From Acidobacteriota bacterium (GTDB lineage Bacteria; Acidobacteriota; Blastocatellia; UBA7656), in contig JACQDB010000106.1 of NCBI GenBank assembly GCA_016201275.1, positions 11,752-75,751 of the forward strand: a DNA stretch of 64,000 nt, written 5' to 3'. Made by a program: the position numbers and the translations under genes. This document shows positions 1 to 64,000 of the stretch, piece by piece. Below the pieces are notes generated by a model, which searched no databases, had not been told where the DNA came from, and saw only the letters and a list, made by a program, of their open reading frames with translations. The first letter of the stretch is position 1; the number at the start of each line of letters is the position of its first letter.

Positions 1-140
1 GCCATTCGGCAAATCCACGCAGGCCTTCGAGGCAAGAGTGTTGCAGGCAAGTTTGCGATTCAGCTTCTAAATTAAGGAGAAAGTTTGCCGGTTCATCGTT
101 CCGCCGAGGGGTTTCGGCGAGCCTGCAAGCCTGACGAATT

Positions 141-653
141 ATGAAAAAATTTTGCATCGCAGGGTGGTTGATTTTTGCGCTGGCAATGTCTGTCGCCGCC
201 TTTGATTCGCCTTGGCGACAGGCCAGCGAAAAAGAGTTGGAGGCAGTAATTCCAGCGCGTGCGCCAGTCGAAAACGAACGCATCGAAACCGAATTGCGAA
301 CCGCGTCGGGCGTCACTGACGGGCATGGCAAATTCATCGCCGGAGTGGTGATGATTACCGCAGGCTATGCGGCGGATGGCAAGTATTCGCACTTCTTTTT
401 CAATCAGGTCGCTATCAAAGTCGGCGAGACGAAATTAAAAATCGGGGAATACGTTTTCGGCTCGAAGCGCATTGATGACGATGCGCTTGAAGTCAAATTT
501 TACGAAGCGGCAACCGGCAAATACGTCGGCTCCGTCAAAGCCGTCAAAGAGAGCAAACGCGGCGCTGTGCGTTCGCTGTTGATTGCGCCGCCGGAAAACG
601 GCAAAGGCGTGATGCAGATCGGGCGCTTCTTTTTCGGCTATGAATTGCAGTAG
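141..653 (+). CDS. hypothetical secreted protein
   Basis: 170-aa ORF. The N-terminus MKKFCIAGWLIFALAMSVAA looks like a Sec signal peptide. No family recognised. Confidence 0.55.
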   Translation: MKKFCIAGWLIFALAMSVAAFDSPWRQASEKELEAVIPARAPVENERIETELRTASGVTDGHGKFIAGVVMITAGYAADGKYSHFFFNQVAIKVGETKLKIGEYVFGSKRIDDDALEVKFYEAATGKYVGSVKAVKESKRGAVRSLLIAPPENGKGVMQIGRFFFGYELQ

Positions 654-697
654 CGCACGAGCGCGCAACTTGCGCCCTTGCTTACAGGAGAAATTTT

Positions 698-2023
698 ATG
701 CGGGTTAGCAAATTGATTACGGCTCTGATGCTTTTCATACTGGCGGGTTCTATGCTTGCGCCTTGGGCGCTTTCGGCAGATAAACCGGCAAAAGAGAAAG
801 CTGCAAATGCGGTTGCTCCGATTGAATTATCAAAGCTTGATGCCCTCGCCAAAAAACGCCTGACGGCAACCGCACGGGTCGCGTTGGTGGCGGAAACTTC
901 CGAACTGTTCACAGGCATTGAAAATTTAGAACCGCCGGAAACGCATCGCGTGCCGAATTATCTGCGCGCCATTGCTGCTTTACCGAACGCAACGAAACCG
1001 CTTGCCCATTTGCTCAAAACCGTAATTTATGGCGGCACGCTTGCGCCGGAAACCAAGTTGAGCATGGGATTAAGAATTTCGCAACTCACTGCCAGCCCGT
1101 ATGTGGCCGCGCACTTGCAACGACTGCTTGGTGGCAGCGCACGCGGACAGCAGATGCTCACCGGCATCAAGGCGAACGAGGCGGAAGCGATGAGCGCGGC
1201 TGACCGTCTGGCGTTGCGTTACGCCGAAGCCTTGACCCAAGAAGTTCACGGGGTCAGCGATGAAGATTTCCAAAAGACCCGCGCTTATTTCAACGACTCG
1301 CAGATTGTCGAATTGACCATGACGGTTTGCTTCTTCAATTACTTCACGCGCTTTTGCGAAGCCTTGAACTTGCCTGTTGAAGAGTGGGCGCTCAACACAG
1401 CGGCGGCAACATCGCTGGCGCAAAACTACGCGCCGCCGGTTGCCCGTGTGGCGCTGATTTCCGATGCCCAGATGCAGGCGGCAAGCGACGTATTGGCGGC
1501 CTCGAAGAACACCCAAGCAGCGGCATCGGGTCTGGGCTTGGGCATCGCCAATTCGCAAAGGGCGATGCTCAGAGTGCCGGATATTTCGGCAGCCTGGCGC
1601 GCTTTCGGCACGGCGGCGCGGGACTACGCCGAGGTGAGCCGCGAAATTAAATTGCACGTTTCGTTTGCGGTTTCGATGGCCAATGGCTGTCGTTACTGCA
1701 CCCTGCATCAGGTGTTGGGACTGCGACGCTTAAAGGTTGATCCGGCGAAGTTGATGGCGATGAAGAAAGACGACGCCGCCTTGTCTGCGCGAGAACTTGC
1801 GGCGGTCACTTTTGCGCGCCAATTGACACGCGCACCGGCGACGATTTCCGATGGCGATTATGAAAAGTTGAAGGCCGAGTTTAAGGAACAAGGAGCGCTC
1901 GAAGTGTTATTGCAAACCTGCAATTTCGCCTTTATGAATCGCTTTACCGACGGCTTGCGTCTGCCTTCCGAAGACGAAGCCATACGAGTCTATAAAGAGG
2001 TTTACGGCGCGGAGTGGAAATAA
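698..2023 (+). CDS. carboxymuconolactone decarboxylase/AhpD-like family protein (two CMD-like halves, exported)
   Basis: 441-aa ORF with a CAGGAGA SD just upstream and a signal-peptide-like N-terminus. It has two AhpD/CMD-like halves, and the second carries GCRYCTLH (CxxC-type motif). Confidence 0.7.
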   Translation: MRVSKLITALMLFILAGSMLAPWALSADKPAKEKAANAVAPIELSKLDALAKKRLTATARVALVAETSELFTGIENLEPPETHRVPNYLRAIAALPNATKPLAHLLKTVIYGGTLAPETKLSMGLRISQLTASPYVAAHLQRLLGGSARGQQMLTGIKANEAEAMSAADRLALRYAEALTQEVHGVSDEDFQKTRAYFNDSQIVELTMTVCFFNYFTRFCEALNLPVEEWALNTAAATSLAQNYAPPVARVALISDAQMQAASDVLAASKNTQAAASGLGLGIANSQRAMLRVPDISAAWRAFGTAARDYAEVSREIKLHVSFAVSMANGCRYCTLHQVLGLRRLKVDPAKLMAMKKDDAALSARELAAVTFARQLTRAPATISDGDYEKLKAEFKEQGALEVLLQTCNFAFMNRFTDGLRLPSEDEAIRVYKEVYGAEWK

Positions 2024-2054
2024 AACCATCTGGCGAAACGACCGGAGACGCGAG

Positions 2055-2112
2055 GCGTTTTGCCGCCCTCTATAACCGTCAATTCCGACAGGCATAGAGG
2101 GCGGCGAAACGC
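2055..2112. terminator. hairpin between convergent genes (possible bidirectional terminator)
   Basis: gcgttttgccgccctctat (2055-2073) pairs with atagagggcggcgaaacgc (2094-2112), 18/19 complementary. It lies between the stop at 2023 (+) and the stop at 2149 (-). No clean T-run. Confidence 0.45.
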
Positions 2113-2148
2113 AGCGCTTTGATTTTGCCTTTTCAAGTGCGCCTTCCC

Positions 2149-2595
2149 TTACGACAATTTCGCTTTCACCAAGTCGCTGAGAGTTTTGCCGTCAATGGTC
2201 TTGCCTACGAGTTTGGCGCGTGCGGCTTTCATCACCGCGCCCATATCTTTTGCCGTCGTCGCTGCGGTTTCTTCGATAGCGGTGGCGACGGCCTCGGTCA
2301 ACTCTTCCAGGCTTGCGGCGGCAGGCAGGTATTCCTGAATGATGCGCGCTTCGTTCTCTTCTTTCAGCGCCATCTCTTCGCGTCCGCCATTGCGAAAGGC
2401 TTCAGCGGCATCGCGGCGTTGTTTCAGCAACGTGCCTAAAACTTTGGCGGCTTCGGCATCATCCACGCTGCCCGGCAATTCCGTTTCGCGCAATTTCAAA
2501 GCGGTCTTCACCATGCGAAGGGCGCTCAAACGCTCGGCCTCTCTGGCCTTCATCGCCGTCACAAGGTCCTGATTGATTTGTTCTACGATTGTCAT
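2149..2595 (-). CDS. GatB/YqeY domain-containing protein
   Basis: 148 aa. MTIVEQINQDLVTAMKAREAERLSALRMVKTALK is the typical YqeY N-terminus. GAGGAA SD before the ATG at 2595. Confidence 0.85.
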   Translation of the reverse strand: MTIVEQINQDLVTAMKAREAERLSALRMVKTALKLRETELPGSVDDAEAAKVLGTLLKQRRDAAEAFRNGGREEMALKEENEARIIQEYLPAAASLEELTEAVATAIEETAATTAKDMGAVMKAARAKLVGKTIDGKTLSDLVKAKLS

Positions 2596-2628
2596 AATTC
2601 CTCATATCTTGAACAGAAATTCGGCTGC

Positions 2629-4938
2629 TCACTTTTGCGCCGCGTCGCCGTTTTTGCCTTTGGCTTTGCCGTTTTCGCCTTCCTGTTCGAGTTTGTAAAA
2701 ATCTAGCATCACGTCGGACTGGCCGCGCAAATCGCGTTCGAGGCGATTCAACGCGACGCGCACCACATCGCGGTGATGAACGCGGCGGCGGCTCGGTATA
2801 TTGCTCACCTGTAGCCACAGTTTATGAATCAAGGCGACATCGTCTTCCTTGAGATTCGGCGCGTGCGCTCCCATATAGACCACCTGTTCAGCGCCCACCA
2901 GGTCAACCACCTTGAAGCAAACTTCGCGGCGCGGACGGCTGCCCAGCGCTTCCCACGACCGCCCCAAGGCACGCGCCTGTTCCTGCGGCGTCATCTTGTG
3001 GGAAAGCCCGGCGACAATCTCCGCCGAATCCAGTTGCAAGGCGGTCTGCGCCACGGCATCGAAAACACTGGTTGCTGGCACAATAACCAGATCAACCGGC
3101 TTGCCATGTTTTTCCGCCAACGCGACGACCCGGGTAAATAACTTTTGCTCGTAGCTGGTGAAGAGGTTTTCATCATAGACTTCGCGCTCCGCGCCATCCG
3201 GCCCGGCTACCAATCGCGTCGTCATCACTACGATGTCGCGCTCTTCGGTATTGGTCTTTTCCAAGGTCTTTTCCAGATGGCTCAGAGTATTGAAGTCGCG
3301 CACCGCGACCAACACATTGCCCGGTCTTACGCCAACAACTTTCTGGTTGATCTCTTCGCTGTGCTGCAATTGAAACTGATCCAAAGAGGCGATAGTGCGA
3401 TCTAACTTCTGTTTGTTTTTATATTCCGAAATCGTAAAGATGACAAAGAAAATCGCGGTGAAGGCAATTCCGGAAACGGTGGCCACCTGTTTGGTCAACA
3501 AATTAATAATCGCTATGGAAGCCAGAAACAGGGCAATCAAAATCAACCCGAAGGGGATTTCGGTTCGCCCTATACGAAGGTTGCCCGGCACTCGCCATTC
3601 GCGGCCTTCGGGATGTTTGAAGCGCAAGACCACAGAGGCCACGGCGTTAAAAGTAAAACTCCAGATGACGCCGAAGGCATAGGCTTCGCCAAGATAAAAG
3701 ATATTGCCGCGTGAAGCGATAATCGTCACGATTTGCAGAATCGCCACGAGGTTGATAAGGCGATAGGTCGTGCCATATTTTTGGTGTGGAGCGCGATACC
3801 AATCGGTCAACACGCCATCTTCCGAGATGCGATTCAAAACGCCGTTTGAGCCAATGATGGCGGTATTGACCGCGCCGGAAAGCATGATAAATCCGACCAG
3901 CACTACGAAAGCCTGAAACAACAACTTTAAGGATTGCGGCCCTACGAAATGTAGCGCTAACCCCGAAATCAAATTGCCGCCATACTCTTTCACCCGCACA
4001 TCATCGGGAATTAGGGCAACGGCAAAGAACGATACGAGCGAAGTGAAAACCAACGAATAAACAAAGATCACCCATCCGGCTTTCTGTAGATTTTTTAGTT
4101 TGGGATATTCCAATTCGCGGTTGACTTGTGCCAACGTCTCTTCGCCGCTTAAGGCGAGTATCGAATGGCCGAAGGCCATCATCACGCCAATCAAGCCGAC
4201 CACACCAGAAAGTTTGCCGACGAAACTGAAACGTCCGCCCTCTTCGGTAAACCAACCCGTGTGACGGAGCCAGCCCAGCGCCTTTTCATCAAAGTTCAAA
4301 TTTGCAGGCGTAGGCGCAGGCGGTAACTGCCCACCGTGTTGTGCCAGCGTCAACAGCGCCCACAAAATCATGATGACAATCATCACCGTCGCAATCTTCA
4401 TGATTCGCAGCGCGTCTTCCGATGATTCGTGTATGCCTTTGATGTTGCGCCACCAAAAATAAATCGTCACCAAAATGGCAAGACCGGCAGCCAGATGATT
4501 GATGGTATCGTCAGAGGGATTCCAAGTATAACCAAAGTACGTCATGGTGGAGGAAACCAGTCCAACGATGTATTGCCCCGCAGAGACGCCGGAAATCGGC
4601 CCCGTCAAAATGAAATCGAAGATCAGCGCCGAAACGCTGAGTTTGGCCATCGTGCCACCCATCGCTTCTTTGACGACGCGATAGACGCCGCCGCGTGTGA
4701 ACATCGAAGACGATTCGATGTACAAAGCGCGCACCGCATAGCTGAACAGCATGACGCCGAGAATAAACCACGGCGCGGCTTTGCCGACGAACTGTTCGGA
4801 GATGCCGCCGACATAAAAAGCCGACGAACCTAAATCGTTCAGCACGATGGCAGCGGCGCGCCAGAACGAAATGAACGACAACATTACCGAGGTCGCAACC
4901 ACGACGCGGACTCGGTTATTGGATTTCGGAGTTTCCAT
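2629..4938 (-). CDS. APC-family amino acid/cation permease with C-terminal USP-like cytoplasmic domain
   Basis: Long ORF 2629-5103. I place the start at the ATG at 4938 (METPKSNN...). It has about 12 hydrophobic segments followed by a ~250-aa soluble tail (VLVAVRDFNTLSHLEKTL...VDLVIVPATS) resembling a universal stress protein fold. Confidence 0.75.
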   Translation of the reverse strand: METPKSNNRVRVVVATSVMLSFISFWRAAAIVLNDLGSSAFYVGGISEQFVGKAAPWFILGVMLFSYAVRALYIESSSMFTRGGVYRVVKEAMGGTMAKLSVSALIFDFILTGPISGVSAGQYIVGLVSSTMTYFGYTWNPSDDTINHLAAGLAILVTIYFWWRNIKGIHESSEDALRIMKIATVMIVIMILWALLTLAQHGGQLPPAPTPANLNFDEKALGWLRHTGWFTEEGGRFSFVGKLSGVVGLIGVMMAFGHSILALSGEETLAQVNRELEYPKLKNLQKAGWVIFVYSLVFTSLVSFFAVALIPDDVRVKEYGGNLISGLALHFVGPQSLKLLFQAFVVLVGFIMLSGAVNTAIIGSNGVLNRISEDGVLTDWYRAPHQKYGTTYRLINLVAILQIVTIIASRGNIFYLGEAYAFGVIWSFTFNAVASVVLRFKHPEGREWRVPGNLRIGRTEIPFGLILIALFLASIAIINLLTKQVATVSGIAFTAIFFVIFTISEYKNKQKLDRTIASLDQFQLQHSEEINQKVVGVRPGNVLVAVRDFNTLSHLEKTLEKTNTEERDIVVMTTRLVAGPDGAEREVYDENLFTSYEQKLFTRVVALAEKHGKPVDLVIVPATSVFDAVAQTALQLDSAEIVAGLSHKMTPQEQARALGRSWEALGSRPRREVCFKVVDLVGAEQVVYMGAHAPNLKEDDVALIHKLWLQVSNIPSRRRVHHRDVVRVALNRLERDLRGQSDVMLDFYKLEQEGENGKAKGKNGDAAQK

Positions 4939-5150
4939 TATTGATTTCAGAACCTCTGTGCAAGCGGGACTGTGGCAACCAAACCAGTAGCTGCAAAAGT
5001 AAAGGGATAGCATACGCTCAGAGAGGTTCTTGTCAAGGCGTTCGGATTGATTGCGGCTTACGGCAGCAGGGCCGCCTGGAAGTGCCGTGATAGAGCCAAT
5101 CAAGTTCAGCCCACATACCCAAAACCGGCGGCAAAGAGTAAACTGCCATT

Positions 5151-6380
5151 ATGCAACTGACGCGCATTGAGGCTTACGGGTTTCGCAACCTCGAAGGCTT
5201 CGTGGAAACTTCTGCCGGCCTGAATATTTTTTACGGCGACAATGCACAGGGCAAAACCAACTGGCTGGAAGCGATATATGTTCTCGGCAGCAGCAAATCA
5301 TTCCGCACCAATCAGGTGCGCGATTGCCTCAACTTCAACACTCACGAAGCCAGGATTCGCGGCGAGGTGTTGCGCGGCACGCTGCGAAAGCAACTGCAAC
5401 TGTTCCTCAACGACACCACCAAACAACTCTTCATCAACGGCAAACGCGAAGCCGTGACGCGCTATCTGGGCAACCTTGATGTCTTCGTCTTTTCGCTCGA
5501 AGAGATGGATGTGATTCGCGGCGACCCCACCAGTCGTCGCCGCTTTCTGGATCGCGGCGTAGCTACTCTGATGCCGTCGTTCATCGGCACGCTGGCGAAA
5601 TACAATCACCTGCTCAAACAGAAGAATCGCCTGCTTGCAGAAGCCAGCCAGAGCAAGGCTCCGGAAACTTTTTATCCGCAGGTCGAAGTCTGGAACGATC
5701 AGTTGGTCGAAGCCGGAACGGTAATTCACAAAGCCCGTGTCCGCTACATCGAACGCTTGAATCAGACGCTTGATGAAAACGATCATGGGCGAGCGATCTT
5801 CGGCGCTGAACGCATCAACCTGCGCTACAAATCGCACCTCGAAGGCAAAGGCGATCTGGACCAGTACCGGCAACTTTTCCGCGAGCGTTTAGAGGTTCGT
5901 TTGGCTGCCGAAGTGGCTTCCGGTCACGCCCTTTTGGGGCCGCATCGTGACGATTTGGAGATTCTTGCAGACGGGCGCGAAGTAGCGCGTTTCGGCAGCG
6001 CCGGACAACAGCGAAGTGCCTTAATTTTGCTTGATTTAGCGCAGGTTTCCATCTACAATTTTACTTACGAAGAAAGCCCGGTTTTACTCATAGATGACAT
6101 TGATGCGGAGCTTGACCGAGGGCGCATCGAAGCCCTACTTGTCGTGCTTGAGGGCAACGCGCAAACCTTCATCAGCACCTCGCGCCGCAGCATCGCCAAT
6201 CGCTATCGCGACCGCGCCGCCGTTTATTGGGTAGAGCAAGGGCAGGCCGTGAATGAACCATCTAGCGTCTCTCGTTTGGCAAGTCAAGACCCGGAAAACT
6301 CTGCCGATGAATTGGCGCGAGCCGTGCGCGAAAGGGTGGACCAAGAGGAGTCGGAAGACCTGGGGATGCAGGCAGAATGA
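5151..6380 (+). CDS. recF: DNA replication/repair protein RecF
   Basis: MQLTRIEAYGFRNLEG...FYGDNAQGKTNWLEAIY (Walker A) and LLIDDIDAELD (Walker B). Located directly upstream of gyrB. Confidence 0.95.
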   Translation: MQLTRIEAYGFRNLEGFVETSAGLNIFYGDNAQGKTNWLEAIYVLGSSKSFRTNQVRDCLNFNTHEARIRGEVLRGTLRKQLQLFLNDTTKQLFINGKREAVTRYLGNLDVFVFSLEEMDVIRGDPTSRRRFLDRGVATLMPSFIGTLAKYNHLLKQKNRLLAEASQSKAPETFYPQVEVWNDQLVEAGTVIHKARVRYIERLNQTLDENDHGRAIFGAERINLRYKSHLEGKGDLDQYRQLFRERLEVRLAAEVASGHALLGPHRDDLEILADGREVARFGSAGQQRSALILLDLAQVSIYNFTYEESPVLLIDDIDAELDRGRIEALLVVLEGNAQTFISTSRRSIANRYRDRAAVYWVEQGQAVNEPSSVSRLASQDPENSADELARAVRERVDQEESEDLGMQAE

Positions 6381-6455
6381 AGTGCTTGAGTGCGAACTGG
6401 AAAGCCCCTCGCACGGCATCCGGCAGCGCGTATTTCATCTCATGATTTCGAGTAA

Positions 6456-8924
<2,469 letters not shown>

Positions 8925-8955
8925 CGCGCTCGCTAGTGAGTCAAGGTAGAGAGAT

Positions 8956-9026
8956 GTTAGGTAGCCCCGCTTTCAGGCGGAAGTTGTCGCCTTCAGAGGC
9001 TTCCGCCTGAAAGCAGGACTACCTAA
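8956..9026. repeat. 71-bp imperfect palindrome downstream of gyrB (REP-like or terminator hairpin)
   Basis: gttaggtagccccgctttcaggcggaag ... cttccgcctgaaagcaggactacctaac. The arms are ~28 nt with two mismatches or bulges. No T-run follows. Confidence 0.5.
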
Positions 9027-9142
9027 CCTTGCCTTTCTCGCCTCGTTGAATCACTACAACGCGCCAATCATTTGCGCTGCGAGTCTGCGATCTTTGACAG
9101 ACAGCAGGCGCGACGCGCAAGTTTCCAATTAAACCGAACTTT

Positions 9143-10903
9143 GTGTCAGTCACCTATCAAACGATTTCTCCGCCAAGCCTCTCGCCTACCCGTCGCGAGT
9201 TTTTTTCCGCCGGTCTTCTCTTATTAATTTTTTCTGTGATCCTGTTTCTGCCGGTCTTCGTCAACGGCTTTCCGAGCGGTCACGATGGTTATGTGCAGTA
9301 TCGTTGGGCGGCGCAATTCATCGAGGCAATGCAAGAGCCGGGGGTGTGGTATCCGCGCTGGCTGGGCAGCGGCAACAATTATTCGGGCAGCCCTGTGATG
9401 CTGTACTATCCGCCGCTGCCGTTTTTTCTGATGGCCTTTTTTCATCTCTTCACCGGCGACACGCTGCACGCTATGACAGTCGCTTGCCTGCTGGCGCTGC
9501 TGCTGTCAGGCGTAACGATGTATGTTTTTCTGCGCTCGTTTTTCACTTATCGAATCGCTATTTTTGCGGCGGCGTTTTATATGGCCGCGCCCTATCATCT
9601 GCATGATTTTTATCAGCGATCAGCGCTGGCGGAATTCTGGGCGTTCGCCTGGTTGCCGCTGATCCTGCACGCCATTTATCGCCTCAACCAACGCCCTCAC
9701 AGCGGCGCGATAGTTTATTTGGGATTCAGTTCTGCGGCGCTGTTTTTGACGCACATACCGATTGCGTTTGCCTTCGCTTTGGTGTTGCCGATTTACCTTT
9801 TGTGGTTGACCAGAGACTGGCGGCGCTTGCTACGAATCGGCGCGGGCTTTGGGTTGGGCGCAGGGTTGAGCGCCATCTTTTTATTGCCGGTGCTGTTGGA
9901 ACGCGACTATGTGAAAATCTCTCGCTTGCTCGGCATACGCTTTTCCAACTATTGGAGCTTTGAAGAAGTGTTCCGCAGTCCGCTATGGCAACTCTCCCCG
10001 GAGAAAGAGTTTTACCTATTAAAGCTCATTGATCTGATGGCAGTGGGATTGGCGCTGCTGGTTTTCTTGAGCGCGGCAGTTTATTTTCTGCAACGCAAAA
10101 CTCTGAAAGCCGCGCCTACCTTGCACAAGGTGTTGCTTGCCTTGTGGTGCATTTCGGCGCTTTGTCTATTTTTGATGCTGCGGGTTTCGACCTTCATATG
10201 GGAAGTTTTCCCTCTGCTTGCTTATCTGCAATTTCCGTTTCGCTGGCTGACTATGGCATCGCTCGGCGCGGCGATGCTTGTAGCATTTATCACTCTCGCG
10301 CTGCGGCAACCAAGCCGCTGGCGCATTCCCTTCGGCATGGCTTTCGCGCTGCTGCTGTGCTTTATTGCGGCAATCAGTTTTCTGGTCATCAAACAAGCGC
10401 CGCACGAACGCGACCGCCTTATACGTCCCGGCATGACGCTGGAAGTCAAAGAGTATCATCCGGTGTGGTGGGACAAACGCAAGAACGAAGACGAGGTGGA
10501 CGAAGCGACGGTTTTGAAGATGCGTTTACCAGTGGTCGCGGTCACTGAGGGCGATGCCGATATTCAAGCTATAGATGACGAAGGCGTACAACAAACCTAT
10601 GCCATCAAGTCTCGACAGCATACGACGTTGAAGTTTCGCACGCTCTATTTTCCCGGCTGGAAAGCTTATGTGGATGATCAGGCGGTTGAAGTGCAACCAG
10701 GCAAAGAAGGCTACATCGAATTGATGGTGGAAAGTGGCGAACATCTGTTGCGCTTGAATCTTGAAGAGACGCGCCCACGCCGCTTCGGAAAAATCATTTC
10801 GCTCATTGCTCTCTTTGTTGCTCTCTGCTTAATTGCCATTGCCACACGTCAACGCCTACAATCTACCGACGCGAATGACACTCCTGATGACGAGGCGCAA
10901 TGA
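9143..10903 (+). CDS. polytopic membrane protein, PTPS-related/YfhO-like (putative GT-C-fold glycosyltransferase), paralog 1
   Basis: 586 aa with a GTG start. It has many TM segments, the N-terminal motif NGFPSGHDG...VWYPRWLG...SPVMLYYPPL, and the C-terminal soluble motif LYFPGWKAYVDDQAVEV. About 50% identical by eye to the next gene. Confidence 0.65.
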   Translation: MSVTYQTISPPSLSPTRREFFSAGLLLLIFSVILFLPVFVNGFPSGHDGYVQYRWAAQFIEAMQEPGVWYPRWLGSGNNYSGSPVMLYYPPLPFFLMAFFHLFTGDTLHAMTVACLLALLLSGVTMYVFLRSFFTYRIAIFAAAFYMAAPYHLHDFYQRSALAEFWAFAWLPLILHAIYRLNQRPHSGAIVYLGFSSAALFLTHIPIAFAFALVLPIYLLWLTRDWRRLLRIGAGFGLGAGLSAIFLLPVLLERDYVKISRLLGIRFSNYWSFEEVFRSPLWQLSPEKEFYLLKLIDLMAVGLALLVFLSAAVYFLQRKTLKAAPTLHKVLLALWCISALCLFLMLRVSTFIWEVFPLLAYLQFPFRWLTMASLGAAMLVAFITLALRQPSRWRIPFGMAFALLLCFIAAISFLVIKQAPHERDRLIRPGMTLEVKEYHPVWWDKRKNEDEVDEATVLKMRLPVVAVTEGDADIQAIDDEGVQQTYAIKSRQHTTLKFRTLYFPGWKAYVDDQAVEVQPGKEGYIELMVESGEHLLRLNLEETRPRRFGKIISLIALFVALCLIAIATRQRLQSTDANDTPDDEAQ

Positions 10904-12690
10904 TCGAGCCGACTTCTCATAAACCGCAGGGTTCGGCGGTGCGGGAATCCGCAGACGAAAGCGCAGACCCATTGAAGCTCTCCCCTTCACGCGCTCCCTT
11001 CTACAAACGCGAAGGCTTTGTGGTTGCCGTCTTCACGTTTCTACTGACGACTATCGTATTCATACCGATACTGAAAAATGGCTTTCCCAGCGGCGTAGAT
11101 TCCGACCGCCACTTTCAATGGATCACGCAATTCAGCGAGGCCTTGAAAGAGCCGGGGGTATGGTATCCGCGCTGGTTGGGCAGCGCCAATAATCAGCTGG
11201 GCAGTCCGGTGATGCTCTATTATCCGCCGCTATCGTTTTATGTAGCGGCGTTGTTCGAGCGCTTGACCGGCGACGCGCAAAAGGCTTTGGTGTGGAGTTG
11301 TTTTGCAGCGTTGATGCTTTCCGGTTTGACGCTGTATCGCCTCAGCCGCGAATTTTTTTCGCCGCCGCTCAGTCTGTTTGCAGCGGCACTCTATATGCTC
11401 GCGCCCTATCATCTGCTGGATTTGTATCATGGCGGGGCAGTGCCGGAGTTCTGGTCTTTCGTGTGGCTGCCTTTGGTGCTGCACGCCGTGCAACAGGTTG
11501 CTGTCAAACCAAACCGCAAAACGATACTCTATCTGGCAATCAGTTACACCTTGCTTTTATTGACCCACATTCCCATATCGTTCGTGTTGTCGCTGGTGCT
11601 GCCGATTTATATTTTGTTATTGACGCGCCGCTTTACGGCGTTATGGAAGATCGCTGCCGGTCTGGTGTTGGGCTTGAGCCTCAGCGCGTTCTTTCTTTTG
11701 CCGGTGGTTTTCGAGCGCGAGGCGGTGCGTATGAATGCTTTGCTGCGCCTGGAATACGATCAATATTTCGTTCTACAACGGACGCGACTGGCGCGAAAAA
11801 TCCCATTGTTTACTGATGATTTGGCATATTATGAAGGTCATGCCGGTGACCTCAAAGCTCCGAGTTTCCGCTATCTGATCAAGAATGAACAAGCGGCGCT
11901 CGGTTTGCCGCTGCTCGTCGTGATCGGTGCTTTGTTGCTTTTCGTCAATCGCAAATATTGGCGCGAACACCTGGCGCAAAAACGCTTCGTGATAGCGATT
12001 TGGATCATCACCGCGCTGACCTTGTTGATGGCGAGCAAAAGTTCGCTGTTCATCTGGAAAGGATTTTCTCTGCTCACTTTTCTGCAATTCCCTTGGCGCT
12101 GGCTGGCATTGACCACGGTGGGCGGTTCACTGGTAAGCGCCGCCGTGCTGGCAATGTCGCTGCGCGCCAAACGCTGGCGAATACTGTACGCTTCGTTGCT
12201 GGCGTTGGTGGTTTTCGTCAATCTGACACTAAGTTTTTTTCTGGTGCTGCGCGCTCCTTTTGAAGATGGCGATTTCAACACTACTCTCAAACGCCGCGAA
12301 GCGCCCGAATACCGCACGATCTGGTGGGACTCTCAGTTGCACGAAGATGAAGAGTTGCCGCCATATCAAATCAAAAGCGGCGAGGCGGAAGTGCAGGTGT
12401 CGGACGGCGCGGGCAGTCATCAAACGTATGTGATGACTGCCCGCAGCGCCTCGGTGGTGGATATTAACGCGCTCTATTTTCCCGGTTGGGCGGTGCGTGT
12501 GGACGGCAGGCCAACCGCGATTGCGCCCAGCGCCGAAGGCTATATCGAATTCAACGTAGAGATTGGCGAACACCGCGTGACCGCCGATTTCGAGGACACC
12601 CGCCCACGCCTTGTCGGAAAAATCATTTCCATTCTCAGCTTACTTCTCGTTGCCGTGTGGTCATTTTTCGCGTATCGAAAAAAAGCTTGA
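10900..12690 (+). CDS. polytopic membrane protein, PTPS-related/YfhO-like (putative GT-C-fold glycosyltransferase), paralog 2
   Basis: 596 aa. The start ATG overlaps the upstream stop (ATGA at 10900-10903). It shares the motifs of paralog 1 (NGFPSGVDS...VWYPRWLG...SPVMLYYPPL; LYFPGWAVRVDGRPTAI). Confidence 0.65.
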   Translation: MIEPTSHKPQGSAVRESADESADPLKLSPSRAPFYKREGFVVAVFTFLLTTIVFIPILKNGFPSGVDSDRHFQWITQFSEALKEPGVWYPRWLGSANNQLGSPVMLYYPPLSFYVAALFERLTGDAQKALVWSCFAALMLSGLTLYRLSREFFSPPLSLFAAALYMLAPYHLLDLYHGGAVPEFWSFVWLPLVLHAVQQVAVKPNRKTILYLAISYTLLLLTHIPISFVLSLVLPIYILLLTRRFTALWKIAAGLVLGLSLSAFFLLPVVFEREAVRMNALLRLEYDQYFVLQRTRLARKIPLFTDDLAYYEGHAGDLKAPSFRYLIKNEQAALGLPLLVVIGALLLFVNRKYWREHLAQKRFVIAIWIITALTLLMASKSSLFIWKGFSLLTFLQFPWRWLALTTVGGSLVSAAVLAMSLRAKRWRILYASLLALVVFVNLTLSFFLVLRAPFEDGDFNTTLKRREAPEYRTIWWDSQLHEDEELPPYQIKSGEAEVQVSDGAGSHQTYVMTARSASVVDINALYFPGWAVRVDGRPTAIAPSAEGYIEFNVEIGEHRVTADFEDTRPRLVGKIISILSLLLVAVWSFFAYRKKA

Positions 12691-12702
12691 GAGGTTTGTA
12701 AC

Positions 12703-12802
12703 TAGAGCGTCGCAGAAATGGATGTTTTGTCCATATATTGTAAGTGATGGCTTAACCATCTACAACATATAGAGGGTCTCTGAAATTCTGCGGCACGCTC
12801 TA
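12703..12802. mobile_element. MITE-like 100-bp element with TAGAGCG termini
   Basis: Terminal inverted repeats tagagcgtcgcagaa / ttctgcggcacgctcta (15/17 with a 2-nt indel). The terminal heptamer is the same as in the 127-bp family. It lies 13 nt after the stop at 12690. Confidence 0.45.
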
Positions 12803-12994
12803 ACGACCCAGCCCTCTTTGCCCCGCAGGGGCGTAGGAGATTAGCCAGTGCGGTAGGCACTAGAACCAAGTTGGACAAATTCTGCGCGCCCTGAAAGGGT
12901 GCAGGAGAGGTGACATTGCAAGCCTCCGGCGCTCTTCCAGAGCGCGACCGTCAAGCCGCCTGCGCCTTCCCGTGGCTTCACCATGGGCTAATTT

Positions 12995-13205
12995 CCTGTG
13001 CGCCTCTGGCGCAAAAACGAATTCCCTTAGCCAGCGGTCACAGACCGCTGGCTAAGGGAAGAACATATAATCCCATCATTACCCGTTGAGCAGCGGTCAC
13101 AGACCGCTGGCTAAGGGAAGAATATATAATCCCATCATTACCCGTTGAGCAGTGGTCTCTGACCGCTAGATTGGCTCTCCTGTGCGCCGACGGCGCAACA
13201 ACGAA
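12995..13205. repeat. composite repeat: 59-bp tandem unit x ~2.5 (13024-13170) flanked by 27-nt direct repeats
   Basis: The unit cagcggtcacagaccgctggctaagggaagaa[c/t]atataatcccatcattacccgttgag starts at 13032, 13091 and 13150 (the last copy is diverged). Each unit has a gcggtc-N4-gaccgc hairpin. Flanking repeats are cctgtgcgcctctggcgcaaaaacgaa (12995-13021) and cctgtgcgccgacggcgcaacaacgaa (13179-13205). Confidence 0.7.
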
Positions 13206-13252
13206 GCGACCGGCAATTTTCAAACAAGCTGAGTAGATACAGAGGTTTTCTT

Positions 13253-14263
13253 TTACTGCACGATGTTCTTCATCATCTGCAAGCGTTCGCGCAAGGCTTT
13301 GGTAAAACAGGCGACCTCTTCCGCCGTAGCGCCGCTGGCCCGTAGTCCGGCTTGAATCTGTTGGTCGGTGATTCTGCCGACATAATTCATGAGCCAGCGC
13401 AAATCGCTGACCTTAATGCCGTCGCGAATATCTTCGGTGCGTTGGCCGCTGTAGCCGAATTCGACATTGCCGTGTTTGACGCCTTTAATAAATTTTCGCG
13501 TCTGTTCGGCAAAGCCATGACAATCCCATTTCTCGCGGGAAAAATAGCTGCCCCATTTGCCCATCGAACCGCCCCAATCGGTAACCAGATAATGCACCGC
13601 GCCGGTCTCTTTATATTGAAAGATCGCCGTATTGGAACCGCGCCCGACATCGTGCTGGTCTTTGCTGTCCCAATTGGAAGTCAGCATCATGATGATTTTC
13701 AGGCCGTTCAATTCCTTGCTGCCGACAAAGGGATTCTGCGTCCAGCGCCAACTCTCTTCCTGATTTAACTTTTTCACCTTCTCTTCTTTCAACTCGAAGC
13801 GCGCATCTGTGAACGAGCCATCGGAGGCGAGATATTTTTTCGCCCGCTCCAGTTTGGTCGCACCGATAATCTTGCCGCTCTTGACGAAATAGGCAGGCTC
13901 GACGAAATAGCCCGCCGCCCAGGCGATGCGCGTAGCGAAGACTTCGGCATTGACCTCCGATCCCCATTTCACGCCCCAGCGACGACTATTGGCATCGGTC
14001 ACTTTCACTTTCGGATTCGAGCCGCCCATATCCTCTTCGACGAAAGTGAACGGAGGGGCGGGAGCATTTTCAAGGCCACCTGCGCCGTTGGTGAAATCCA
14101 GACTCTCTACGTCGCCGGGGTCTTGCCAGATAATCGGGTCTTGATAGGTAACGGATTTTTTCGTCTTCTGCGCGCTTCCTTGAGAAGCGCTGAAGGGAAG
14201 AAAACCGAGGGTGAGAAAAAGACAACACACCCAGAATCGTTGGCCATAGTGATACGATTTCAT
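13253..14263 (-). CDS. hypothetical secreted protein
   Basis: The ORF runs to 14326, but the ATG at 14263 has an AGGAGG SD and gives MKSYHYGQRFWVCCLFLTLGFLPFSASQGSAQ (signal peptide). No family recognised. Confidence 0.6.
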   Translation of the reverse strand: MKSYHYGQRFWVCCLFLTLGFLPFSASQGSAQKTKKSVTYQDPIIWQDPGDVESLDFTNGAGGLENAPAPPFTFVEEDMGGSNPKVKVTDANSRRWGVKWGSEVNAEVFATRIAWAAGYFVEPAYFVKSGKIIGATKLERAKKYLASDGSFTDARFELKEEKVKKLNQEESWRWTQNPFVGSKELNGLKIIMMLTSNWDSKDQHDVGRGSNTAIFQYKETGAVHYLVTDWGGSMGKWGSYFSREKWDCHGFAEQTRKFIKGVKHGNVEFGYSGQRTEDIRDGIKVSDLRWLMNYVGRITDQQIQAGLRASGATAEEVACFTKALRERLQMMKNIVQ

Positions 14264-14667
14264 TAGTGTCCTCCTGAAAAATAGGCTCGCAAAGACTGCG
14301 AATCGGAAAGCCTGCGCGTTTATCAATTGAGAAGCATCCCAACTGCGCGTTCCAATGGTAAACCACCGGCGCTTTTATAACCAAGCCAAAAAACGCCCAC
14401 CGGATTCGATGGCGACAAAGGGTTGCCGCCGGCACCCGCAGGAAATACTATTGCGCCGAAAAGCCATCAGCGTTACCCTAGTGCCTGATTCAACAATCTT
14501 TGATAGAGAAAGCTACCGGCACACGGTTCACTTGCACGTGGAATAGGGAAAGGGTCGAAGACGATTTGGCAGCGACTCGACGGCGCTTCGCGCCAGCGTT
14601 GCCAGCCGTAGCAAGCAAGCAGGTGGGACTTATCCATTGTTTATAACCATCGTAGTGAAGGAGAAGT

Positions 14668-15102
14668 ATGCACGATAAAATCGGCAGAACAAAAAGCGAA
14701 CTGACACAGGCAGAAGCGGTGCTGCGCGAATCGGAAGGTCAATTGAAAGAGATCAACTCGATGCTTGAGGAACGCTGGACGGAACGCCGCACCCTGGAAG
14801 CGAAAATTAAAGCGGCAGCATCGGCAGGCGACGTAGATGCTTTGGTGCTGTGTCAGGCGCGTATGCGGCAACTGGAAAAATCCATCTTTGAATTGGGACA
14901 ATCGGGGGCCAAATGTTTGAAGCGCATCGAAGGCGCGAAAAAATATCTGGAGACTCTGAGCGTGCGTCTGGACAAGTTGAAACACGAAGCCGAAAAGCTG
15001 GCAGCGCGCATTGAACGACACACCAAATCCTTAACCGCCCCTTTGAAACTGAGCCGCGTAAAAATTCAGATAGATGCCATCAAAGGACAAGAAAAAGCCT
15101 GA
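14668..15102 (+). CDS. hypothetical coiled-coil protein
   Basis: 144 aa with a GAAGGAGAAG SD before the ATG. The sequence is Lys/Glu/Leu-rich and heptad-like throughout. Confidence 0.5.
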   Translation: MHDKIGRTKSELTQAEAVLRESEGQLKEINSMLEERWTERRTLEAKIKAAASAGDVDALVLCQARMRQLEKSIFELGQSGAKCLKRIEGAKKYLETLSVRLDKLKHEAEKLAARIERHTKSLTAPLKLSRVKIQIDAIKGQEKA

Positions 15103-15347
15103 TAAACAAGGATTCAATAGCTTTCAAGCAAAAACTCCTGTCGTTTAGAAGCGGCCAAAGACCGCCTCTAAACCGACAAACATTTTCAGCGTTGCTATAG
15201 CAAGCAACAAAATAGACAGCGTTGAATTGAGCCGCCGTCTTGGTCCGCGCCTTCAAAGGTCGAGAGGTCCGCACTGAATCAGCCTACGGCTTGGCTGCGG
15301 TCACTGGGAAAGCGACCGCCTGATGGTCTCGGTCTGATGACTGTCCG

Positions 15348-16541
15348 CTAAACCTTGATGAAAATTTTTCGCTGATAGAGCCACCACATAGGCGCAAGCC
15401 ACAAGAGTATGTAAACGATGGCAAAGGCCAGCGAACCGTTCAGCGCTCCCGCCCACGAAGCAAAACCCGTTTCATAAAGGTAGGTTCGCAGCGACGTAGG
15501 ATTGCCGTTAGCGCCAGTTACCTTAATCAGAATTAATACCCGCGCCAGAATACTTGAAGCGACAAACAGCGTGATGGCATTCGCACCAAACACTAGGAAC
15601 GGCTTTGCCCAACGTCGGTAACCTTTGATGTCTATCAACCAATAGGTCGCGCCTAATAACAACAAAGCCGCGCCCGCCGTAAACACCACATACGAACTCG
15701 ACCACAGGTTCTTGTTAATCGGCAACCACACAGCCATCAACTTGCCTGCCGCCAGAGCCGTGATTCCCGCCAGCAACATGGCGTTGGCGCGCACTTTCAG
15801 CGGACGCGGCGCTTGCAACCAATGCCCGGTCAAGATGCCGCACAAGGTTGTCGCAATGGCCGGAAGCGTTGACAAAATTCCTTCGGGGTCGTGCGTCGGT
15901 TTGTAGATGTGACCGCTCAACAGCAGGCGATCCAGGAAACCTTCTAGGCTGCCTTCCGGCGTCAACACGCCCGCGCCGTACTCCGGCACCGGAACCGTTT
16001 TCATCAATAGCCAGTAAAGCACAAGCAACGCCATCGTCCAGAAAATCTGGCTGCGGATTTTCGTCTTGATGAAGATCAAGCTGGCGAACAGAAAGCACAC
16101 GGCGATGCGTTGCAGCACGCCGGGAAAGCGTAGGCCGATAATTTTTTCGAGCGGAAAAAACGGAAAGCCGTTTAAGAAAAGTCCCAAGGCAAAGAGTATG
16201 ACCGAACGCCGCAGGAGGCCACCGATAATTTTCCGTGGCGATTCGCCGCGTTCGACTTTGCCGCCTATGGAGTAGGTAATCGCGACGCCGACGATGAACA
16301 GAAAGAATGGAAAGATTAAATCCGTAGGCGTCCAGCCATCCCATTCGGCGTGCGCCAGCGGCGCATAGACATAAGACCAACTGCCGGGATTATTCACCAG
16401 AATCATGCCTGCAATGGTGAGGCCGCGAAACACATCCAGCGACAACAGGCGTTCACTTTTGGTTGGCGCTTGCGGTGGTGTTTCGACCACCTCGCCCAAG
16501 CGCGGCGCTTCGACAACATTGGCAGCCATCACCACCTCCAT
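15348..16541 (-). CDS. heparan-alpha-glucosaminide N-acetyltransferase-like membrane acyltransferase (DUF5009/DUF1624-like)
   Basis: 397 aa and polytopic. The N-terminal motif RLLSLDVFRGLTIAGMILVNNPGSW is characteristic of this family. Confidence 0.7.
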   Translation of the reverse strand: MEVVMAANVVEAPRLGEVVETPPQAPTKSERLLSLDVFRGLTIAGMILVNNPGSWSYVYAPLAHAEWDGWTPTDLIFPFFLFIVGVAITYSIGGKVERGESPRKIIGGLLRRSVILFALGLFLNGFPFFPLEKIIGLRFPGVLQRIAVCFLFASLIFIKTKIRSQIFWTMALLVLYWLLMKTVPVPEYGAGVLTPEGSLEGFLDRLLLSGHIYKPTHDPEGILSTLPAIATTLCGILTGHWLQAPRPLKVRANAMLLAGITALAAGKLMAVWLPINKNLWSSSYVVFTAGAALLLLGATYWLIDIKGYRRWAKPFLVFGANAITLFVASSILARVLILIKVTGANGNPTSLRTYLYETGFASWAGALNGSLAFAIVYILLWLAPMWWLYQRKIFIKV

Positions 16542-16583
16542 TCCAGTGCCTAGTGCGCGGCACTATTCGTTGTTCACGATTTC

Positions 16584-17360
16584 CTATTCAATGATTCCTT
16601 CGAGTGGACTGGAAGCTGTCGCGTACAATTTTTTCGGGATGCGTCCGGCCAAGTAGGCCAAGCGACCGGCACGCACGCCATAGTTCATCGCTTCGGCCAT
16701 CTTCACGGCGTCTTTGGCGCAGGCAATGCCGGTGTTCATCAATATGCCGTCCACTCCCAGTTCCATCGCCAGCGTCGCGTCAGAGGCCGTGCCTACGCCA
16801 GCATCCACGATCAGCGGTACAGCGGTTATCATCTGCCGGAGGATTTTCAAATTGGTCAGATTTTGAATGCCTAGACCGGAACCGATAGGCGCAGCCAAAG
16901 GCATAATCGCGGCGGCTCCGGCATCAACCAGTTTGCGGGCAACAATCAAATCGTCATTCAAGTAAGGCATCACGATGAAGCCTTCTTTGACCAATTCTTT
17001 CGTCGCCACCAGCAAGCCTTCGTTATCGGGAAACAAGGTGCGCTCGTCGCCTATGACTTCAAGCTTGACCCAGTTGGTGTCGAGCGCTTCGCGTGCCAGC
17101 ATCGCCGTGCGAATCGCTTCGTCGGCGTTGTAACAACCGGCGGTGTTGGGCAGTATGGCATATTTTTTCGGGTCTATGTGGTCGAGAAATGATTCCTGCG
17201 AACGGTCTGCTAGGTTCACTCGACGCACGGCGACAGTAATCATATCGGTGCCGGAAACTTCCAGCGCTTTTACCATCGTGGCAAAGCTTTCGTATTTGCC
17301 GGAACCCAAAATCAAACGCGAGCGAAACTCGCGCCCTGCGACGATCAATGAATCGGACAT
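16584..17360 (-). CDS. thiG: thiazole synthase ThiG
   Basis: Start placed at the ATG at 17360 ([23 protein letters not shown]...). Contains [15 protein letters not shown] and [14 protein letters not shown]. Confidence 0.95.
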
Positions 17361-17423
17361 GAAAAAATTCCTTTGGTGATGAAGTTCAATATATGAAGGA
17401 GTATTAGACCGCAAAGCTGCGAC

Positions 17424-17633
17424 TCAGGCAAGCGCACCGCCACCTACGAAATGGACGATTTCGATTTTGTCGCCGTCCTGCAACCGCGTCGCTTCCCAAT
17501 TGGCGCGGCGTATAAGTTGGCGATTCACTTCAATGGCCAGGCGTTCGGCCTTTAATTCCAACCGCACAATCAAGTCGGTCAGGCGCAAGCCCTCGTCTAA
17601 AATTTTTTCTTCGCCGTTGATGGTAACTATCAA
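17424..17633 (-). CDS. thiS: sulfur carrier protein ThiS (with 3-aa tail after the GG)
   Basis: A TTG start at 17633 follows an AGGAG SD. The product is (M)IVTINGEEKILDEGLRLTDLIV...KIEIVHFVGGGALA, and the gene lies directly upstream of thiG. The annotated ORF extends further 5', but that part has no ThiS similarity. Confidence 0.75.
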   Translation of the reverse strand: MIVTINGEEKILDEGLRLTDLIVRLELKAERLAIEVNRQLIRRANWEATRLQDGDKIEIVHFVGGGALA

Positions 17634-17924
17634 AGCTGCTCCTGCAAATTGGTTTTCGATTTTTCGTGCCGCTATTTTAGCGTGAATCGCCAGCCACATA
17701 AAAATGAATTGCGGCGCGTGCGAAAAAAGTAAAGTTGGAGGATTGAGGATGGAATGAGTATTGCGGTCGTGTTGCAAAAATGAGGAGGGGCATCGAAAAG
17801 CTCCTGTTTTTATTGGGTATTTTCTTACCGCAGCCTCATTTTTGCAACAGCACCAATATTGCACCCCTGTTGTTTAGCTTCGTAGGAGCGCCCTGTCTAT
17901 AGATGTTGAGTGCAAGAATTTCTT

Positions 17925-18051
17925 TAGAGCGGTTTGTGTTTGAGATTACGGAAACCTCAAACCCTTTGAGCGGCGGTCGAAGACCGGCGTGCGGTCGAAG
18001 ACCGCTGCTCAACGATAGCGCCTTCCGTACACACCTATGCAAACCGCTCTA
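17925..18051 (+). mobile_element. MITE-like element, 127-bp family, copy A
   Basis: 11-bp terminal inverted repeats tagagcggttt / aaaccgctcta. Internal hairpins are gtttgag..ctcaaac and gagcggcggtcgaagacc...ggtcgaagaccgctgctc. Near-identical copies lie at 23424-23550 and 35021-35146. Confidence 0.75.
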
Positions 18052-18174
18052 AGGCTGCGAAATCAGTTTTTGGATGGAGCATAACGGTTTTCGCACTACC
18101 GAATTGCGAGTGGATAAGCCAACGGTCAAGCCAGGAGGAAAGCTTCCGGTAGTGCCGCTTTACGACAAACGATT

Positions 18175-19143
18175 TCAGGCGCGGCGGATCAGGTGTTTCA
18201 ATTCGCCGCGACCAAAGCGCGATTGCACTTCGATGACGATGGCGGCGGTGCCGGAAGAAAAAGCGGGCAGGGTTAAATTGAAGGTGGCGACGCCATCGGC
18301 GGCAGCGCGGCCTATGAAGACTTGGGGTTTGAATGCGGTGCCAATGATCTTCACGGTGACAATGGCATCGGGTTCCACTTTGTCGCCCTGCTGCACTTCG
18401 ATTCGCAGGGTGATGGTTTTGCCAGCGATAAAGACGCTGGGAGCAATCACCTTGACATCAAGTTTTTCCTGTTCCGAACTGCGTTTGAGATAATCGGAAA
18501 TGACTTCATCCAGATTCAGGCTGCCGGTTTTCAGCAATCCCGAATTGCCTTTCGCGGGGCGGGGCGGCGCGACCGTCTGCACCGCCGGTTTTTCCATGCC
18601 GGGGGCGCGGTTTAACAAACTGCCTGTGCGTTTAGGTTCGGATAAAAATCCCGATTTGCCTTTGGTTGCAGGCGGCGACAAAAAGCCGGACTTGCGCTTT
18701 GGTGGCGGCTCCGGTTTCATCTCCTGCATCGGCAGCGCCGGTTGCGGTTCCGTTTGCTGCATCGGCAGCGCCGGTTTCAGTTCCGCTTGCCGCATAGCTT
18801 GAGCGTCGTGGACGGCCACGCTCAAGGCTTCCTGAGCGCGTGCGACTTGCGCCGGTCGCTCTTCGCTGTAACGCGCCGAGTGTTTCACCAGGTCTTCGAT
18901 TCTTCCGGCTTTGATGGCGGCGATGATGACTTGATGCTGTTTCTTGAGCAGCGTGGCAATGGCGGCTTCATTAGCGCCTTGACTGAGTTTGTCAGCATAA
19001 GGCGTCAATTTTTTGGCGATGATGGTGCCGCCTATGTACACCAGTGATTCCAGCACCGGATTATCCTTGGTGCCGCGATCTTCGGTTTGCACATGATAGA
19101 CGCGGTCTTGATGTGGAACGTCGGTGTTGAAGCCTGTAATCAT
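18175..19143 (-). CDS. hypothetical protein with Pro-rich repeat linker and C-terminal Ig-like beta domain
   Basis: ATG at 19143 (MITGFNTDVPHQDRVYHVQTEDRG...). The middle region has repeats (PALPMQ x2, K-KSGFLS x2). The C-terminal ~100 aa show an alternating beta-strand pattern. Confidence 0.55.
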   Translation of the reverse strand: MITGFNTDVPHQDRVYHVQTEDRGTKDNPVLESLVYIGGTIIAKKLTPYADKLSQGANEAAIATLLKKQHQVIIAAIKAGRIEDLVKHSARYSEERPAQVARAQEALSVAVHDAQAMRQAELKPALPMQQTEPQPALPMQEMKPEPPPKRKSGFLSPPATKGKSGFLSEPKRTGSLLNRAPGMEKPAVQTVAPPRPAKGNSGLLKTGSLNLDEVISDYLKRSSEQEKLDVKVIAPSVFIAGKTITLRIEVQQGDKVEPDAIVTVKIIGTAFKPQVFIGRAAADGVATFNLTLPAFSSGTAAIVIEVQSRFGRGELKHLIRRA

Positions 19144-19320
19144 TTTTCTTGAAAGTACCACGCGCGATTTTCACCGTCAATCCTTCTAACTTTTGACCGG
19201 CACGATGACGCGCAAAGATGTTCCTGAGACTAATACATCGAAGGGGCTGAATACTTTTATGAGGTAATCTAAACTTACTCCTGAACCTGCCTATTGTTCA
19301 AGACTCTTTTGCAAAATATC

Positions 19321-19342
19321 TTTTCCGGTGCTGCCAAAGCCG
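19321..19342. repeat. left 22-bp direct repeat (att-like) of the dut-associated cassette
   Basis: ttttccggtgctgccaaagccg is 21/22 identical to 21276-21297. Confidence 0.75.
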
Positions 19343-19357
19343 CAAAATTTATGATTT

Positions 19358-19969
19358 CTATGGACGCATTTGCTGCAAAGCATCTCTAAAAACCTGAAAA
19401 CTTTTTGAACGATTACGAGTAACATCCATGTATTCTGCAATTTTTTGCGCTGCTTCAATCTTGGGCAACCCAGTTGTATAGTACCCTTTTCTTTGAAGAA
19501 CTCTTTCCAGCGCTTCCCAAGTTCCTCCTTGTATAGCATCAGGGTCTCTATAGCTTTTACGGCCTCCGAGATGCTTGGAAACTTTTGGATAGGCTGACAC
19601 GATGGCTTCCACATCACCGAAAAACCAAGCCTCTAATTCTTCAATGGCTATTCTGTTTAAGACTTGAAATGCTTCTTCTGTTCCGACTTTTGATGGGGTA
19701 AGAAATCCTGCGTCTTCAGCATTTTTTTCTAATTGTATCTTTAGCTCCGAACAATCTTGTTGATCTCTATCTACCAAAACAACGATGCGCCAGTCAGGAG
19801 GAATCCAGGCTTTATAACCTTTTAAGCGTGAAGGAAGGTTCTTCAAAAGATCACTTTTACCTTGAAAAACATGAATCGCAAATGTGATATCTGCTCCTAA
19901 AATTTTAGGAATAAGAACGAGCAGAGCTTTCTCTGCGGAGGGTTCCTCAACCAAAAATTCAATATGCAT
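19358..19969 (-). CDS. DUF4276-like protein (TOPRIM-like: early Glu + DxD)
   Basis: 203 aa. MHIEFLVEEPSAEKALLVLIPKIL..., RIVVLVDRDQQDC, IAIEELEAWFFGD. Size and N-terminal pattern match my recollection of DUF4276. It starts 7 nt after the ATPase stop. Confidence 0.65.
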   Translation of the reverse strand: MHIEFLVEEPSAEKALLVLIPKILGADITFAIHVFQGKSDLLKNLPSRLKGYKAWIPPDWRIVVLVDRDQQDCSELKIQLEKNAEDAGFLTPSKVGTEEAFQVLNRIAIEELEAWFFGDVEAIVSAYPKVSKHLGGRKSYRDPDAIQGGTWEALERVLQRKGYYTTGLPKIEAAQKIAEYMDVTRNRSKSFQVFRDALQQMRP

Positions 19970-19976
19970 GAAACCT

Positions 19977-21230
19977 CTATGCCTCCAATTGTTTGGTTAT
20001 AGAGGTTGAAAGTTGTTTCGGAGTCCCGGAATTGGTCAACGGGTCACCGACAGGAAAAAGCCCTTCCATCCAAAGTTGACCGAGTTGTGCCCCGGCATCC
20101 ACGAATTCGTTAATGCCTCGCATATCGGCAGCACACTGAGCTTTTGTATAACCCGTATCATCACGATAAAGCACCCATAACTCTTTCGGTTTTAACCCGC
20201 TTACAAAAAAGGGCGAGTGAGTAGTAACCATAAGTTGTGTTCGACTGGAAGCTTTTCTACATTCTTCCACCAATTCCGGTAAGAGACGTGGATGCAGGTG
20301 ATTTTCTGGTTCTTCTATGCCGACCAATTGAGGGGGTGCTGGGTCATAAAGCACGGTCAAATAAGCAAGCATCTTGAGGGTGCCATCAGAAGCATATTTA
20401 GCTAGTACGGGTCGTTGGAATGGCGCATCTTTGATCTGTAGTAGAAGCCTTCCATCCGCCATAGGTTCAGCCTCTACCTTTTCCAATTTGGGAACACGCC
20501 GCGAAAGCGTTTTAAGAATTTGGTCTAATCTTTCTGGGTGTTGTTCTTTCAAGTATTGAATAACATTTGGCAAGTTATCCCCTACTGCTGATAGACGTTC
20601 TTGAGGACCTGCTTCTGGGGTAACTCTGGTGTTATCGGCTGAGAGGTATGAAAGGTACCATTCCGTTATAAAACGTCGCAAGGCGCTAACTCGCGGATGT
20701 TTTGTAAATTGCCCCAACGTGTTGACCGCTAACATCTCACGCGAAGCAAGTGTTTCTGATATGCGTTCATCCAAATCGTCAGGAGATTCCCCCGTAATCA
20801 CTTGTCCAGTTCCATTGCTAAAGTCAAGAAATTTGAATGGCTGTCCTACTTGTTTATTCCTTCTCCACTTCAACCATTCTTGAGCAACATAAGGACCTTG
20901 CTGATCTTCTTCAATAGCAAGTTTATAAGTGATGAGGGGAGAGTTTGGTTCTTCTCGGTATTTCAATTCAAAGGTAATCGCTCCTTCAGCGCCTCTCGTG
21001 CGAAGTTCTTTAAATCTTCCACGCTTATCCCAAGCCTTGCGAAGCCCAATAGAAAAACATTCCGATAGAAAAGCAAAGACATCGAACACGGTAGATTTGC
21101 CACTCCCATTGGGACCAAGAAACACGGTTAGAGGAGTAAGGGATTTTAATTCTAAATCATGTAAGGCTCGATAATTTTGAATATGTAAATACTCAATCCT
21201 CGGAACCTTATTTTTTGGTTGCTGAGTCAT
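19977..21230 (-). CDS. ABC/SMC-type ATPase (AAA_21/AAA_15-like, OLD/AriA-like N-terminal ATPase architecture)
   Basis: The ATG at 21230 is preceded by GGAGGG. Walker A is [14 protein letters not shown]. The distal [13 protein letters not shown] (Walker B/D-loop) and MVTTHSP (H-loop) lie ~300 aa downstream. Confidence 0.85.
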
Positions 21231-21266
21231 TCTTTCCCTCCGCAAGAAATTGCTTGCGAGATTATT

Positions 21267-21710
21267 CTACTCCGATTTTCCGGTGCTGCCGAAGCCGTCC
21301 GCGCCGCGTTCCGTTTCATCCAATTGCGCGACCGCAAGCAATTTCACTTCTTCCACTTTTTGAATCATCATCTGAGCGATGCGGTCGCCGCGTTTGATAA
21401 CAAAACTCTCGCGCTTATCGGTATTGATGAGAATAACGGCGACTTCGCCGCGATAGCCGGAATCAATCAACCCCGGCGCATTGACTAAAGCGATGCCGTG
21501 CCGCGCCGCCAAGCCACTGCGCGGCAAAACCAATCCGGCGTAGCCCTGCGGTATGGCCAGCGCCAATCCGGTCGGAATGACGGCGCGTTCACCGGGCGCA
21601 AGTTCCACATCTATGCGGCTATGCAGATCGAATCCGGCATCGCCGGTGCGTTGATAACGCGGCAACGGCAATGCCTCATCGAGAAGTTGAATGGCGATTT
21701 CGAGCATCAC
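21267..21710 (-). CDS. dut: dUTP diphosphatase
   Basis: 147 aa. Contains AGFDL, LPRSGLAARHGI, GLIDSGYRGEV and the C-terminal RGADGFGSTGKSE. Confidence 0.95.
   Translation of the reverse strand: MMLEIAIQLLDEALPLPRYQRTGDAGFDLHSRIDVELAPGERAVIPTGLALAIPQGYAGLVLPRSGLAARHGIALVNAPGLIDSGYRGEVAVILINTDKRESFVIKRGDRIAQMMIQKVEEVKLLAVAQLDETERGADGFGSTGKSE
21276..21297. repeat. right 22-bp direct repeat (inside the last codons of dut)
   Basis: ttttccggtgctgccgaagccg encodes ...GFGSTGK on the minus strand. Confidence 0.75.
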
Positions 21711-21998
21711 TTTTTAACGGTCGTTTTCAGCAATCAACCTTGCCGCCTAGAATCCTATTGCCATTTCTACATCCATCACGAATGGAGCTTTCGAGTTGCG
21801 ATGAATTCCGCAGCCGCTATCATACGCGAAGCGTCGGGCGTTTGCACAATGAAGAATTCTTATGCGTTGTTGAAAACTGACTGGACCATTGGGGTTGCAA
21901 GTTTATCCTTCGTCGGCTTGCCAAATCGGGCGACTCGCAAAGGCTCTTTCTTCGCCCCGTAGTATCGTGGCTCAAGGGTTCTGCCTTGTCGTTGATGA

Positions 21999-23258
21999 TT
22001 ACGACAGCGAGCGTTTCAGGTAGAGGCGATTGGCGGTGGTGCGAATCACGTCGGGAACATTTTTATTGGTGCCGAGATTGCGTAGGTCGCGGGTTTGCAC
22101 GCGGTTCAAAAATCCCAGACTGATGGCAATCGGGGTGCGCGGATTGCGAACCAGATTATGAACGACCAGATACGAGCGCGACCAAGCGCGGTTCTGGCCG
22201 ATTTGCCGCAGCACATCTTCTGGCGCGGTCTTCAATGACGAGATGTATTCGATTTCGCTGTCGGTGACACGCGGGTTTCGCAACACCGCCCCGGCGACGA
22301 GGCGATTCGGGTCGCGCACTAAAATCATGCGCGCTTCGCGGGTTCCCTTAATTGCCAGCAAGACGCGCTCTTTGATGCTCATCAAAGCGATCTGTTGAAA
22401 CACCGCTTTGCGTTCCGCAATCATGGCCTCTTCCGGCTCTTCTTCGGCCAACACCTGCCCGATGATGTTCTGAAAATTGAGTTGTGAATCCACATCCGGT
22501 CGGGTCGTATCCAGCGTGCCGACTTCGGCTTCGTATTCGTGGAGCAAGGTATCGTCCAGACTGTCGGCGATCTCTTCAATCAATCCGAGCCGCACCAGGT
22601 CTTCCAGCGAATCAACCGAGATGACATTTTTGGCTTGCTCTTGAGCGGCGCGTTCAGCCGCTTCGACTTCCTGACGGGCGCGTTGCTCGTCGGCCACCAT
22701 CTGCGCCCCGAAACGCTTCTCGAAAAACTCCTGACGCACTTCGGTAGCACGGCGTTCGGCTTCCGGGGTGCGTTGTGGGTTGCTCAAAATCGCATCAATG
22801 ATTTCGGGGGTTTGAATCATGGCCTGCTGTTTGAGCGAAATGGCTTCGATAACTTTGGGGTCGCGGCTTTGATGCGCCAGTCGCGCCAGCGCCGCGTTCG
22901 GCGTCGAGCGGTTGAAGATAACGGTTTCGAGAATCTCTTCCGGCGTGTTCGCCCACAGACACAAAAACCCCAGCACTTGGGCAGAGGCTTCGGTATCCGC
23001 CGCCAGCGTCGCAAAGGAATGAGCATCAAGCGTGTCCAGCGTAGAGGCCGCCGTAAAGCGCACTTCATCGCTGGCATCGGCAGCCAGCGCTACCAACACC
23101 TCGAACAATTCTTCGTTGGAAAGCGGCAGCATCCCTTTGGCCGCTGCCAACTTGGCCGTGAGCGGCGCTGCCCCGGATGTGATGGCTTGTAAAATTGGGT
23201 TAGCGATGATGGTTCTCCGAATCGCAATGGCTTTGCGCGTTGTGGGGCGATGGTGCAA
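21999..23258 (-). CDS. hypothetical protein, helical (HEAT/ARM-like) repeats
   Basis: 419-aa ORF with a TTG start at 23258, so the start is uncertain. It is Ala/Leu/Glu-rich and helical, with repeated RNPRTP/RNPRVT-type motifs near the C-terminus. Confidence 0.5.
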   Translation of the reverse strand: MHHRPTTRKAIAIRRTIIANPILQAITSGAAPLTAKLAAAKGMLPLSNEELFEVLVALAADASDEVRFTAASTLDTLDAHSFATLAADTEASAQVLGFLCLWANTPEEILETVIFNRSTPNAALARLAHQSRDPKVIEAISLKQQAMIQTPEIIDAILSNPQRTPEAERRATEVRQEFFEKRFGAQMVADEQRARQEVEAAERAAQEQAKNVISVDSLEDLVRLGLIEEIADSLDDTLLHEYEAEVGTLDTTRPDVDSQLNFQNIIGQVLAEEEPEEAMIAERKAVFQQIALMSIKERVLLAIKGTREARMILVRDPNRLVAGAVLRNPRVTDSEIEYISSLKTAPEDVLRQIGQNRAWSRSYLVVHNLVRNPRTPIAISLGFLNRVQTRDLRNLGTNKNVPDVIRTTANRLYLKRSLS

Positions 23259-23423
23259 GAAGTCTTGCTGCCAAGCCCAGAGTACAACAGGCGCGCCCCG
23301 TGTTCAACGGTTTGTTTTTCATCATTCCATAACATTACGAGAAGGCAAAGGCGTGTGCCGGCGTGTGCCAATGATTCTCTATGCGAGCAACTGCTCACCA
23401 AGTACAGCACTGTGCCAATAACC

Positions 23424-23550
23424 TAGAGCGGTTTTCATAGGTGTGTACTGAACGCGCTATCGTTGAGCAGCGGTCTGTGACCGAGCGAAGGTCTTCGACC
23501 GCCGCTCAACCGGTTTGAGGTTTCCGTAATCTCAAACACAAACCGCTCTA
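23424..23550 (-). mobile_element. MITE-like element, 127-bp family, copy B (inverted relative to A and C)
   Basis: The reverse complement aligns to copy A over the full length. The differences are mainly in the loop of the central hairpin. Confidence 0.75.
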
Positions 23551-23777
23551 GCGCGTACTTGGCGGCTTGACGCGAGAGAATATTTTGGCAATCCGAGCGG
23601 TTCGCGCAAAGTTGCAAAGCCGCCAAGATACGCCAAGTTTATTGGTCGCACATCAAAGAATCTTTCATGCGAAATCGCTTCGGAAAGCGGTTGAGAATCT
23701 TGCGAGTAAGCCAAATTAAAAACGGATGGTGAATTGAAAAAAACAATCCGCCATCCGCATTCTGCATTCCGCAATCG

Positions 23778-26645
23778 CTAGACTTCCGCGCCGCAGCACT
23801 TCTTGTACTTCTTGCCCGAACCGCAGAGGCAAGGGTCGTTGCGGCCTACGCGGGGTTCTTTGTTGCGAATCGGTTTGGCGGTCTCTTCTTCGCCGCCAGC
23901 AAAGGCCGTTTCGTTGGCTTTGGTAAAGGCGACGCGCCCACGGCGTTGGCGGCGACGACGTTCCAAAAGTTGCTGCTCGACCGAATCGGTCACCTGCACC
24001 TGAAAGTTGAACAGATAGCGCACGGTCTCGGTGTCTATGCGGGCGCGCATCGCTTCAAACAGATGAAACGATTCGCGCTTGTATTCCACCAGCGGGTCTT
24101 TCTGCCCATAGCCGCGCAAGCCTATGCCTTCTTTCAAATGATCCAGCGCCAACAGGTGGTCTTTCCATTGCGAGTCCACAATGTTCAACATGATGTAGCG
24201 TTCGAGACTTCGCATGGCTTCGACGCCGACCTGCACTTCTTTATCGGCATAGCCTTTTTCGATCTCCGGCCAGAGTTTCTCTTCGGCTTCCTCCTGCCCC
24301 ATGTTCTCCAACACGAAGCGCGTATTCTCGACCTCAAGACCGAACAGGGAACGCAACTGCTCTTTGAAGCCGACCAGGTCCCATTGATCGGGCTGCACCT
24401 CTTTGGGCATATACTGATCAATCAAACCTAAGAATGTATCCTGCGCGATGCTTAAAATGTATTCGCGTTGATTAGCGTTGCGCTCTTCAATCGAATCGCC
24501 TTCAAAGCCTTCCAGCAATTGCCGACGGATCGAATAAATCGCGGCGCGTTGTTTATTCATCACGTCGTCATATTCGAGCAGGTGTTTACGTATGGAAAAG
24601 TTGTGCGCTTCAACAGATTTTTGCGCGCCCTCTATGCGCTTGCTGACAATCTTGGATTCAATCGGCACGCCTTCTTCCATGCCTAGACGCAGCATCAAGC
24701 CCTTGATGCGTTCGCCGCCAAAGATACGCATCAAATCGTCTTCGAGCGAAAGATAAAACCGCGACGAACCGGGGTCGCCCTGACGACCGGCACGACCGCG
24801 CAACTGATTATCTATGCGGCGCGATTCGTGGCGTTCGGTTCCAAGTATGTGCAGGCCGCCGAGTTTGATCACTTCTTCGTGTTCGGCATCGGTGACCACT
24901 TTGGCTTTTTCCAGCGCCGCCTGCCACTGCTGTTCGGTGGCTTCATCGGGGTTGATCTCTTTCTCTTTCAAAATTTTTCTGGCGAGAAATTCGGGATTGC
25001 CGCCCAGCAAAATATCTGTACCGCGCCCGGCCATATTGGTTGCAATCGTCACCTGCCCTTTGCGTCCGGCCTGCGCCACGATGTCGGCTTCGCGTCCGGC
25101 GTGTTCGGGCTTGGCGTTTAATACGTTATGCGGAATGCGTAATTTTTTCAGTTGCTCGGAGAGCCGTTCGGAATTTTCCACCGACACCGTACCGACCAAT
25201 ACCGGCTGGCCTTTTTCATGCAGGTCTTTGATTTCCAGCGCCGCCGCCGTCCACTTCTCCTGTTCGGTGCGATAAATCATGTCTGAAAAATCCACGCGGC
25301 TCATAGGGCGATTGGTGGGAATCACCGCGACATCGAGTTTATAGATGTTGCCAAATTCCGCCGCTTCGGTTTCGGCAGTGCCGGTCATGCCTGCGAGCTT
25401 GGCGTACATACGAAAATAATTTTGCAGCGTGATGGTTGCCAGAGTCTGGTTTTCGGCTTCAATCTTGACGCCTTCTTTGGCTTCGACGCCTTGATGCAAA
25501 CCGTCGCTCCAACGCCGACCGGGCATGATGCGACCGGTGAATTCATCTACGATGATGACTTCGCCATCGCGCACGATGTACTGTTTGTCCACCTGATACA
25601 GCGAGTGCGCCTTGAGCGATTGCTCTATGCAATGCAGCAATTCCATATTCACGGGGTCGTAGAGATTGCCGGCGTTGGTGAATTTTTCCGCCATCTCGAC
25701 GCCGAGTTCCGTAAGCGTCGCCTGATGCTGTTTTTCATCTACGTGATAAAGCAGGCGCGGGTCTTGTTTCAAATCCACATCGCCTTCGCTGCTTTTGATT
25801 TCGGCAACAATCTTCGCCTGTTCGTTCTTCAAGCGAATCATGCATTCGTTCGCCACATAATATTTTTCCGTAGAGTCTTCCGAAGAACCGGCGATGATCA
25901 GCGGGGTGCGCGCTTCGTCAATCAGTATCGAGTCAACTTCATCAACGATGGCGTAATAAAAGCCGCGCTGCACCATCGCCGCAGGGTCGAACTTCATGTT
26001 GTCGCGCAGATAATCGAAACCGAATTCGTTATTGGTTCCATAAGTGATGTCTGCGCCGTAAGCGGCTTTGCGTTCTTCGTCGTTGAGGTCGTGTTGAATG
26101 CAGCCGACGGTCAAACCGAGGAAGCGATAAATCTTGCCCATCCATTCGGTGTCGCGTTTGGCCAGATAATCGTTGACGGTGACGATGTGAACGCCGCGTC
26201 CGGCCACTGCGTTCAAATAGGCGGGCAAGGTGGCGACCAAAGTTTTGCCTTCGCCGGTTTTCATTTCGGCAATCATACCGCGATGCAACACCATGCCGCC
26301 GATTAACTGCACGTCGAAATGGCGCATCCCCGTAGCGCGGCGCGACGCCTCGCGCACCACCGCGAAAGCTTCCGGCAGAATTTCATCCAGCGCTTCATCA
26401 ATGGCGTTTCGTAAAGCGGTCTTCTCTTCTTCGGGCGTGCTGCCCGACAACTCCGCGCCTTGCAAGCGGTCGTTGACGTGTTGTTTGAATTTGTCGGTAT
26501 AGGCGCACAATTCGTCATCGCTGAGACTTTTCATTTTGGCTTCGTGAGCGTTGATCTCTTCGACGACCGGCCACAATCGTTTAATCAGGCGCTCGTTGGC
26601 GCTGCCGAAAATCTTGGTTGCTACTTTATTAAATATCGCTGTCAT
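23778..26645 (-). CDS. secA: preprotein translocase ATPase SecA
   Basis: 955 aa. Contains [41 protein letters not shown] and the C-terminal zinc motif [14 protein letters not shown]. Confidence 0.98.
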
Positions 26646-26988
26646 GGGTTCTCTCTTTTACGCTTCTGTTAAGGCTTCCGACCGCTGGTTTGTCTCGATT
26701 CAAAGGCGAAGCCGGAAACGAGTGAGCCTGTTGACCGGCGGCTGGCGCGCTGAATGGCGGCGCAAGCCTTTGGCAACAGGCTACGATAAATCAATTAATT
26801 GTAATGCTAAACTCTTCACCTACAGCCTTCTCGCTGTTCAACAATACGAAAAAGAATTCTATTTGATGCAAACTTTTGCGTCAAACGCGCTGCCTGTGTT
26901 GCGTGGCGGCGGCGCTTTACGGTCGAGGTCATAGCGTTTTCACAAACCGAGAAGAAACCACAGAGGAATACAGAGGTTTCGCTCACGA

Positions 26989-27582
26989 TCATTTTACTAA
27001 TTTGGGGTCGCGTTTTTCAGGAACGAAATCCAGCCCACGGCTGTTGACCAAAAGTTTCGCCTTGCCGCGTTCAGTACCGTTTGCCAGAAAATAAATTTCA
27101 CAAACCAAGCTCTCGCCATCTTTCAACTCGACGGTAAACGGCAACACCGCGCCCGTTTTTTTCAAGGCAATCTGTTGCGGCGCAATCATCCGTTGGGGAA
27201 TCACGCGCTGGCCGTTCTGCTCGATGGCAAAGATTTGCACTTCGATGACCTGCTCGGCAACGAATGGCTTGAGCTGAAAGGCCACTGTACTTTGACGTTT
27301 GCCGCCTGTGGGCGTGTAATTGAACAGCGCCAGATGCAGGTCTTTGCCGACGATGCGCGTTACCGAAGGCGCGAGATTTTTATTGGGAGCCAGCTTGTCC
27401 CAGAATTCCACCGCACCGATGTGTTCCAAATTCGGATCGCGCACCGCAGGCGTTGTCATCGGATTCGGCCTTGAAATCGTCGTCGGGCCGCCGCTGGTAT
27501 CTATGCGGCGAGGGCTTTGCGCCGCTGTGCTGACAGCCAACAAGAACAGATAAAACACCACCAAGAACAAACGAAGGCGCAT
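26989..27582 (-). CDS. hypothetical secreted protein
   Basis: The ATG at 27582 has an AGGAGGA SD. MRLRLFLVVFYLFLLAVSTAAQ is a signal peptide. No family recognised. Confidence 0.55.
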   Translation of the reverse strand: MRLRLFLVVFYLFLLAVSTAAQSPRRIDTSGGPTTISRPNPMTTPAVRDPNLEHIGAVEFWDKLAPNKNLAPSVTRIVGKDLHLALFNYTPTGGKRQSTVAFQLKPFVAEQVIEVQIFAIEQNGQRVIPQRMIAPQQIALKKTGAVLPFTVELKDGESLVCEIYFLANGTERGKAKLLVNSRGLDFVPEKRDPKLVK

Positions 27583-27762
27583 AACTCTATCCTCCTTTTT
27601 GAGCGTCTCGGCGCAGCGCGTCAATGGCCAGCGTGGCTCCGAGAGCCTCGCGCAAACACCCCGCGTTTCCCCTCGGCAACCTTAAAAAACGCCCGGTTTT
27701 ATTGCTTATTTCACGTCCTGGCGCAAGCTTGCGACGGGCGAAGCGTAGTCGCCTGCACGCTT

Positions 27763-28734
27763 TTACAGCCAGCCTTTGCGCTTGGCAACAATCACCGACC
27801 CGCTGATTAAAAAGGCCATGCTGACAATCACCGTCCAGAATCCCGCCGCGCCCGATTTAAAAAATGCCAGTTCAAAGTTCATACCCAGAATGCTAGCGAT
27901 GACGCCGGTTGCGCCCAGCATAACGGTCGCAAAAGTTAAAACTTTCATCACGTCATTGGTGTATTCGGCAGTCCGCGTGGTCAGCAGATCAAAGGAACTG
28001 ATCACCAGATCGCGGGCGGTTTCAATCGAATCCACAGCGCGTTCAAAGCGGTCATTGAGGGTGCGGAAATGCGGCGCGGATTCGTTGTCGGCAAGCAAAG
28101 TGAAATCGGGACGCGACAACGCATAAAAGACATCTCGATGCGGCGACAACAAGCGCCGCAGACGCGACACCCGACTTCGCAACTTGACCAGTTCGGGAAT
28201 GAAACTGCGTTCCGGCGAGCTTGATAAAATCTCTTCGTCGAGTTTGTCCACCTCGGCTTCAAGGTTTTCCAGAGCGCGAAAATAACTGTTGATGTGCCAT
28301 TCTAGCAGCGTCGCCACCAAGGATTCCGCCGTGAGCTTGCCCAATTCGGTGTCGCCTTTCAATTGGCTGCGGAAGTCTTCTAAAAATTCCACCTCTTTCG
28401 GATGCACGGTGACAACATAATTTTTGCCGCAGAACAAATCCAATGGCACATGGTCGTATTCGGGCTTGGTGTCCTGCTTCACCGCGATGACATAGACATG
28501 AAAATAATCGCTGTACATAGTGAGGCGAGGCCGCTGCACGGGGTTCAATAAATTATTCACCGAGCGTTTATTGAATTTCAATATGTCCGCAATGCAATCC
28601 ACATCATCCTCTTCGCGTCCGACTATATCCACCCATAACAATTGCCGGTCATTCAATTGCTTGACGGCCTTTTCGGTAAATTCGATTTCTTGATCCGTGC
28701 CATCGGCATTGAACAGATAGGCTTGTAAACTCAT
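27763..28734 (-). CDS. corA: CorA-family magnesium/cobalt transporter
   Basis: 323 aa. It has two C-terminal TM helices with the ILGMNFE (GMN) signature. Confidence 0.85.
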   Translation of the reverse strand: MSLQAYLFNADGTDQEIEFTEKAVKQLNDRQLLWVDIVGREEDDVDCIADILKFNKRSVNNLLNPVQRPRLTMYSDYFHVYVIAVKQDTKPEYDHVPLDLFCGKNYVVTVHPKEVEFLEDFRSQLKGDTELGKLTAESLVATLLEWHINSYFRALENLEAEVDKLDEEILSSSPERSFIPELVKLRSRVSRLRRLLSPHRDVFYALSRPDFTLLADNESAPHFRTLNDRFERAVDSIETARDLVISSFDLLTTRTAEYTNDVMKVLTFATVMLGATGVIASILGMNFELAFFKSGAAGFWTVIVSMAFLISGSVIVAKRKGWL

Positions 28735-28799
28735 GAAGGTTTCCTGTTGGAGATTGGAATAAACCGGAAACTCTATTGTACTGGAAATAGTCCGCCGCG

Positions 28800-29801
28800 C
28801 TACAACACTTCCTGGCGCAGCAGGGGAAAAACTTGCGCGACTTTGTGCAACAGATACTCGCCATAAGTGCCAGTGAATTCATAGACGCTGGCGTGGTCCC
28901 AGCGCTCGTATTGGTCGTCTGGTAATTTCGCCTTCACCTCAAGCGGTTTGATACAAGCAAAAAAATTTGGGTCGAAAAAGAAAGGGAAGGAGAGGCGGTC
29001 GCGCTGCGCCGATTTCTGCACGCGATGCGGCGTCGAACGATACAGCCCGCCCGTCATGCGATCCAGCATATCGCCGATGTTGCAGATGAACGCCTGGGCA
29101 AGCGGCGGCGCATCAAGCCAACGCCCCTGCGATTTCACCTGCAAGCCGCCCGTTTCGTCCTGTTTCAAAATCGTCAACACCCCATAATCGGTGTGTTCGC
29201 CGACGCCCCAGCTTGCTTCCTGAACTTGCGTTGCGCGGTCTGCCGGATAATGGAAGAGGCGAAATAAAGTCAGCGGCTCTTGCGTGTAATGTTGGGCGAA
29301 ATACGTCTCTTCGAGGTCTAGACTCAAAGCGATGCCGGCCATCAATTGATGACCAAGCGTGGTCATGGCGTGCATATAATCCAGCACGGTCTGGCGCAAG
29401 GCGGCGGGGTAGGCGGGAAAGAGATTGCGCCCGTGCATAGGCGTGCGGGCTTTAACCAAGGGATGCGTTTCATCCAATTCCGCGCCGAAATAGAGACCTT
29501 CTTTACAATCGGGTTTGCCCGCCGTCAACTCCTCACCGACCGCAAAATAACCGCGCCACGCGCTGCCGCCGAGCGCCATACGAATCTTGAGTTTTTCTTC
29601 AAGGGGTTGCGCGAAGAACTCGCGGCTCAAGGTTTCCAATTGTTGTTGCAGGCTTTCGGCCACGCCGTGTCCGGTGATGTAAAAGAAGCCGCATTGGCGA
29701 CAAGCCTTGCCGATTTGCCTGGCCACTTCATGGCGCTCGCGGGTTCCGGCAAGCAACGCTCGCAAGTCAATCAACGGCACTTGTGAAAACGCTTCGTCCA
29801 T
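28800..29801 (-). CDS. 2-oxoglutarate/Fe(II)-dependent oxygenase (isopenicillin N synthase family)
   Basis: 333 aa. Contains GFFYITGHG, GEHTDYGVLTIL and YRSTPHRV (HxD...H facial triad plus RxS). Confidence 0.85.
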   Translation of the reverse strand: MDEAFSQVPLIDLRALLAGTRERHEVARQIGKACRQCGFFYITGHGVAESLQQQLETLSREFFAQPLEEKLKIRMALGGSAWRGYFAVGEELTAGKPDCKEGLYFGAELDETHPLVKARTPMHGRNLFPAYPAALRQTVLDYMHAMTTLGHQLMAGIALSLDLEETYFAQHYTQEPLTLFRLFHYPADRATQVQEASWGVGEHTDYGVLTILKQDETGGLQVKSQGRWLDAPPLAQAFICNIGDMLDRMTGGLYRSTPHRVQKSAQRDRLSFPFFFDPNFFACIKPLEVKAKLPDDQYERWDHASVYEFTGTYGEYLLHKVAQVFPLLRQEVL

Positions 29802-29877
29802 ACTTTTGGCGCTTGGCCTTGGCGCGTGATTCGTCGGCCTGGCTCATCGCGCCGCCTGGCCGATTACTTGTGGCCGA

Positions 29878-31113
29878 TTACTTGATGTCGGGCGAAATAT
29901 AATTGGTCGTCGTCAAATCCTGATAGCTTTTATACAGCCCTGCGTCAAAGTCTTTCAGAAAGATGCTCATCTGTTGCAACAACGTGATGGTAATGCGATA
30001 GCGCGGTATTTGCACAGGATGTTGATAACGCATAGTCGGCACGGCGCGTATGAATAGGCTCTTGTCCGTGAGCGGCAGTTTTTTGACGTTGTTGGCAAAC
30101 GCCTCGAAGACGCCACTGCCAAACAGATACTGTTCGACGTTCGAGGTATAAAAAGCCGTCACCGTGAAATTGTTTTTCTTCAAATACTCGCCGACGGCGG
30201 CGATGGCTTTCTTGCCGCCGAAATCGCCGACTACAGGGATAATCAAATTCTTGCGCTGCATCTCGCGGACGAAATCATAATCGCTGACGCTGGCCAGAAA
30301 ATTGCCTTGCTTGTTATTCAAATCAGTTTCAGCAATGATTTCGCGGAAGGTCGGAAAATAGCCGCCCCACGAGCTATCCACGCGATAGGCGATGTCCAAG
30401 CCTTCATCGCGGAAACTCTTGTAGATATATTCCAGCCCCTTTTGGTCGTCGGCGGAAAGCGTGTATGGAATCTCGTCCTGAAGGGTTTTGCGAATCTGTG
30501 CAAGATTGGCTTCATAGGTTTTATCATCAGCGGGAATCTGCGCGAAGAAGTTGAGCAAATCGTTGATCGGCGCATCCGCCGCCGGGACTTTCTCTTTCAG
30601 CAAAGGCTTGCTCAACAGGCGCGACAAAAACTGCACGCGATTGGGCGACAGATGAAAGATGGCTTTGTACATCAGGTGCTGAATCATAGCCTGTCGGCGT
30701 ATGTCTATGATGAAAGCGATGCGTGGGCGAATCTTGGCAATGTAGGTGAAATTCTGTTCGGGGCCGACGCCGAGGTAAGCGCCGCCGGTTGCGCCCAGTT
30801 GTTTTAGCTTGTCCACCACGGTCAGATAAGAGGTTTCGTTGGAGGTGAAATTATCGCTGCGAAAATAGCCGCCCTCTTCAGAGAGGTCGTTGATTAAGTG
30901 GGCAAAATCTTTGGCGGATAAATTATCGGGTTGCTTCGCCTGCGCGTATGAAGTCCACGACGCACAGCACAACACCAGCAGCAGCAGTTTCGCTATCCAT
31001 TGCCCGAGGCGATGCGGTTGCGAGTGGGAAGATGCGCCAGGACGTTCTAGGCGGTGGGGCGGCACAGTAGAACTTTTCATTGACGTTGGCGGGGCATTAT
31101 TGAATATCTTCAT
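29878..31113 (-). CDS. hypothetical exported protein
   Basis: 411 aa. The hydrophobic segment WIAKLLLLVLCCASWTSYAQA looks like a signal or anchor. No family recognised. Confidence 0.5.
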   Translation of the reverse strand: MKIFNNAPPTSMKSSTVPPHRLERPGASSHSQPHRLGQWIAKLLLLVLCCASWTSYAQAKQPDNLSAKDFAHLINDLSEEGGYFRSDNFTSNETSYLTVVDKLKQLGATGGAYLGVGPEQNFTYIAKIRPRIAFIIDIRRQAMIQHLMYKAIFHLSPNRVQFLSRLLSKPLLKEKVPAADAPINDLLNFFAQIPADDKTYEANLAQIRKTLQDEIPYTLSADDQKGLEYIYKSFRDEGLDIAYRVDSSWGGYFPTFREIIAETDLNNKQGNFLASVSDYDFVREMQRKNLIIPVVGDFGGKKAIAAVGEYLKKNNFTVTAFYTSNVEQYLFGSGVFEAFANNVKKLPLTDKSLFIRAVPTMRYQHPVQIPRYRITITLLQQMSIFLKDFDAGLYKSYQDLTTTNYISPDIK

Positions 31114-31548
31114 GCGTTATACTCCATCTTTACATCAAGCCAGATTATGCCAAGCATATAATTTATCAAGAGAAACTGTCCACTGGGATTAGGGCGATTG
31201 TCTAGGGCGAGCGCAGCTAAATTCCCAATAAAATCGAGGGTTTCGATTTTTCGAGCAATTTCGCCAATTCAGGTTGCTGTCAAAAGCTGAGGAAATTTGC
31301 CCTTTGTCGTATCCGGCTTGGTAAGCCCTTGAAACTAAAATCCTTATTTTCCTAGAAAATTAGATGCGTTTGCCCTGCTGGCTGGGTAGTGCCTCAAGCC
31401 TTGAGCCGGAATTTTCGTTTGTCACAGAAAAGAGCGTTGGTGGCACCAGCGGCCTGGCCGTTTCCCTGATGTCTGTGGGCCTCTGTAGCCGTGTGCGGAT
31501 TTTGCTCTCGGTCTATTTTCGCGGTTTTTACATAGGGCGAAAAGGTTG

Positions 31549-31577
31549 TTGACGGGCTTTGCTTATCGTTTTAGACT
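31549..31577 (+). promoter_or_regulatory. possible sigma70-type promoter upstream of the PAS gene
   Basis: TTGACG (31549-31554), a 17-nt spacer, then TAGACT (31572-31577), ~130 nt upstream of the ATG at 31705. Pattern match only. Confidence 0.25.
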
Positions 31578-31704
31578 GAGGGTCAAGGTTGAACAGCGTA
31601 AGCTATCAAGCCTCCAAAAACAAATAACCGCTGCTGCTCTGAAAAAGTAGTGGGTTACGAAATCCCCATTCTCCTGTTGCTCATCCTTTGGCAGTGCCTG
31701 AATT

Positions 31705-33975
31705 ATGCTTGATGAAGACAAGACCAAAGAGGAATTGATTGACGAACTGCAGCGCACGCGCCGGCATCTCGATGAAGTGCAGGCCGCGCAATTGGCGGCG
31801 CGCAGCAGTGCGGCGGGAAGCTTGCAGAATCGCCACAATGGCAAGCTGGCCGCAGCGGCGTTGCAGGAAAGCGAGGCGACTTTACGCAGCCTCTATAACA
31901 GCGCTTCGATGCTGATGGGCGTTGTCGAACTGCACGACAACGATGTGCTGCACATCTCGGTCAATCAGGCGACGATCAATTTTTTTGGCCTCGCGCCGGA
32001 AGCCATAATCGGAAAACTGGCCAGTCAATTGGGCGCTTCGGAAAACCTGTCGCGCCTCTGGATTGCGGCCTATCGCGAGAGCGAACGCAGCGGCGAACCT
32101 TTCCGTTTTGAATATCAACTGCAAGGGCGCAAAGGCGAGCGCCTTTTAGCCGCCACGGTTTCGCACATCGGCGAGATTGCCGCCGGACACAATCGCTTCT
32201 GTTACATCATCGAAGACATTACCGAACGTCGGCGCATCGCCGAAGCGGCCAGCGAAAGCGAAGCGCGCTATCGTCATCTGGTCAACAATGCCGGTGATAT
32301 TATTTACAAGACCGATGCCAACGGCAAAATCACCTTGTTCAATCCTACGGCGACGCGCATTTTGGGATACAGCGAAGCGGAGTTATTGGGACGCCATTAT
32401 CTGGATGTCGTACACCCGGATTACCGCCAGACAGAGGAACAATTTTACAGCAGGCAATTCGTCAAGCGCCTTTCGGAGACCCATCTGGAATTTCCGGCGC
32501 TGGCCAAAGACGGCAGCATCATCTGGCTGGAACAAAGTGTGCGGCTGGTGTTGCAGGGCGATGAAGTCATCGGCTTTGATGCCATTGCCCGCGATATTAG
32601 CAAACGCAAAGAAGCCGAAGAGGCCATGCGAAGAGCGGAAGCGCAAGTTCGTACTCTGGTGGAAAACGCCAGAGATGTGATTGCGCGATTCGATAGAGAG
32701 CGGCGGTATCTGTACGTCAATCCGGCGGTGACGCACTATTCGCAGCGCCCCCCGGCAAGCTTCATCGGCAAGCGTTTCGGCGATTCCGGTATGCCCACAG
32801 CGCAAGTCGCCTTGTGGAACGCCGCGCATCAACAAGTCTGCGACACCGGCAAAGAGACCGAGGTCGAGTTCATGCTGCCGACCGCAAAAGGGAATCTGTA
32901 TCGTCTGGCATATATGGTGCCGGAATTCGGCGCGGATGGCGCGGTGCAATCGGTGCTGGTGGTGACGCGCGACATCAGCGAACGCAAATACACCGAAGAG
33001 CGTTTGCGCGCCAGCGAAGCGCGCACTCGCGCCATCCTCAATGCCATTCCCGATATTATTTTTCGCATCACCCAAGACGGCACCATCGTGGATTATAAAG
33101 CCCATAACGAATCCCGCCAGTTGGGCGCGCCACGCAACTTCATAGGGAAAAAGTTAAGCGCGGTTTTCCCTCCGGCAATTGTCGAAATACGTATGTAGCA
33201 CATTCAACAGGCGCTGGAAAGCGGCGAGACTATCGTCTCCGAATTTCAGTTTGCGGTCGGCGAAACCAGCAAAGAATACGAAGCGCGCACCGTCGCCAGC
33301 GGCAGCGCTGAGGTGGTCACGATTTTACGCGATGTCACCGAACGCAAACGCGAAGAGCGCGCCCGCAAAGCCAGCGAAGAACGCTTTGCGCGCATCTTTC
33401 AAGCCAGTCCACTGCCCATGAATATTCGCTACCTTGATGATGGGCGCTTCGTGGCTGCCAACGCCGCTTACTTGCGCGCTGTCGGCTGCACGTTCGAAGC
33501 ATTGCAGGGGCGCACACCCGTCGAGATTGGGGCTTGGGTGCAGGCGGCGGACTATGAGCATTTCATGAATCTGGTCAGAGAAGGCAACACCGTGCGCGAT
33601 TATGAAGCGCGGTTACGCACCAAGACCAGTCGCCAGGTGGTAGCGTTGTTGACCGCTGAAATCCTTGAAGAAAACGGGCGGCAATGCGTGCTGGTTATCA
33701 CTATGGACATCAGCCGCCGCAAACAGGCAGAGGCCGAACGCGAACAATTAATCACGCAATTTCAAGAAGCGCTGGCAAAAGTCAAACAGTTGAGCGGCTT
33801 GCTGCCGATCTGCGCCTCTTGCAAAAAGATTCGCGACGATCACGGCTACTGGAATCAGATTGAAGAATATATCAGCGAACATTCCGAAGCCGAGTTCTCG
33901 CACAGCGTCTGTCCCAATTGTATGGAACTACTCTATGGCGATATCTTACGCAAGAAGCAGCGCGAGGCGGAATAA
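31705..33975 (+). pseudogene. multi-PAS sensor protein with C-terminal 4-Cys domain, interrupted by one in-frame TAG (33196-33198)
   Basis: ORFs 31705-33198 and 33313-33975 are in the same frame. The codons between them (HIQQALESGETIVSEFQFAVGETSKEYEARTVASGSAE) complete the PAS domain that the TAG cuts. DITERK/DVTERK-type PAS boundaries recur. Confidence 0.7.
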
Positions 33976-34240
33976 CTTCAAGCCATCTGATTGGTCGCCT
34001 AGCGTCGCCTCAGGCCAACCCTCTTTGGGCCGCTGAACTCGCCACACGAAGAGCGCTTGGTGGCAAAGAAAAGCCTGAAAAACCGGCGTATTTCATTAGG
34101 TGGGTGGCGAACCCGAAATCCACGTATTTATTTACGACGGCGTTTCCCAGTATGCAAAACGGAACCTCTGCTAGACCGCAATCCGCGCCGACTGCTATGC
34201 TCAAGCGAACGAATAATGCTTGCGTGAAGGAGTAAATCTG

Positions 34241-35023
34241 ATGCCAACGACTTACGAATACCTGCTCGTAGAAACCCATGACGCCATCGCTCGCGTGACG
34301 TTGAATCGCCCGGAAAAACGCAACTCTCTATCGCTGGCGTTGATGCGCGAAGTGAACGCCTGTTTGAAAGAGATCGGCAATTCGCCGGATATCCGCGCCG
34401 TCATTGTGGCGGCGGCGGGGGCGGTCTTTTCTGCCGGTCACGATCTGAGCGAGATGATGAATCGCAGCCTCAATGAGTATCGGCAAATCTTTGACACCTG
34501 TGTAGAGATGATGGCGACGATGCAAAGCATACCGCAGCCGGTGATTGCCCAGGTGCAGGGGCTGGCCACCGCCGCCGGTTGTCAATTGGTGGCGACCTGC
34601 GATTTGGCCATCGCCGCCGAAGAAGCGAAATTCGCCACTCCGGGAGTTCGCATAGGATTGTTTTGCAGCACCCCTATGGTGGCCTTGACGCGCAGCATCG
34701 GACGCAAACGAGCGCTGGAAATGTTGCTGACCGGGCGCGCTATTGAGGCGCGCACGGCGATGGACTGGGGCTTGATTAATCGGGTTGTGCCTGCCGCGCA
34801 ATTGTCAGAGGAAACCTTTGCTCTCGCTCGCCAGATTGTCGAAGCCAGCCCTTTGATCCTGGGGTTGGGCAAACAGGCGTTCTACGCGCAGATAGATTTA
34901 GATCAACAGAAAGCTTATGCCTACACCAAAGAGATCATGAGCATGAACGCTATGGCCGAAGACGCGCACGAAGGCATGAGCGCCTTTTTAGAAAAACGCG
35001 CCGCGTGCTGGCGCGGACGCTAG
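34241..35023 (+). CDS. enoyl-CoA hydratase/isomerase family protein
   Basis: The ATG at 34241 follows a GAAGGAG SD. Contains RVTLNRPEKRNSL, FSAGHDLSEM and ATPGVRIGLF. Confidence 0.9.
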   Translation: MPTTYEYLLVETHDAIARVTLNRPEKRNSLSLALMREVNACLKEIGNSPDIRAVIVAAAGAVFSAGHDLSEMMNRSLNEYRQIFDTCVEMMATMQSIPQPVIAQVQGLATAAGCQLVATCDLAIAAEEAKFATPGVRIGLFCSTPMVALTRSIGRKRALEMLLTGRAIEARTAMDWGLINRVVPAAQLSEETFALARQIVEASPLILGLGKQAFYAQIDLDQQKAYAYTKEIMSMNAMAEDAHEGMSAFLEKRAACWRGR

Positions 35024-35146
35024 AGCGGTTTTGGTTTGAGATTACGGAAACCTCAAACCCGTTGAGCGGCGGTCGAATATCTTCGCACGGTTGAAGACCG
35101 CTGCTCAACGATAGGGGGGCAGTACACACATATGAAAACCGCTCTA
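35021..35146 (+). mobile_element. MITE-like element, 127-bp family, copy C
   Basis: It has the same termini and internal hairpins as copy A. Its first three nt (TAG) are the stop codon of the preceding CDS. Confidence 0.75.
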
Positions 35147-35191
35147 GCGAATGATCTTTGACGATTCGCGCACCTTTGAAAGGAGTACATC

Positions 35192-36250
35192 ATGAAAATT
35201 ACCACTTTGATTATGTTGCTGGTCTGGGTCGGCATATCAAAAACTACCGGCAGCAGCATTGCTCATCCACTAAACCTCAACCGGCAAGCGCCCCAGACGG
35301 TTACGCTGTACCCCCCGGTGGACAAAGCGACCGGTCGGGATGATGAAACAAGATCGTGTTTCAGTTTCAAGCACGGCAGAAACGGTTTACCGAAATCAAA
35401 TGATTGGGATTTGGCCTACGGCTATGCTCGCATCGGTGGTGAAGACTGGCTGCGGGTTGGCACTTCTACGTCCGACCGGCGCAGCGTCATGAAAGAGTTG
35501 GGCGACTACGACTGGGCGGATTCTTTCACCGTGCCAGCGCTTATGCCTTTGCCGGAACTGCAAGCAGGCGAGCAGCGCCACATCACCGTAGATACCTCCG
35601 GCGATACGTTCAAGGAATGGGCTGAGACAACGCCTATGTTCGTGAAGGCGAAGCGCGGCACGATGTACCTGATGCGCGTGAAGGACGCGCAGACAGATTT
35701 TTATGTTTTATTTCGGGTAGAGGATTTACAGCAGGCCGAACGCTGCACCATCAGTTGGAAGCGCATTCCTGCGCCAAAGGAAGAGAGCCTCAGCCTGCGC
35801 GTTGCGCCACCGCCGGACACCAAAGTTGCCAAATTGCTGACGCGGCGAAACGTGAACGGCGAAGACAATTATAGTTATGCAGCGTTCAGTTTCGAGTTTG
35901 GCGGCAACGGGCCAGAAGCGCAAAAGCTTTGTCGCAACGACTGGGATTTACTGTTTGGCAATAGTTCGCTGCCCGATGCGTTTGATGTTTCGATGATAAC
36001 CGATGACCGCAGCCGCATACGCGATCTGGGCAGATTCAAATGGACCGACAAATTTGACATACCGAAGCTTTCTGCTTATGAAGAGCCGGAGCGAGAGGCG
36101 AGCGTCAAAGCGGTCGAAGGGCATTTGTACCTGGTTCACACGCGGGACTCCGACAGCAATCTGTATGCGTTGTTTCGCGTCGAGAAACTGGAGCCGGGAA
36201 CGAGCGTCGAGATTAGTTGGAAAGTGATACCGCCGCCACTACGACCCTGA
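35192..36250 (+). CDS. hypothetical secreted protein with internal two-fold duplication
   Basis: 352 aa with a signal peptide (MKITTLIMLLVWVGIS). The two ~150-aa halves share NDWDL..G, LG.(Y/F).W.D.F..P, YL...(K/R)D...(F/L)Y.LFRVE.L......ISWK.IP.P. Confidence 0.6.
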   Translation: MKITTLIMLLVWVGISKTTGSSIAHPLNLNRQAPQTVTLYPPVDKATGRDDETRSCFSFKHGRNGLPKSNDWDLAYGYARIGGEDWLRVGTSTSDRRSVMKELGDYDWADSFTVPALMPLPELQAGEQRHITVDTSGDTFKEWAETTPMFVKAKRGTMYLMRVKDAQTDFYVLFRVEDLQQAERCTISWKRIPAPKEESLSLRVAPPPDTKVAKLLTRRNVNGEDNYSYAAFSFEFGGNGPEAQKLCRNDWDLLFGNSSLPDAFDVSMITDDRSRIRDLGRFKWTDKFDIPKLSAYEEPEREASVKAVEGHLYLVHTRDSDSNLYALFRVEKLEPGTSVEISWKVIPPPLRP

Positions 36251-36467
36251 GAAACGCTGGCGTCGCTTCAACAACAAGATTGTAAACGTGCTTCGGTTGC
36301 GCGGTTTGGCAGTCGCTGCGGGAAAGGTACGGGCGACCTCTACAGCCTCGCCCGTACCTTTATCTGCAAAGCGCTCTTGTATCAACCCAAGTAGTGATGC
36401 GGTACTGGTGCGACCCTGCCGCTTGAACAACGCTGCGTAGATACTCCGAATCGTGGATGAAATAAGA

Positions 36468-36530
36468 GGAGCGCCTACATCCTTAGTCCGCATGAATTCA
36501 TCATCATACGGACAAGGATGTAGGCGCTCC
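36468..36530. repeat. 63-bp palindrome (17-bp perfect arms)
   Basis: ggagcgcctacatcctt (36468-36484) pairs with aaggatgtaggcgctcc (36514-36530). There is an inner gtccg..cggac stem. Confidence 0.55.
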
Positions 36531-36659
36531 TTTGGTCGTGACCCGGCAAGTCGTGGTGAAATAAACTTGCAGCGCGGGAATAAAAAAACTCCCGGCGGAA
36601 ATTTATAGCTATACCGAATCGGGAGTTTCGGTAAACTGAGTCAAGGAAAACGAGCGACT

Positions 36660-37496
36660 ATGAATTTGAGAATAACAATCTTTCTGGCGATGTGCGTAGC
36701 GGCGTTGTTGACCGCGTCTTTCTATGTTCGCAATCCGGTTTCTCTGGCGGAATCGGCGGCCTGGATGGAGGCCGCGCCCACACCCGCAAACGGTGAAAAA
36801 ACGCCCGTTATTGTTGAATTATTTACCTCCGAAGGGTGTTCCAGTTGTCCGCCTGCCGATGGGTTGTTGAAACAGTTGGAAGACAAACAACCGTTGGTCG
36901 GTGTTGAAATCATTGCCCTCAGCGAACACGTTGATTACTGGAATCGGTTGGGCTGGGCGGATCCTTATTCGTCGGCGCTGTTCAGCCAGCGCCAGAGCGA
37001 CTATGCCAGAGCCTTTGGCCTGAATGACATCTACACGCCGCAGATGGTGGTTGATGGCAGCCTTGAATTTGTCGGCAGCAATGCCACAAGGGCGCGTGAA
37101 GCGTTGATCAAAGCGGCGAGCGCTGCGAAAGCAAGCCTCACGCTTGCGTCTGTCAAAACTTCAGCGAATGAATTTTCGGTGACCATCAACGTAGAGAATA
37201 TGCCACAGATAAAAACCGGCGACAGCGCGGAAGTCTGGCTTGCCATCGCCGAAGGCAATTTAAAGTCTCAGGTGTTGCGCGGCGAAAATTCCGGTCGCCA
37301 ACTGGCGCACACCGCCGTGGTGCGCCAACTCAGCACGTTTGGCGAATGGACTGCCGCGCCACCAATTTTCAAGGCGACGCAGAAGATTACCCTCGAAAAA
37401 AATTGGCGGCAGGAAAACCTCAAACTGGTAGCCTTCGTACAGGAGCGCTTGAGCCGTCGCATCCTCGGAGCCGTTGCCGTAAAATTGAATAGCTGA
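36660..37496 (+). CDS. DUF1223 domain protein (thioredoxin-like, exported)
   Basis: 278 aa with a signal peptide. VIVELFTSEGCSSCPPAD is the hallmark of DUF1223. Confidence 0.8.
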   Translation: MNLRITIFLAMCVAALLTASFYVRNPVSLAESAAWMEAAPTPANGEKTPVIVELFTSEGCSSCPPADGLLKQLEDKQPLVGVEIIALSEHVDYWNRLGWADPYSSALFSQRQSDYARAFGLNDIYTPQMVVDGSLEFVGSNATRAREALIKAASAAKASLTLASVKTSANEFSVTINVENMPQIKTGDSAEVWLAIAEGNLKSQVLRGENSGRQLAHTAVVRQLSTFGEWTAAPPIFKATQKITLEKNWRQENLKLVAFVQERLSRRILGAVAVKLNS

Positions 37497-37604
37497 GGCG
37501 CAGGCGGTTGGGCGGTGAAGAGGGAGCGCACGCCGTCGCTTCTCATCCATCAACGCGCCAATTGCGTAGCGCAACATTGACGGCAGAGGCAGCAGGTAGA
37601 AGGT

Positions 37605-38576
37605 ATGTTGATTAAAAAAACCGACGACATTAAAAGCAGCGAAATCACCGATGAACCGCTCTATTTCAATCGCCGCAATTTTCTTCGCGGCGCGGTGCTT
37701 GCCGCGACCACTACGGCTACCGGCTGGCTCTACAAAAGTCTGACAGCGCAAAGCCAGGTCACGCAGACGACCGATAAAATTGCCACCGTCACGTCACAAT
37801 CAACCGGGCTGTTGCCCAACGACAAACCGAACAGCTTTGAAGAGATTACCCACTACAACAACTTCTACGAGTTTTCGACGAGCAAGCAAGGGGTTGCGCC
37901 CGTCGCGAAAAATTTCGTCTCGCGCCCGTGGAGCGTCGAGGTCACGGGGCTGGCCAACAAACCGAAAACTTTTGACCTCGACGAATTGATCAAACTCGGA
38001 CAACCCGAAGAGCGCATCTATCGGCATCGCTGTGTCGAAGGCTGGTCAATGGTCATCCCTTGGGTCGGCTTTCCGCTGCATAAATTATTGAAAGAGGTCG
38101 AGCCGTTAGCAAACGCGAAGTTTGTTGAATTCGTCACCGTCGTTGATCCGACCCAGATGCCCAATCAACGCGGCACTGAGGTTTTGAGTTGGCCCTATGT
38201 TGAAGGACTCCGAATGGACGAAGCCCTGCACCCGTTGACCCTTCTCGCCACGGGCTTGTACGGGCAGACCTTGTTGCCGCAAAACGGTGCGCCGCTACGT
38301 TTGGTAGTGCCGTGGAAATACGGTTTCAAAGGCGGCAAATCCATCGTCAAAATTCGCTTGGTCGAAACTCAGCCGCGCACGACGTGGAGCAGCGAAAACC
38401 CCAGAGAGTACGGCTTTTATTCCAACGTCAATCCGACGGTTGACCACCCGCGCTGGAGTCAGGCCACCGAACGCCGCATCGGCGAATTCGGCAGGCGCGA
38501 TACCTTGATGTTCAACGGCTATGGCGAACAAGTGGCGAGTCTGTACGAGGGCATGGATTTGCGAAAATTTTTCTAA
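37605..38576 (+). CDS. msrP: protein-methionine-sulfoxide reductase catalytic subunit MsrP (YedY-like molybdoenzyme)
   Basis: 323 aa. It has a Tat-type signal ([15 protein letters not shown]), [20 protein letters not shown] and [15 protein letters not shown]. Confidence 0.9.
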
Positions 38577-38778
38577 GCCTTTCCGTGGTGCTACAGGCGG
38601 CAGCCAGAAGTCTTGCCGCCGCTGTCCGGCGCTCGAAGTCCGGCGCTCGAAGTTCGGCAGAGGTTTTCTCTGAGCGCGACACCAAACCGGCTACAGGAGC
38701 CAGTTTCAAGGCAGGCGCAACCATTAGGCAGGTGAACACTGGACGACAGACGAAAGACAGATGGACGGATTGAGAGTT

Positions 38779-39399
38779 ATGAAAGAAGAAATTGGCTTTA
38801 TCAAATTTGTGGTCTTCGTTAATGCTCTGGTGCCGCTGGTGCTGCTCGGCTATGACGCTTATTATCATCGGCTCGGAGCCAACCCGCTGGAATTTTTCAC
38901 TTGGACGACGGGCACCTTGACGCTGGTGTTTCTGTTGATTTCGCTTGCCGTAACGCCCTTGAGAAAAATGCTGGGCTTGCCGTGGATGGTGAAATTGCGG
39001 CGTATGCTGGGACTGTATGCGTTCTTTTATGGGTTTCTACATCTGCTGGCTTTTCTGTGGTTCGACAAATCGTTCAATCTATCGGCAGCCAGCGCTGACG
39101 TTTTCAAGCGCCCGTTCATTGCTGTTGGGATGCTCGGCTTTTTTTTGATGGTGCCGCTCGCCATCACCTCAACCACTGGTTGGGTGAAACGCCTCGGCGG
39201 TAAAAACTGGAATCGCCTGCATAAACTGGCTTATCTGTCAGGCATCGCCGGTGTCATTCATTACTATCTGAAAGTCAAAACCGACACCCGCATTCCGTTG
39301 CTTTTCGGCGCGGTGTTGTTGGGCTTGTTGGTTTATCGCATCCTCAATAAATACGCGCCGCAATGGACGCAACGCCAACCGGCGAGAGCGCAACGCTGA
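38779..39399 (+). CDS. msrQ: MsrQ (YedZ-like haem-binding membrane subunit)
   Basis: It lies directly downstream of msrP. It has about 6 TM helices with conserved His residues (FLHLLAFLWFD, GVIHYYL). An alternative start is at 38761. Confidence 0.85.
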   Translation: MKEEIGFIKFVVFVNALVPLVLLGYDAYYHRLGANPLEFFTWTTGTLTLVFLLISLAVTPLRKMLGLPWMVKLRRMLGLYAFFYGFLHLLAFLWFDKSFNLSAASADVFKRPFIAVGMLGFFLMVPLAITSTTGWVKRLGGKNWNRLHKLAYLSGIAGVIHYYLKVKTDTRIPLLFGAVLLGLLVYRILNKYAPQWTQRQPARAQR

Positions 39400-39439
39400 T
39401 CCAATAGTTTTGCCCAAGGCAGCCTCGCGCCCAAAGTTT

Positions 39440-39670
39440 TCAGCGCAGGCCGCGCAAGGTGTTTTCATCATAATCGCAAATCAAGCGGTCGGGGTCTTGA
39501 GCGTCAAAGGCTTCGCGGTTCAACCAAATCTTGAGGCGTCCCGCCGACTTCTCGCAGATGATTTTATCGCCGTACACAAAATTGCCGGTCAATTGTCCGT
39601 ACTCGTTGAAAATGTACATCGGTATCAAATGACGAATCTCGCTGAATTCCACAATCATTATAGTCACCAT
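39440..39670 (-). CDS. small hypothetical protein (76 aa)
   Basis: ORF only, in a lower-GC patch. No family recognised and no clear SD. Confidence 0.3.
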   Translation of the reverse strand: MVTIMIVEFSEIRHLIPMYIFNEYGQLTGNFVYGDKIICEKSAGRLKIWLNREAFDAQDPDRLICDYDENTLRGLR

Positions 39671-40152
39671 CGGAGAGGGAAAACCCTCGACTTGCAGGCG
39701 AAGACTGTAATCAGTCTTTCACCTGGTGTTAGCGTCAGCACCTATGCCGGACGACCGGCATGGCGCATACAATTTTTCGCCTTCATCTGCATCGGTTGGC
39801 GAAGAGGCTTGCGCCAGGAAGCGCCCTTTACAGGGCAAATCGCTGGGCTTTCAACTTGAAGCCACTGGCCTTTATGGCAGTGAAATATGCACTTTTTTCC
39901 TTTACAGCCTACCTGAGAAAGGCTGGCAAGACAAAGCTTGATTTCAACAACTGGTGTGCTTGACGAAGCGAATTGAGGATGTGCTTTTGCAGGTGAAGGG
40001 AAAAACTTGGTGATGCCGGATTGACAGGCCAACAAGGCTGGTTGTCGGCTTGATGATTGCAGGCAGAATTCAGCACTTGAGGTCAGCGGCGTGCCGACCG
40101 CAAAGCCGTATTGGGCGAGACTGGAAAGCAGGTTGTGGCGACAAGCTTGGCA

Positions 40153-40356
40153 TCAATGATGATCGTGTTGCAACGGTTGGTCATTGAGCCAGCGCAGGGT
40201 TCCGGGAACCAGATTCAATTCCCAGGCGCTCATCTTTTCATTGAACCACTTGCGATAGATGGCAATGTAGCGCTTGCCGTTTTCGATGCCGGTGATGGTC
40301 ATAAACTCCATGATTTCCCCCTGGTTCTCCAAGCGGCGCAGTAGCGCCACAAACAT
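40153..40356 (-). CDS. small hypothetical protein (67 aa)
   Basis: ORF only. It lies 15 nt downstream of the 79-aa ORF on the same strand. Confidence 0.3.
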   Translation of the reverse strand: MFVALLRRLENQGEIMEFMTITGIENGKRYIAIYRKWFNEKMSAWELNLVPGTLRWLNDQPLQHDHH

Positions 40357-40371
40357 TCGGCAAGCCTTGCT

Positions 40372-40611
40372 TCAGGCGGCCTGCTTGACCTGTTCGGGTT
40401 TGAATACATAAAGCGCTTTGGGCTGACGCGCCAACGCGACATAGACTAACGAATCCACCAGACTAATGGCCGAGACCGTGCCGGGGCCGAAACTGGTTTG
40501 CACATTTTGTCCAGGCATCAAGGCACAGATGGTTTCCTTGCTCGAAATTGAATTGCTCATCCGGCAACCCTCCTTTAACTGTTCAAGAATGTCATAACTG
40601 TAAGCCAGCAT
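40372..40611 (-). CDS. small hypothetical protein (79 aa; 62 aa from internal Met)
   Basis: ORF only. A GGAGGG-like sequence precedes the internal Met (MSNSISSKE...). Confidence 0.35.
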   Translation of the reverse strand: MLAYSYDILEQLKEGCRMSNSISSKETICALMPGQNVQTSFGPGTVSAISLVDSLVYVALARQPKALYVFKPEQVKQAA

Positions 40612-41053
40612 GATAATCCTGCGTTGGTTACAAATGAGTTAAGGAAGTCAAAACTTTTTGCAACGATTGCTTCTCCAAAAAACAAACCACAGAAGTTAGC
40701 ATCGCCCCCGTGACCCTAACCCCTGTGGCTTTGTTGTAAACTGCTTCTGTCGCTTCTCTAAGTTTTGCAACAACCAGCATCGCCCCCGTGATCCCGATTG
40801 TTGCTTATCTATCGAGTTACGTTGATGTATAGAGCAATGCTCGTGCCATCGCCTCAAGCCCTGTTTGGGTGAGCCTAAGTTGTTAAAAACAAATACCGCC
40901 CCTCGTGCCTACCTAAATCGGGGTAACAAAATATGGAAAACTGCGACTGACAAAAGGCGTCAATTCTGCGGTTGCCATAACCTGATTGTGGAAGTGAGAA
41001 AAAGCTCACCGAAAGAAGACAGTGGGGACGGCATTGAAAGGTTGACGGAGCCA

Positions 41054-41323
41054 TTACGCCAGACGAATCATGTGGAAGTTATCGAGGCGGTCAACGAAGG
41101 CTAGAAGTGACATTCGCGCCTGCGCTTCGCTAACCTCGAAGCGTTCGCAGGTCAGCATCACCAGGTCATCGAGCGACACCGACTGCACTTCTTCAAGCAG
41201 TTTCCACAAATGCGCGCCGGTGCGGTTGAGCGTGAAGTAGAGCAGGGTGTCAAGATTCAACAGCACTCCCGTGCCATCATCAAGTGGCGTGAAGACTGTG
41301 GCGGCGGCTTTGTGAATCACCAT
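41054..41323 (-). CDS. PqqD-family protein (RiPP recognition element-like)
   Basis: VFTPLDDGTGVLLNLDTLLYFTLNRTGAHLWKLLEEVQSVSLDDLVMLTCERFEVSEAQARMSLLAFVDRLDNFHMI follows the PqqD/RRE pattern (x-LN-x-T-x-x-x-W-x-L...FL-x-L). The start is either the ATG at 41323 or the TTG at 41350. Confidence 0.7.
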   Translation of the reverse strand: MVIHKAAATVFTPLDDGTGVLLNLDTLLYFTLNRTGAHLWKLLEEVQSVSLDDLVMLTCERFEVSEAQARMSLLAFVDRLDNFHMIRLA

Positions 41324-41398
41324 CAGTGGTAAAACTATCTGCGCCCACAAACAAATGCAAGCGGAATAGTCGGTAGCCCGTAGCCTGTAGTTTTTTCT

Positions 41399-41493
41399 TA
41401 TAGCGGCTTGCAGAGGTGTGCGATGGGTTGAGAAGCGGTCTGTGACCGCCTCTCAACTAGGTGTCGTAGGTCGGGCAAATGAAATTCGCTATA
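41399..41493 (+). mobile_element. MITE/REP-like element, second family, copy 1
   Basis: tatagcggcttgcagaggtgtgcgatgggttgagaagcggtctgtgaccgcctctcaac...gggcaaatgaaattcgctata. It has the same ends and order of blocks as 61124-61240. Confidence 0.6.
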
Positions 41494-41506
41494 CTGCTTT
41501 GCGTCT

Positions 41507-41576
41507 GGATAATGCCTGATGAGTAAAATAGAGAACCCATTGGATAATGCCTGATAAGTAAAGTAGAGAATCCATC
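41507..41576. repeat. 35-bp tandem direct repeat x2
   Basis: ggataatgcctgatgagtaaaatagagaacccatt followed by ggataatgcctgataagtaaagtagagaatccatc. Confidence 0.7.
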
Positions 41577-41595
41577 CGGCTACGGATGGCGGACG

Positions 41596-41636
41596 AAAAA
41601 CACAAAAGCCAAAGAAGCGAAGTTCTTTGGCTTTTA
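41596..41636 (-). terminator. rho-independent terminator of the LuxR-family gene
   Basis: The stem aaagccaaagaa / ttctttggcttt (41605-41616 / 41623-41634) is followed on the minus strand by TTTTGTGTTTTT. It lies 26 nt after the stop at 41662. Confidence 0.7.
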
Positions 41637-41661
41637 TTGGTGCAGCGCTATTGGCAAGGAT

Positions 41662-42273
41662 TTAGAAGGCGTTGTCGAGCAGGCGCGAAGCCAGTTCTGA
41701 ACGTCCGCGCACGCCGGCTTTTTGATAAACTTTGTCCAAGTGTTTGTTGACCGTCTCGACGCTGATCTTGAGAAAGTCGGCGATCTCCAAATTCTTTTTG
41801 CCGCGTAAACATTCAACCGCAACCTGGGCTTCGCGTTCGGTCAGCGACCAGTGCTGGCGCAATTGTTCTTCATAACTCGACCACCGCGAGGCCATGCGTT
41901 TGACGACGCACAGCAGGTAACTCTCTGGTCCGAGCATTCCCTTGGGCATTAAAGAGAAATAGAATTCGTGTTCGACGCGACCGACATTGGCGCTGTAGGC
42001 ACGCGAACTTGCCATCGCCGGATCAAGCAGCAACTCTTGATAAAACTCGGTGGCGAATTCAATCACCCCCGCGACCAGCAAATGCCCTTCGCGGTTGTCC
42101 ACCAGCAACTTGTCAAAGGCGCGATTGCGCCACAGCAATTGTCCGTCGCCGTTCAGTAGCGTTGCCCCTTCATTGATTTCATCCAGTACCGCCGCCAGAC
42201 TGTATAATCTATCGGTGCTTTCCATGAATGAAACTTCTACAGGAACCGTAGTGTAAGATCCTTGCACGAACAT
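41662..42273 (-). CDS. LuxR-family transcriptional regulator (PAS-like N-domain + HTH)
   Basis: The C-terminus LTEREAQVAVECLRGKKNLEIADFLKISVETVNKHLDKVYQKAGVRGRSELA is a LuxR/FixJ-type HTH. The gene is divergent from the EPS operon. Confidence 0.85.
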   Translation of the reverse strand: MFVQGSYTTVPVEVSFMESTDRLYSLAAVLDEINEGATLLNGDGQLLWRNRAFDKLLVDNREGHLLVAGVIEFATEFYQELLLDPAMASSRAYSANVGRVEHEFYFSLMPKGMLGPESYLLCVVKRMASRWSSYEEQLRQHWSLTEREAQVAVECLRGKKNLEIADFLKISVETVNKHLDKVYQKAGVRGRSELASRLLDNAF

Positions 42274-42701
42274 ATAAAATACCCTTTATTTTGTCGCTGA
42301 GGAGTAAGAGACCGAATCCTTCACCTTCGCAAATTCGCCTCAAGCTTTAGTCGTTCGATTTTCTCAGGGGCAGCCGAGCCGGCAACTTTGAAGTGGGTTA
42401 ATTATCAACTCGAACAGTTCATAATTAGGCCAGAAACCAACTACGAGGCGTTTATAAAATAGGGTGGTAGGGATGTCAACACTTAAATTTTCGCTGGTGC
42501 AAATCGTCTTTGCCCTTACCGCAAGAAATCAATCACCATTTTCTGTAAGCCGGTTAGTCCGCCGCGCAGGGCTGGGAAAAGTCTGGAAAGCGACTGCGAT
42601 TCGTGCTTTAACTGAATAGGCGTGACGCCTGGTAGAGCCATAAAAAATCAAGCCTACACCAGCCGCCACCCCAGCACTCCAAAGAGGAACCTTGAGCAAC
42701 T

Positions 42702-44348
42702 ATGGATTCGATAAGACCTCGCAATCTGGCAGAATATCTTGAAGCTTTACGCCGTCACAAATTCGCCATCATTATTCCGGCGCTGGTGGTGATGTTGGCG
42801 GCGCTGGTGGCGATTAAAAAACTGCCGAACATTTATGAATCGTCCACCTTCATTATGGTCGAATCGCCGCCAAGCAATGAGCGCTCATCGGAAACCGCGC
42901 TGCCCGATTTATCGCAACGCCTAGGCAATATTCGCCAGCAAGTCACCAGTCGTTCGCGTCTGGAATCGGTCATACGGAAATTCTCGCTGTTTCAAAAGCA
43001 ACTCGCCAAAGGGGAACGCCTGGACGATCTGCTCGCCGATATGCGCGGGCAAATCGGCATAGATGTCAACGCCAATCAGGAGAGCGCTACCAAAGCCTTC
43101 ACCTTGTCTTACCGCGACCAAGACCCGCAGATGGCGCAACGCATCGCCGCCGAACTTGCCGAACAACTGATTGCCGATAACGTCGAAGCCATGAAGCATC
43201 TGGCTTCGGGGGAAACCGAAATCCTTAATCAACGCGCCGCAGAATTGGCTGACAAACTGCACGACTTGGAATTGAAAAACCCTTGGGTATTGAATCTGCG
43301 CGAAGACGCGCCGGTTATTCCTTATGGCGGCACAGGCGCTGGCAATCGCGGCGCAACGCCGACCACCGTTAATGCGGATGCGGCGCGCAATCAGACCATG
43401 ACGATTGAAGGTTTGCGCGACCAGCAGTACAAACTTGAACAACAACTTGCCGAGCTTGAAAAACGCATAGCCGAATTGCGTCCTGTCGTCGAGCAACAGA
43501 AAAAGGTGTCGCCGCTGTCGGGCAATCCCGCTTACGGCGCGCTCATCGCGCAGCGCGCTCAACTGCAAGGCGAACGCGATAACTTGATCAATCGCCAGGA
43601 ACTGACCGACAAACATCCGCGAGTCCTTGCCGTCAACGACAAGATTGCCGCCATTGATCGGCAGATTGACGAGTTGAAACAACAGAACGCCGGTATGGTG
43701 GCGCAGACGCAAGAGGCCAGAGATTTGCGCCAACTTGAATCCGACCGCAACCGCGTCAAAGCGGATCTGGAAGTCGCACGCCGTGCGGTTGATCGGCAGA
43801 TCGCCAATCCGCCACGCCCTGCGGTGAGCGCCACCGGCGGCACCGCAACTGTGGCCGCCGCGCCGATTCGTGATGCCAACTCGGCGCGCATCGCTCAGGA
43901 TTATCTGGGACTCAAAGCCGACTATAAAGACATCAGCGCGAAAAAACAGGACGCCGAGTTGAAAGAGAAAACTATTGGCAGTTCCAAGGTCGAACAGTAT
44001 CGTGTACTTGATCAGGCCAACTTGCCACAATTGCCGGTGGCACCGAATCGCAAGCTGTTGATGGGCATCGCGTCTTTCTTAGGTTTGGCCGTGGGGATAG
44101 GCTTCGCCTTGGTGCTGGAATTCCGCCGATTCGCGTCGCTACAGGATGTCAAGGATGTTGAGTATTACACACGCTTGCCCATGTTGGTGGCGATACCCAA
44201 AACCCTGACCGCCCAAGAGCGTGCCAGCGCCGCCGGGCGCAAGCGTCGTCGTCTGGCGTTTGGGGCTGCCGCTGCGGTGCTGGCGACGGTGGCGCTGACC
44301 GGCATCTTTCTCTTCACCAACTTGTTTGCGCTGTTGGGGAGAAAATAG
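42702..44348 (+). CDS. polysaccharide chain-length determinant (Wzz/GumC-like, PEP-CTERM-locus type)
   Basis: 548 aa. It has an N-terminal TM helix plus Wzz motif (YLEALRRHKFAIIIPALVVML...YESSTFIMVE), a long coiled coil, and C-terminal TM helices. Confidence 0.8.
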   Translation: MDSIRPRNLAEYLEALRRHKFAIIIPALVVMLAALVAIKKLPNIYESSTFIMVESPPSNERSSETALPDLSQRLGNIRQQVTSRSRLESVIRKFSLFQKQLAKGERLDDLLADMRGQIGIDVNANQESATKAFTLSYRDQDPQMAQRIAAELAEQLIADNVEAMKHLASGETEILNQRAAELADKLHDLELKNPWVLNLREDAPVIPYGGTGAGNRGATPTTVNADAARNQTMTIEGLRDQQYKLEQQLAELEKRIAELRPVVEQQKKVSPLSGNPAYGALIAQRAQLQGERDNLINRQELTDKHPRVLAVNDKIAAIDRQIDELKQQNAGMVAQTQEARDLRQLESDRNRVKADLEVARRAVDRQIANPPRPAVSATGGTATVAAAPIRDANSARIAQDYLGLKADYKDISAKKQDAELKEKTIGSSKVEQYRVLDQANLPQLPVAPNRKLLMGIASFLGLAVGIGFALVLEFRRFASLQDVKDVEYYTRLPMLVAIPKTLTAQERASAAGRKRRRLAFGAAAAVLATVALTGIFLFTNLFALLGRK

Positions 44349-44402
44349 AATTTTGCCCGGATTGACCATTTTATCAGGGTTGGAGAAGTTGAGGAGACAC
44401 GA

Positions 44403-45482
44403 ATGTACAAGCAGTTTTATGGATTACGAGACATCCCCTTCAGTTTAGCGCCCGACCCGAAATATCTGTTTCGCACGGACAGCCTGCTGGAAGTCTTCGC
44501 CACCTTGCAATACGGCATCGAAAGCGGCAAAGGTCTGGTCGTGGTTACCGGCGAAGTCGGCACTGGCAAGACCACCATCTTGCGTTCGATGCTGCAATCG
44601 CTGGATCGTTCGATACTCGCTGCCTATATTTTCAATCCGCTGCTGTCGTCAAAAGATTTTTTCGATATGCTGGCAACCGAGTTTCGCATACCGCCGCAAC
44701 AATCGAAATCCGCTATGCTCAGACGCCTGGGCGAATTGCTGGTCACGCGTTACAAACGCGGTTTAAGCACGGTGCTGGTGATTGACGAAGCGCATTTGTT
44801 GCCGCCGCACCTGTTGGAAGAGATTCGTCTATTGTCGAATTTTGAAACCACTCGCGAAAAACTGTTGCAGATTATTTTATGCGGTCAGCCCGAACTTCAT
44901 ACCTCATTAGGGCAAGCCGATCAACGCCAATTGAAACAGCGCATCAGTTTGAAATGCTCGATTAAAACCTTGGGGTCACGCGAAACCGCCGAATATATAC
45001 GCTGGCGTTTGCGGGTGGCCGGCGCGCAGAACGAAAACTTGTTCGAGCCGGAAACCGTCAAGATGATTCATCAACTGGCTGGCGGCATTCCGCGCATCAT
45101 CAATAATATTTGCGACAACGCCTTGTTGACAGGTTTCAGCGAAGAGAGCCGCATCATCACGCCGGAAATCATTCGTCAGGTCGCCGACGATTTGGACTTA
45201 ACGCCGGTGGAGTACGCGCTCTATCCGACTGCAGCAGAGATTGCTATGGGGGTGAACATCGGCGAGCAGGATATTGAAACCGCCTTCGAGCGTTTCGCCA
45301 GCGACCCTCAAGCACAACCTGCTGCGCCGACCAATGTGCATTACATACGCGATGCCGATAACAATGTCACTGGTCGCGCCGGATGGGATACGGAAAATTC
45401 TTCCAAGGTTGAAAACAATCCTTTGGATGACAGCGAGTGGGACGCGCCGCTGAAGTTTTTCAAGCGCGCACGCCTGCGCTGA
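44403..45482 (+). CDS. ExeA/GspA-like AAA ATPase (PEP-CTERM-locus secretion ATPase type)
   Basis: MYKQFYGLRDIPFSLAPDPKYLF...VVVTGEVGTGKTTILRSML (Walker A) and VLVIDEAHLL (Walker B). Confidence 0.85.
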   Translation: MYKQFYGLRDIPFSLAPDPKYLFRTDSLLEVFATLQYGIESGKGLVVVTGEVGTGKTTILRSMLQSLDRSILAAYIFNPLLSSKDFFDMLATEFRIPPQQSKSAMLRRLGELLVTRYKRGLSTVLVIDEAHLLPPHLLEEIRLLSNFETTREKLLQIILCGQPELHTSLGQADQRQLKQRISLKCSIKTLGSRETAEYIRWRLRVAGAQNENLFEPETVKMIHQLAGGIPRIINNICDNALLTGFSEESRIITPEIIRQVADDLDLTPVEYALYPTAAEIAMGVNIGEQDIETAFERFASDPQAQPAAPTNVHYIRDADNNVTGRAGWDTENSSKVENNPLDDSEWDAPLKFFKRARLR

Positions 45483-45634
45483 GAGCGCCGCGAATTTGGA
45501 TGCAGCGCCGCGTTTGCCGGAGTTCGGCAAAGCGCGTTCATTCCGCAAACGCCGCATAGCGATTCAACCGAAAGCCGCAACGGAAAAAAATAAAAGAAGG
45601 TGCGCCAAACAGTTAACCTGTAAGGTCAGTTTAT

Positions 45635-46717
45635 ATGGGAAGAGTTTATAAAGCATTAGCGAAAAGCTGGAAGGAACAAGCCAACCCGTCGGAGTCGCGG
45701 GAGCCTGAAAAAAACGCTACGCCGCAAGCCGAAGCCAGCCCCTTGCGCCGCGACGAAGCGCCAGATGAAGGGCGTGATGAGCGCCGCGATGAGGTTGTTT
45801 ATGGCTTAGGCATGGTGCGTCAGGAGCGCTTGGTGGTCTTCACCAATCACCCTGCGTCCGCCGATTTTAATTTGGACGAAGAGTTACCGATGCTGCGTGA
45901 CGCCGCCATTGCCCGCGAGTCGCCAATCAACGACTGGTCGTATGAGCCGCGCCGTTTGCAGGTTGCACCCGCGCCCATACCGGCGGCAGTTTTCGTCCAG
46001 CCAAAGACAACGATGGCCGTCAACCCTGCAACCATAGAGCCGCACTTGGTGGCGTTGAATGGCAATGATGCGCTGGCTGCCGAGCGTTATCGCACGCTGG
46101 CCGTGCGCTTGTTGAATCTGGCTTCGCGGCCAGAAAAAAAGTTGAAGACCTTGCTGATTACCAGCGCTCGCCAAAGCGAAGGCAAAACCACTGTGGCCAT
46201 CAATCTTGCCTGGGTGATGGCCAAACCACAGGAACGGCGCGTGCTGTTGATTGATGCCAATGTGCAGAATTCAGCGTTGTGCCAACGACTCGCTCTCAAG
46301 CCCTCAAGCGGCTGGCTTGATGTTATTGAAGAGCGTGTGCAATTTGTTGACGCGGCGATTCGCCTGGACCCCAACGGTCTGTATGTGATGGCGGCGCGCA
46401 CCTTCAATAACGGCGCGGCAACCGCCGACGAATTGACCTCGTCGCGGGTCGAGAAATTGTTTACGGAATTGGAGCAGCATTTCGACTTTATCTTAATTGA
46501 CGCGCCACCGATTGTGGATTCGGCGGACGCGCAACGCATTGCTTCGATAGTGGATGGAACGGTGATGGTCAGTCGCGCCGGACATACGCATCACACGGCA
46601 GTAACCGAAGCTTTGAAACTGGTGCCGAAAGAACGCCGCCTGGGGGTGGTGTTGAACGAAGCGCAAAGCGCCGAAGCCGTCTCCGGCAAAAAGCCTAAGC
46701 GCGCCAAAGCGAATTAG
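45635..46717 (+). CDS. BY-kinase-like P-loop ATPase (CpsD/CapB/EpsG-like), no C-terminal Tyr cluster
   Basis: It has the MGRVYKAL N-terminus typical of EPS-locus kinases, the P-loop ITSARQSEGKTTVAINLA, VLLIDANVQNS and FDFILIDAPP. The last ~40 aa contain no Tyr. Confidence 0.7.
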   Translation: MGRVYKALAKSWKEQANPSESREPEKNATPQAEASPLRRDEAPDEGRDERRDEVVYGLGMVRQERLVVFTNHPASADFNLDEELPMLRDAAIARESPINDWSYEPRRLQVAPAPIPAAVFVQPKTTMAVNPATIEPHLVALNGNDALAAERYRTLAVRLLNLASRPEKKLKTLLITSARQSEGKTTVAINLAWVMAKPQERRVLLIDANVQNSALCQRLALKPSSGWLDVIEERVQFVDAAIRLDPNGLYVMAARTFNNGAATADELTSSRVEKLFTELEQHFDFILIDAPPIVDSADAQRIASIVDGTVMVSRAGHTHHTAVTEALKLVPKERRLGVVLNEAQSAEAVSGKKPKRAKAN

Positions 46718-46869
46718 CTGACCGCTTGCCCTCGCAACGCTTCAGCTACAAGCAGCACCGAACGAACCTGGTAAGGAAGTGGGAAAATGGGTCTTGTAGT
46801 TGACAGGGAATTAGTCCCCGAATCCCCGGTTCACAGTTGTTGGAGTCGCGCAACTGGGGAGGAGATTAA

Positions 46870-48249
46870 ATGAGAAGATTGTTTTTAGTCCTCACGGAAA
46901 ACCTCCTGCTTTTCCTCATCGGAATGCTGGCCGGACCGTTGCGTTATTCCGGTTATACCGTAGCGGAGAGCTTGCAAGCGGGCGGCTGGATGCGACTGGC
47001 ACTGATGGTTGTGGCCATTCAATTGGCGTTTTATCTTTTCGATCTCTATGACCTGCCAGCGACGCGCCGCTATCGCCGTGTATTTGGCAATATTATCAAA
47101 GCGCTTGGGGTCTCGACGCTTTTACTCTCCATTCTTTTTTACGCGGTTCCGAAACTGGCGATTGATCGCAGCATTTTTTTGATTGCCATGGCCATAGATT
47201 TTCTGGCCATAGCCGGTTGGCGTTTACTGGTGGCCTGGAGTTCCGGTCATCCGAATCTGGGCGTGCGTGAGCGCGTCTTAATTTTAGGCTCCGGCACGCA
47301 GGCGGTGGAAACAGCGCGTGCAACCTTGGAACGACGCAACACCGGAATTCACATTGTCGGCTTTGTGGATAACAAGCCGGAATTGGTCGGCAAGAGTTTA
47401 ATCAATCCTTCAGTCATCGGCATCACGGATGACATTGCCAGTCTGGTGTCACGTTACGAAGTTGACCGCATCGTTGTGGCTTTGGAAGACCGGCGCGGAA
47501 CCGGCGTCTTTCCTATCGAAGAGTTGTTGAATCTGAGCCTCAGCGGGCGCGTCGCAGTCGAAGAATGCGCCTGTTATTACGAGCGTTTGACCGGCAAGAT
47601 TGCCACTGAACTGCTCCGCCCTTCGTGGTTGATTTTTTCGCGTGGCAATCGCCTGACCGACATCGCTTATCACATTCGCAGAATCTTGAATCTGGCTTTG
47701 GCGCTGACTGGTTTTGTGCTGGCTTTGCCGATTATGCTGGTCGTCGCTCTGGTCGTGAAATTGGAATCGCGTGGCTCGGTGTTTTATACCCAGGAACGTA
47801 TAGGCAAAAATGGCAAGCACTTCAAGATTATTAAATTCCGTTCTATGAATGCCACCGCCGAAGAGGCGACCGGCCCCGTGTGGGCGGAAAAATCCGACCC
47901 GCGAGTGACCCGCATCGGGCGCATTCTGCGGAAACTGCGGCTTGATGAATTGCCGCAATTTATCAATGTTATTCGTGGCGATATGAACTTCGTCGGACCG
48001 CGTCCCGAACGCCCGGTCTTTGTTGAGCAGTTGAGCGAAGTGATTCCCTATTATCAACAGCGCCATCTTATCAAACCGGGACTGACGGGCTGGGCGCAGA
48101 TTAAATTTCCTTACGCTTCGTCGGTGGAAGATGCCTTTGAAAAATTGCGCTACGATTTGTACTACATCAAAAACCGTTCGTTGTTGCTGGACGCAGTGAT
48201 TATTTTTGAGACCGTGAAAACCGTGTTGTTCGGTCGCGGAGGGCAGTGA
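46870..48249 (+). CDS. undecaprenyl-phosphate sugar phosphotransferase (WbaP/EpsB-type initiating transferase)
   Basis: 459 aa. It has N-terminal TM helices and the C-terminal bacterial sugar transferase domain (KFRSM...DELPQFINVIRGDMNFVGPRPERP...KPGLTGWAQI). Confidence 0.9.
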   Translation: MRRLFLVLTENLLLFLIGMLAGPLRYSGYTVAESLQAGGWMRLALMVVAIQLAFYLFDLYDLPATRRYRRVFGNIIKALGVSTLLLSILFYAVPKLAIDRSIFLIAMAIDFLAIAGWRLLVAWSSGHPNLGVRERVLILGSGTQAVETARATLERRNTGIHIVGFVDNKPELVGKSLINPSVIGITDDIASLVSRYEVDRIVVALEDRRGTGVFPIEELLNLSLSGRVAVEECACYYERLTGKIATELLRPSWLIFSRGNRLTDIAYHIRRILNLALALTGFVLALPIMLVVALVVKLESRGSVFYTQERIGKNGKHFKIIKFRSMNATAEEATGPVWAEKSDPRVTRIGRILRKLRLDELPQFINVIRGDMNFVGPRPERPVFVEQLSEVIPYYQQRHLIKPGLTGWAQIKFPYASSVEDAFEKLRYDLYYIKNRSLLLDAVIIFETVKTVLFGRGGQ

Positions 48250-49121
48250 TGGAAAAGGCAATAGGCAAAAAGCAAAGAGCAAAACGGCGGCGTCAAGGGC
48301 TGGCGCAGAGGTTCAATGGGCGCGTTTTGACGGCAGTTTTTTTATTGCTGGCTTTCAGTGTGGCGGTCGCCGCGCAGTCCTCGTCAACCGTGCAGGCCAA
48401 AAAAGACGACGCCCGTGAAGCCGTCAAAGAAGACAAAGCGAAAGCTTTGGCGAGCGACAAAACGGCTGTGCCGCCAACTGCCGACAGCAGCGCCGAAGAA
48501 GCGGCGATTCAGGCGCAAATCAATTCCGTCTATCAACAGTTTTATAACAGCTATCGCCTGGGGGCGGGTGATGTCGTGGCCATTCACATTGATAAACACC
48601 CCGAAGACTCGGTGGAAAAAACTACGGTGTCGCCAGTCGGGCAGGTCTATTTTCCTTTGCTTGGCAATGTGAGCGTAGCCGGAAAGACGCTGGCGCAACT
48701 ACAGGAAAATTTCACCACGGCGATTTCCGAATACATACGCGAGCCGCGTGTAACGCTCTCGCTGCTGGAATCGAACAGCTCGAAATACGGCATCCTCGGC
48801 GATGTGCGCGAACCCGGCGTCAAAATTATGACGCGACCGTTGCGCGTCTTTGAAGCGATTACGGCAGCGGGCGGCATTACCGATACCGGCAGCGCCTCGA
48901 ACGTCACGGTGTTACGCCAAGACCCTTTTGGCAATGTGCAAACCGTGAAGGTGAATGTCAAAAAGATGATGCAGGGCAAAGCCAGTCCCGAAGATAATTT
49001 TTATCTGCAAACCGGCGACACCATCATCGTACCCGGCAACACTTTCAAAACCATCGGCAAGGTGACCAGCCTGTTGGGGGTTACCGGATTCGTTTCGTTT
49101 TTCATGCGCGGCGGACGTTAA
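48249..49121 (+). CDS. polysaccharide export protein (Wza-like; Poly_export + SLBB)
   Basis: The ATG overlaps the upstream TGA (TGATG). It has a signal peptide and the motifs YRLGAGDVVAIHI and PVGQVYFPLLGNVSVAGKTLAQLQ. Confidence 0.85.
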   Translation: MEKAIGKKQRAKRRRQGLAQRFNGRVLTAVFLLLAFSVAVAAQSSSTVQAKKDDAREAVKEDKAKALASDKTAVPPTADSSAEEAAIQAQINSVYQQFYNSYRLGAGDVVAIHIDKHPEDSVEKTTVSPVGQVYFPLLGNVSVAGKTLAQLQENFTTAISEYIREPRVTLSLLESNSSKYGILGDVREPGVKIMTRPLRVFEAITAAGGITDTGSASNVTVLRQDPFGNVQTVKVNVKKMMQGKASPEDNFYLQTGDTIIVPGNTFKTIGKVTSLLGVTGFVSFFMRGGR

Positions 49122-49365
49122 TCTCCACACGACCGTCCACTAGGCCGTCTTCGCGCCTCTTCAATCAAGGCTGGCGAACGGCGCAGGCGCTTGCGGTTGT
49201 CGCCCTGAGAGCAACTGGGAAACCCCGGTTTTATTGAGTATTTTTCAATTTTCTCAGCACCGAAACGGTTTGCGTCGAGCGCTGACGAGAGGCCAAACAA
49301 TCACCTGTAGAAGGCTCACTGTGACCAAGCCAACAAAAAAAGAAGATAAAAAAGGAACCAAGTCC

Positions 49366-49710
49366 ATGTCTAAGATCAGCTCCCACTTTCTCAATAGCGC
49401 GACCGCCGCAACCCTTTCGGCGACCTCTACGGAAAAAGCGATACGCCGCACGCCCTTGGCCAGTCTCATCGGCGAGCATCTGCAAGCCAAAGGCTTACGG
49501 CAGATTGATTTTTGTCGTCAGACCGGATTCGATCAGGGCTTACTGTCGAAAATTCTTTCATCGGTGGTCAACACTCTCAATGTGGAAACCACCTTAAAAC
49601 TGGCGGAAGGTCTGGACATTCCACCGGTAAAAATTTTTGAAGTAATGGGTAAAAAAGAAGTGGATGATTTGCTGCGCCGCTTCTACTCGCAACCCGATTG
49701 TCAGTATTAA
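49366..49710 (+). CDS. XRE-family helix-turn-helix protein
   Basis: Starts at the ATG at 49366 (MSKISSH...). LIGEHLQAKGLRQIDFCRQTGFDQGLLSKILS fits an HTH_XRE pattern. Confidence 0.6.
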   Translation: MSKISSHFLNSATAATLSATSTEKAIRRTPLASLIGEHLQAKGLRQIDFCRQTGFDQGLLSKILSSVVNTLNVETTLKLAEGLDIPPVKIFEVMGKKEVDDLLRRFYSQPDCQY

Positions 49711-50016
49711 CGCGGCACAAAAAAATGGAGAGGCAACGCTTACGGGTTGCCCTACTCGATTTTCACAACACCCATTCTTTGACCCGCAAGCCGCGTTGCG
49801 ATTGCCGCAGATGGACATCAACGGAAGGGGAAACGCAAGCCTCACGAAATTGCCAAAGCGGAAGCGCGAACCTTACAAAGATTGCCACCCGCGTCGCTAG
49901 TCTGTCGGCGCGAAGATCGTCTTTTCTCCACCCACTTGCAAACGACAAGTAAAGATGACGAGTTGTTTGCCCGTCATTCTCCGAGCATGAAATAATGCCC
50001 CTTCATCAGTTCGCCC

Positions 50017-51690
50017 ATGAAGAAAACCGAATCACAGACGATCTCGCCGCAGGCCGTAGCCGCCGAATTTCTGAACCAGTTTTACGGTTCGGGAAAGTAC
50101 CTGCGTGCGTCCATCGAACGACTGGCGGAACTCGCTTCGTCGAATAACCCGGAAACCTTGAAACTGGCTACAGGAGCCATTTTCAAGTCATTGGTCGAAC
50201 CCCTGGCAGATTCTTTTGAGGCACAAGCCGTGACGCTTTACAATCGCCTCTTCGCGCAGTTGATTCAATTCTCGCGCCAGCATCAAGAGGGCGAATTGCT
50301 GGATCGGGAGTTGGCGAACTTCGGCCTTTTGCGCGAAGCCGATTTGCTTGCCCGTGCCGAACGCCTGCGCCACATCAGACGCTTGAATCTAACGCCGTTG
50401 CAAAAACAAAAGGTCAAACGTGCGATCATCTTGTCGCGAGTGACCATAGGCGCAGACGTAGCCGTAACCAGCGTCGTCATTGAACGCTTGAAAAACGAAT
50501 TTCCCCAGGCCGAAATGGTTTTGCTTGGCGGCGCGAAGACAGCGGAAATTTTTGGTGGCGATGCGCGAGTGCGAATCGCTGAAGTTCACTATCAGCGCGC
50601 CGGAACCCTGACCGCAAGATTATCAAGCTGGCTTGAAGTGTTATCGAGCGTGCGTCAATTGATCGCCGACTTGCGCGACGATGAGTATTTCATCGCCGAT
50701 CCAGACAGCCGTTTGACGCAGCTTGGGCTGTTGCCGCTGGTGGCGGAAAATGTTTATGGTGATTGGCAAACTTCAAAGCAAACAGCGCAAGAACCGAAGG
50801 CGCACATTGCCAGCGTGAAACGGTCGGAAGCCGATAAGCGAAGCGCAAACGTGACCACGCCCGATGTTAGCAACGCAATTCCGAAAGCGTTAATTACGGA
50901 CAATTATATTTTTTTTCCGAGCCGCGAACTGGGCGGGCAAACGAAACATTCGTTGAGCGAGTTGACTGCGCTCTGGCTCAACGCGGTCTTTGGCGGTGAA
51001 GCACAAACGCTGCCGCGCTTGAGCTTGAAATCAGCAGACCAGGAAAGAGCGCGAGCGCTGGTCAAATGTATGCGGCACACGGAGGCGCGCCCCTTGGTGG
51101 CGATTAATTTTGGAGTTGGCGAAAATCCGGCCAAGCGCGTTTCGGATGATTTTGAAAATCAGTTGGTGTGTCGCCTGCTTGCGGCAGGGGCGCGAATTAT
51201 TTTTGACCGAGGCTTTGGCCAAGCCGAAAGCCAACGCGCCGACGCTGTGTTGGAGGCGGCTCGCCGCGCCGGTTATCAAAGTCGTAAAATCAACATCGTC
51301 GAAATTGATGAAGCGCGCCTCGATGGTTGGTTGAATCAAGAGACCGATGCTGCAACCACGAATCAATCAGGTGCGCGGGACGCCGATGTAGTGGTCTGGC
51401 AAGGGCGCATCGGATTGCTTGCGGCTTTGATTGGCGAAAGTAATCTTTACATCGGTTATGATTCAGCGGGGCAACATCTGGCGGCGGCGCTCGGCACTCC
51501 CTGCATAGATGTGTTTGCCGGTTTCAGCGCGCCGCGTATGCTACAGCGTTGGCGACCAAGCGGCGAGGCCACCACGCGGGTCATCGCCGTTGACACGCTG
51601 CACAAAGAGATTGATGCGGCTGCGGTGTTAGCGGAAACTTTGCAGCACGCGCTTGCTTTGATCAACAGAAAGCAAGACAGCCAACGGTGA
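50017..51690 (+). CDS. glycosyltransferase family 9 (heptosyltransferase-like) with N-terminal extension
   Basis: 557 aa. It has the GT9 pattern, and the C-terminal NLYIGYDSAGQHLAAALGTPCIDVFAG is typical of that family. Confidence 0.65.
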   Translation: MKKTESQTISPQAVAAEFLNQFYGSGKYLRASIERLAELASSNNPETLKLATGAIFKSLVEPLADSFEAQAVTLYNRLFAQLIQFSRQHQEGELLDRELANFGLLREADLLARAERLRHIRRLNLTPLQKQKVKRAIILSRVTIGADVAVTSVVIERLKNEFPQAEMVLLGGAKTAEIFGGDARVRIAEVHYQRAGTLTARLSSWLEVLSSVRQLIADLRDDEYFIADPDSRLTQLGLLPLVAENVYGDWQTSKQTAQEPKAHIASVKRSEADKRSANVTTPDVSNAIPKALITDNYIFFPSRELGGQTKHSLSELTALWLNAVFGGEAQTLPRLSLKSADQERARALVKCMRHTEARPLVAINFGVGENPAKRVSDDFENQLVCRLLAAGARIIFDRGFGQAESQRADAVLEAARRAGYQSRKINIVEIDEARLDGWLNQETDAATTNQSGARDADVVVWQGRIGLLAALIGESNLYIGYDSAGQHLAAALGTPCIDVFAGFSAPRMLQRWRPSGEATTRVIAVDTLHKEIDAAAVLAETLQHALALINRKQDSQR

Positions 51691-51918
51691 AAAGTGTAAC
51701 CTGAGTGAAGAAGCAAGAAGTTCGGGTAGCGGTTCAGCGGAGTGAGAACGAGAAGGAATTTCGTAGCCCTGCCTGTAGATGACAGCGTAGGAATGCGAAC
51801 GCTTTCGCCTGTAGGCGAGACGACGAAAGCTTTCTCCTCATTGAGCCACTCCCATGTTTCTTTCGCGTTTCATCAGTCGGCAAAAAATCGTGTGACTGCC
51901 GACTGCCGACTATTTTTT

Positions 51919-52938
51919 ATGCGCGTGACAATTTTAGAATTCGCGCCGTGCGCCGACTGGATTTATCATCTGCGCCGCGATGACGAGGAAGGCTATCTTG
52001 TCGGCGACGAGCGTCAGGTAACGATTCGGTCGGGAGCGAAGTTGCGTCCGCACACGGCGAGCATATACGCTGGCGGCAAGGCTACCAATGTGGCGCGGGT
52101 GATGGATAAATTGCTGCGCGAAGAGGACGCGGTTGAGGTGGAATTGGTGGTCTTTCGCCCGGATTCGCCGGAAGGTCGTTATCTACATGATTTGCAAACC
52201 AGTGAACTGCGGCGAGTGCGCGTGCGGCCTGTGATGATCGCCGGGCAGGCGCGTCTGTGCGTGGATTTGTTAGACCCAGCAACCCCCGCCGCGCATCGCG
52301 TAGCGTTCAACATCAGCCCTCGCGCCCTCTGGCAAGCGGGTGCGCTGGAAAAGGCTTTTGCTTTCGCCGCAGCGTTATCAACCGATTTATTATTGATGGC
52401 GGGCAATCCGCCTTTGCTGGAAGCGACCGGCGAACTCGCGGTGGATTTATATGCGCGGATTATCGCAGCGGCGCGGCCTCGCGTAAAATTGATGTCGCTG
52501 GATACGGAAAAGCAAGCGTTGGCGAATTGTTTGCAAGCCAAGGCGCAGCCCGAGGTCATCAAAATCAACGCCGATGAGCGCAAGGGAATTGCGGCGAAGT
52601 TGTGGGATACGTTCGCGGGAACGCTGGTGGTGACCGATGCGACGGGCTGTCTGGTGCAAGAAAAAAATCACCCGCCGCAAAGAGTGCGCGGCGCGAGTGT
52701 CGAAACTTTATATTCAACCATAGGCGCGGGCGATGCGGTTCACGCCGGATTTGCTATGGCCAGATGGCTATGGGGATTCGATGTGGTCAAAGCGGCGCGC
52801 TACGGGCAGGCGGTGGCGGCGGCTACGGTGAGCGCCAGTAGCGGCACACGCGGCATTAGCCGGGCGGCGGTTGATAAATTTTTTGTCGCCTTGGCAGACC
52901 AAAACACCCAAGGAGGGATGGATGAAACTGACAATTAA
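51919..52938 (+). CDS. PfkB-family carbohydrate kinase (FruK/LacC-like)
   Basis: Start placed at the ATG at 51919 (MRVTILEF...). Contains YAGGKATNVARVM and the C-terminal STIGAGDAVHAGF. Confidence 0.7.
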   Translation: MRVTILEFAPCADWIYHLRRDDEEGYLVGDERQVTIRSGAKLRPHTASIYAGGKATNVARVMDKLLREEDAVEVELVVFRPDSPEGRYLHDLQTSELRRVRVRPVMIAGQARLCVDLLDPATPAAHRVAFNISPRALWQAGALEKAFAFAAALSTDLLLMAGNPPLLEATGELAVDLYARIIAAARPRVKLMSLDTEKQALANCLQAKAQPEVIKINADERKGIAAKLWDTFAGTLVVTDATGCLVQEKNHPPQRVRGASVETLYSTIGAGDAVHAGFAMARWLWGFDVVKAARYGQAVAAATVSASSGTRGISRAAVDKFFVALADQNTQGGMDETDN

Positions 52939-53761
52939 AGTAAAGCCCGGCACAACCGTGAAACTCGACAAGCATGACCCCGATGAAACTTTTGGCCTCA
53001 CCGAAGAGCAGGCCGACGAGCGTTTGGCCATGCTTACGGATGAGCTTGGCGAATTGCAAGAATTGCTCTATGCCGCCCGACAGCATTCGGTGTTGATTAT
53101 TTTGCAAGGCATGGACACCAGCGGCAAAGATGGAACGGTGAAAAAAGTTATGACCGATGTGAACCCTTTGGGCTGTCGCGTTGAAGCGTTCAAGGTGCCA
53201 AGCGAAGAGGAGTTGGCGCATGATTTTTTGTGGCGTGTGCATAAAGTCGTGCCGCCCAAAGGCCTGATGACGATCTTCAATCGCTCGCATTATGAAGATG
53301 TGCTGGTGGTGCGGGTTCACGAGTTGGTGGCCAAACGAGTTTGGAAAAGTCGCTTTCATCAGATCAACGAATTTGAACGAACGTTGGTTGAAAGCGGCAC
53401 TATCATTGTGAAATTTTTTCTCCACATCAGCAAACATGAACAGCAGAAGCGTTTGCAAGCGCGTGAACGAGAGGCGGCGAAAGCTTGGAAACTGTCGCCG
53501 GGCGATTGGCAGGAGCGCGAATTGTGGGAGGCTTATCAAAGCGCTTATGAAACGGCGTTGATGCGTTGCTCGACAGCGTATGCGAAGTGGCACATCGTTC
53601 CGGCGAATCAGAAATGGTTTCGGAATCTGGCCGTGGCCGAGGCCCTGGTGCGGACGCTCAGACCGTATCGCAAAGACTGGGAAAAAGTGTTGCAGAAATT
53701 ATCTGACCGCAAACTCGCCGAACTGGAAGCCATGCGTGCCACCAGGTCTGCCGACGCATAA
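52922..53761 (+). CDS. polyphosphate kinase 2 family protein (polyphosphate:nucleotide phosphotransferase)
   Basis: The ATG at 52922 follows an AAGGAGGG SD. Contains LQGMDTSGKDGTVKKVM (PPK2 P-loop) and FNRSHYEDVLVVRVH. It overlaps the end of the PfkB gene by 17 nt. Confidence 0.88.
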   Translation: MKLTIKVKPGTTVKLDKHDPDETFGLTEEQADERLAMLTDELGELQELLYAARQHSVLIILQGMDTSGKDGTVKKVMTDVNPLGCRVEAFKVPSEEELAHDFLWRVHKVVPPKGLMTIFNRSHYEDVLVVRVHELVAKRVWKSRFHQINEFERTLVESGTIIVKFFLHISKHEQQKRLQAREREAAKAWKLSPGDWQERELWEAYQSAYETALMRCSTAYAKWHIVPANQKWFRNLAVAEALVRTLRPYRKDWEKVLQKLSDRKLAELEAMRATRSADA

Positions 53762-53839
53762 GGATGGGGACTGAACTAAAGTGCAACTTGGTGCGGACGA
53801 CCGCCGCAGGGTCGCTCGCATCAGCAAGCGACCCTTGAT

Positions 53840-54175
53840 TCAGGTTGCGGTGACTTGAACCTCTTCATCTCTGAATCCTTCGGGAACATCAAATTCTCCC
53901 CAGGAGTGACACTCAAGGGTAAGCTGACCGTTTTCGATGAAGATAACGAAGCCACAAATTACTCCTTTGGCGCTACCCGTCACGATTGGCTCATGGCACA
54001 CCAGCCGTTCTTGGGGAAGGTCGTCGTGGCGGATTGACAGGAAGTACCCGCTGCCGGTGTGGTCATAGCCAACTATCTCGCCTGCGCTTACCAGGTCTTC
54101 GAGTTGCTGGTGTGACAGTACCCTGGACGCGAGTAGGTAAAGAACTTTTTTCTCGTAATCCCTGATGCAATTCAT
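53840..54175 (-). CDS. hypothetical protein (111 aa)
   Basis: ORF only, with somewhat lower GC than its neighbours. No family recognised. Confidence 0.45.
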   Translation of the reverse strand: MNCIRDYEKKVLYLLASRVLSHQQLEDLVSAGEIVGYDHTGSGYFLSIRHDDLPQERLVCHEPIVTGSAKGVICGFVIFIENGQLTLECHSWGEFDVPEGFRDEEVQVTAT

Positions 54176-54238
54176 GTGGCAACCTACCTCAGGATGAGAG
54201 GTGTTGGTGTAGCGCTGGAGCAGCGCTCACCGCTTCAA

Positions 54239-55624
54239 TTAATCGGCTACTTGCAGACGATGAACCGAGACCAGCGAGATGAGCGTGGGAATGCCGTTAT
54301 CAACCGTGACTTTCAAAAGCGCCTGGTAATACTTGAGCGTTGGCTGGTCGCCGAAGATTTGGCGCAGGTGTTGATTGAGGCTGGGCAGATAATCTTTGCT
54401 GGTGGCGAATTCGGCGGCAGCCTGGGTGCCTTCGCTGTAGATACCGGCCAGGATCATCATGGTGCTTTTGCCTGAAAGGCTGGGTTTGACGGTAATCAGC
54501 GCATAATCTTCGACTAATTTGCCGCTTACCGGATGGAATTTCGGTTTGTACTCCGGCGCTTCATCGCCCTGTGGCTCCAGGTTGAGAATCGTCGCGTTGT
54601 CGCTGTAGATAAAGGATTCTTTAACCGGTTGCTTGCCCGTCCATTCGTTCACCCAGATGCTGCCGAGCAAGATGGCGTCATGGTTTTTCAAGTCTTCGGC
54701 GCTGGCTGTGCGGCTCTGTTTCAAGACCAGCGATTTGCCAGCGCTACGCATGACCGAGGTGACATAATGCAAGCCTATGGCTTCGCCCATGCCGGTATAT
54801 TCGTCTGTGCATAACAAGAGGCGCGGCGCAGAGTTGTTCTTGATGGAATTCATCAGGAATTTCTCTTTGCCGATGGCCTGCCCCAGTTCCCTAGTCTGTT
54901 CCAAGCTCAAACGAATGGTGCGCGCATCCTGCGTCATGGGATCCATAGGGTTGGCCAAGCGATAGACGGTCGGGTTGCCGACGACGACCAGCGGCGGTTC
55001 ACTGCTGTTGAAAAAAATGCCCCAGACATCTTCATAGACCGCATCTCTTTTGCTGGCGGCGGCGCTTGGATTGGCTTGGATGGGCTGGCGGGTTGCGATC
55101 AGCAGAAACGCCGTGAGGATGACCAGCATCACTACGGCGGCGCTTAAACCGAGAATGGCAATTTTTTCCCGGCGCAGTGGTTGAGGCGTGGGCGGGGTTG
55201 CGGCGGCAAGGAGCAGCGGCGCGCTGACTGCCGCAACTTCCTTGAGCGGGTTTTCAACTTTGACTTCGACCTTTGGCGTGCCATTGCCGCTTCCCTGATA
55301 CGAGAAGACCGGTTTGTAATGGCCTTTGGGAAGCTCGATAAGGATTTTATCGGCTTTGCCTTCGGTGGAATAATACTCGTGTAGTTTGTATCGTAGGCGA
55401 CCGGCCTGGACACGCACGACGGAATCTATGCGGGGATTAAATTGGCTGCCACGGCCAAAAACATCCGTGGCAATGGTGTATTCCTTGATGTGGTCTTCTT
55501 CGCCATTCACCAGCTTATTGACGATGAAACTCAAAAAGGCGCGTAGGCTCTCGGCTTCATGAAATGCCTGACTTTGCACGATACGCTCAAGCTGTTGCAG
55601 TTTTTCTTCTCGACTTAAATTCAT
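54239..55624 (-). CDS. membrane-anchored protein with N-terminal winged-helix-like regulatory domain
   Basis: 461 aa. The N-terminus ...IKEYTIATDVFGRGSQFNPRIDSVVRVQAGRLRYKLHEYY is a CadC/OmpR-like DNA-binding-type motif. It is followed by one TM helix (AILGLSAAVVMLVILTAFLLI) and a ~270-aa extracytoplasmic domain. Confidence 0.55.
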   Translation of the reverse strand: MNLSREEKLQQLERIVQSQAFHEAESLRAFLSFIVNKLVNGEEDHIKEYTIATDVFGRGSQFNPRIDSVVRVQAGRLRYKLHEYYSTEGKADKILIELPKGHYKPVFSYQGSGNGTPKVEVKVENPLKEVAAVSAPLLLAAATPPTPQPLRREKIAILGLSAAVVMLVILTAFLLIATRQPIQANPSAAASKRDAVYEDVWGIFFNSSEPPLVVVGNPTVYRLANPMDPMTQDARTIRLSLEQTRELGQAIGKEKFLMNSIKNNSAPRLLLCTDEYTGMGEAIGLHYVTSVMRSAGKSLVLKQSRTASAEDLKNHDAILLGSIWVNEWTGKQPVKESFIYSDNATILNLEPQGDEAPEYKPKFHPVSGKLVEDYALITVKPSLSGKSTMMILAGIYSEGTQAAAEFATSKDYLPSLNQHLRQIFGDQPTLKYYQALLKVTVDNGIPTLISLVSVHRLQVAD

Positions 55625-55875
55625 AAAAACACACAGCCCAACCGAGTAACCAGGTTAGTAACACGCTTAACTGACTGGTTCTACTATCTCTAAGCCCTAT
55701 TAAAAAGCTGACAGGCATTATACCCCTATTAACTCCCACGACAAGAGAGCAGAAGTGTATAAATAAACCGTCCTGAATTTTTGCAATAATCTTCAACCAA
55801 TAACAAAGTCAAGTGTTGTAAAAGACGGTTCCCCTTAAACTGCAGTTCAGTCACGAAATCTTGGAGGATGCCTGT

Positions 55876-58800
55876 ATGCCAAATCAGTATAAGCGCCTGC
55901 CGATGCCTAAGCGACTGCTCAATTTTTTCCCTTCGCTCATCTTCTTCAGTACCTTGTTGCTGGCTACGGGTAGTGCTTATGGGCAAACCACCCAAAGCGC
56001 GACCTTGCGCGGTACTGTGAAAGACCCCAGTGGCGCGGTGATCAGTAATGCCAGCGTCAGCGTAATCAGTGAGCGCACGAAAAGCGAGCGCAAAGTCAAA
56101 ACCAATGATGAAGGCGGGTACGTTTTCAACGCTCTAACTCCTGATACCTACACCTTGAAAGTAGAGATTCAGGGCTTCAAAACATCACAACAGACCGGCA
56201 TCTCGTTAGCCGCCAGTGATACACGCGGCGTTGACATCACGTTGGAGGTCGGCGGCGCAGACCAAGTGGTTACCATCACCGGCGCTCCCGAACCGATTCA
56301 AAAAGAGACCGGCGCGAAAGAGAATACCATCACCGCAAAACAGATTGATAATCTTTCGATCATCGGTCGCAGCGGCCTGGAATTGTTACGCATATTGCCG
56401 GGCGTCACCGCGCCCAACGCCGATGAAGCCGGACAACAATCCGTGAGCTTCGGCGGCGGCACCAATGCCAACAGTCAGTACCACGTCAACGGGCTGCGCG
56501 GCGAGTACAACAATGTCAGCATTGACGGCTCGCGGGTGATTGACATCGGCTCTAACAACGGCACCATCATCACCGCCAACGTGGACATGGTGCAGGAAGT
56601 GAAAATCCAGAGCAGTAACTACGCTGCCGAGCATGGTTCAAGCGGTGTGCAGATTTCGGCCACCACCAAAGGCGGCGGCCAGGATTTTCACGGCACGCTC
56701 TACAGCTATTTCCGTGATGCCGTGTTGAATGCCAACGACCGCTCTAACACGATTAACGGGGTGGCCAGACCGGAAGAAAGTTATCGCTATCCGGGCGGCA
56801 ATGTCGGTGGGCCAGTGTGGATACCGGGAACCGGCTTCAACAAAAAACGCGATCAACTGTTTTTCTTCTATGGCTTGGAAATTCAACGGCAACAAGTGGA
56901 CCCTGGCTCAAGGTTTGATGTTGTGCCGACGGCGGAAATGCGAAACGGCATCTTCCCGAAAGGGTCGCCCGGTTTTCCTGATGGCGGCAATGTGGCCAAT
57001 CGCATTGATCCGATTGGCCGCACCTTTATCAACTTTTATCCGCTGCCGAATTTCACCGACCCAAACGGTGGACCCAACAATTATGTTGCCACCGGCTTGC
57101 AGCCGATCAATCGCAATCAGCAAAACTTGCGCGTGGATTACAGTGTCTCGCAGAACACCAAACTCTTTGTGCGCTGGGCGCGGGAAGCCGAAAGCAATGA
57201 CTTTGCGCGCGGTCTGTGGTGGAACCCTTCAGCTTACGAATTGCCGTCTCATGTGCGAGGCACGAACCTTGGTCGTTCTATCGTTACCAATCTGACCAGC
57301 GTCATTAATCCAACCATGACCAACGAGGTGGTGTTCAGTTTCAGCAAGCTGCTGTTGGATAACGACTATGCCGATCCGAGCAAGGTCTCTTTGGCGGCTT
57401 TGGGGATTGCCAACTTCAAAGGCCCCTTCGGCCAGGTGAGCAAGTACGCGCCCCTAGCCTTTATCACCAGTTGGTCTGGGCAAACCTACGGCGACTTCTG
57501 GGAACCGGGCGGATTGCCGCTGTTCGCGCACAATTCCAGCCTGTCGTTCAATGATACGTTGGCAAAGATTTCCGGCACCCATACCTTGAAATTCGGGGCC
57601 TTGGTCGAGCGCGGCAACAAAATTCAAAACTTCAATAATGACCCGGAAACCCGGCTCATCTATGCGCCCTGGGGTGCCAACTCCACCGGCAACGTGTTCG
57701 CCGATATGCTGGTCGGGCGACCGGCGCAGGTGGTGGCGTCAACCCAAACCGCAACCGGCAACTTCCGCTTCTGGAACTATGAATTCTTTGCTCAGGATGG
57801 TTGGAAAGTGCGCCCGAACTTCACTCTGGAATATGGTCTGCGGGTAGCCTTCTATCCAACCAATAGAGAATTGGGTGGACTTGGCGTGCGCTTTGACAAG
57901 AGCGCATACATGGCGTCGGAGGGGGTGTTGATTAACGGCGATCCGAATCGTCCCAACGGCATTTTGCAAGCCAAACGCGGCGAGATTCCGCTTGGCGTTA
58001 CCGCGAATCCGCGACCACAATTTGCCCCGCGTTTGAACTTTGCCTGGGACCTCAACGGCAAGGGCGACACGGTGATTCGCGGCGGCGCGGGATTGTTCTA
58101 CAACCGCGTGCAAGGCAACTATCAATACTACTCGCTGAATCAACCGCCGAACACTTATGGGGCGACCTTTGATGGCTATGGCTTCACCGGTTTGAACAAT
58201 GGCGAGGGACTGACTTACAACACCCTGTCGCTGATCAATCCGTTCACGCAGATTGGCACCATCGGCATTTCTTCGGCGGATGTCAATTCAATTAACATTC
58301 CACGCATTGCCAATATGAGCCTGTCGGTGGCGCATCGTCTGCTGTGGAACAACGTGCTGGAAGTCAGCTATGTTGGCACTCAGGGACGCCACCTGCCGGG
58401 GAACATCGAGACCAATTTTGTTCCGGTGGGCAAATTGTTGAGCGGCAGAGTTGGCAATGCCGATCTGTCGGTTCCGGTGCAGCGCGTGGCGGTGGCCGGG
58501 CAGGCCGGTGTGATGGCGCAGTTCCGCCCCTTCCCGGCCTACAGCAGCGTCCGCCTCTATCAGTACACCGGCACGTCGAGCTATCACTCCTTGCAGGCGA
58601 CTTTGTCGCATCAGACCAACAGTCGTTTGCAATACTTCATGACCTATACCTTCTCGAAGGCGCTGGGCACCACTCAAGTCAACGAGACGGACGGCAATGG
58701 CACTGACCCTGTGGATACGCGAAACCGTAACTGGGGCGTCTTGCCTTACGATAGGACTCATGTCTTCAATATGACTTACAACTATCTGGTGCCGGATGGA

Positions 58801-59478
58801 GCGCGTAGCGGTTTCAAGAATTGGTTGACCACAGGTCTGCTCAATGGCTGGCAGATGTCGGGCATCACCACCTTTTCAAGTGGTCTGCCAATCAAGCTGA
58901 AATTCGGTGGCGACCTGGCTGGCAGTGGTGTCGCGGCGGCGTGGGTGGGCACGGATGCGTCCGGTCAAGCCGGTAGTTCAAGTGGGGCGATTGCGCCGAT
59001 ACTGGCGCGCCATCCACAGACCAGCGGCGGCACTCAGTTAAGAGAGCGCTTCCTTGACATCAACGCGATCTCGATTCCCAGCTTCGGACAAAGCGGGGCG
59101 TATGTCTCGCCGTTCTATATACGCGCACCGCATCGCTGGAATCACGATGTGTCGGTCTTCAAGAACTTCATCATCTCCGAACGCCAGAAGATTCAATTCC
59201 GCGCCGGATTCTTCAATCTGTTTAATCAGGCGTATCCCAACATCGCCAATGGTGATATTGATGTGCGACTGGATACCGTCTGTTTAGTTCGACGCGACAA
59301 TGTGCCTAACGGTGCGGGCGGCACTTCCAATAATGTCTGTGACCCCACTGGCGGCTTCCGGTTTACGGATAAGACGCGATTCCCCAATGATGCAACCGAC
59401 ACCGTGCGTGATTTTGGTAAGATCACCAACAAACATGGCCACCGCATTATTGAGTTTGCTTTGAAGTATTACTTCTAA
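55876..59478 (+). CDS. TonB-dependent receptor with N-terminal carboxypeptidase-regulatory-like domain
   Basis: The ATG at 55876 lies 7 nt after GGAGGA. It has a signal peptide, LRGTVKDPSGAVISNASVSV (CarboxypepD_reg), a plug, and a long beta-barrel ending ...EFALKYYF (terminal aromatic residue). Confidence 0.9.
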   Translation: MPNQYKRLPMPKRLLNFFPSLIFFSTLLLATGSAYGQTTQSATLRGTVKDPSGAVISNASVSVISERTKSERKVKTNDEGGYVFNALTPDTYTLKVEIQGFKTSQQTGISLAASDTRGVDITLEVGGADQVVTITGAPEPIQKETGAKENTITAKQIDNLSIIGRSGLELLRILPGVTAPNADEAGQQSVSFGGGTNANSQYHVNGLRGEYNNVSIDGSRVIDIGSNNGTIITANVDMVQEVKIQSSNYAAEHGSSGVQISATTKGGGQDFHGTLYSYFRDAVLNANDRSNTINGVARPEESYRYPGGNVGGPVWIPGTGFNKKRDQLFFFYGLEIQRQQVDPGSRFDVVPTAEMRNGIFPKGSPGFPDGGNVANRIDPIGRTFINFYPLPNFTDPNGGPNNYVATGLQPINRNQQNLRVDYSVSQNTKLFVRWAREAESNDFARGLWWNPSAYELPSHVRGTNLGRSIVTNLTSVINPTMTNEVVFSFSKLLLDNDYADPSKVSLAALGIANFKGPFGQVSKYAPLAFITSWSGQTYGDFWEPGGLPLFAHNSSLSFNDTLAKISGTHTLKFGALVERGNKIQNFNNDPETRLIYAPWGANSTGNVFADMLVGRPAQVVASTQTATGNFRFWNYEFFAQDGWKVRPNFTLEYGLRVAFYPTNRELGGLGVRFDKSAYMASEGVLINGDPNRPNGILQAKRGEIPLGVTANPRPQFAPRLNFAWDLNGKGDTVIRGGAGLFYNRVQGNYQYYSLNQPPNTYGATFDGYGFTGLNNGEGLTYNTLSLINPFTQIGTIGISSADVNSINIPRIANMSLSVAHRLLWNNVLEVSYVGTQGRHLPGNIETNFVPVGKLLSGRVGNADLSVPVQRVAVAGQAGVMAQFRPFPAYSSVRLYQYTGTSSYHSLQATLSHQTNSRLQYFMTYTFSKALGTTQVNETDGNGTDPVDTRNRNWGVLPYDRTHVFNMTYNYLVPDGARSGFKNWLTTGLLNGWQMSGITTFSSGLPIKLKFGGDLAGSGVAAAWVGTDASGQAGSSSGAIAPILARHPQTSGGTQLRERFLDINAISIPSFGQSGAYVSPFYIRAPHRWNHDVSVFKNFIISERQKIQFRAGFFNLFNQAYPNIANGDIDVRLDTVCLVRRDNVPNGAGGTSNNVCDPTGGFRFTDKTRFPNDATDTVRDFGKITNKHGHRIIEFALKYYF

Positions 59479-59503
59479 AGCGCAACCCGATTCGCGGAAA
59501 AAT

Positions 59504-59545
59504 AAACTGGCGTGGGAGGCGGAGCTGCCGCGCCAGTTTGTTTTG
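59504..59545 (+). terminator. rho-independent terminator of the TonB-dependent receptor gene
   Basis: aaactggcg (59504-59512) pairs with cgccagttt (59531-59539), followed by GTTTT. It lies 26 nt after the stop. Confidence 0.6.
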
Positions 59546-59830
59546 GCTGTGCGAGGGCTTTGCTGAAAATGTTTTTCTGGCGCAAGCTTCAAAAACCGGC
59601 TACGGGCGACCACCGCAAGAGCGCTCGTAGCCGCACCCGCAAACGGCTCTGGATGGCATAACAGAATCCTTGTAGAAGCCGGAAGAGGGCGGCAATTGAG
59701 TGGCGTTTTTAATAAAAAACCCTGTAAAAACAGGCTTTTTCTGCTTGCCTCCGCTTTCTTGGCGCGCTATATTTTTGCTGTCCGGCAAATTGTCCGAAAG
59801 CTCTGATTCGCAAGGCAGAAGGTTCTTCTT

Positions 59831-61048
59831 ATGAGCAGCAGCAAAAGTTTTATTCTCCTATTTTTGTGCGCTCTTCTCGTCACTTTTGGCCATCAACAAA
59901 CACCGGCGCAGGAGAAGCCCAACCAAGCCCAGCGGCTGTTGTCGCGTGCGGTGCAACTGCATCAGGCCGGTGATCTAGAAGGAGCCATTCGCGAGTATAA
60001 AAACTTTCTCATCATCTATCCCAACATCATCGAAGTGCGCTCCAATCTCGGCGCGGCTTACGCTCGCCTCGGACGTTATGAAGAGGCCGTAGAGCAGTAT
60101 CAACAGGCGGTGAAACTCGATAAGAGTAACAATCCGGCGATTCGCTTCAACCTCGCGCTGGGTTATTACAAAATGGGCAAGCTCAACGAGGCGGCGCAGG
60201 AGTTCGCCCGCCTAGTGGCCAGCGATGCGACCAATACCAATGCGACGTTGTTGCTGGCCGATTGTTATCTGCGGTCGGGCGAAGTGCAAAAAGTTATTCA
60301 CCTGCTATCGCCGCTACAGGCGAAATTGGGCGAAGATAAAACCTTTGCTTATCTGTTGGGGTCGGCGTTGATTCACGCCCATCAAACGGCACAAGGGCAA
60401 CTCTTGATTGATCGCATATTGCGCGATGGCGATTCGGCGGAAGCGCGTTTGATGATGGGCGTGGCGCAGTTGCTGGCGCACGATTATACGGGGGCGGTAA
60501 ACGCGATCAAACGCGCCATAGACTTGAACGACAAGCTTCCGGTGGCTCATTCGTTTTATGGACAAGCCTTGCTGGGGGCTGGCGACCGCGAGGGCGCGCT
60601 GCAGGCGTTTCAACAAGAACTGCTCAATAATGCCAATGATTTTGAGGCCAATCTCTATATCGGAATCTTGCTCAAAGAAGAGCAGAAGTTTGATCAGGCG
60701 TTGCCATTTTTTCAGCAAGCGCAGCGCGTGCGTCCTCAAGAATTGAACGTCAACTATTTCATTGCCAGTGTCCAGATGGCGCTCGGTAAAATGGACGAAG
60801 CGCAAAAGCTGTTGGAAGCGGTGGTCAAAGAAGCGCCCGATTTCGTGGAGGCTCATGTGTTGCTGGCGACGGCCTATTATCGCCTCAAACGCAAAGATGC
60901 AGGCGACCGCGAACGCCGCATCATTCAAAAATTGAACGCCGAACGACAGGCAAACGCGCCCGGCGCAAAAGCGAATTTAGGCCCTGCCTATCGCGGTGAA
61001 TCAGTGCCGCCGCCGCCCACGAAAAAACCTGAAGAGCAACACCCTTGA
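59831..61048 (+). CDS. tetratricopeptide (TPR) repeat protein, exported
   Basis: 405 aa with a signal peptide. It has multiple 34-aa TPR units (e.g. AIREYKNFLIIYPNIIEVRSNLGAAYARLGRYEEA). Confidence 0.85.
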   Translation: MSSSKSFILLFLCALLVTFGHQQTPAQEKPNQAQRLLSRAVQLHQAGDLEGAIREYKNFLIIYPNIIEVRSNLGAAYARLGRYEEAVEQYQQAVKLDKSNNPAIRFNLALGYYKMGKLNEAAQEFARLVASDATNTNATLLLADCYLRSGEVQKVIHLLSPLQAKLGEDKTFAYLLGSALIHAHQTAQGQLLIDRILRDGDSAEARLMMGVAQLLAHDYTGAVNAIKRAIDLNDKLPVAHSFYGQALLGAGDREGALQAFQQELLNNANDFEANLYIGILLKEEQKFDQALPFFQQAQRVRPQELNVNYFIASVQMALGKMDEAQKLLEAVVKEAPDFVEAHVLLATAYYRLKRKDAGDRERRIIQKLNAERQANAPGAKANLGPAYRGESVPPPPTKKPEEQHP

Positions 61049-61123
61049 ACCGGAGGCAAAAGTGACAAGGCAAAAGTGAAAAGGCAGAAGAAACTACGCT
61101 GCCCGGTTGAACGGTGCAAGTCT

Positions 61124-61240
61124 TATAGCGGGTTGCAGAGGTATGCGATTGGTTGAGAGGCGGTCTGCGACCGCCAAGCGGCAGCCAGAGACCGCCTCTT
61201 AACCAAGTGTTGCGGTTGTGGGCAAATGAAATTCTCTATA
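61124..61240 (+). mobile_element. MITE/REP-like element, second family, copy 2
   Basis: tatagcgggttgcagaggtatgcgattggttgagaggcggtctgcgaccgcc...gggcaaatgaaattctctata. It is collinear with 41399-41493 and has a ~22-nt insertion in the central hairpin. Confidence 0.6.
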
Positions 61241-61346
61241 TGGGTTTTGCGCCGAAGACGCAGCGGCAATCAACCTGTCGTGCAGTCACTGGAACAGGAG
61301 TTCTTTCAACTCCGTAAGCTCTGAACGGAGCAGGTAAGCAGTCGTA

Positions 61347-62618
61347 GTGAGAAACATCGTGAGCCGAATCCATTTTCAACGCGCTTTTTTTTTCGTGGTC
61401 GCCGTGACGCTGTTGGTTGCTGCGTCCATCGCTGCATTGGCGCAATCAAAGAGCGCCTCGAAAAAAACTCCGTCCACGTCCGGTCAGGCCAAAGCTTCCG
61501 TGCCGCCTATGGATGCGCGAGTGCAGGCCGAATTCAAGCGACTCTCGAAACAGGCCGACCAGGCGCGCGAAAGCGGTCGGCTGGAAGACGCCATCGCCTT
61601 GTACCACAGCGCTCTGCGCTTGCGTCCGAGTTGGCCGGAGGGCTGGTGGTATCTCAGTTCCATTTTTTATGACCGCGACCGCTACCACGAAGCCCGCGAG
61701 GGCTTGCGAAATCTGCTCGCCCTACAGCCGAAAAACGGCCCGGCCTGGGCCTTGATTGGGCTTTGCGAATTTCAATTGAGCGAGTATCAACCGGCGCTTG
61801 CTGACCTGCAATATGCTCACGCTTTAGGTCTGGGAGAAAGCCGCGAGTTGATCGCTGTGGCGCGTTATCACGCCGCCATTTTGATGACTCGTTCGCAGCA
61901 ATTCGAGTTGGGCTATGAAGCGCTGCGCGACTTTGCGCGGCAAGGCAATGAAAGCTTGAGCCTCATCGAAGCTCTCGGCGTCAATATGTTGCGTATGCCG
62001 TTTTTGCCTTCGGAGGTGCCACCCGACAAACGCGAACTGATTTTGCTGGCCGGTCGCGCCGCTTTTCACATGGCAGCGCGGCACATTCAAGCGACGCAAA
62101 GAGCCTTTCAAGAACTCCTCGTCCGCTACCCGGAAACTCCGAATGTGCATTATGGCTACGGCGTTTTTCTGTTGACCGATACACCGGATGCGGCGCTCGC
62201 AGAGTTCCAACGCGAATTGCAAATCTCGCCGATGCACCTGGCTGCTTTGATGCAAATTGCTTTCGAGTACCTCAAGCGTAGCGATTTTGAAGCAGCCAAA
62301 CCTTATGCCGAAAAGGCCGTGGAGGTCTCGCCAAAACTGTTTGCCACGCACAATGCTTTGGGGCGCGTGTTGCTGGAATTAGGCAAGGTTGATGAAGCGA
62401 TTCAAGAGTTGGAAGTGGGAACGCGGCTGGCACCCGATAGTCCAGAGATGCACTTTGCGCTGGCCAAAGCTTACGCCCGCGCCGGTCGCAAAGACGCCGC
62501 CGCCACAGAGCGCGCTCTGTTTATACAGCTCGACAAACAGCAACGCACGCAACGCGAAGGGGCGCAATCGGTCGGCGGCATTGAGGCCAAGCCGCCGGAT
62601 AAAAATCCGCAAAAATAA
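61347..62618 (+). CDS. tetratricopeptide (TPR) repeat protein, exported
   Basis: 423 aa with a GTG start and a signal peptide (FFFVVAVTLLVAASIAALAQ). It has several TPR units. Confidence 0.85.
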   Translation: MRNIVSRIHFQRAFFFVVAVTLLVAASIAALAQSKSASKKTPSTSGQAKASVPPMDARVQAEFKRLSKQADQARESGRLEDAIALYHSALRLRPSWPEGWWYLSSIFYDRDRYHEAREGLRNLLALQPKNGPAWALIGLCEFQLSEYQPALADLQYAHALGLGESRELIAVARYHAAILMTRSQQFELGYEALRDFARQGNESLSLIEALGVNMLRMPFLPSEVPPDKRELILLAGRAAFHMAARHIQATQRAFQELLVRYPETPNVHYGYGVFLLTDTPDAALAEFQRELQISPMHLAALMQIAFEYLKRSDFEAAKPYAEKAVEVSPKLFATHNALGRVLLELGKVDEAIQELEVGTRLAPDSPEMHFALAKAYARAGRKDAAATERALFIQLDKQQRTQREGAQSVGGIEAKPPDKNPQK

Positions 62619-62794
62619 GAACGGCACGCTGGCCTTGAAGAACCGCGTTGCTGTAAAACTTTCGGTAGCCTGGTAGGGGCGACGCTGTGGGGGTTGCCAC
62701 TTCTGGAAATTTAGAGATTGCATAAAGGGGCGACCCCCGCAGCGTCGCCCGTACCGTATGATTCGCATTTCTATAAACCGCGAAAAAGGGTTTC

Positions 62795-64000
62795 ATGTTG
62801 CCAAGCATTTTTAATACTCGCCTGATTGCTAAACCCGCTTTCTGCAACGCCACGGCTCTGGGAATATTGTGCCTCTTTGCCTTGTCGCCGATTTTGTTGT
62901 CAACCGCCAGCGCCCGTCAGAGCGGCCCAACCAGCACGACCGCTGCCAACCGTCCGCAAGTAGATACGACCATTCCGGCCTTTGAAGAAATTCCCGCCTC
63001 GGTAAGCGGCATCAACTGGTTTCACGACAACGCCATGTCCGAGCAACGCTATCTGCCGGAAACTCTAGGCCCCGGTTGCGCCTTTTTTGACTATGACAAC
63101 GATGGCTGGATGGATGTCTATCTGGTCAACTACGGCTTGAGTGATTTTTATAAGCCTACAAAACCAACGACGCGTAACGCGCTCTATCGCAATAATCACG
63201 ATGGCACGTTCAGCGATGTAACCGACAAAGCCGGAGTCGCAGGCGGCACGTTCGGCATGGGCGTGGCCGTCGGCGATTACAACAACGACGGCTTTGCCGA
63301 TATGCTTGTCACCGCTTATGGCAAGTGCATACTCTATCGCAACAACGGCAACGGCACCTTCACTGACGCCACCGAAAAAGCTGGCGTAGCGGCATCCGGT
63401 TGGACGACCAGCGCCGTGTGGTTCGATTATGACAACGATGGTTTGCTGGATTTATTCCTGTGCAGTTTCGTGCAATTCGGTTTGAACAAACACATCTTTT
63501 GCGGCGATAACAAATTGGGACGCCATTACTATTGCATACCGCGCATCTTCAACCCTGCACCGAGCCTGCTCTTTCATAACAACGGCGACGGCACTTTCAG
63601 CGAAACCGGTAAAGGTACCGACATCGAAAAAGCGCTGGGCAAAGCCTTGGGCGTCGTCGCCACGGACATCAACAACGATGGCTTGATGGATTTATTTGTC
63701 GCCAACGACACGGTGCAGAATTTTCTCTTCATCAATCGCGGCAAAGGCCAATGGGAAGAAGCGGGGCTGGCCGCCGAAGTCGGCTTCAGCGCCAACGGTG
63801 CGCCGCGTTCCGGCATGGGCGTTGACGCCGCCGATTTCGATGGCGACGGCTGGCAAGATTTATTCGTCGCCAATGTTGACCAAGAGATGTATTCGCTCTA
63901 TCGCAACAACAAAGACGAAACTTTTACGGATGTGGCGCGACCCAACGGCGTGGCCGAGGCGACCCGGTTGATGAGCGGTTGGGGCTTGAAGTTTTTTGAT
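62795..64000 (+). CDS. FG-GAP/VCBS-repeat protein (CRTAC1 / ASPIC-UnbV type), 3'-truncated by window end
   Basis: Starts at the ATG at 62795 and stays open to the window end (402 codons). It has a signal peptide and repeated motifs [75 protein letters not shown] and [12 protein letters not shown]. Confidence 0.85.

Follow-up and report, generated by a model that had tools for sequence, protein, structure and literature searches.

A two-gene HEC-01-type cassette between 22-bp direct repeats in the last codons of an acidobacterial dut gene

Introduction

It is poorly understood how very small defence modules spread from genome to genome and end up within or next to other genes, the usual explanations being large islands, phages and exchange through flanking homology. 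The elements e14 and phage 21, which integrate into icd of Escherichia coli, carry integrase genes of their own, and the similar sequence that they duplicate is ~165 bp long. Recombinase-less modules moved by host enzymes include the pdif modules of Acinetobacter plasmids and elements that make use of XerCD at dif. Streptococcus thermophilus has CIMEs at the 3' terminus of its fda gene. CIMEs, the cis-mobilizable elements (as defined in PMC5704250), are decayed ICEs or IMEs with att sites for a known cognate integrase.

Among candidate defence modules, the wider OLD, PARIS and AbiL group consists of ABC-ATPase plus Toprim systems (PMC11464382, PMC12065111). HEC-01 (Hma-embedded candidate 01) takes its definition from a location within Hma or restriction-modification operons and gave no protection in an E. 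coli assay (10.1101/2024.01.29.577857; Payne et al., bioRxiv). Because of that assay, a defence role for the HEC-01-type cassette described here is only presumed.

Here we analyze this cassette in a 64-kb stretch of DNA (the window) from a soil/groundwater acidobacterium, the source metagenomes of which came from groundwater. A first-pass annotation, made from the sequence alone, had proposed that an element inserted into the 3' end of the dUTPase gene dut and brought a replacement 3' end with it. Coordinates are window positions, and all features described below lie on the minus strand.

Results

The window contains two direct repeats of 22 bp, TTTTCCGGTGCTGCCAAAGCCG (19321-19342) and TTTTCCGGTGCTGCCGAAGCCG (21276-21297), identical at 21 of 22 positions. 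No other match to the 22-mer was found in the window with up to three mismatches allowed, and the chance expectation for the repeat was 0.00 based on 100 dinucleotide-preserving shuffles. The repeats reported in the first-pass annotation are thus real and far beyond chance, and all of its coordinates and readings were reproduced on recomputation. The dut-proximal copy (21276-21297) encodes GFGSTGK, motif V of dUTPase, and supplies the last codons of dut (146 aa, 21267-21707), which ends GFGSTGK-SE* with its stop at 21267-21269, as originally described. This gene matches the trimeric dUTPase fold family over its full length (Pfam dUTPase, E = 2e-35; residues 15-144 on positions 4-129 of the 129-position model), and its motif V (GFGSTG) is intact; dUTPase homologues stop at various points, 0 to ~10 residues past this motif. 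The orphan copy (19321-19342) reads ...CGFGSTGKDILQKSLEQ* with a stop at 19291-19293, so that the claim of a second dUTPase C-terminal motif with no dut body upstream also held. Its tail, DILQKSLEQ* (19291-19320), is still an intact reading frame. We rejected the possibility that this repeat belongs to some other conserved gene: the open reading frame that covers it, of 108 aa, has no family match and overlaps the DUF4276 gene of the cassette in another frame.

Comparison with relatives revealed the empty site. The closest dut relatives (78-83% identical) have tails such as ...GFGSTGKESLQKSLE and no cassette, and their gene order is that of the window minus the cassette: dut, a gene of 311-354 aa, ThiS and ThiG. 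Four independent empty-site loci were found (L165/L166, L163/L164, L172 and the P0140 contig). Relatives lacking the cassette have one copy of the 22-mer each, which aligns to both window copies, and their dut tails, of the KESLQKSLE, KEIL or KAPLQKES type, are homologous to the orphan KDILQKSLEQ. The orphaned tail in particular is homologous to the P0140 and P0141 tails (KESLQKSLE) and to the DNA of L163, L164 and L165, which is also colinear with the intergenic region beyond it (19162-19290). Further downstream lies a conserved gene (18175-19161; 322-328 aa, no Pfam family) that is 73% identical to the 354-aa protein after dut in L165 and is followed, as in relatives, by ThiS, ThiG and DUF5009 genes. 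When the window flanks were joined, they gave a single unbroken blastn match to four empty-site loci (855 nt, 76-77% identity); the occupied form gave two matches, both of which include the one 22-mer of the subject and which overlap there by 23 nt.

On the dut side, homology to empty-site relatives ends right after GGAAAA and gives way to the replacement tail TCG GAG TAG (S, E, stop; 21267-21275). Based on the empty sites and the joined-flank match, KDILQKSLEQ* is therefore the native end of dut and SE* was supplied by the cassette. Alignment with related dut loci had been put forward in the first-pass annotation as a test that could refute insertion; the relatives' dut 3' end proved colinear with the DNA after the orphan copy, and the proposal of an element that replaced the 3' end of dut survived. 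The cassette was almost certainly inserted into the last codons of a resident dut. The whole insert (1,933 bp, 19343-21275) is absent from L165, L166, L163, L164 and L172, and the insertion amounts to a duplication, in a single event, of the 22-bp GFGSTGK block, with the native tail and intergenic DNA displaced 1.95 kb downstream.

The two repeat copies differ only at position 7, where the dut-proximal copy has the relatives' C (TTC) and the orphan has T. Both share GGC where most relatives have GGT (L165, L163, L169, L171 and L002). P0122 shares 83% identity with the window dut, and the dut of L095 shares 77%. Sliding identity placed the body of the window dut closer to the L165/L163 group along the whole length up to the repeat and gave no sign that its 3' part is mosaic or comes from a donor. 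Exact record searches returned only source metagenome contigs for the 146-aa form of dut and nothing for a 147-aa form with a GTG start. A dut scan of genome contigs found no close relative (best matches 72% and 67% identical, not syntenic), and none of 80 genome loci, mostly Actinomycetota, had a second GFGSTG orphan beside dut.

Profile scans identified only two genes inside the insert. HEC-01A (417 aa, 19977-21230) is an ABC-type (AAA_21/AAA_15) ATPase that matches its model over the full length (PADLOC PDLC04182, E = 2.9e-170, residues 15-401 on 406 positions; Pfam AAA_21, E = 8.7e-32). HEC-01B (203 aa, 19358-19969), a DUF4276 (Toprim-like) protein, adjoins it in the same orientation after a gap of 7 nt and is likewise full length (PADLOC PDLC04202, E = 2.1e-94, residues 1-201 on 204 positions; Pfam DUF4276, E = 1.2e-34). 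With both genes assigned to HEC-01 end to end, the earlier observation that no integrase, transposase or terminal inverted repeat lies between the repeats was borne out. As judged from these profiles, the cassette is a predicted OLD/PARIS-like pair of HEC-01 type, comprising an ABC ATPase and a DUF4276/Toprim nuclease-like protein, with the same two-gene architecture and families as HEC-01. The context differs: HEC-01 was discovered within Hma/restriction-modification operons, whereas the window copy stands alone behind a housekeeping gene, outside Hma or any other multi-gene defence operon, with dut, the conserved 328-aa gene, ThiS/ThiG and SecA as neighbors. Type I restriction-modification loci surround the HEC-01 homologues of L106, L091 and a Meiothermus plasmid. 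Homologues of the ATPase number in the thousands, at 73-80% identity, across phyla. Only ten matches to the cassette were on plasmids, the best of them 65% identical and inside a type I restriction-modification operon; a search for other vehicles gave one weak phage match and none among viral contigs.

The insert has the lowest GC content of any 1,933-bp segment of the window (42.8% versus a median of 53.2%), and GC3 is 30-36% in the cassette genes compared to 61-64% in neighboring genes. Its composition is un-ameliorated, and the GC3 values point to a low-GC donor. Taken as a sequence-based assignment, this is a horizontally acquired cassette of candidate anti-phage type. The insert is tightly trimmed, with 45 nt ahead of the ATG and 15 nt beyond the stop. 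The ATPase ATG lies 36 nt past the dut stop in the same orientation, which agrees with the spacing first given, and the 36-nt leader (21231-21266) contains a GGAGGG ribosome-binding site and the 6-bp hairpin noted earlier (21241-21258). This hairpin exists but is weak: it folds no better than shuffles (z = -0.64) and is not followed by a U-run on the minus (coding) strand, so that it hardly convinces as a terminator of dut transcripts. Given the 36-nt gap and the lack of a terminator, transcription from the dut promoter probably continues into the cassette. A promoter-like match created at the junction (TCGGCA-17-TAGAAT, 21292-21264) is present, but such matches are no commoner than in shuffles, and we rejected it. 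A terminator hairpin at the cassette ends was also rejected, on the same fold score and missing U-run.

Other standard explanations for the insert failed as well. An IS, transposon or MITE was rejected because the insert has neither terminal inverted repeats nor a transposase gene; no inverted repeat was found that pairs the two insert ends, and 22 bp falls outside the usual target duplication of 2-15 bp. An integron gene cassette was rejected because there is no attC: only 15 nt (19343-19357) separate the DUF4276 stop from the orphan repeat, too few for one, and the sole hairpin is the weak one in the 5' leader. The 22-mer, which sits within a coding motif, contains no dif-like dyad (two 11-bp arms around a 6-bp center).

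We surveyed flanking direct repeats at 55 HEC-01 loci with sufficient flank, namely the window and 54 loci from metagenomes; the cross-pair null reached at most 13. Repeats above the null were present at seven of these (the window, L152, L106, L093, L091, L157 and L162); in each case the repeat is the end of a neighboring gene, and none of the pairs encloses a recombinase. Flanking repeats at the other HEC-01 loci range from 9 to 155 bp and are unrelated in sequence, and the lack of a consensus makes a single dedicated att-specific integrase unlikely. In L157 and L162 they measure 61-155 bp at ~88% identity. Tight trimming around the operon recurs at other HEC-01 loci.

In another Blastocatellia lineage (L095, L169 and L170), a related cassette lies within the final two codons of dut. 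Its ATPase is the best match to that of the window (80% identical), and the insertion is independent of the window's. A sister relationship of the two ATPases was not supported by the tree, the cassette leaders share no homology, and GC content is 48-50% in the L169 and L095 cassettes versus 42.8% in that of the window. No repeat longer than 3 nt flanks the L169/L095 insertion, which instead has a 10-nt replacement. L173 lacks the cassette although its flanks are 94-98% identical to those of L169, while the more distant L095 has it. This second dut-terminal insertion hints that dut may be actively 'targeted'.

Discussion

The window element resembles CIMEs in being short, in having attL/attR-like direct repeats on either side and a position where a housekeeping gene ends (3'), and in lacking integration and transfer genes of its own; CIME cargo is often of defence type. 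Of its flanking repeats, one closes dut and the other leads into the native tail, and only HEC-01A and HEC-01B lie between them. Unlike CIMEs, it comprises just two genes, neither a dut-specific integrase nor an integrase-bearing sibling was found for it, and the repeats of related cassettes are unrelated in sequence. Like e14 and phage 21, it interrupts an essential metabolic gene within its 3' end, supplies a substitute end and leaves the old end orphaned beyond the element; it differs from them in a duplication of 22 bp, two unrelated tail codons and the lack of an integrase. It shares with dif/pdif modules a small cargo between short repeated sites, and those modules are moved in trans by a recombinase that they do not encode. 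The window repeats are direct, whereas pdif modules have inverted, XerC/XerD-oriented pairs.

Our leading explanation, which we hold at somewhat below an even chance, is that an acquired cassette entered dut by crossover within 22 bp of identity. The cassette would have arrived as a small DNA circle, or on some other molecule with a dut-like stretch of 22 bp, and undergone one reciprocal (Campbell-type) crossover 3' of repeat position 7. As the sequence shows, dut has kept motif V and gained a two-codon tail and stop from the cassette. The circle junction would read …AAATCATAAATTTTG-22-mer-TCGGAGTAG…, that is, AAATCATAAATTTTG, the 22-mer and then TCGGAGTAGAATAATC, and the empty-site junction would consist of the dut body, one 22-mer and then GATATTTTGCAAAAG. 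Because the cassette has no recombinase, we infer catalysis in trans, by a site-specific integrase encoded elsewhere (CIME-like) or by host recombination on short homology; this single-crossover, in-trans mechanism is the one we favor, although it is somewhat less likely than not. A crossover within the 22-mer is supported by the non-mosaic dut and by the C/T mismatch, which fits exchange 3' of position 7, and a defined recombinase-less unit by the full-length HEC-01 genes, the tight ends and the repeat-bracketed cassettes elsewhere. No integrase was found in the cassette or among ten otherwise unassigned window open reading frames; of the other window frames, those around the cassette were scanned against Pfam and the rest were inspected by eye from their first residues only. 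Four groundwater metagenome runs contained no empty-site, excised or circle joint, which is weak evidence because these were low-depth assembler contigs (3-9x). Homology alone was rejected as the reason for the site, the GFGSTG block not being the longest identity block between diverged dut genes. Against crossover within the 22-mer, a low-GC donor would also need to carry a 59%-GC, 21/22 dut mimic, which adds an assumption; the L169/L095 insertion has no repeat beyond 3 nt; and the GGC common to both copies fits duplication of native sequence equally well.

That last point leads to an unlikely but serious alternative, an illegitimate insertion that created a genuine target-site duplication. 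A linear fragment of low GC would have been captured at a break in dut whose nicks were spaced by 22 nt, or through replicative template switching; the native 22 bp would have been duplicated by fill-in, and one copy would later have mutated (C/T). The shared GGC would then be the window lineage's own sequence, and a low-GC donor would need to carry no dut mimic. The variable, consensus-free repeats elsewhere fit this account, and the 3-nt repeat with 10-nt replacement in the L169 lineage is typical of illegitimate joining. However, transposases and casposases are not known to make duplications as long as a 22-nt stagger would give. Moreover, the tight, recurring trimming around the operon looks like a defined unit rather than a random fragment, and the long ~88% repeats of L157 and L162 look like donor and recipient copies rather than fill-in.

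A further alternative, which we consider improbable, is homology-facilitated illegitimate recombination anchored in dut. Here the cassette would already have lain behind a donor dut; the left join would be a homologous crossover in the dut 3' end and the right join illegitimate, 22 bp upstream, which would create the duplication. In its favor, the related cassette lies in the last two dut codons of L095, L169 and L170, and the K-SE* tail resembles native tails of other acidobacterial dut genes: KRSE occurs in 8 of the 120 best dut matches, and RASEK/RTSEK also occur. Yet no donor-type segment is visible in the window dut upstream of the 22-mer, the dut-ATPase leader shows no homology to its L169 and L095 counterparts, and the window cassette is far lower in GC than theirs. 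A 22-bp anchor also seems too short, since anchors in experimental studies of this process were far longer.

There is a slim chance that HEC-01-type cassettes are semi-autonomous mobile units that insert at extreme gene ends with variable-length repeats and no canonical recombinase, either through their own ABC-ATPase/Toprim nuclease cutting the target followed by host repair, or through an undescribed trans-acting system with a preference for sites like the end of dut. If so, the repeat-bracketed cassettes at unrelated sites and the two independent dut-end insertions would be the signature of mobility.

The reading that nothing was inserted here, with the cassette ancestral at dut and lost from the sampled relatives by repeat recombination or with the repeat and orphan due to chance or an unrelated feature, is close to refuted: presence can flip by loss, as in L173, and 22-bp repeats could in principle mediate precise deletion, but the clade of the window has at least four empty relatives and a single occupied genome, the composition is un-ameliorated, the copies differ at 1 of 22 positions while the orphan tail is still an intact frame, shuffles exclude chance and the orphan is homologous to real dut tails.

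The locus is a clean natural case of an occupied and an empty site, with a two-gene cargo, junctions known to the base and no recombinase, in which a 22-bp duplication falls in a conserved motif of an essential gene. Read from its sequence, it shows a dUTPase that apparently tolerates a swap of the tail after motif V, and a defence-type operon can probably come under a housekeeping promoter in this way. Together with the second dut-end insertion and the other repeat-bracketed cassettes, it offers a testable system in which trans-acting integrases, short-homology recombination and end-joining can be set against one another.

Occupied and empty sites at the 3' end of dut

The two 22-bp direct repeats around the cassette (19321-19342 and 21276-21297) differ at one base and have no other match in the window at up to three mismatches, with 0 occurrences in 100 shuffles. 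A full-length dUTPase on the minus strand (21267-21707; Pfam E = 2e-35) has its GFGSTGK in the right copy and then finishes with SE and a stop codon. The left, orphan copy, which lacks a dut body ahead of it, continues in frame as DILQKSLEQ to a stop at 19291-19293. Both the repeats and the two dut ends are thus as the first-pass annotation had described them. A 108-aa ORF formally spans the left copy, overlapping the DUF4276 gene of the cassette in a different frame, and found no family match in a Pfam scan.

The annotation had also proposed that the cassette inserted into the 3' end of dut, which predicts relatives with an empty site. Close relatives were absent from the species-representative genome collection but present in the large protein collection, where the best dut homologues are 78-83% identical. 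Several of these end in GFGSTGKESLQKSLE, KAPLQKES, KEIL or KESL, and because the nearest homologues carry such tails, the orphan KDILQKSLEQ is the native dut tail type of the window's clade. On the relatives' contigs, dut is followed directly by a 311-354-aa protein, ThiS, ThiG and a DUF5009 protein, which is the window's gene order minus the cassette (identity between the 354-aa protein and its 328-aa counterpart in the window is 73%). Aligned as DNA, the relatives' sequence from the dut 3' end through the intergenic region runs colinear with the window's orphan 22-mer, tail and intergenic DNA; on the dut-proximal side, the window diverges from them right after GGAAAA.

When the window flanks were joined in silico, they gave one 855-nt blastn match at 76-77% identity to each of four relatives (L165, L166, L163 and L172); the occupied sequence gave two matches overlapping by 23 nt in the subject, and therefore the relatives' single 22-mer corresponds to both window copies. 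The relatives have tails like the orphan's and no cassette, their dut 3' ends and downstream regions are related to the window's, and the left repeat is not part of an unrelated conserved gene. As judged from these occupied and empty sequences, insertion of the cassette into the 3' end of dut is established. All four metagenome runs with the locus carry the occupied form (low-depth contigs).

In one empty-site relative, a 1-nt indel (L165:6432-6470) produces a frameshifted short dut tail ending KESL, and the DNA past its stop is still homologous to the ...QKSLE tail; for this reason, the tail after motif V may be decaying or dispensable in the window's clade.

A foreign two-gene insert

The insert (19343-21275; 1,933 bp) encodes only two co-oriented genes: an ABC-type ATPase, HEC-01A (19977-21230; Pfam AAA_21 and AAA_15; PADLOC full length, E = 2.9e-170), and a DUF4276 protein, HEC-01B (19358-19969; PADLOC full length, E = 2.1e-94). 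Pfam and PADLOC identified no recombinase inside it, in agreement with the original reading, and no inverted repeat pairs its two ends. An integron attC was rejected, as the 15 nt after the second gene leave no space for one. No recombinase domain was found in ten unassigned window ORFs; for the remaining window ORFs the survey was not exhaustive, with first residues read by eye and those around the cassette scanned against Pfam. At 42.8%, the GC content of the insert is the lowest of all 1,933-bp stretches in the window (median 53.2%), and its GC3 is 30-36% compared with 61-64% in dut, secA, thiG and the downstream gene. Based on this composition, the insert is foreign and little ameliorated.

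[quoted passage not shown] DUF4276 has been placed in the Toprim superfamily, with catalytic E and DxD residues (PMC12065111), and grouped with AAA15/21-ATPase defence systems related to PARIS and OLD (PMC11464382). By analogy, we infer that the pair would work as an ATP-driven sensor and a nuclease effector. The cargo belongs to a candidate defence type that is already known; its stand-alone location here is unusual.

Two inverted copies of a short repeat (17903-18052 and 23435-23626) flank a 5.4-kb segment with the 328-aa gene, cassette, dut and a 419-aa gene, and their spurious ORF translations are near-identical (...ERFVFEITETSN.LSGGRRP...). The cassette junctions lie elsewhere, and we saw no link to the insertion.

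After insertion, dut motif V is intact. Since homologues end 0 to about 10 residues past GFGSTG and L165 has its short frameshifted tail, the two codons that replace the native tail are probably neutral. Between dut and the ATPase gene, the 36-nt gap contains a ribosome-binding site and just a weak hairpin, which folds no better than shuffles and has no U-run after it on the minus, coding strand, and read-through from dut is plausible. A sigma-70-like match (TCGGCA, 17 nt, TAGAAT; 21264-21292, minus strand) crosses the junction, its -35 lying in the 22-mer and its -10 formed by the stop codon that the cassette brought; shuffles contain matches of this kind at least as often, and a junction promoter is not supported.

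Related cassettes in other loci

Thousands of ATPase homologues occur at 73-80% identity in unrelated phyla, and no relative of the cassette closer than 80% was found in the collections searched, including plasmid, phage and viral ones. The A-B gene pair is conserved in the 80 metagenome loci that we retrieved with flanks. Fifty-five loci (54 metagenome loci and the window) had enough flank to score direct repeats against 300 non-cognate flank pairings (maximum score 13). Seven exceeded this maximum: the window, L152 (19 bp, exact, in the last codons of a convergent gene), L157 and L162 (61-155 bp, at the 3' end of a Pyr_redox_2 gene), L093 (19 bp, one mismatch), and L106 (22 bp) and L091 (at least 30 bp), both inside type I restriction-modification loci. 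Below the threshold, L083, L085, L086 and L089 have a common 9-11-bp repeat at the start codon of a macro-domain gene, with an identical base change in both copies in L089. There was no consensus among the repeats of different loci, and none of these repeats encloses a recombinase. Near-identical cassettes have different upstream or downstream neighbours, the shared block beginning within ~25-120 nt of the ATG and stopping at or just past the second stop codon; the cassette boundaries are therefore tight.

Eight loci (L106, L109, L110, L114, L118, L122, L130 and L133) carry cassettes 95-99% identical at the DNA level in varied type I restriction-modification neighbourhoods. L110 and L114 have the cassette and downstream DNA in common, with upstream flanks diverging ~25 nt before the ATG, and some DNA downstream of the L106 cassette (about 4001-5865) is upstream in L110. 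In L162, a second copy of the 3' end of a phenylacetate-CoA-ligase-like gene lies ~3.5 kb downstream of the first (1727-3016 and 6582-6869). The unit between the copies contains a 203-aa ORF as well as the repeat-flanked cassette, an arrangement resembling nested or successive insertion events at the 3' ends of genes. Among plasmids, the best homologue (65% identical) is on a Meiothermus taiwanensis plasmid (L175; NZ_CP021131.1, 49794-61002), in an operon of methyltransferase, DUF262, HsdS, DUF4433 (DarT-like), macro domain, ATPase, DUF4276 and HsdR, where embedded defence genes are stacked within a type I restriction-modification system.

A second insertion at a dut end

In a second Blastocatellia lineage (L095, L169 and L170), a related HEC-01 cassette lies within the last two dut codons in the same orientation, facing a convergent dcd. 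Its ATPase is the best match to the window's (80% identical), and the tree does not settle the relationship between the two. In L173 and L174, which match L169 at 94-98% identity in the flanks, the dut stop is followed by CCG and the dcd stop with no cassette, so that L169 has 2,075 bp in place of 10 bp (L169:6441-8515 versus L173:5441-5450). No direct repeat longer than 3 nt marks the L169 junction. Because L095 carries the cassette (L095:3901-5962) and yet is further from L169 than L173 is, the L173 state is probably secondary loss or allelic replacement. L173 also differs in having an intein in dcd (5451-7172; an ordinary 196 aa in L169) and a HicA/HicB pair (3591-4020) absent from L169, and encodes an SNF2 helicase with an intein and LAGLIDADG domain (8162-10447).

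Beyond the dut-cassette pair, the window and the second lineage are not syntenic in either direction, and their junctions are ~15 nt apart in position, which indicates separate events. Chance would be unlikely to place two hits within ~20 nt of one gene end in a set of ~80 loci, and the recurrence suggests site preference or homology-aided spread.

Origin of the insertion

The occupied and empty sites show one event, in which 1,933 bp were inserted and 22 bp duplicated; the cassette itself encodes no recombinase. We tentatively favour a circular route, in which a small circular form with a 22-bp dut-like segment would integrate by single crossover, through a trans-acting site-specific integrase, as for cis-mobilizable elements (CIMEs, att-flanked islets without integration or transfer genes of their own; PMC5704250), or through host recombination. 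The window's dut is nearest to the L165/L163 group over its whole length, including the last 100 nt, and therefore no donor dut segment accompanied the cassette, placing the join in or at the 22-mer. The one base that differs between the copies is as in the relatives (TTC) in the dut-proximal copy and a T in the orphan copy, which fits a reciprocal exchange 3' of this position and also fits later mutation within duplicated native sequence. The GGC common to both copies (GGT in most relatives) mildly favours duplication of native sequence.

This shared GGC also favours a linear fragment caught at a staggered break and then filled in, as do the low-GC donor, the varying repeat lengths and the repeat-free L169 junction; we consider such capture the less likely route. 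Homology-facilitated illegitimate recombination with a donor already carrying the cassette behind dut is favoured by the second lineage and by the SE end that the cassette brought, similar to the KRSE and RASEK tails found in other acidobacterial dut genes, but is improbable given that dut is not mosaic, that the leader is unrelated and that the GC content differs. Homology alone is insufficient to explain the site, as diverged dut genes share longer identity blocks than the GFGSTG block. An ancestral cassette lost everywhere else is very improbable. Under the favoured circular route or any other, selection for an intact dut would filter insertions to the extreme gene end.

The insertion mode resembles that of CIMEs and of icd/e14-type gene-end integration, although only some defining features of either are present. 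Rather than a new kind of system, the locus offers a clean example resolved to the base and a lead on the movement of minimal defence cassettes.

Follow-up and report, generated by a model that had tools for sequence, protein, structure and literature searches.

A solo HEC-01 ATPase-DUF4276 gene pair, a candidate anti-phage module, inserted at the 3' end of dut in an acidobacterium

We analysed a 64,000-nucleotide stretch of DNA from an Acidobacteriota bacterium (GCA_016201275.1, JACQDB010000106.1:11752-75751; hereafter the window), in which an earlier note had proposed a two-gene anti-phage cassette. Two intact open reading frames (ORFs) lie at this locus in the same direction, separated by the 7 nt at 19970-19976 (Table 1), as the note had described. 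The ATG of gene 1 and the GGAGGG ribosome-binding site assigned to it were both located in the sequence, the latter at 21236-21241, 5 nt ahead of the ATG; the full ORF (19977..21245) opens with an upstream TTG. A direct repeat brackets the pair, and the 1933 bp between its two copies hold gene 1, gene 2 and no other genes. The bounds given in the earlier note (19343-21275) coincide exactly with the DNA between the repeat copies, and the repeat itself goes unmentioned there. The cassette had also been called compositionally foreign on the basis of hand counts, and systematic measurement agreed: overall GC content was 0.43 for the cassette against 0.53-0.55 for its flanks, 300-nt windows gave 0.38-0.47 inside and 0.50-0.60 outside, and GC at third codon positions (GC3) was 0.36 and 0.30 for the two cassette genes against 0.61-0.66 for nine host genes. 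Promoter and terminator scans of the locus gave background-level signals.

Table 1. Features of the cassette and its insertion site (positions counted from the first nucleotide of the window)
Feature	Position	Strand	Evidence
Gene 1, HEC-01A-type ABC ATPase, 417 aa (alternative TTG start at 21245, 422 aa)	19977..21230	-	ORF, Pfam, PADLOC, motifs
Gene 2, HEC-01B-type DUF4276 protein, putative TOPRIM-like metal-dependent nuclease, 203 aa	19358..19969	-	Pfam, PADLOC, AF2, conserved residues
Upstream direct-repeat copy, the last codons of the present dut (..GFGSTGK)	21276..21297		Repeat search; contiguous with dut body in alignment
Downstream direct-repeat copy, relic of the original dut 3' end	19321..19342		Repeat search; alignment to empty-site relatives L165 and L166
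45-nt leader from repeat to gene 1 ATG; supplies the new dut tail (S-E-stop) and GGAGGG	21231..21275	-	Sequence
15-nt trailer from gene 2 stop codon to downstream repeat copy	19343..19357	-	Sequence
dut (dUTPase), host gene whose 3' end is the insertion target	21267..21707	-	Pfam dUTPase on identical contig L001; GC3 0.63
Conserved 322-aa host gene, function unassigned, then thiS and thiG; downstream flank of the insertion site	18175..19143	-	Homologues, synteny

The protein encoded by gene 1 matched the Pfam models AAA_21 (8.3e-32, model positions 1-304 of 304) and AAA_15 (8.4e-20), which upheld its earlier assignment to the ABC ATPases of the OLD, PARIS and Septu type. All the motifs that had been quoted for the two genes are present. 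In gene 1 these comprise a Walker A motif, GPNGSGKST, at residues 39-47 (GPNGSGKS at 39-46, with K45), a signature-like SDGT at 281-284, a Walker B motif, LVGIEEPE, at 302-309 and an H-loop, TTHS, at 336-339 (TTHSP at 336-340). A long insert separates the Walker A and signature motifs, as in the AAA_21/AAA_15 layout, and the ABC motif residues were invariant across 30 homologues. Among solved structures, the best sequence match was PtuA (8ee4, 4.9e-9), in the Walker B and H-loop region, and an OLD structure showed weak similarity (6p74, 7e-7). The AF2 model of gene 1 was poor (pLDDT 49) because the alignment behind it was shallow, its sequences being 75-80% identical. Mean pairwise identity among gene 1 homologues was 0.71; on these sequences the ATPase is unusually conserved for an arms-race sensor, which counts against the explanation we prefer below.

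Gene 2 had been likened to DUF4276, and Pfam confirmed this over the full length of the protein (PF14103, 1.2e-34, 120.7 bits against a gathering threshold of 30.2, model positions 1-191 of 192); all 42 aligned homologues matched the same model. Its sequence contains IEFLVEEPSAE, VVLVDRDQQD and IAIEELEAWFFGD, and the motifs of both cassette genes, as read from the sequence, are far beyond chance. The AF2 model (pLDDT 89.6) predicted a b1-a1-b2-a2-b3-a3-b4 core, with strands at residues 2-7, 29-34, 61-67 and 103-108 alternating with helices. Five acidic residues, E8, D67, D69, E111 and E113, were invariant or nearly so in 63 diverse relatives (38-59% identity), and in the model, which is a confident one, these residues lie at the C termini of strands b1, b3 and b4. 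The predicted fold thus resembles a TOPRIM domain in having a Glu after b1, a DxD (D67-x-D69) after b3 and a four-stranded a/b core, and the early Glu plus DxD signature that had been noticed by eye was supported by near-invariance and by placement after b1 and b3. Structure searches yielded no TOPRIM match of statistical significance. The best Foldseek match of the model in the PDB was the uncharacterised protein PH0156 (2p62, E 2.4e-3), and no OLD, primase or topoisomerase appeared among the top 50 PDB matches; among viral structures (BFVD), an RloB-like protein ranked second and was the best match with a name (probability 0.93, E 0.053, TM 0.48). Profile alignment with hhalign placed FLVEE on LLVEG of P2 Old, covering the b1-Glu segment alone, and VLVDRD on LMCDAD, the DxD of the Toprim domain of the window's own GyrB, each at a probability of about 1%. 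Profile searches of the PDB with two DUF4276 alignments gave no meaningful match; gene 2 had no Pfam match to RloB, and neither it nor its 42 homologues matched DUF4435 even at E<=10. We describe gene 2 as a putative TOPRIM-like metal-dependent nuclease.

The pair corresponds to a system already present in PADLOC-DB. Gene 1 matched the HEC-01A model (PDLC04182, E 2.9e-170, 564.6 bits, residues 10-396 on model positions 2-404 of 406) and gene 2 the HEC-01B model (PDLC04202, E 2.1e-94, 313.3 bits, residues 1-201 on model positions 1-200 of 204), and the two genes are adjacent and share one direction, as expected of a HEC-01 pair. HEC-01, for Hma-embedded candidate 01, was described by Payne et al. 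(bioRxiv 10.1101/2024.01.29.577857), who superposed the HEC-01B model on PDB 6NK8 and found that its metal site is the one seen in the BpOLD TOPRIM domain; DUF4276 has also been placed in the Toprim superfamily jointly with RloB (PMC12065111), and both papers drew the resemblance from superposed structures. The novelty implied by the earlier note therefore does not hold: the pair is HEC-01, and its B protein had already been called TOPRIM-like (10.1101/2024.01.29.577857; PMC12065111). By its sequence, the cassette is assigned to HEC-01, a catalogued candidate anti-phage system, which makes it a clean instance of an established type and not a new system. It shares both families with HEC-01, along with their order and orientation, and does not differ in architecture. 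The note was not aware of an experimentally characterised ATPase plus DUF4276 system; HEC-01 has been tested twice, and a related pair belongs to the validated MADS system. One test was negative and one, on a different homologue, was positive: in the first, a HEC-01 representative failed to protect against either a BASEL subset or classic coliphages (10.1101/2024.01.29.577857), and in the second, a representative protected E. coli B from one or more of T4, T5 and T7, in a text that gives no effect size for HEC-01 (PMC12881386).

A survey of the family revealed that the two genes form a strictly paired, co-evolving unit. The ATPase gene lay directly upstream of the DUF4276 gene, on the same strand, at 77 of the 77 testable loci, which span more than 12 phyla including archaea; the co-occurrence on which the earlier proposal depended is thus invariable in this set. 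The intergenic gap measured between -23 and +39 nt in 61 of 62 loci, and the pairwise-identity matrices of the two proteins were correlated (Mantel r 0.60, p 0.001). The family comprises roughly 2000 clusters at 50% identity. Its distribution is patchy over those phyla, at 55-80% identity, and the nearest database relatives of the cassette proteins are 65-80% identical. Identical family proteins always occurred in the same neighbourhood, with no near-identical copies in differing contexts. The family is rare on mobile DNA (10/72,556 plasmids, 1/50,697 phages and four matches on viral contigs), unlike many defence systems borne by mobile elements, and this rarity counts against the preferred explanation.

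The family is associated with defence loci, as had been anticipated. Ten of 64 copies (~16%) lay directly upstream of hsdR in type I restriction-modification (R-M) operons and three lay downstream of hsdS; elsewhere the neighbours included SIR2, TIR, SEFIR, DarTG and toxin-antitoxin genes. At a pyrG-phzF hotspot, the slot beside the pair was occupied alternately by SIR2, a Panacea toxin-antitoxin module or another AAA_15 ATPase, and no attC-like repeats were found in this hotspot with its variable cargo. The position before hsdR is that of prrC, which suggests a back-up or guard module needing a partner system: like PrrC in EcoprrI, the pair would be kept silent by a type I R-M complex until phage anti-restriction proteins disabled that complex and so triggered the pair, and a solo copy such as the one in the window would be inert or respond to another cue. 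In line with such an arrangement, the gene 2 stop codon overlaps the hsdR ATG at locus L035, a Meiothermus plasmid carries the order hsdM-DUF262-hsdS-DarT-macro-ATPase-DUF4276-hsdR, with the pair between hsdS/DarTG and hsdR, and Payne et al. discussed the same logic for embedded ABC ATPase systems. However, about 80% of the surveyed copies, the window copy included, have no R-M neighbour; scans of 20 window ORFs (10 larger ones with PADLOC, and Pfam scans) revealed no R-M gene; and the pair alone was reported to be protective in E. coli B in one screen (PMC12881386). We therefore consider a partner-dependent guard unlikely. HEC-01 has been reported on its own as well as embedded within operons for DNA-modification defence, and the acidobacterial copy is solo: scanning of the window ORFs detected no defence gene near the cassette, whose flanks consist of dut, thiS/thiG, secA, corA, recF-gyrB and similar genes. 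It sits in a housekeeping neighbourhood, outside any defence island.

Comparison with related contigs showed how the cassette is seated in the chromosome. The bracketing repeat is 22 nt long, with 21 of 22 positions identical and the copies spaced 1955 nt apart. In alignments, the upstream copy was contiguous with the body of dut, whereas the downstream copy and the DNA following it aligned to the end of dut and the intergenic DNA after it in L165 and L166, two related metagenome contigs (76-77% identity in the neighbouring gene) that keep the order dut-neighbour-thiS-thiG and lack the cassette. In L165 the dut orthologue is directly followed by the neighbour gene. We found this empty site by exact look-ups of the two closest homologues; a metagenome scan with the 322-aa neighbour returned relatives of 45-55% identity only, without dut adjacent, and was uninformative for the empty site. 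Homologues of the 322-aa protein are present in Blastocatellia metagenome-assembled genomes. The cassette is foreign DNA, recently acquired by insertion into the last codons of dut, with a target duplication that leaves dut intact. Because the pair is solo and unameliorated, its boundaries are exact, the duplication spares dut and empty sites exist in relatives, the two genes alone constitute the transferred unit.

The empty site also bears on two other readings of the pair. A housekeeping ATPase-nuclease for DNA repair or chromosome maintenance, comparable to RecF/RecN or SbcCD, might explain the weak SMC_N and RecF similarity of gene 1 at the Walker A region. Nevertheless, the true recF of this host lies at 5151-6380, adjoining gyrB, and the foreign composition and patchy distribution of the cassette do not suit such a role; its absence from close relatives effectively refutes this reading, which we regard as extremely improbable. 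The same absence, together with the unameliorated codon composition and the lack of a defence context, would fit a non-functional passenger, that is, foreign DNA caught at a chromosomal break in which decay has not begun. Against this, the two ORFs run unbroken through 620 codons and preserve all residues that are invariant in the family, the ribosome-binding site is good, the tight 7-nt coupling persists, and the cassette sequence was found again at 100% identity in at least two further sequencing runs, so we judge a mere passenger to be very unlikely.

The manner of insertion raises the question of whether the pair promotes its own movement. An addiction-type or self-propagating pair of no real benefit to the host, whose nuclease might help to make the insertion breaks, would be compatible with a precise insertion that duplicates 22 nt of target where a housekeeping gene ends, and with extreme transfer between phyla. 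Flanking direct repeats also occurred at two other loci, L008 (61/63 nt) and L035 (18/19 nt), and were enriched over cross-locus controls (2/65 versus 4/4160 at >=34 bits). On the other hand, no conserved terminal sequences, leader motifs or trailer motifs were shared across 65 loci, each locus holds one copy, and near-identical copies in new contexts are lacking, the nearest homologues being 65-80% identical. The flanking genes examined included no recombinase, transposase or tRNA gene, and the window as a whole lacks tRNA genes. The repeats differ in length between loci (19-22, 22 and 63 nt), which makes them a poor fit to a dedicated transposase. A selfish element of this kind is, in our assessment, distinctly unlikely. 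Insertion by an integrase or transposon was likewise rejected, given the missing recombinase, the missing conserved ends and the varying repeat lengths. Homology-facilitated illegitimate recombination through a dut fragment borne by the donor is unlikely because both repeat copies have GC-rich, host-type codons, as opposed to the GC3 of 0.30-0.36 in the cassette.

Within the leader, a 13-nt stretch (21246-21258) matches dut 21333-21345 in reverse complement at every position (13/13). The corresponding stem was seen in both the minimum-free-energy and centroid folds of the dut-cassette junction RNA, which overall was not significantly stable (z -1.34). We raise, with very little confidence, the idea that HEC-01 cassettes might move between genomes as bare pairs of genes, taken up where a chromosome breaks through a process of the repair type that is not element-encoded; a bolder version would have the ATPase-nuclease pair itself make the staggered break, as a minimal self-inserting defence element. 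The signature of repair capture would be a target duplication of variable length (22 nt here, 63 nt in Coleofasciculus and ~20 nt at a verrucomicrobial hsdR) combined, at the junction, with a templated inverted copy of target DNA from close by (13 nt here). If true, repair capture or self-insertion would offer a concrete mechanism for the embedding of small defence modules in other operons.

We compared the cassette with characterised systems that share parts of its architecture. MADS, a validated defence system, contains in Mad3-Mad4 a pair that likewise joins an AAA_15/21-type ABC ATPase to a DUF4276 TOPRIM-like protein (PMC11464382, PMC12065111). Nevertheless, gene 1 scored 121.8 bits with the NCBIfam MAD3 model against a cut-off of 420, and its 72 bits with PADLOC mad3 were no better than those of host RecF (73.8 bits); a mad3 match elsewhere in the window proved to be recF. 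Gene 2 matched no mad4 model, and no MADS genes were found among the neighbouring ORFs scanned. PARIS (AriA plus AriB) shares the two-gene logic of an AAA_15/21 ABC ATPase sensor with a separate small TOPRIM-family effector, but AriB is a DUF4435 protein, whereas the cassette effector is DUF4276 and the PADLOC matches included no AriB model; gene 1 matched AriA only through generic AAA_21-length and AAA_15-length models. OLD and Gabija GajA also have both an ABC ATPase and an acidic metal site of the TOPRIM type, although in a single fused chain, whereas the cassette has two ORFs, each with a ribosome-binding site; Gabija adds the helicase GajB, and no UvrD-like gene adjoins the cassette. RloA/RloB, AbiL and PrrC have the same genomic habit as the HEC-01 family: they are embedded in type I R-M operons, with hsdS on one side and hsdR on the other. 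The AbiLi match of gene 1 was modest (3.9e-24), and PrrC, unlike the two-protein cassette, consists of one protein, which carries an anticodon-nuclease domain. Septu and retron-associated PtuA are the closest solved structures to gene 1 by sequence, with similarity confined to the ATPase motifs; the Septu partner, PtuB, is an HNH nuclease, whereas the partner here is DUF4276.

On balance, we think it probable that the locus is a horizontally acquired HEC-01 member, a two-gene candidate anti-phage module of an ATPase and a DUF4276 TOPRIM-like nuclease, inserted in the last dut codons of a Blastocatellia-like acidobacterium. The cassette is most likely a defence module with an ATPase sensor and a TOPRIM effector, whose mechanism can be outlined by analogy with PARIS, OLD, Gabija and PrrC. 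The ATPase and nuclease would be produced from a single transcript and would assemble into a complex that holds the nuclease inactive. The ATPase might then sense an infection cue, which could be an anti-restriction protein of the phage or nucleic acid in an abnormal state, and the binding or hydrolysis of ATP, through K45 (Walker A), E306/E307 (Walker B) and H338, could free or activate the nuclease, a release-on-trigger scheme borrowed from PARIS (PMC11464382), in which the effector substrate is tRNA. The nuclease would bind Mg2+ through E8, D67-x-D69 and E111/E113 and cut DNA or RNA, which would stop phage replication, probably at the cell's cost. We infer complex formation, trigger, substrate and abortive outcome from these better-known systems. 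The negative first phage test, a window copy devoid of defence neighbours and the failure of the searches to retrieve a solved TOPRIM protein were counted against this explanation.

As the discovery of a defence system, these results add little: earlier publications already cover the architecture, the assignment to TOPRIM and the hypothesis of a defence role, and PADLOC can be used to search for the family. New here are the 22-nt bracket derived from dut, the cassette-free relatives, the adjacency of the two genes at 77/77 loci and the position before hsdR in 10/64 copies. The locus is valuable as a very clean natural example of a solo HEC-01 pair, unameliorated, with exact boundaries and with empty sites in relatives, and it provides one of few views, at base-pair resolution, of such a cassette entering a chromosome. 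The strict pairing across bacteria and archaea, the conserved ATPase and the ~16% embedding before hsdR are useful constraints for work on the mechanism of HEC-01.

The two-gene cassette almost certainly belongs to HEC-01 (Hma-embedded candidate 01), a candidate anti-phage system in PADLOC. Gene 1, the ATPase, matched PADLOC HEC-01A (PDLC04182) end to end at 2.9e-170, and gene 2 matched HEC-01B (PDLC04202) end to end at 2.1e-94. In Pfam, gene 1 matched the entire AAA_21 model (8.3e-32) as well as AAA_15, and gene 2 matched positions 1-191 of the 192 in DUF4276 (1.2e-34), the family that the earlier note had named for it. The two genes are separated by 7 nt, and GGAGGG lies 5 nt ahead of the gene 1 ATG; from an alternative TTG start at 21245, the protein would be five residues longer. 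Gene 1 has Walker A at positions 39-47, a signature-like SDGT at 281-284, Walker B (LVGIEEPE) at 302-309 and the H-loop TTHSP at 336-340, and gene 2 carries IEFLVEEPSAE, VVLVDRDQQD and IAIEELEAWFFGD; every motif quoted in the note was present. The note's view of the pair as a defence module was right in kind but not novel, as the pair is already in PADLOC. The cassette is a new member of a known candidate family, and published work has yet to characterise how that family acts.

Payne et al. defined HEC-01 as a pair, an ABC ATPase with a TOPRIM-like protein, that lies embedded in Hma operons and in other operons for DNA-modification defence; the predicted HEC-01B structure has a metal site in common with the Burkholderia OLD TOPRIM domain, and their representative did not protect E. 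coli (bioRxiv 10.1101/2024.01.29.577857). In a later screen, a cold-seep representative was reported to shield E. coli B from one or more of the phages T4, T5 and T7 (PMC12881386). DUF4276 and RloB have independently been placed in the Toprim superfamily, in a study that also names the MADS protein Mad4 as homologous to DUF4276 (PMC12065111), and the systems that Burman et al. list as combining an ABC ATPase with TOPRIM include MADS3-4 (PMC11464382). We rejected gene 1 as a MADS component: it scored 121.8 bits against NCBIfam MAD3 (cut-off 420) and 72 bits against PADLOC mad3, similar to the genome's own RecF (73.8 bits). Because RecF reaches the same level, weak mad3 matches reflect generic ABC ATPase similarity. 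PARIS was rejected as well, as a DUF4435 match was absent in gene 2 and in 42 homologues even at E<=10. The nearest solved relatives of gene 1 by sequence were Septu and retron PtuA (4.9e-9) and an OLD nuclease.

Coordinates of features in the window and at the compared loci (L-numbers)
Feature	Location	Strand	Description
recF	window 5151-6380		adjoins gyrB
gyrB	window 6462-8924		
Spurious ORF	window 19291-19617	minus	108 aa
Direct repeat, downstream copy	window 19321-19342		orphan
Gene 2	window 19358-19969	minus	203 aa; ORF
Gene 1	window 19977-21230	minus	417 aa from ATG; ORF
Leader stretch	window 21246-21258		13 nt
Direct repeat, upstream copy	window 21276-21297		in dut
dut match to leader	window 21333-21345		13 nt
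Empty-site relatives	L165:5364-6001; L166:5482-6001		
Short dut call	L166:5482-5706		74 aa
Coleofasciculus repeats	L008:8559-8621 / 10629-10691		61/63 nt identical
hsdR-end repeats	L035:2588-2606 / 4692-4710		18/19 nt (blastn)
Plasmid pMtWR-220	L167, record 47824-59681		Meiothermus taiwanensis
pyrG / phzF-like hotspot examples	L170:2795-6621; L178:3165-6624; L180:2932-6624; L185:2523-5793		
Walker A-like stretches	L178:4832-4866 / 6668-6702; L180:4829-4866 / 6665-6702		

Further analysis revealed where the cassette had entered the genome. A 22-nt direct repeat (21/22 identical, spacing 1955 nt) flanks it; the DNA between the copies, 19343-21275, corresponds exactly to the cassette as delimited in the earlier note, which did not mention the repeat. 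The upstream copy codes for the last conserved dUTPase residues (GFGSTGK) of dut. The best homologues (76-77% identity) of the conserved 322-aa neighbouring gene, looked up exactly, led us to two relatives, both with the order dut, 184-295 nt, neighbour, thiS, thiG and both lacking the cassette. The sources named for homologues of this neighbour make the host appear to be a Blastocatellia-like acidobacterium. In alignments, the upstream repeat copy ran on from the dut body, and the downstream copy and the DNA beyond it corresponded to the 3' end of dut and the intergenic DNA in the relatives. Thus, a foreign segment of 1933 bp was inserted into the last dut codons with a 22-bp duplication, giving dut a new tail, Ser-Glu-stop. 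Codons in both repeat copies are host-type and GC-rich, whereas the cassette is AT-rich, so we infer that the repeat is duplicated target rather than homology borne by the donor. The foreign composition first seen in hand counts held over the whole cassette, with a GC content of 0.43 against 0.53-0.55 in the flanks and GC3 values of 0.36 and 0.30 against 0.61-0.66 in nine surrounding host genes. The cassette was present at 100% identity on contigs of at least two further sequencing runs; no empty-site contig was found from the same samples. One relative's dut (L166) was called as only 74 aa, with an in-frame TAA where others read through; a pseudogene or an error in the assembly could account for this. 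The spurious ORF shares DNA with gene 2 in another frame, and its final 16 codons (GFGSTGKDILQKSLEQ*) are what is left of the original dut C-terminus on the downstream side of the insertion.

The 13-nt stretch in the leader, the 45 nt ahead of gene 1, is the exact reverse complement of a dut segment 74 nt upstream; we estimated the chance of a 13/13 match so near the junction at ~1e-4. Since the relatives differ at the aligned dut position, the copy appears to have been templated from this lineage's dut, and so has the look of a templated insertion at the junction. The RNA fold predicted at the leader had no significant stability. The dut-to-gene 1 spacer is 36 nt without a terminator, and promoter and terminator scans gave background levels; the cassette is probably transcribed by read-through from dut.

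Flanking repeats were also observed at two other HEC-01 loci. In Coleofasciculus (L008), they reproduce the 3' end of the gene downstream, which is convergent, and the orphan copy has a further match in the downstream flank of a Symploca locus (L078). At L035, a weaker case, they lie in the hsdR 5' end (20/22 when extended ungapped). Flank matches of at least 34 bits occurred in 2/65 same-locus pairs versus 4/4160 cross-locus pairs, some of the latter being true homology. Repeat lengths and sequences differed between loci, none of the 65 loci shared conserved termini, no recombinase was present, and identical proteins never occurred in different contexts. These features disfavour a dedicated transposase or integrase and, in a small sample that offers a lead rather than a finding, point to capture by a repair-type process. 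Only insertions whose duplication kept the interrupted gene intact would survive. We found no description of this junction signature in the cited literature. A selfish element is a rival, less likely reading of the cassette. Carriage of the family on mobile elements is rare: 10/72,556 plasmids, 1/50,697 phages and four matches on viral contigs.

The family is widespread, with 7749 gene 2 homologue clusters at 90% identity (E<=1e-5), 1990 at 50% identity (E<=1e-3) and at least 8000 gene 1 homologues, all listed matches having E<=1e-10. When one genome for each species was scanned, 80 loci emerged (55-65% identity), including cyanobacteria, Poribacteria, Acidobacteriota, Planctomycetota, Elusimicrobia, Desulfobacterota, Chloroflexota and Bacillota, and the archaea Methanothrix and Methanosarcinales. 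The co-occurrence that the earlier note had predicted was complete: an ATPase homologue lay directly upstream on the same strand at all 77 loci with upstream DNA (77/77), with a gap of -23 to +39 nt in 61/62. The identity matrices of the two proteins correlated (Mantel r 0.60, p 0.001). Across bacteria and archaea, the ATPase is by far the more conserved partner, with a mean pairwise identity of 0.71 versus 0.57 for the nuclease partner (62 loci) and best-match identities of 80% versus 68%, contrary to expectation if it were a rapidly evolving phage sensor. Cassette GC followed host GC (r 0.91), yet was below that of the flanks in 50/65 loci. Our cassette is an ATPase/DUF4276 operon that is accessory, strictly paired and acquired horizontally.

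We modelled gene 2 with AF2 from a 42-sequence alignment (pLDDT 89.6, pTM 0.86; the gene 1 model reached pLDDT 49). The predicted core alternates strands and helices (b1 2-7, b2 29-34, b3 61-67, b4 103-108), and the C-terminal half is helical. Across 63 representatives (38-59% identity), E8 directly past b1, D67 at the end of b3, D69 just past it, E111 and E113 past b4, and K38, R106, W115 and D144 were invariant or nearly so; a Glu after b1 and DxD after b3 match TOPRIM. The TOPRIM-like character claimed earlier thus fits motifs and topology. The top Foldseek match in the PDB was the uncharacterised PH0156 (2p62, E 2.4e-3), the top 50 included no OLD, primase or topoisomerase, and profile searches of PDB sequences gave no match. 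In a viral library, an RloB-like protein ranked second (probability 0.93, E 0.05). With hhalign, FLVEE aligned over LLVEG of P2 Old and VLVDRD over LMCDAD of the window's GyrB Toprim, each at a probability of ~1%. We accept the predicted TOPRIM assignment on motif, topology and two published structural comparisons rather than on these search statistics. The cassette could, less probably, be an inert passenger; both sets of predicted catalytic residues are intact in it.

The neighbourhood survey placed the family repeatedly in or beside defence loci, as the earlier note had anticipated. hsdR lay directly downstream in 10/64 loci, the L035 gene 2 homologue stop overlapping the hsdR start; upstream neighbours included hsdS (3), TIR (2), SEFIR (2) and DUF3800 (3), the rest being ordinary genes. 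On Synechocystis pSYSM, the pair sits amid toxin-antitoxin, HNH and dnd-associated genes. Plasmid pMtWR-220 has three modules embedded in one type I R-M operon: hsdM, DUF262, hsdS, DarT-like DUF4433, macro-domain protein, ATPase-DUF4276, hsdR. A partner-dependent guard of R-M is a less likely reading of the cassette. In the window, no defence genes were found among the 20 ORFs scanned. In one lineage's pyrG / phzF-like hotspot (L170-L185), the HEC-01 pair is constant and the slot just upstream varies by strain, holding SIR2_2, a Panacea toxin-antitoxin module (a 298-aa gene with SocA_Panacea), a 552-aa AAA_15/21 ATPase or an unknown gene of 433 aa. About 40 nt past the gene 2 homologue in L178 and L180, 35-38 nt are 76-80% like the ATPase Walker A coding region 1836 nt upstream; this may be the remnant of an earlier ATPase gene or a chance resemblance in GC-rich DNA. 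The surroundings in the window are housekeeping or unannotated (membrane proteins, thiS/G, dut, secA, corA, recF-gyrB), with no tRNA genes. A repair function for the cassette is a further, improbable rival.

Taking these readings together, we lean towards defence as the role of the cassette; HEC-01 membership is far more certain than this role, and the mechanistic details are far less so. On the model of PARIS, OLD/Gabija and PrrC, the ATPase would keep the nuclease inactive, detect an infection cue and use ATP to release or activate its partner, and the freed nuclease would then cut DNA or RNA and so halt the infection.
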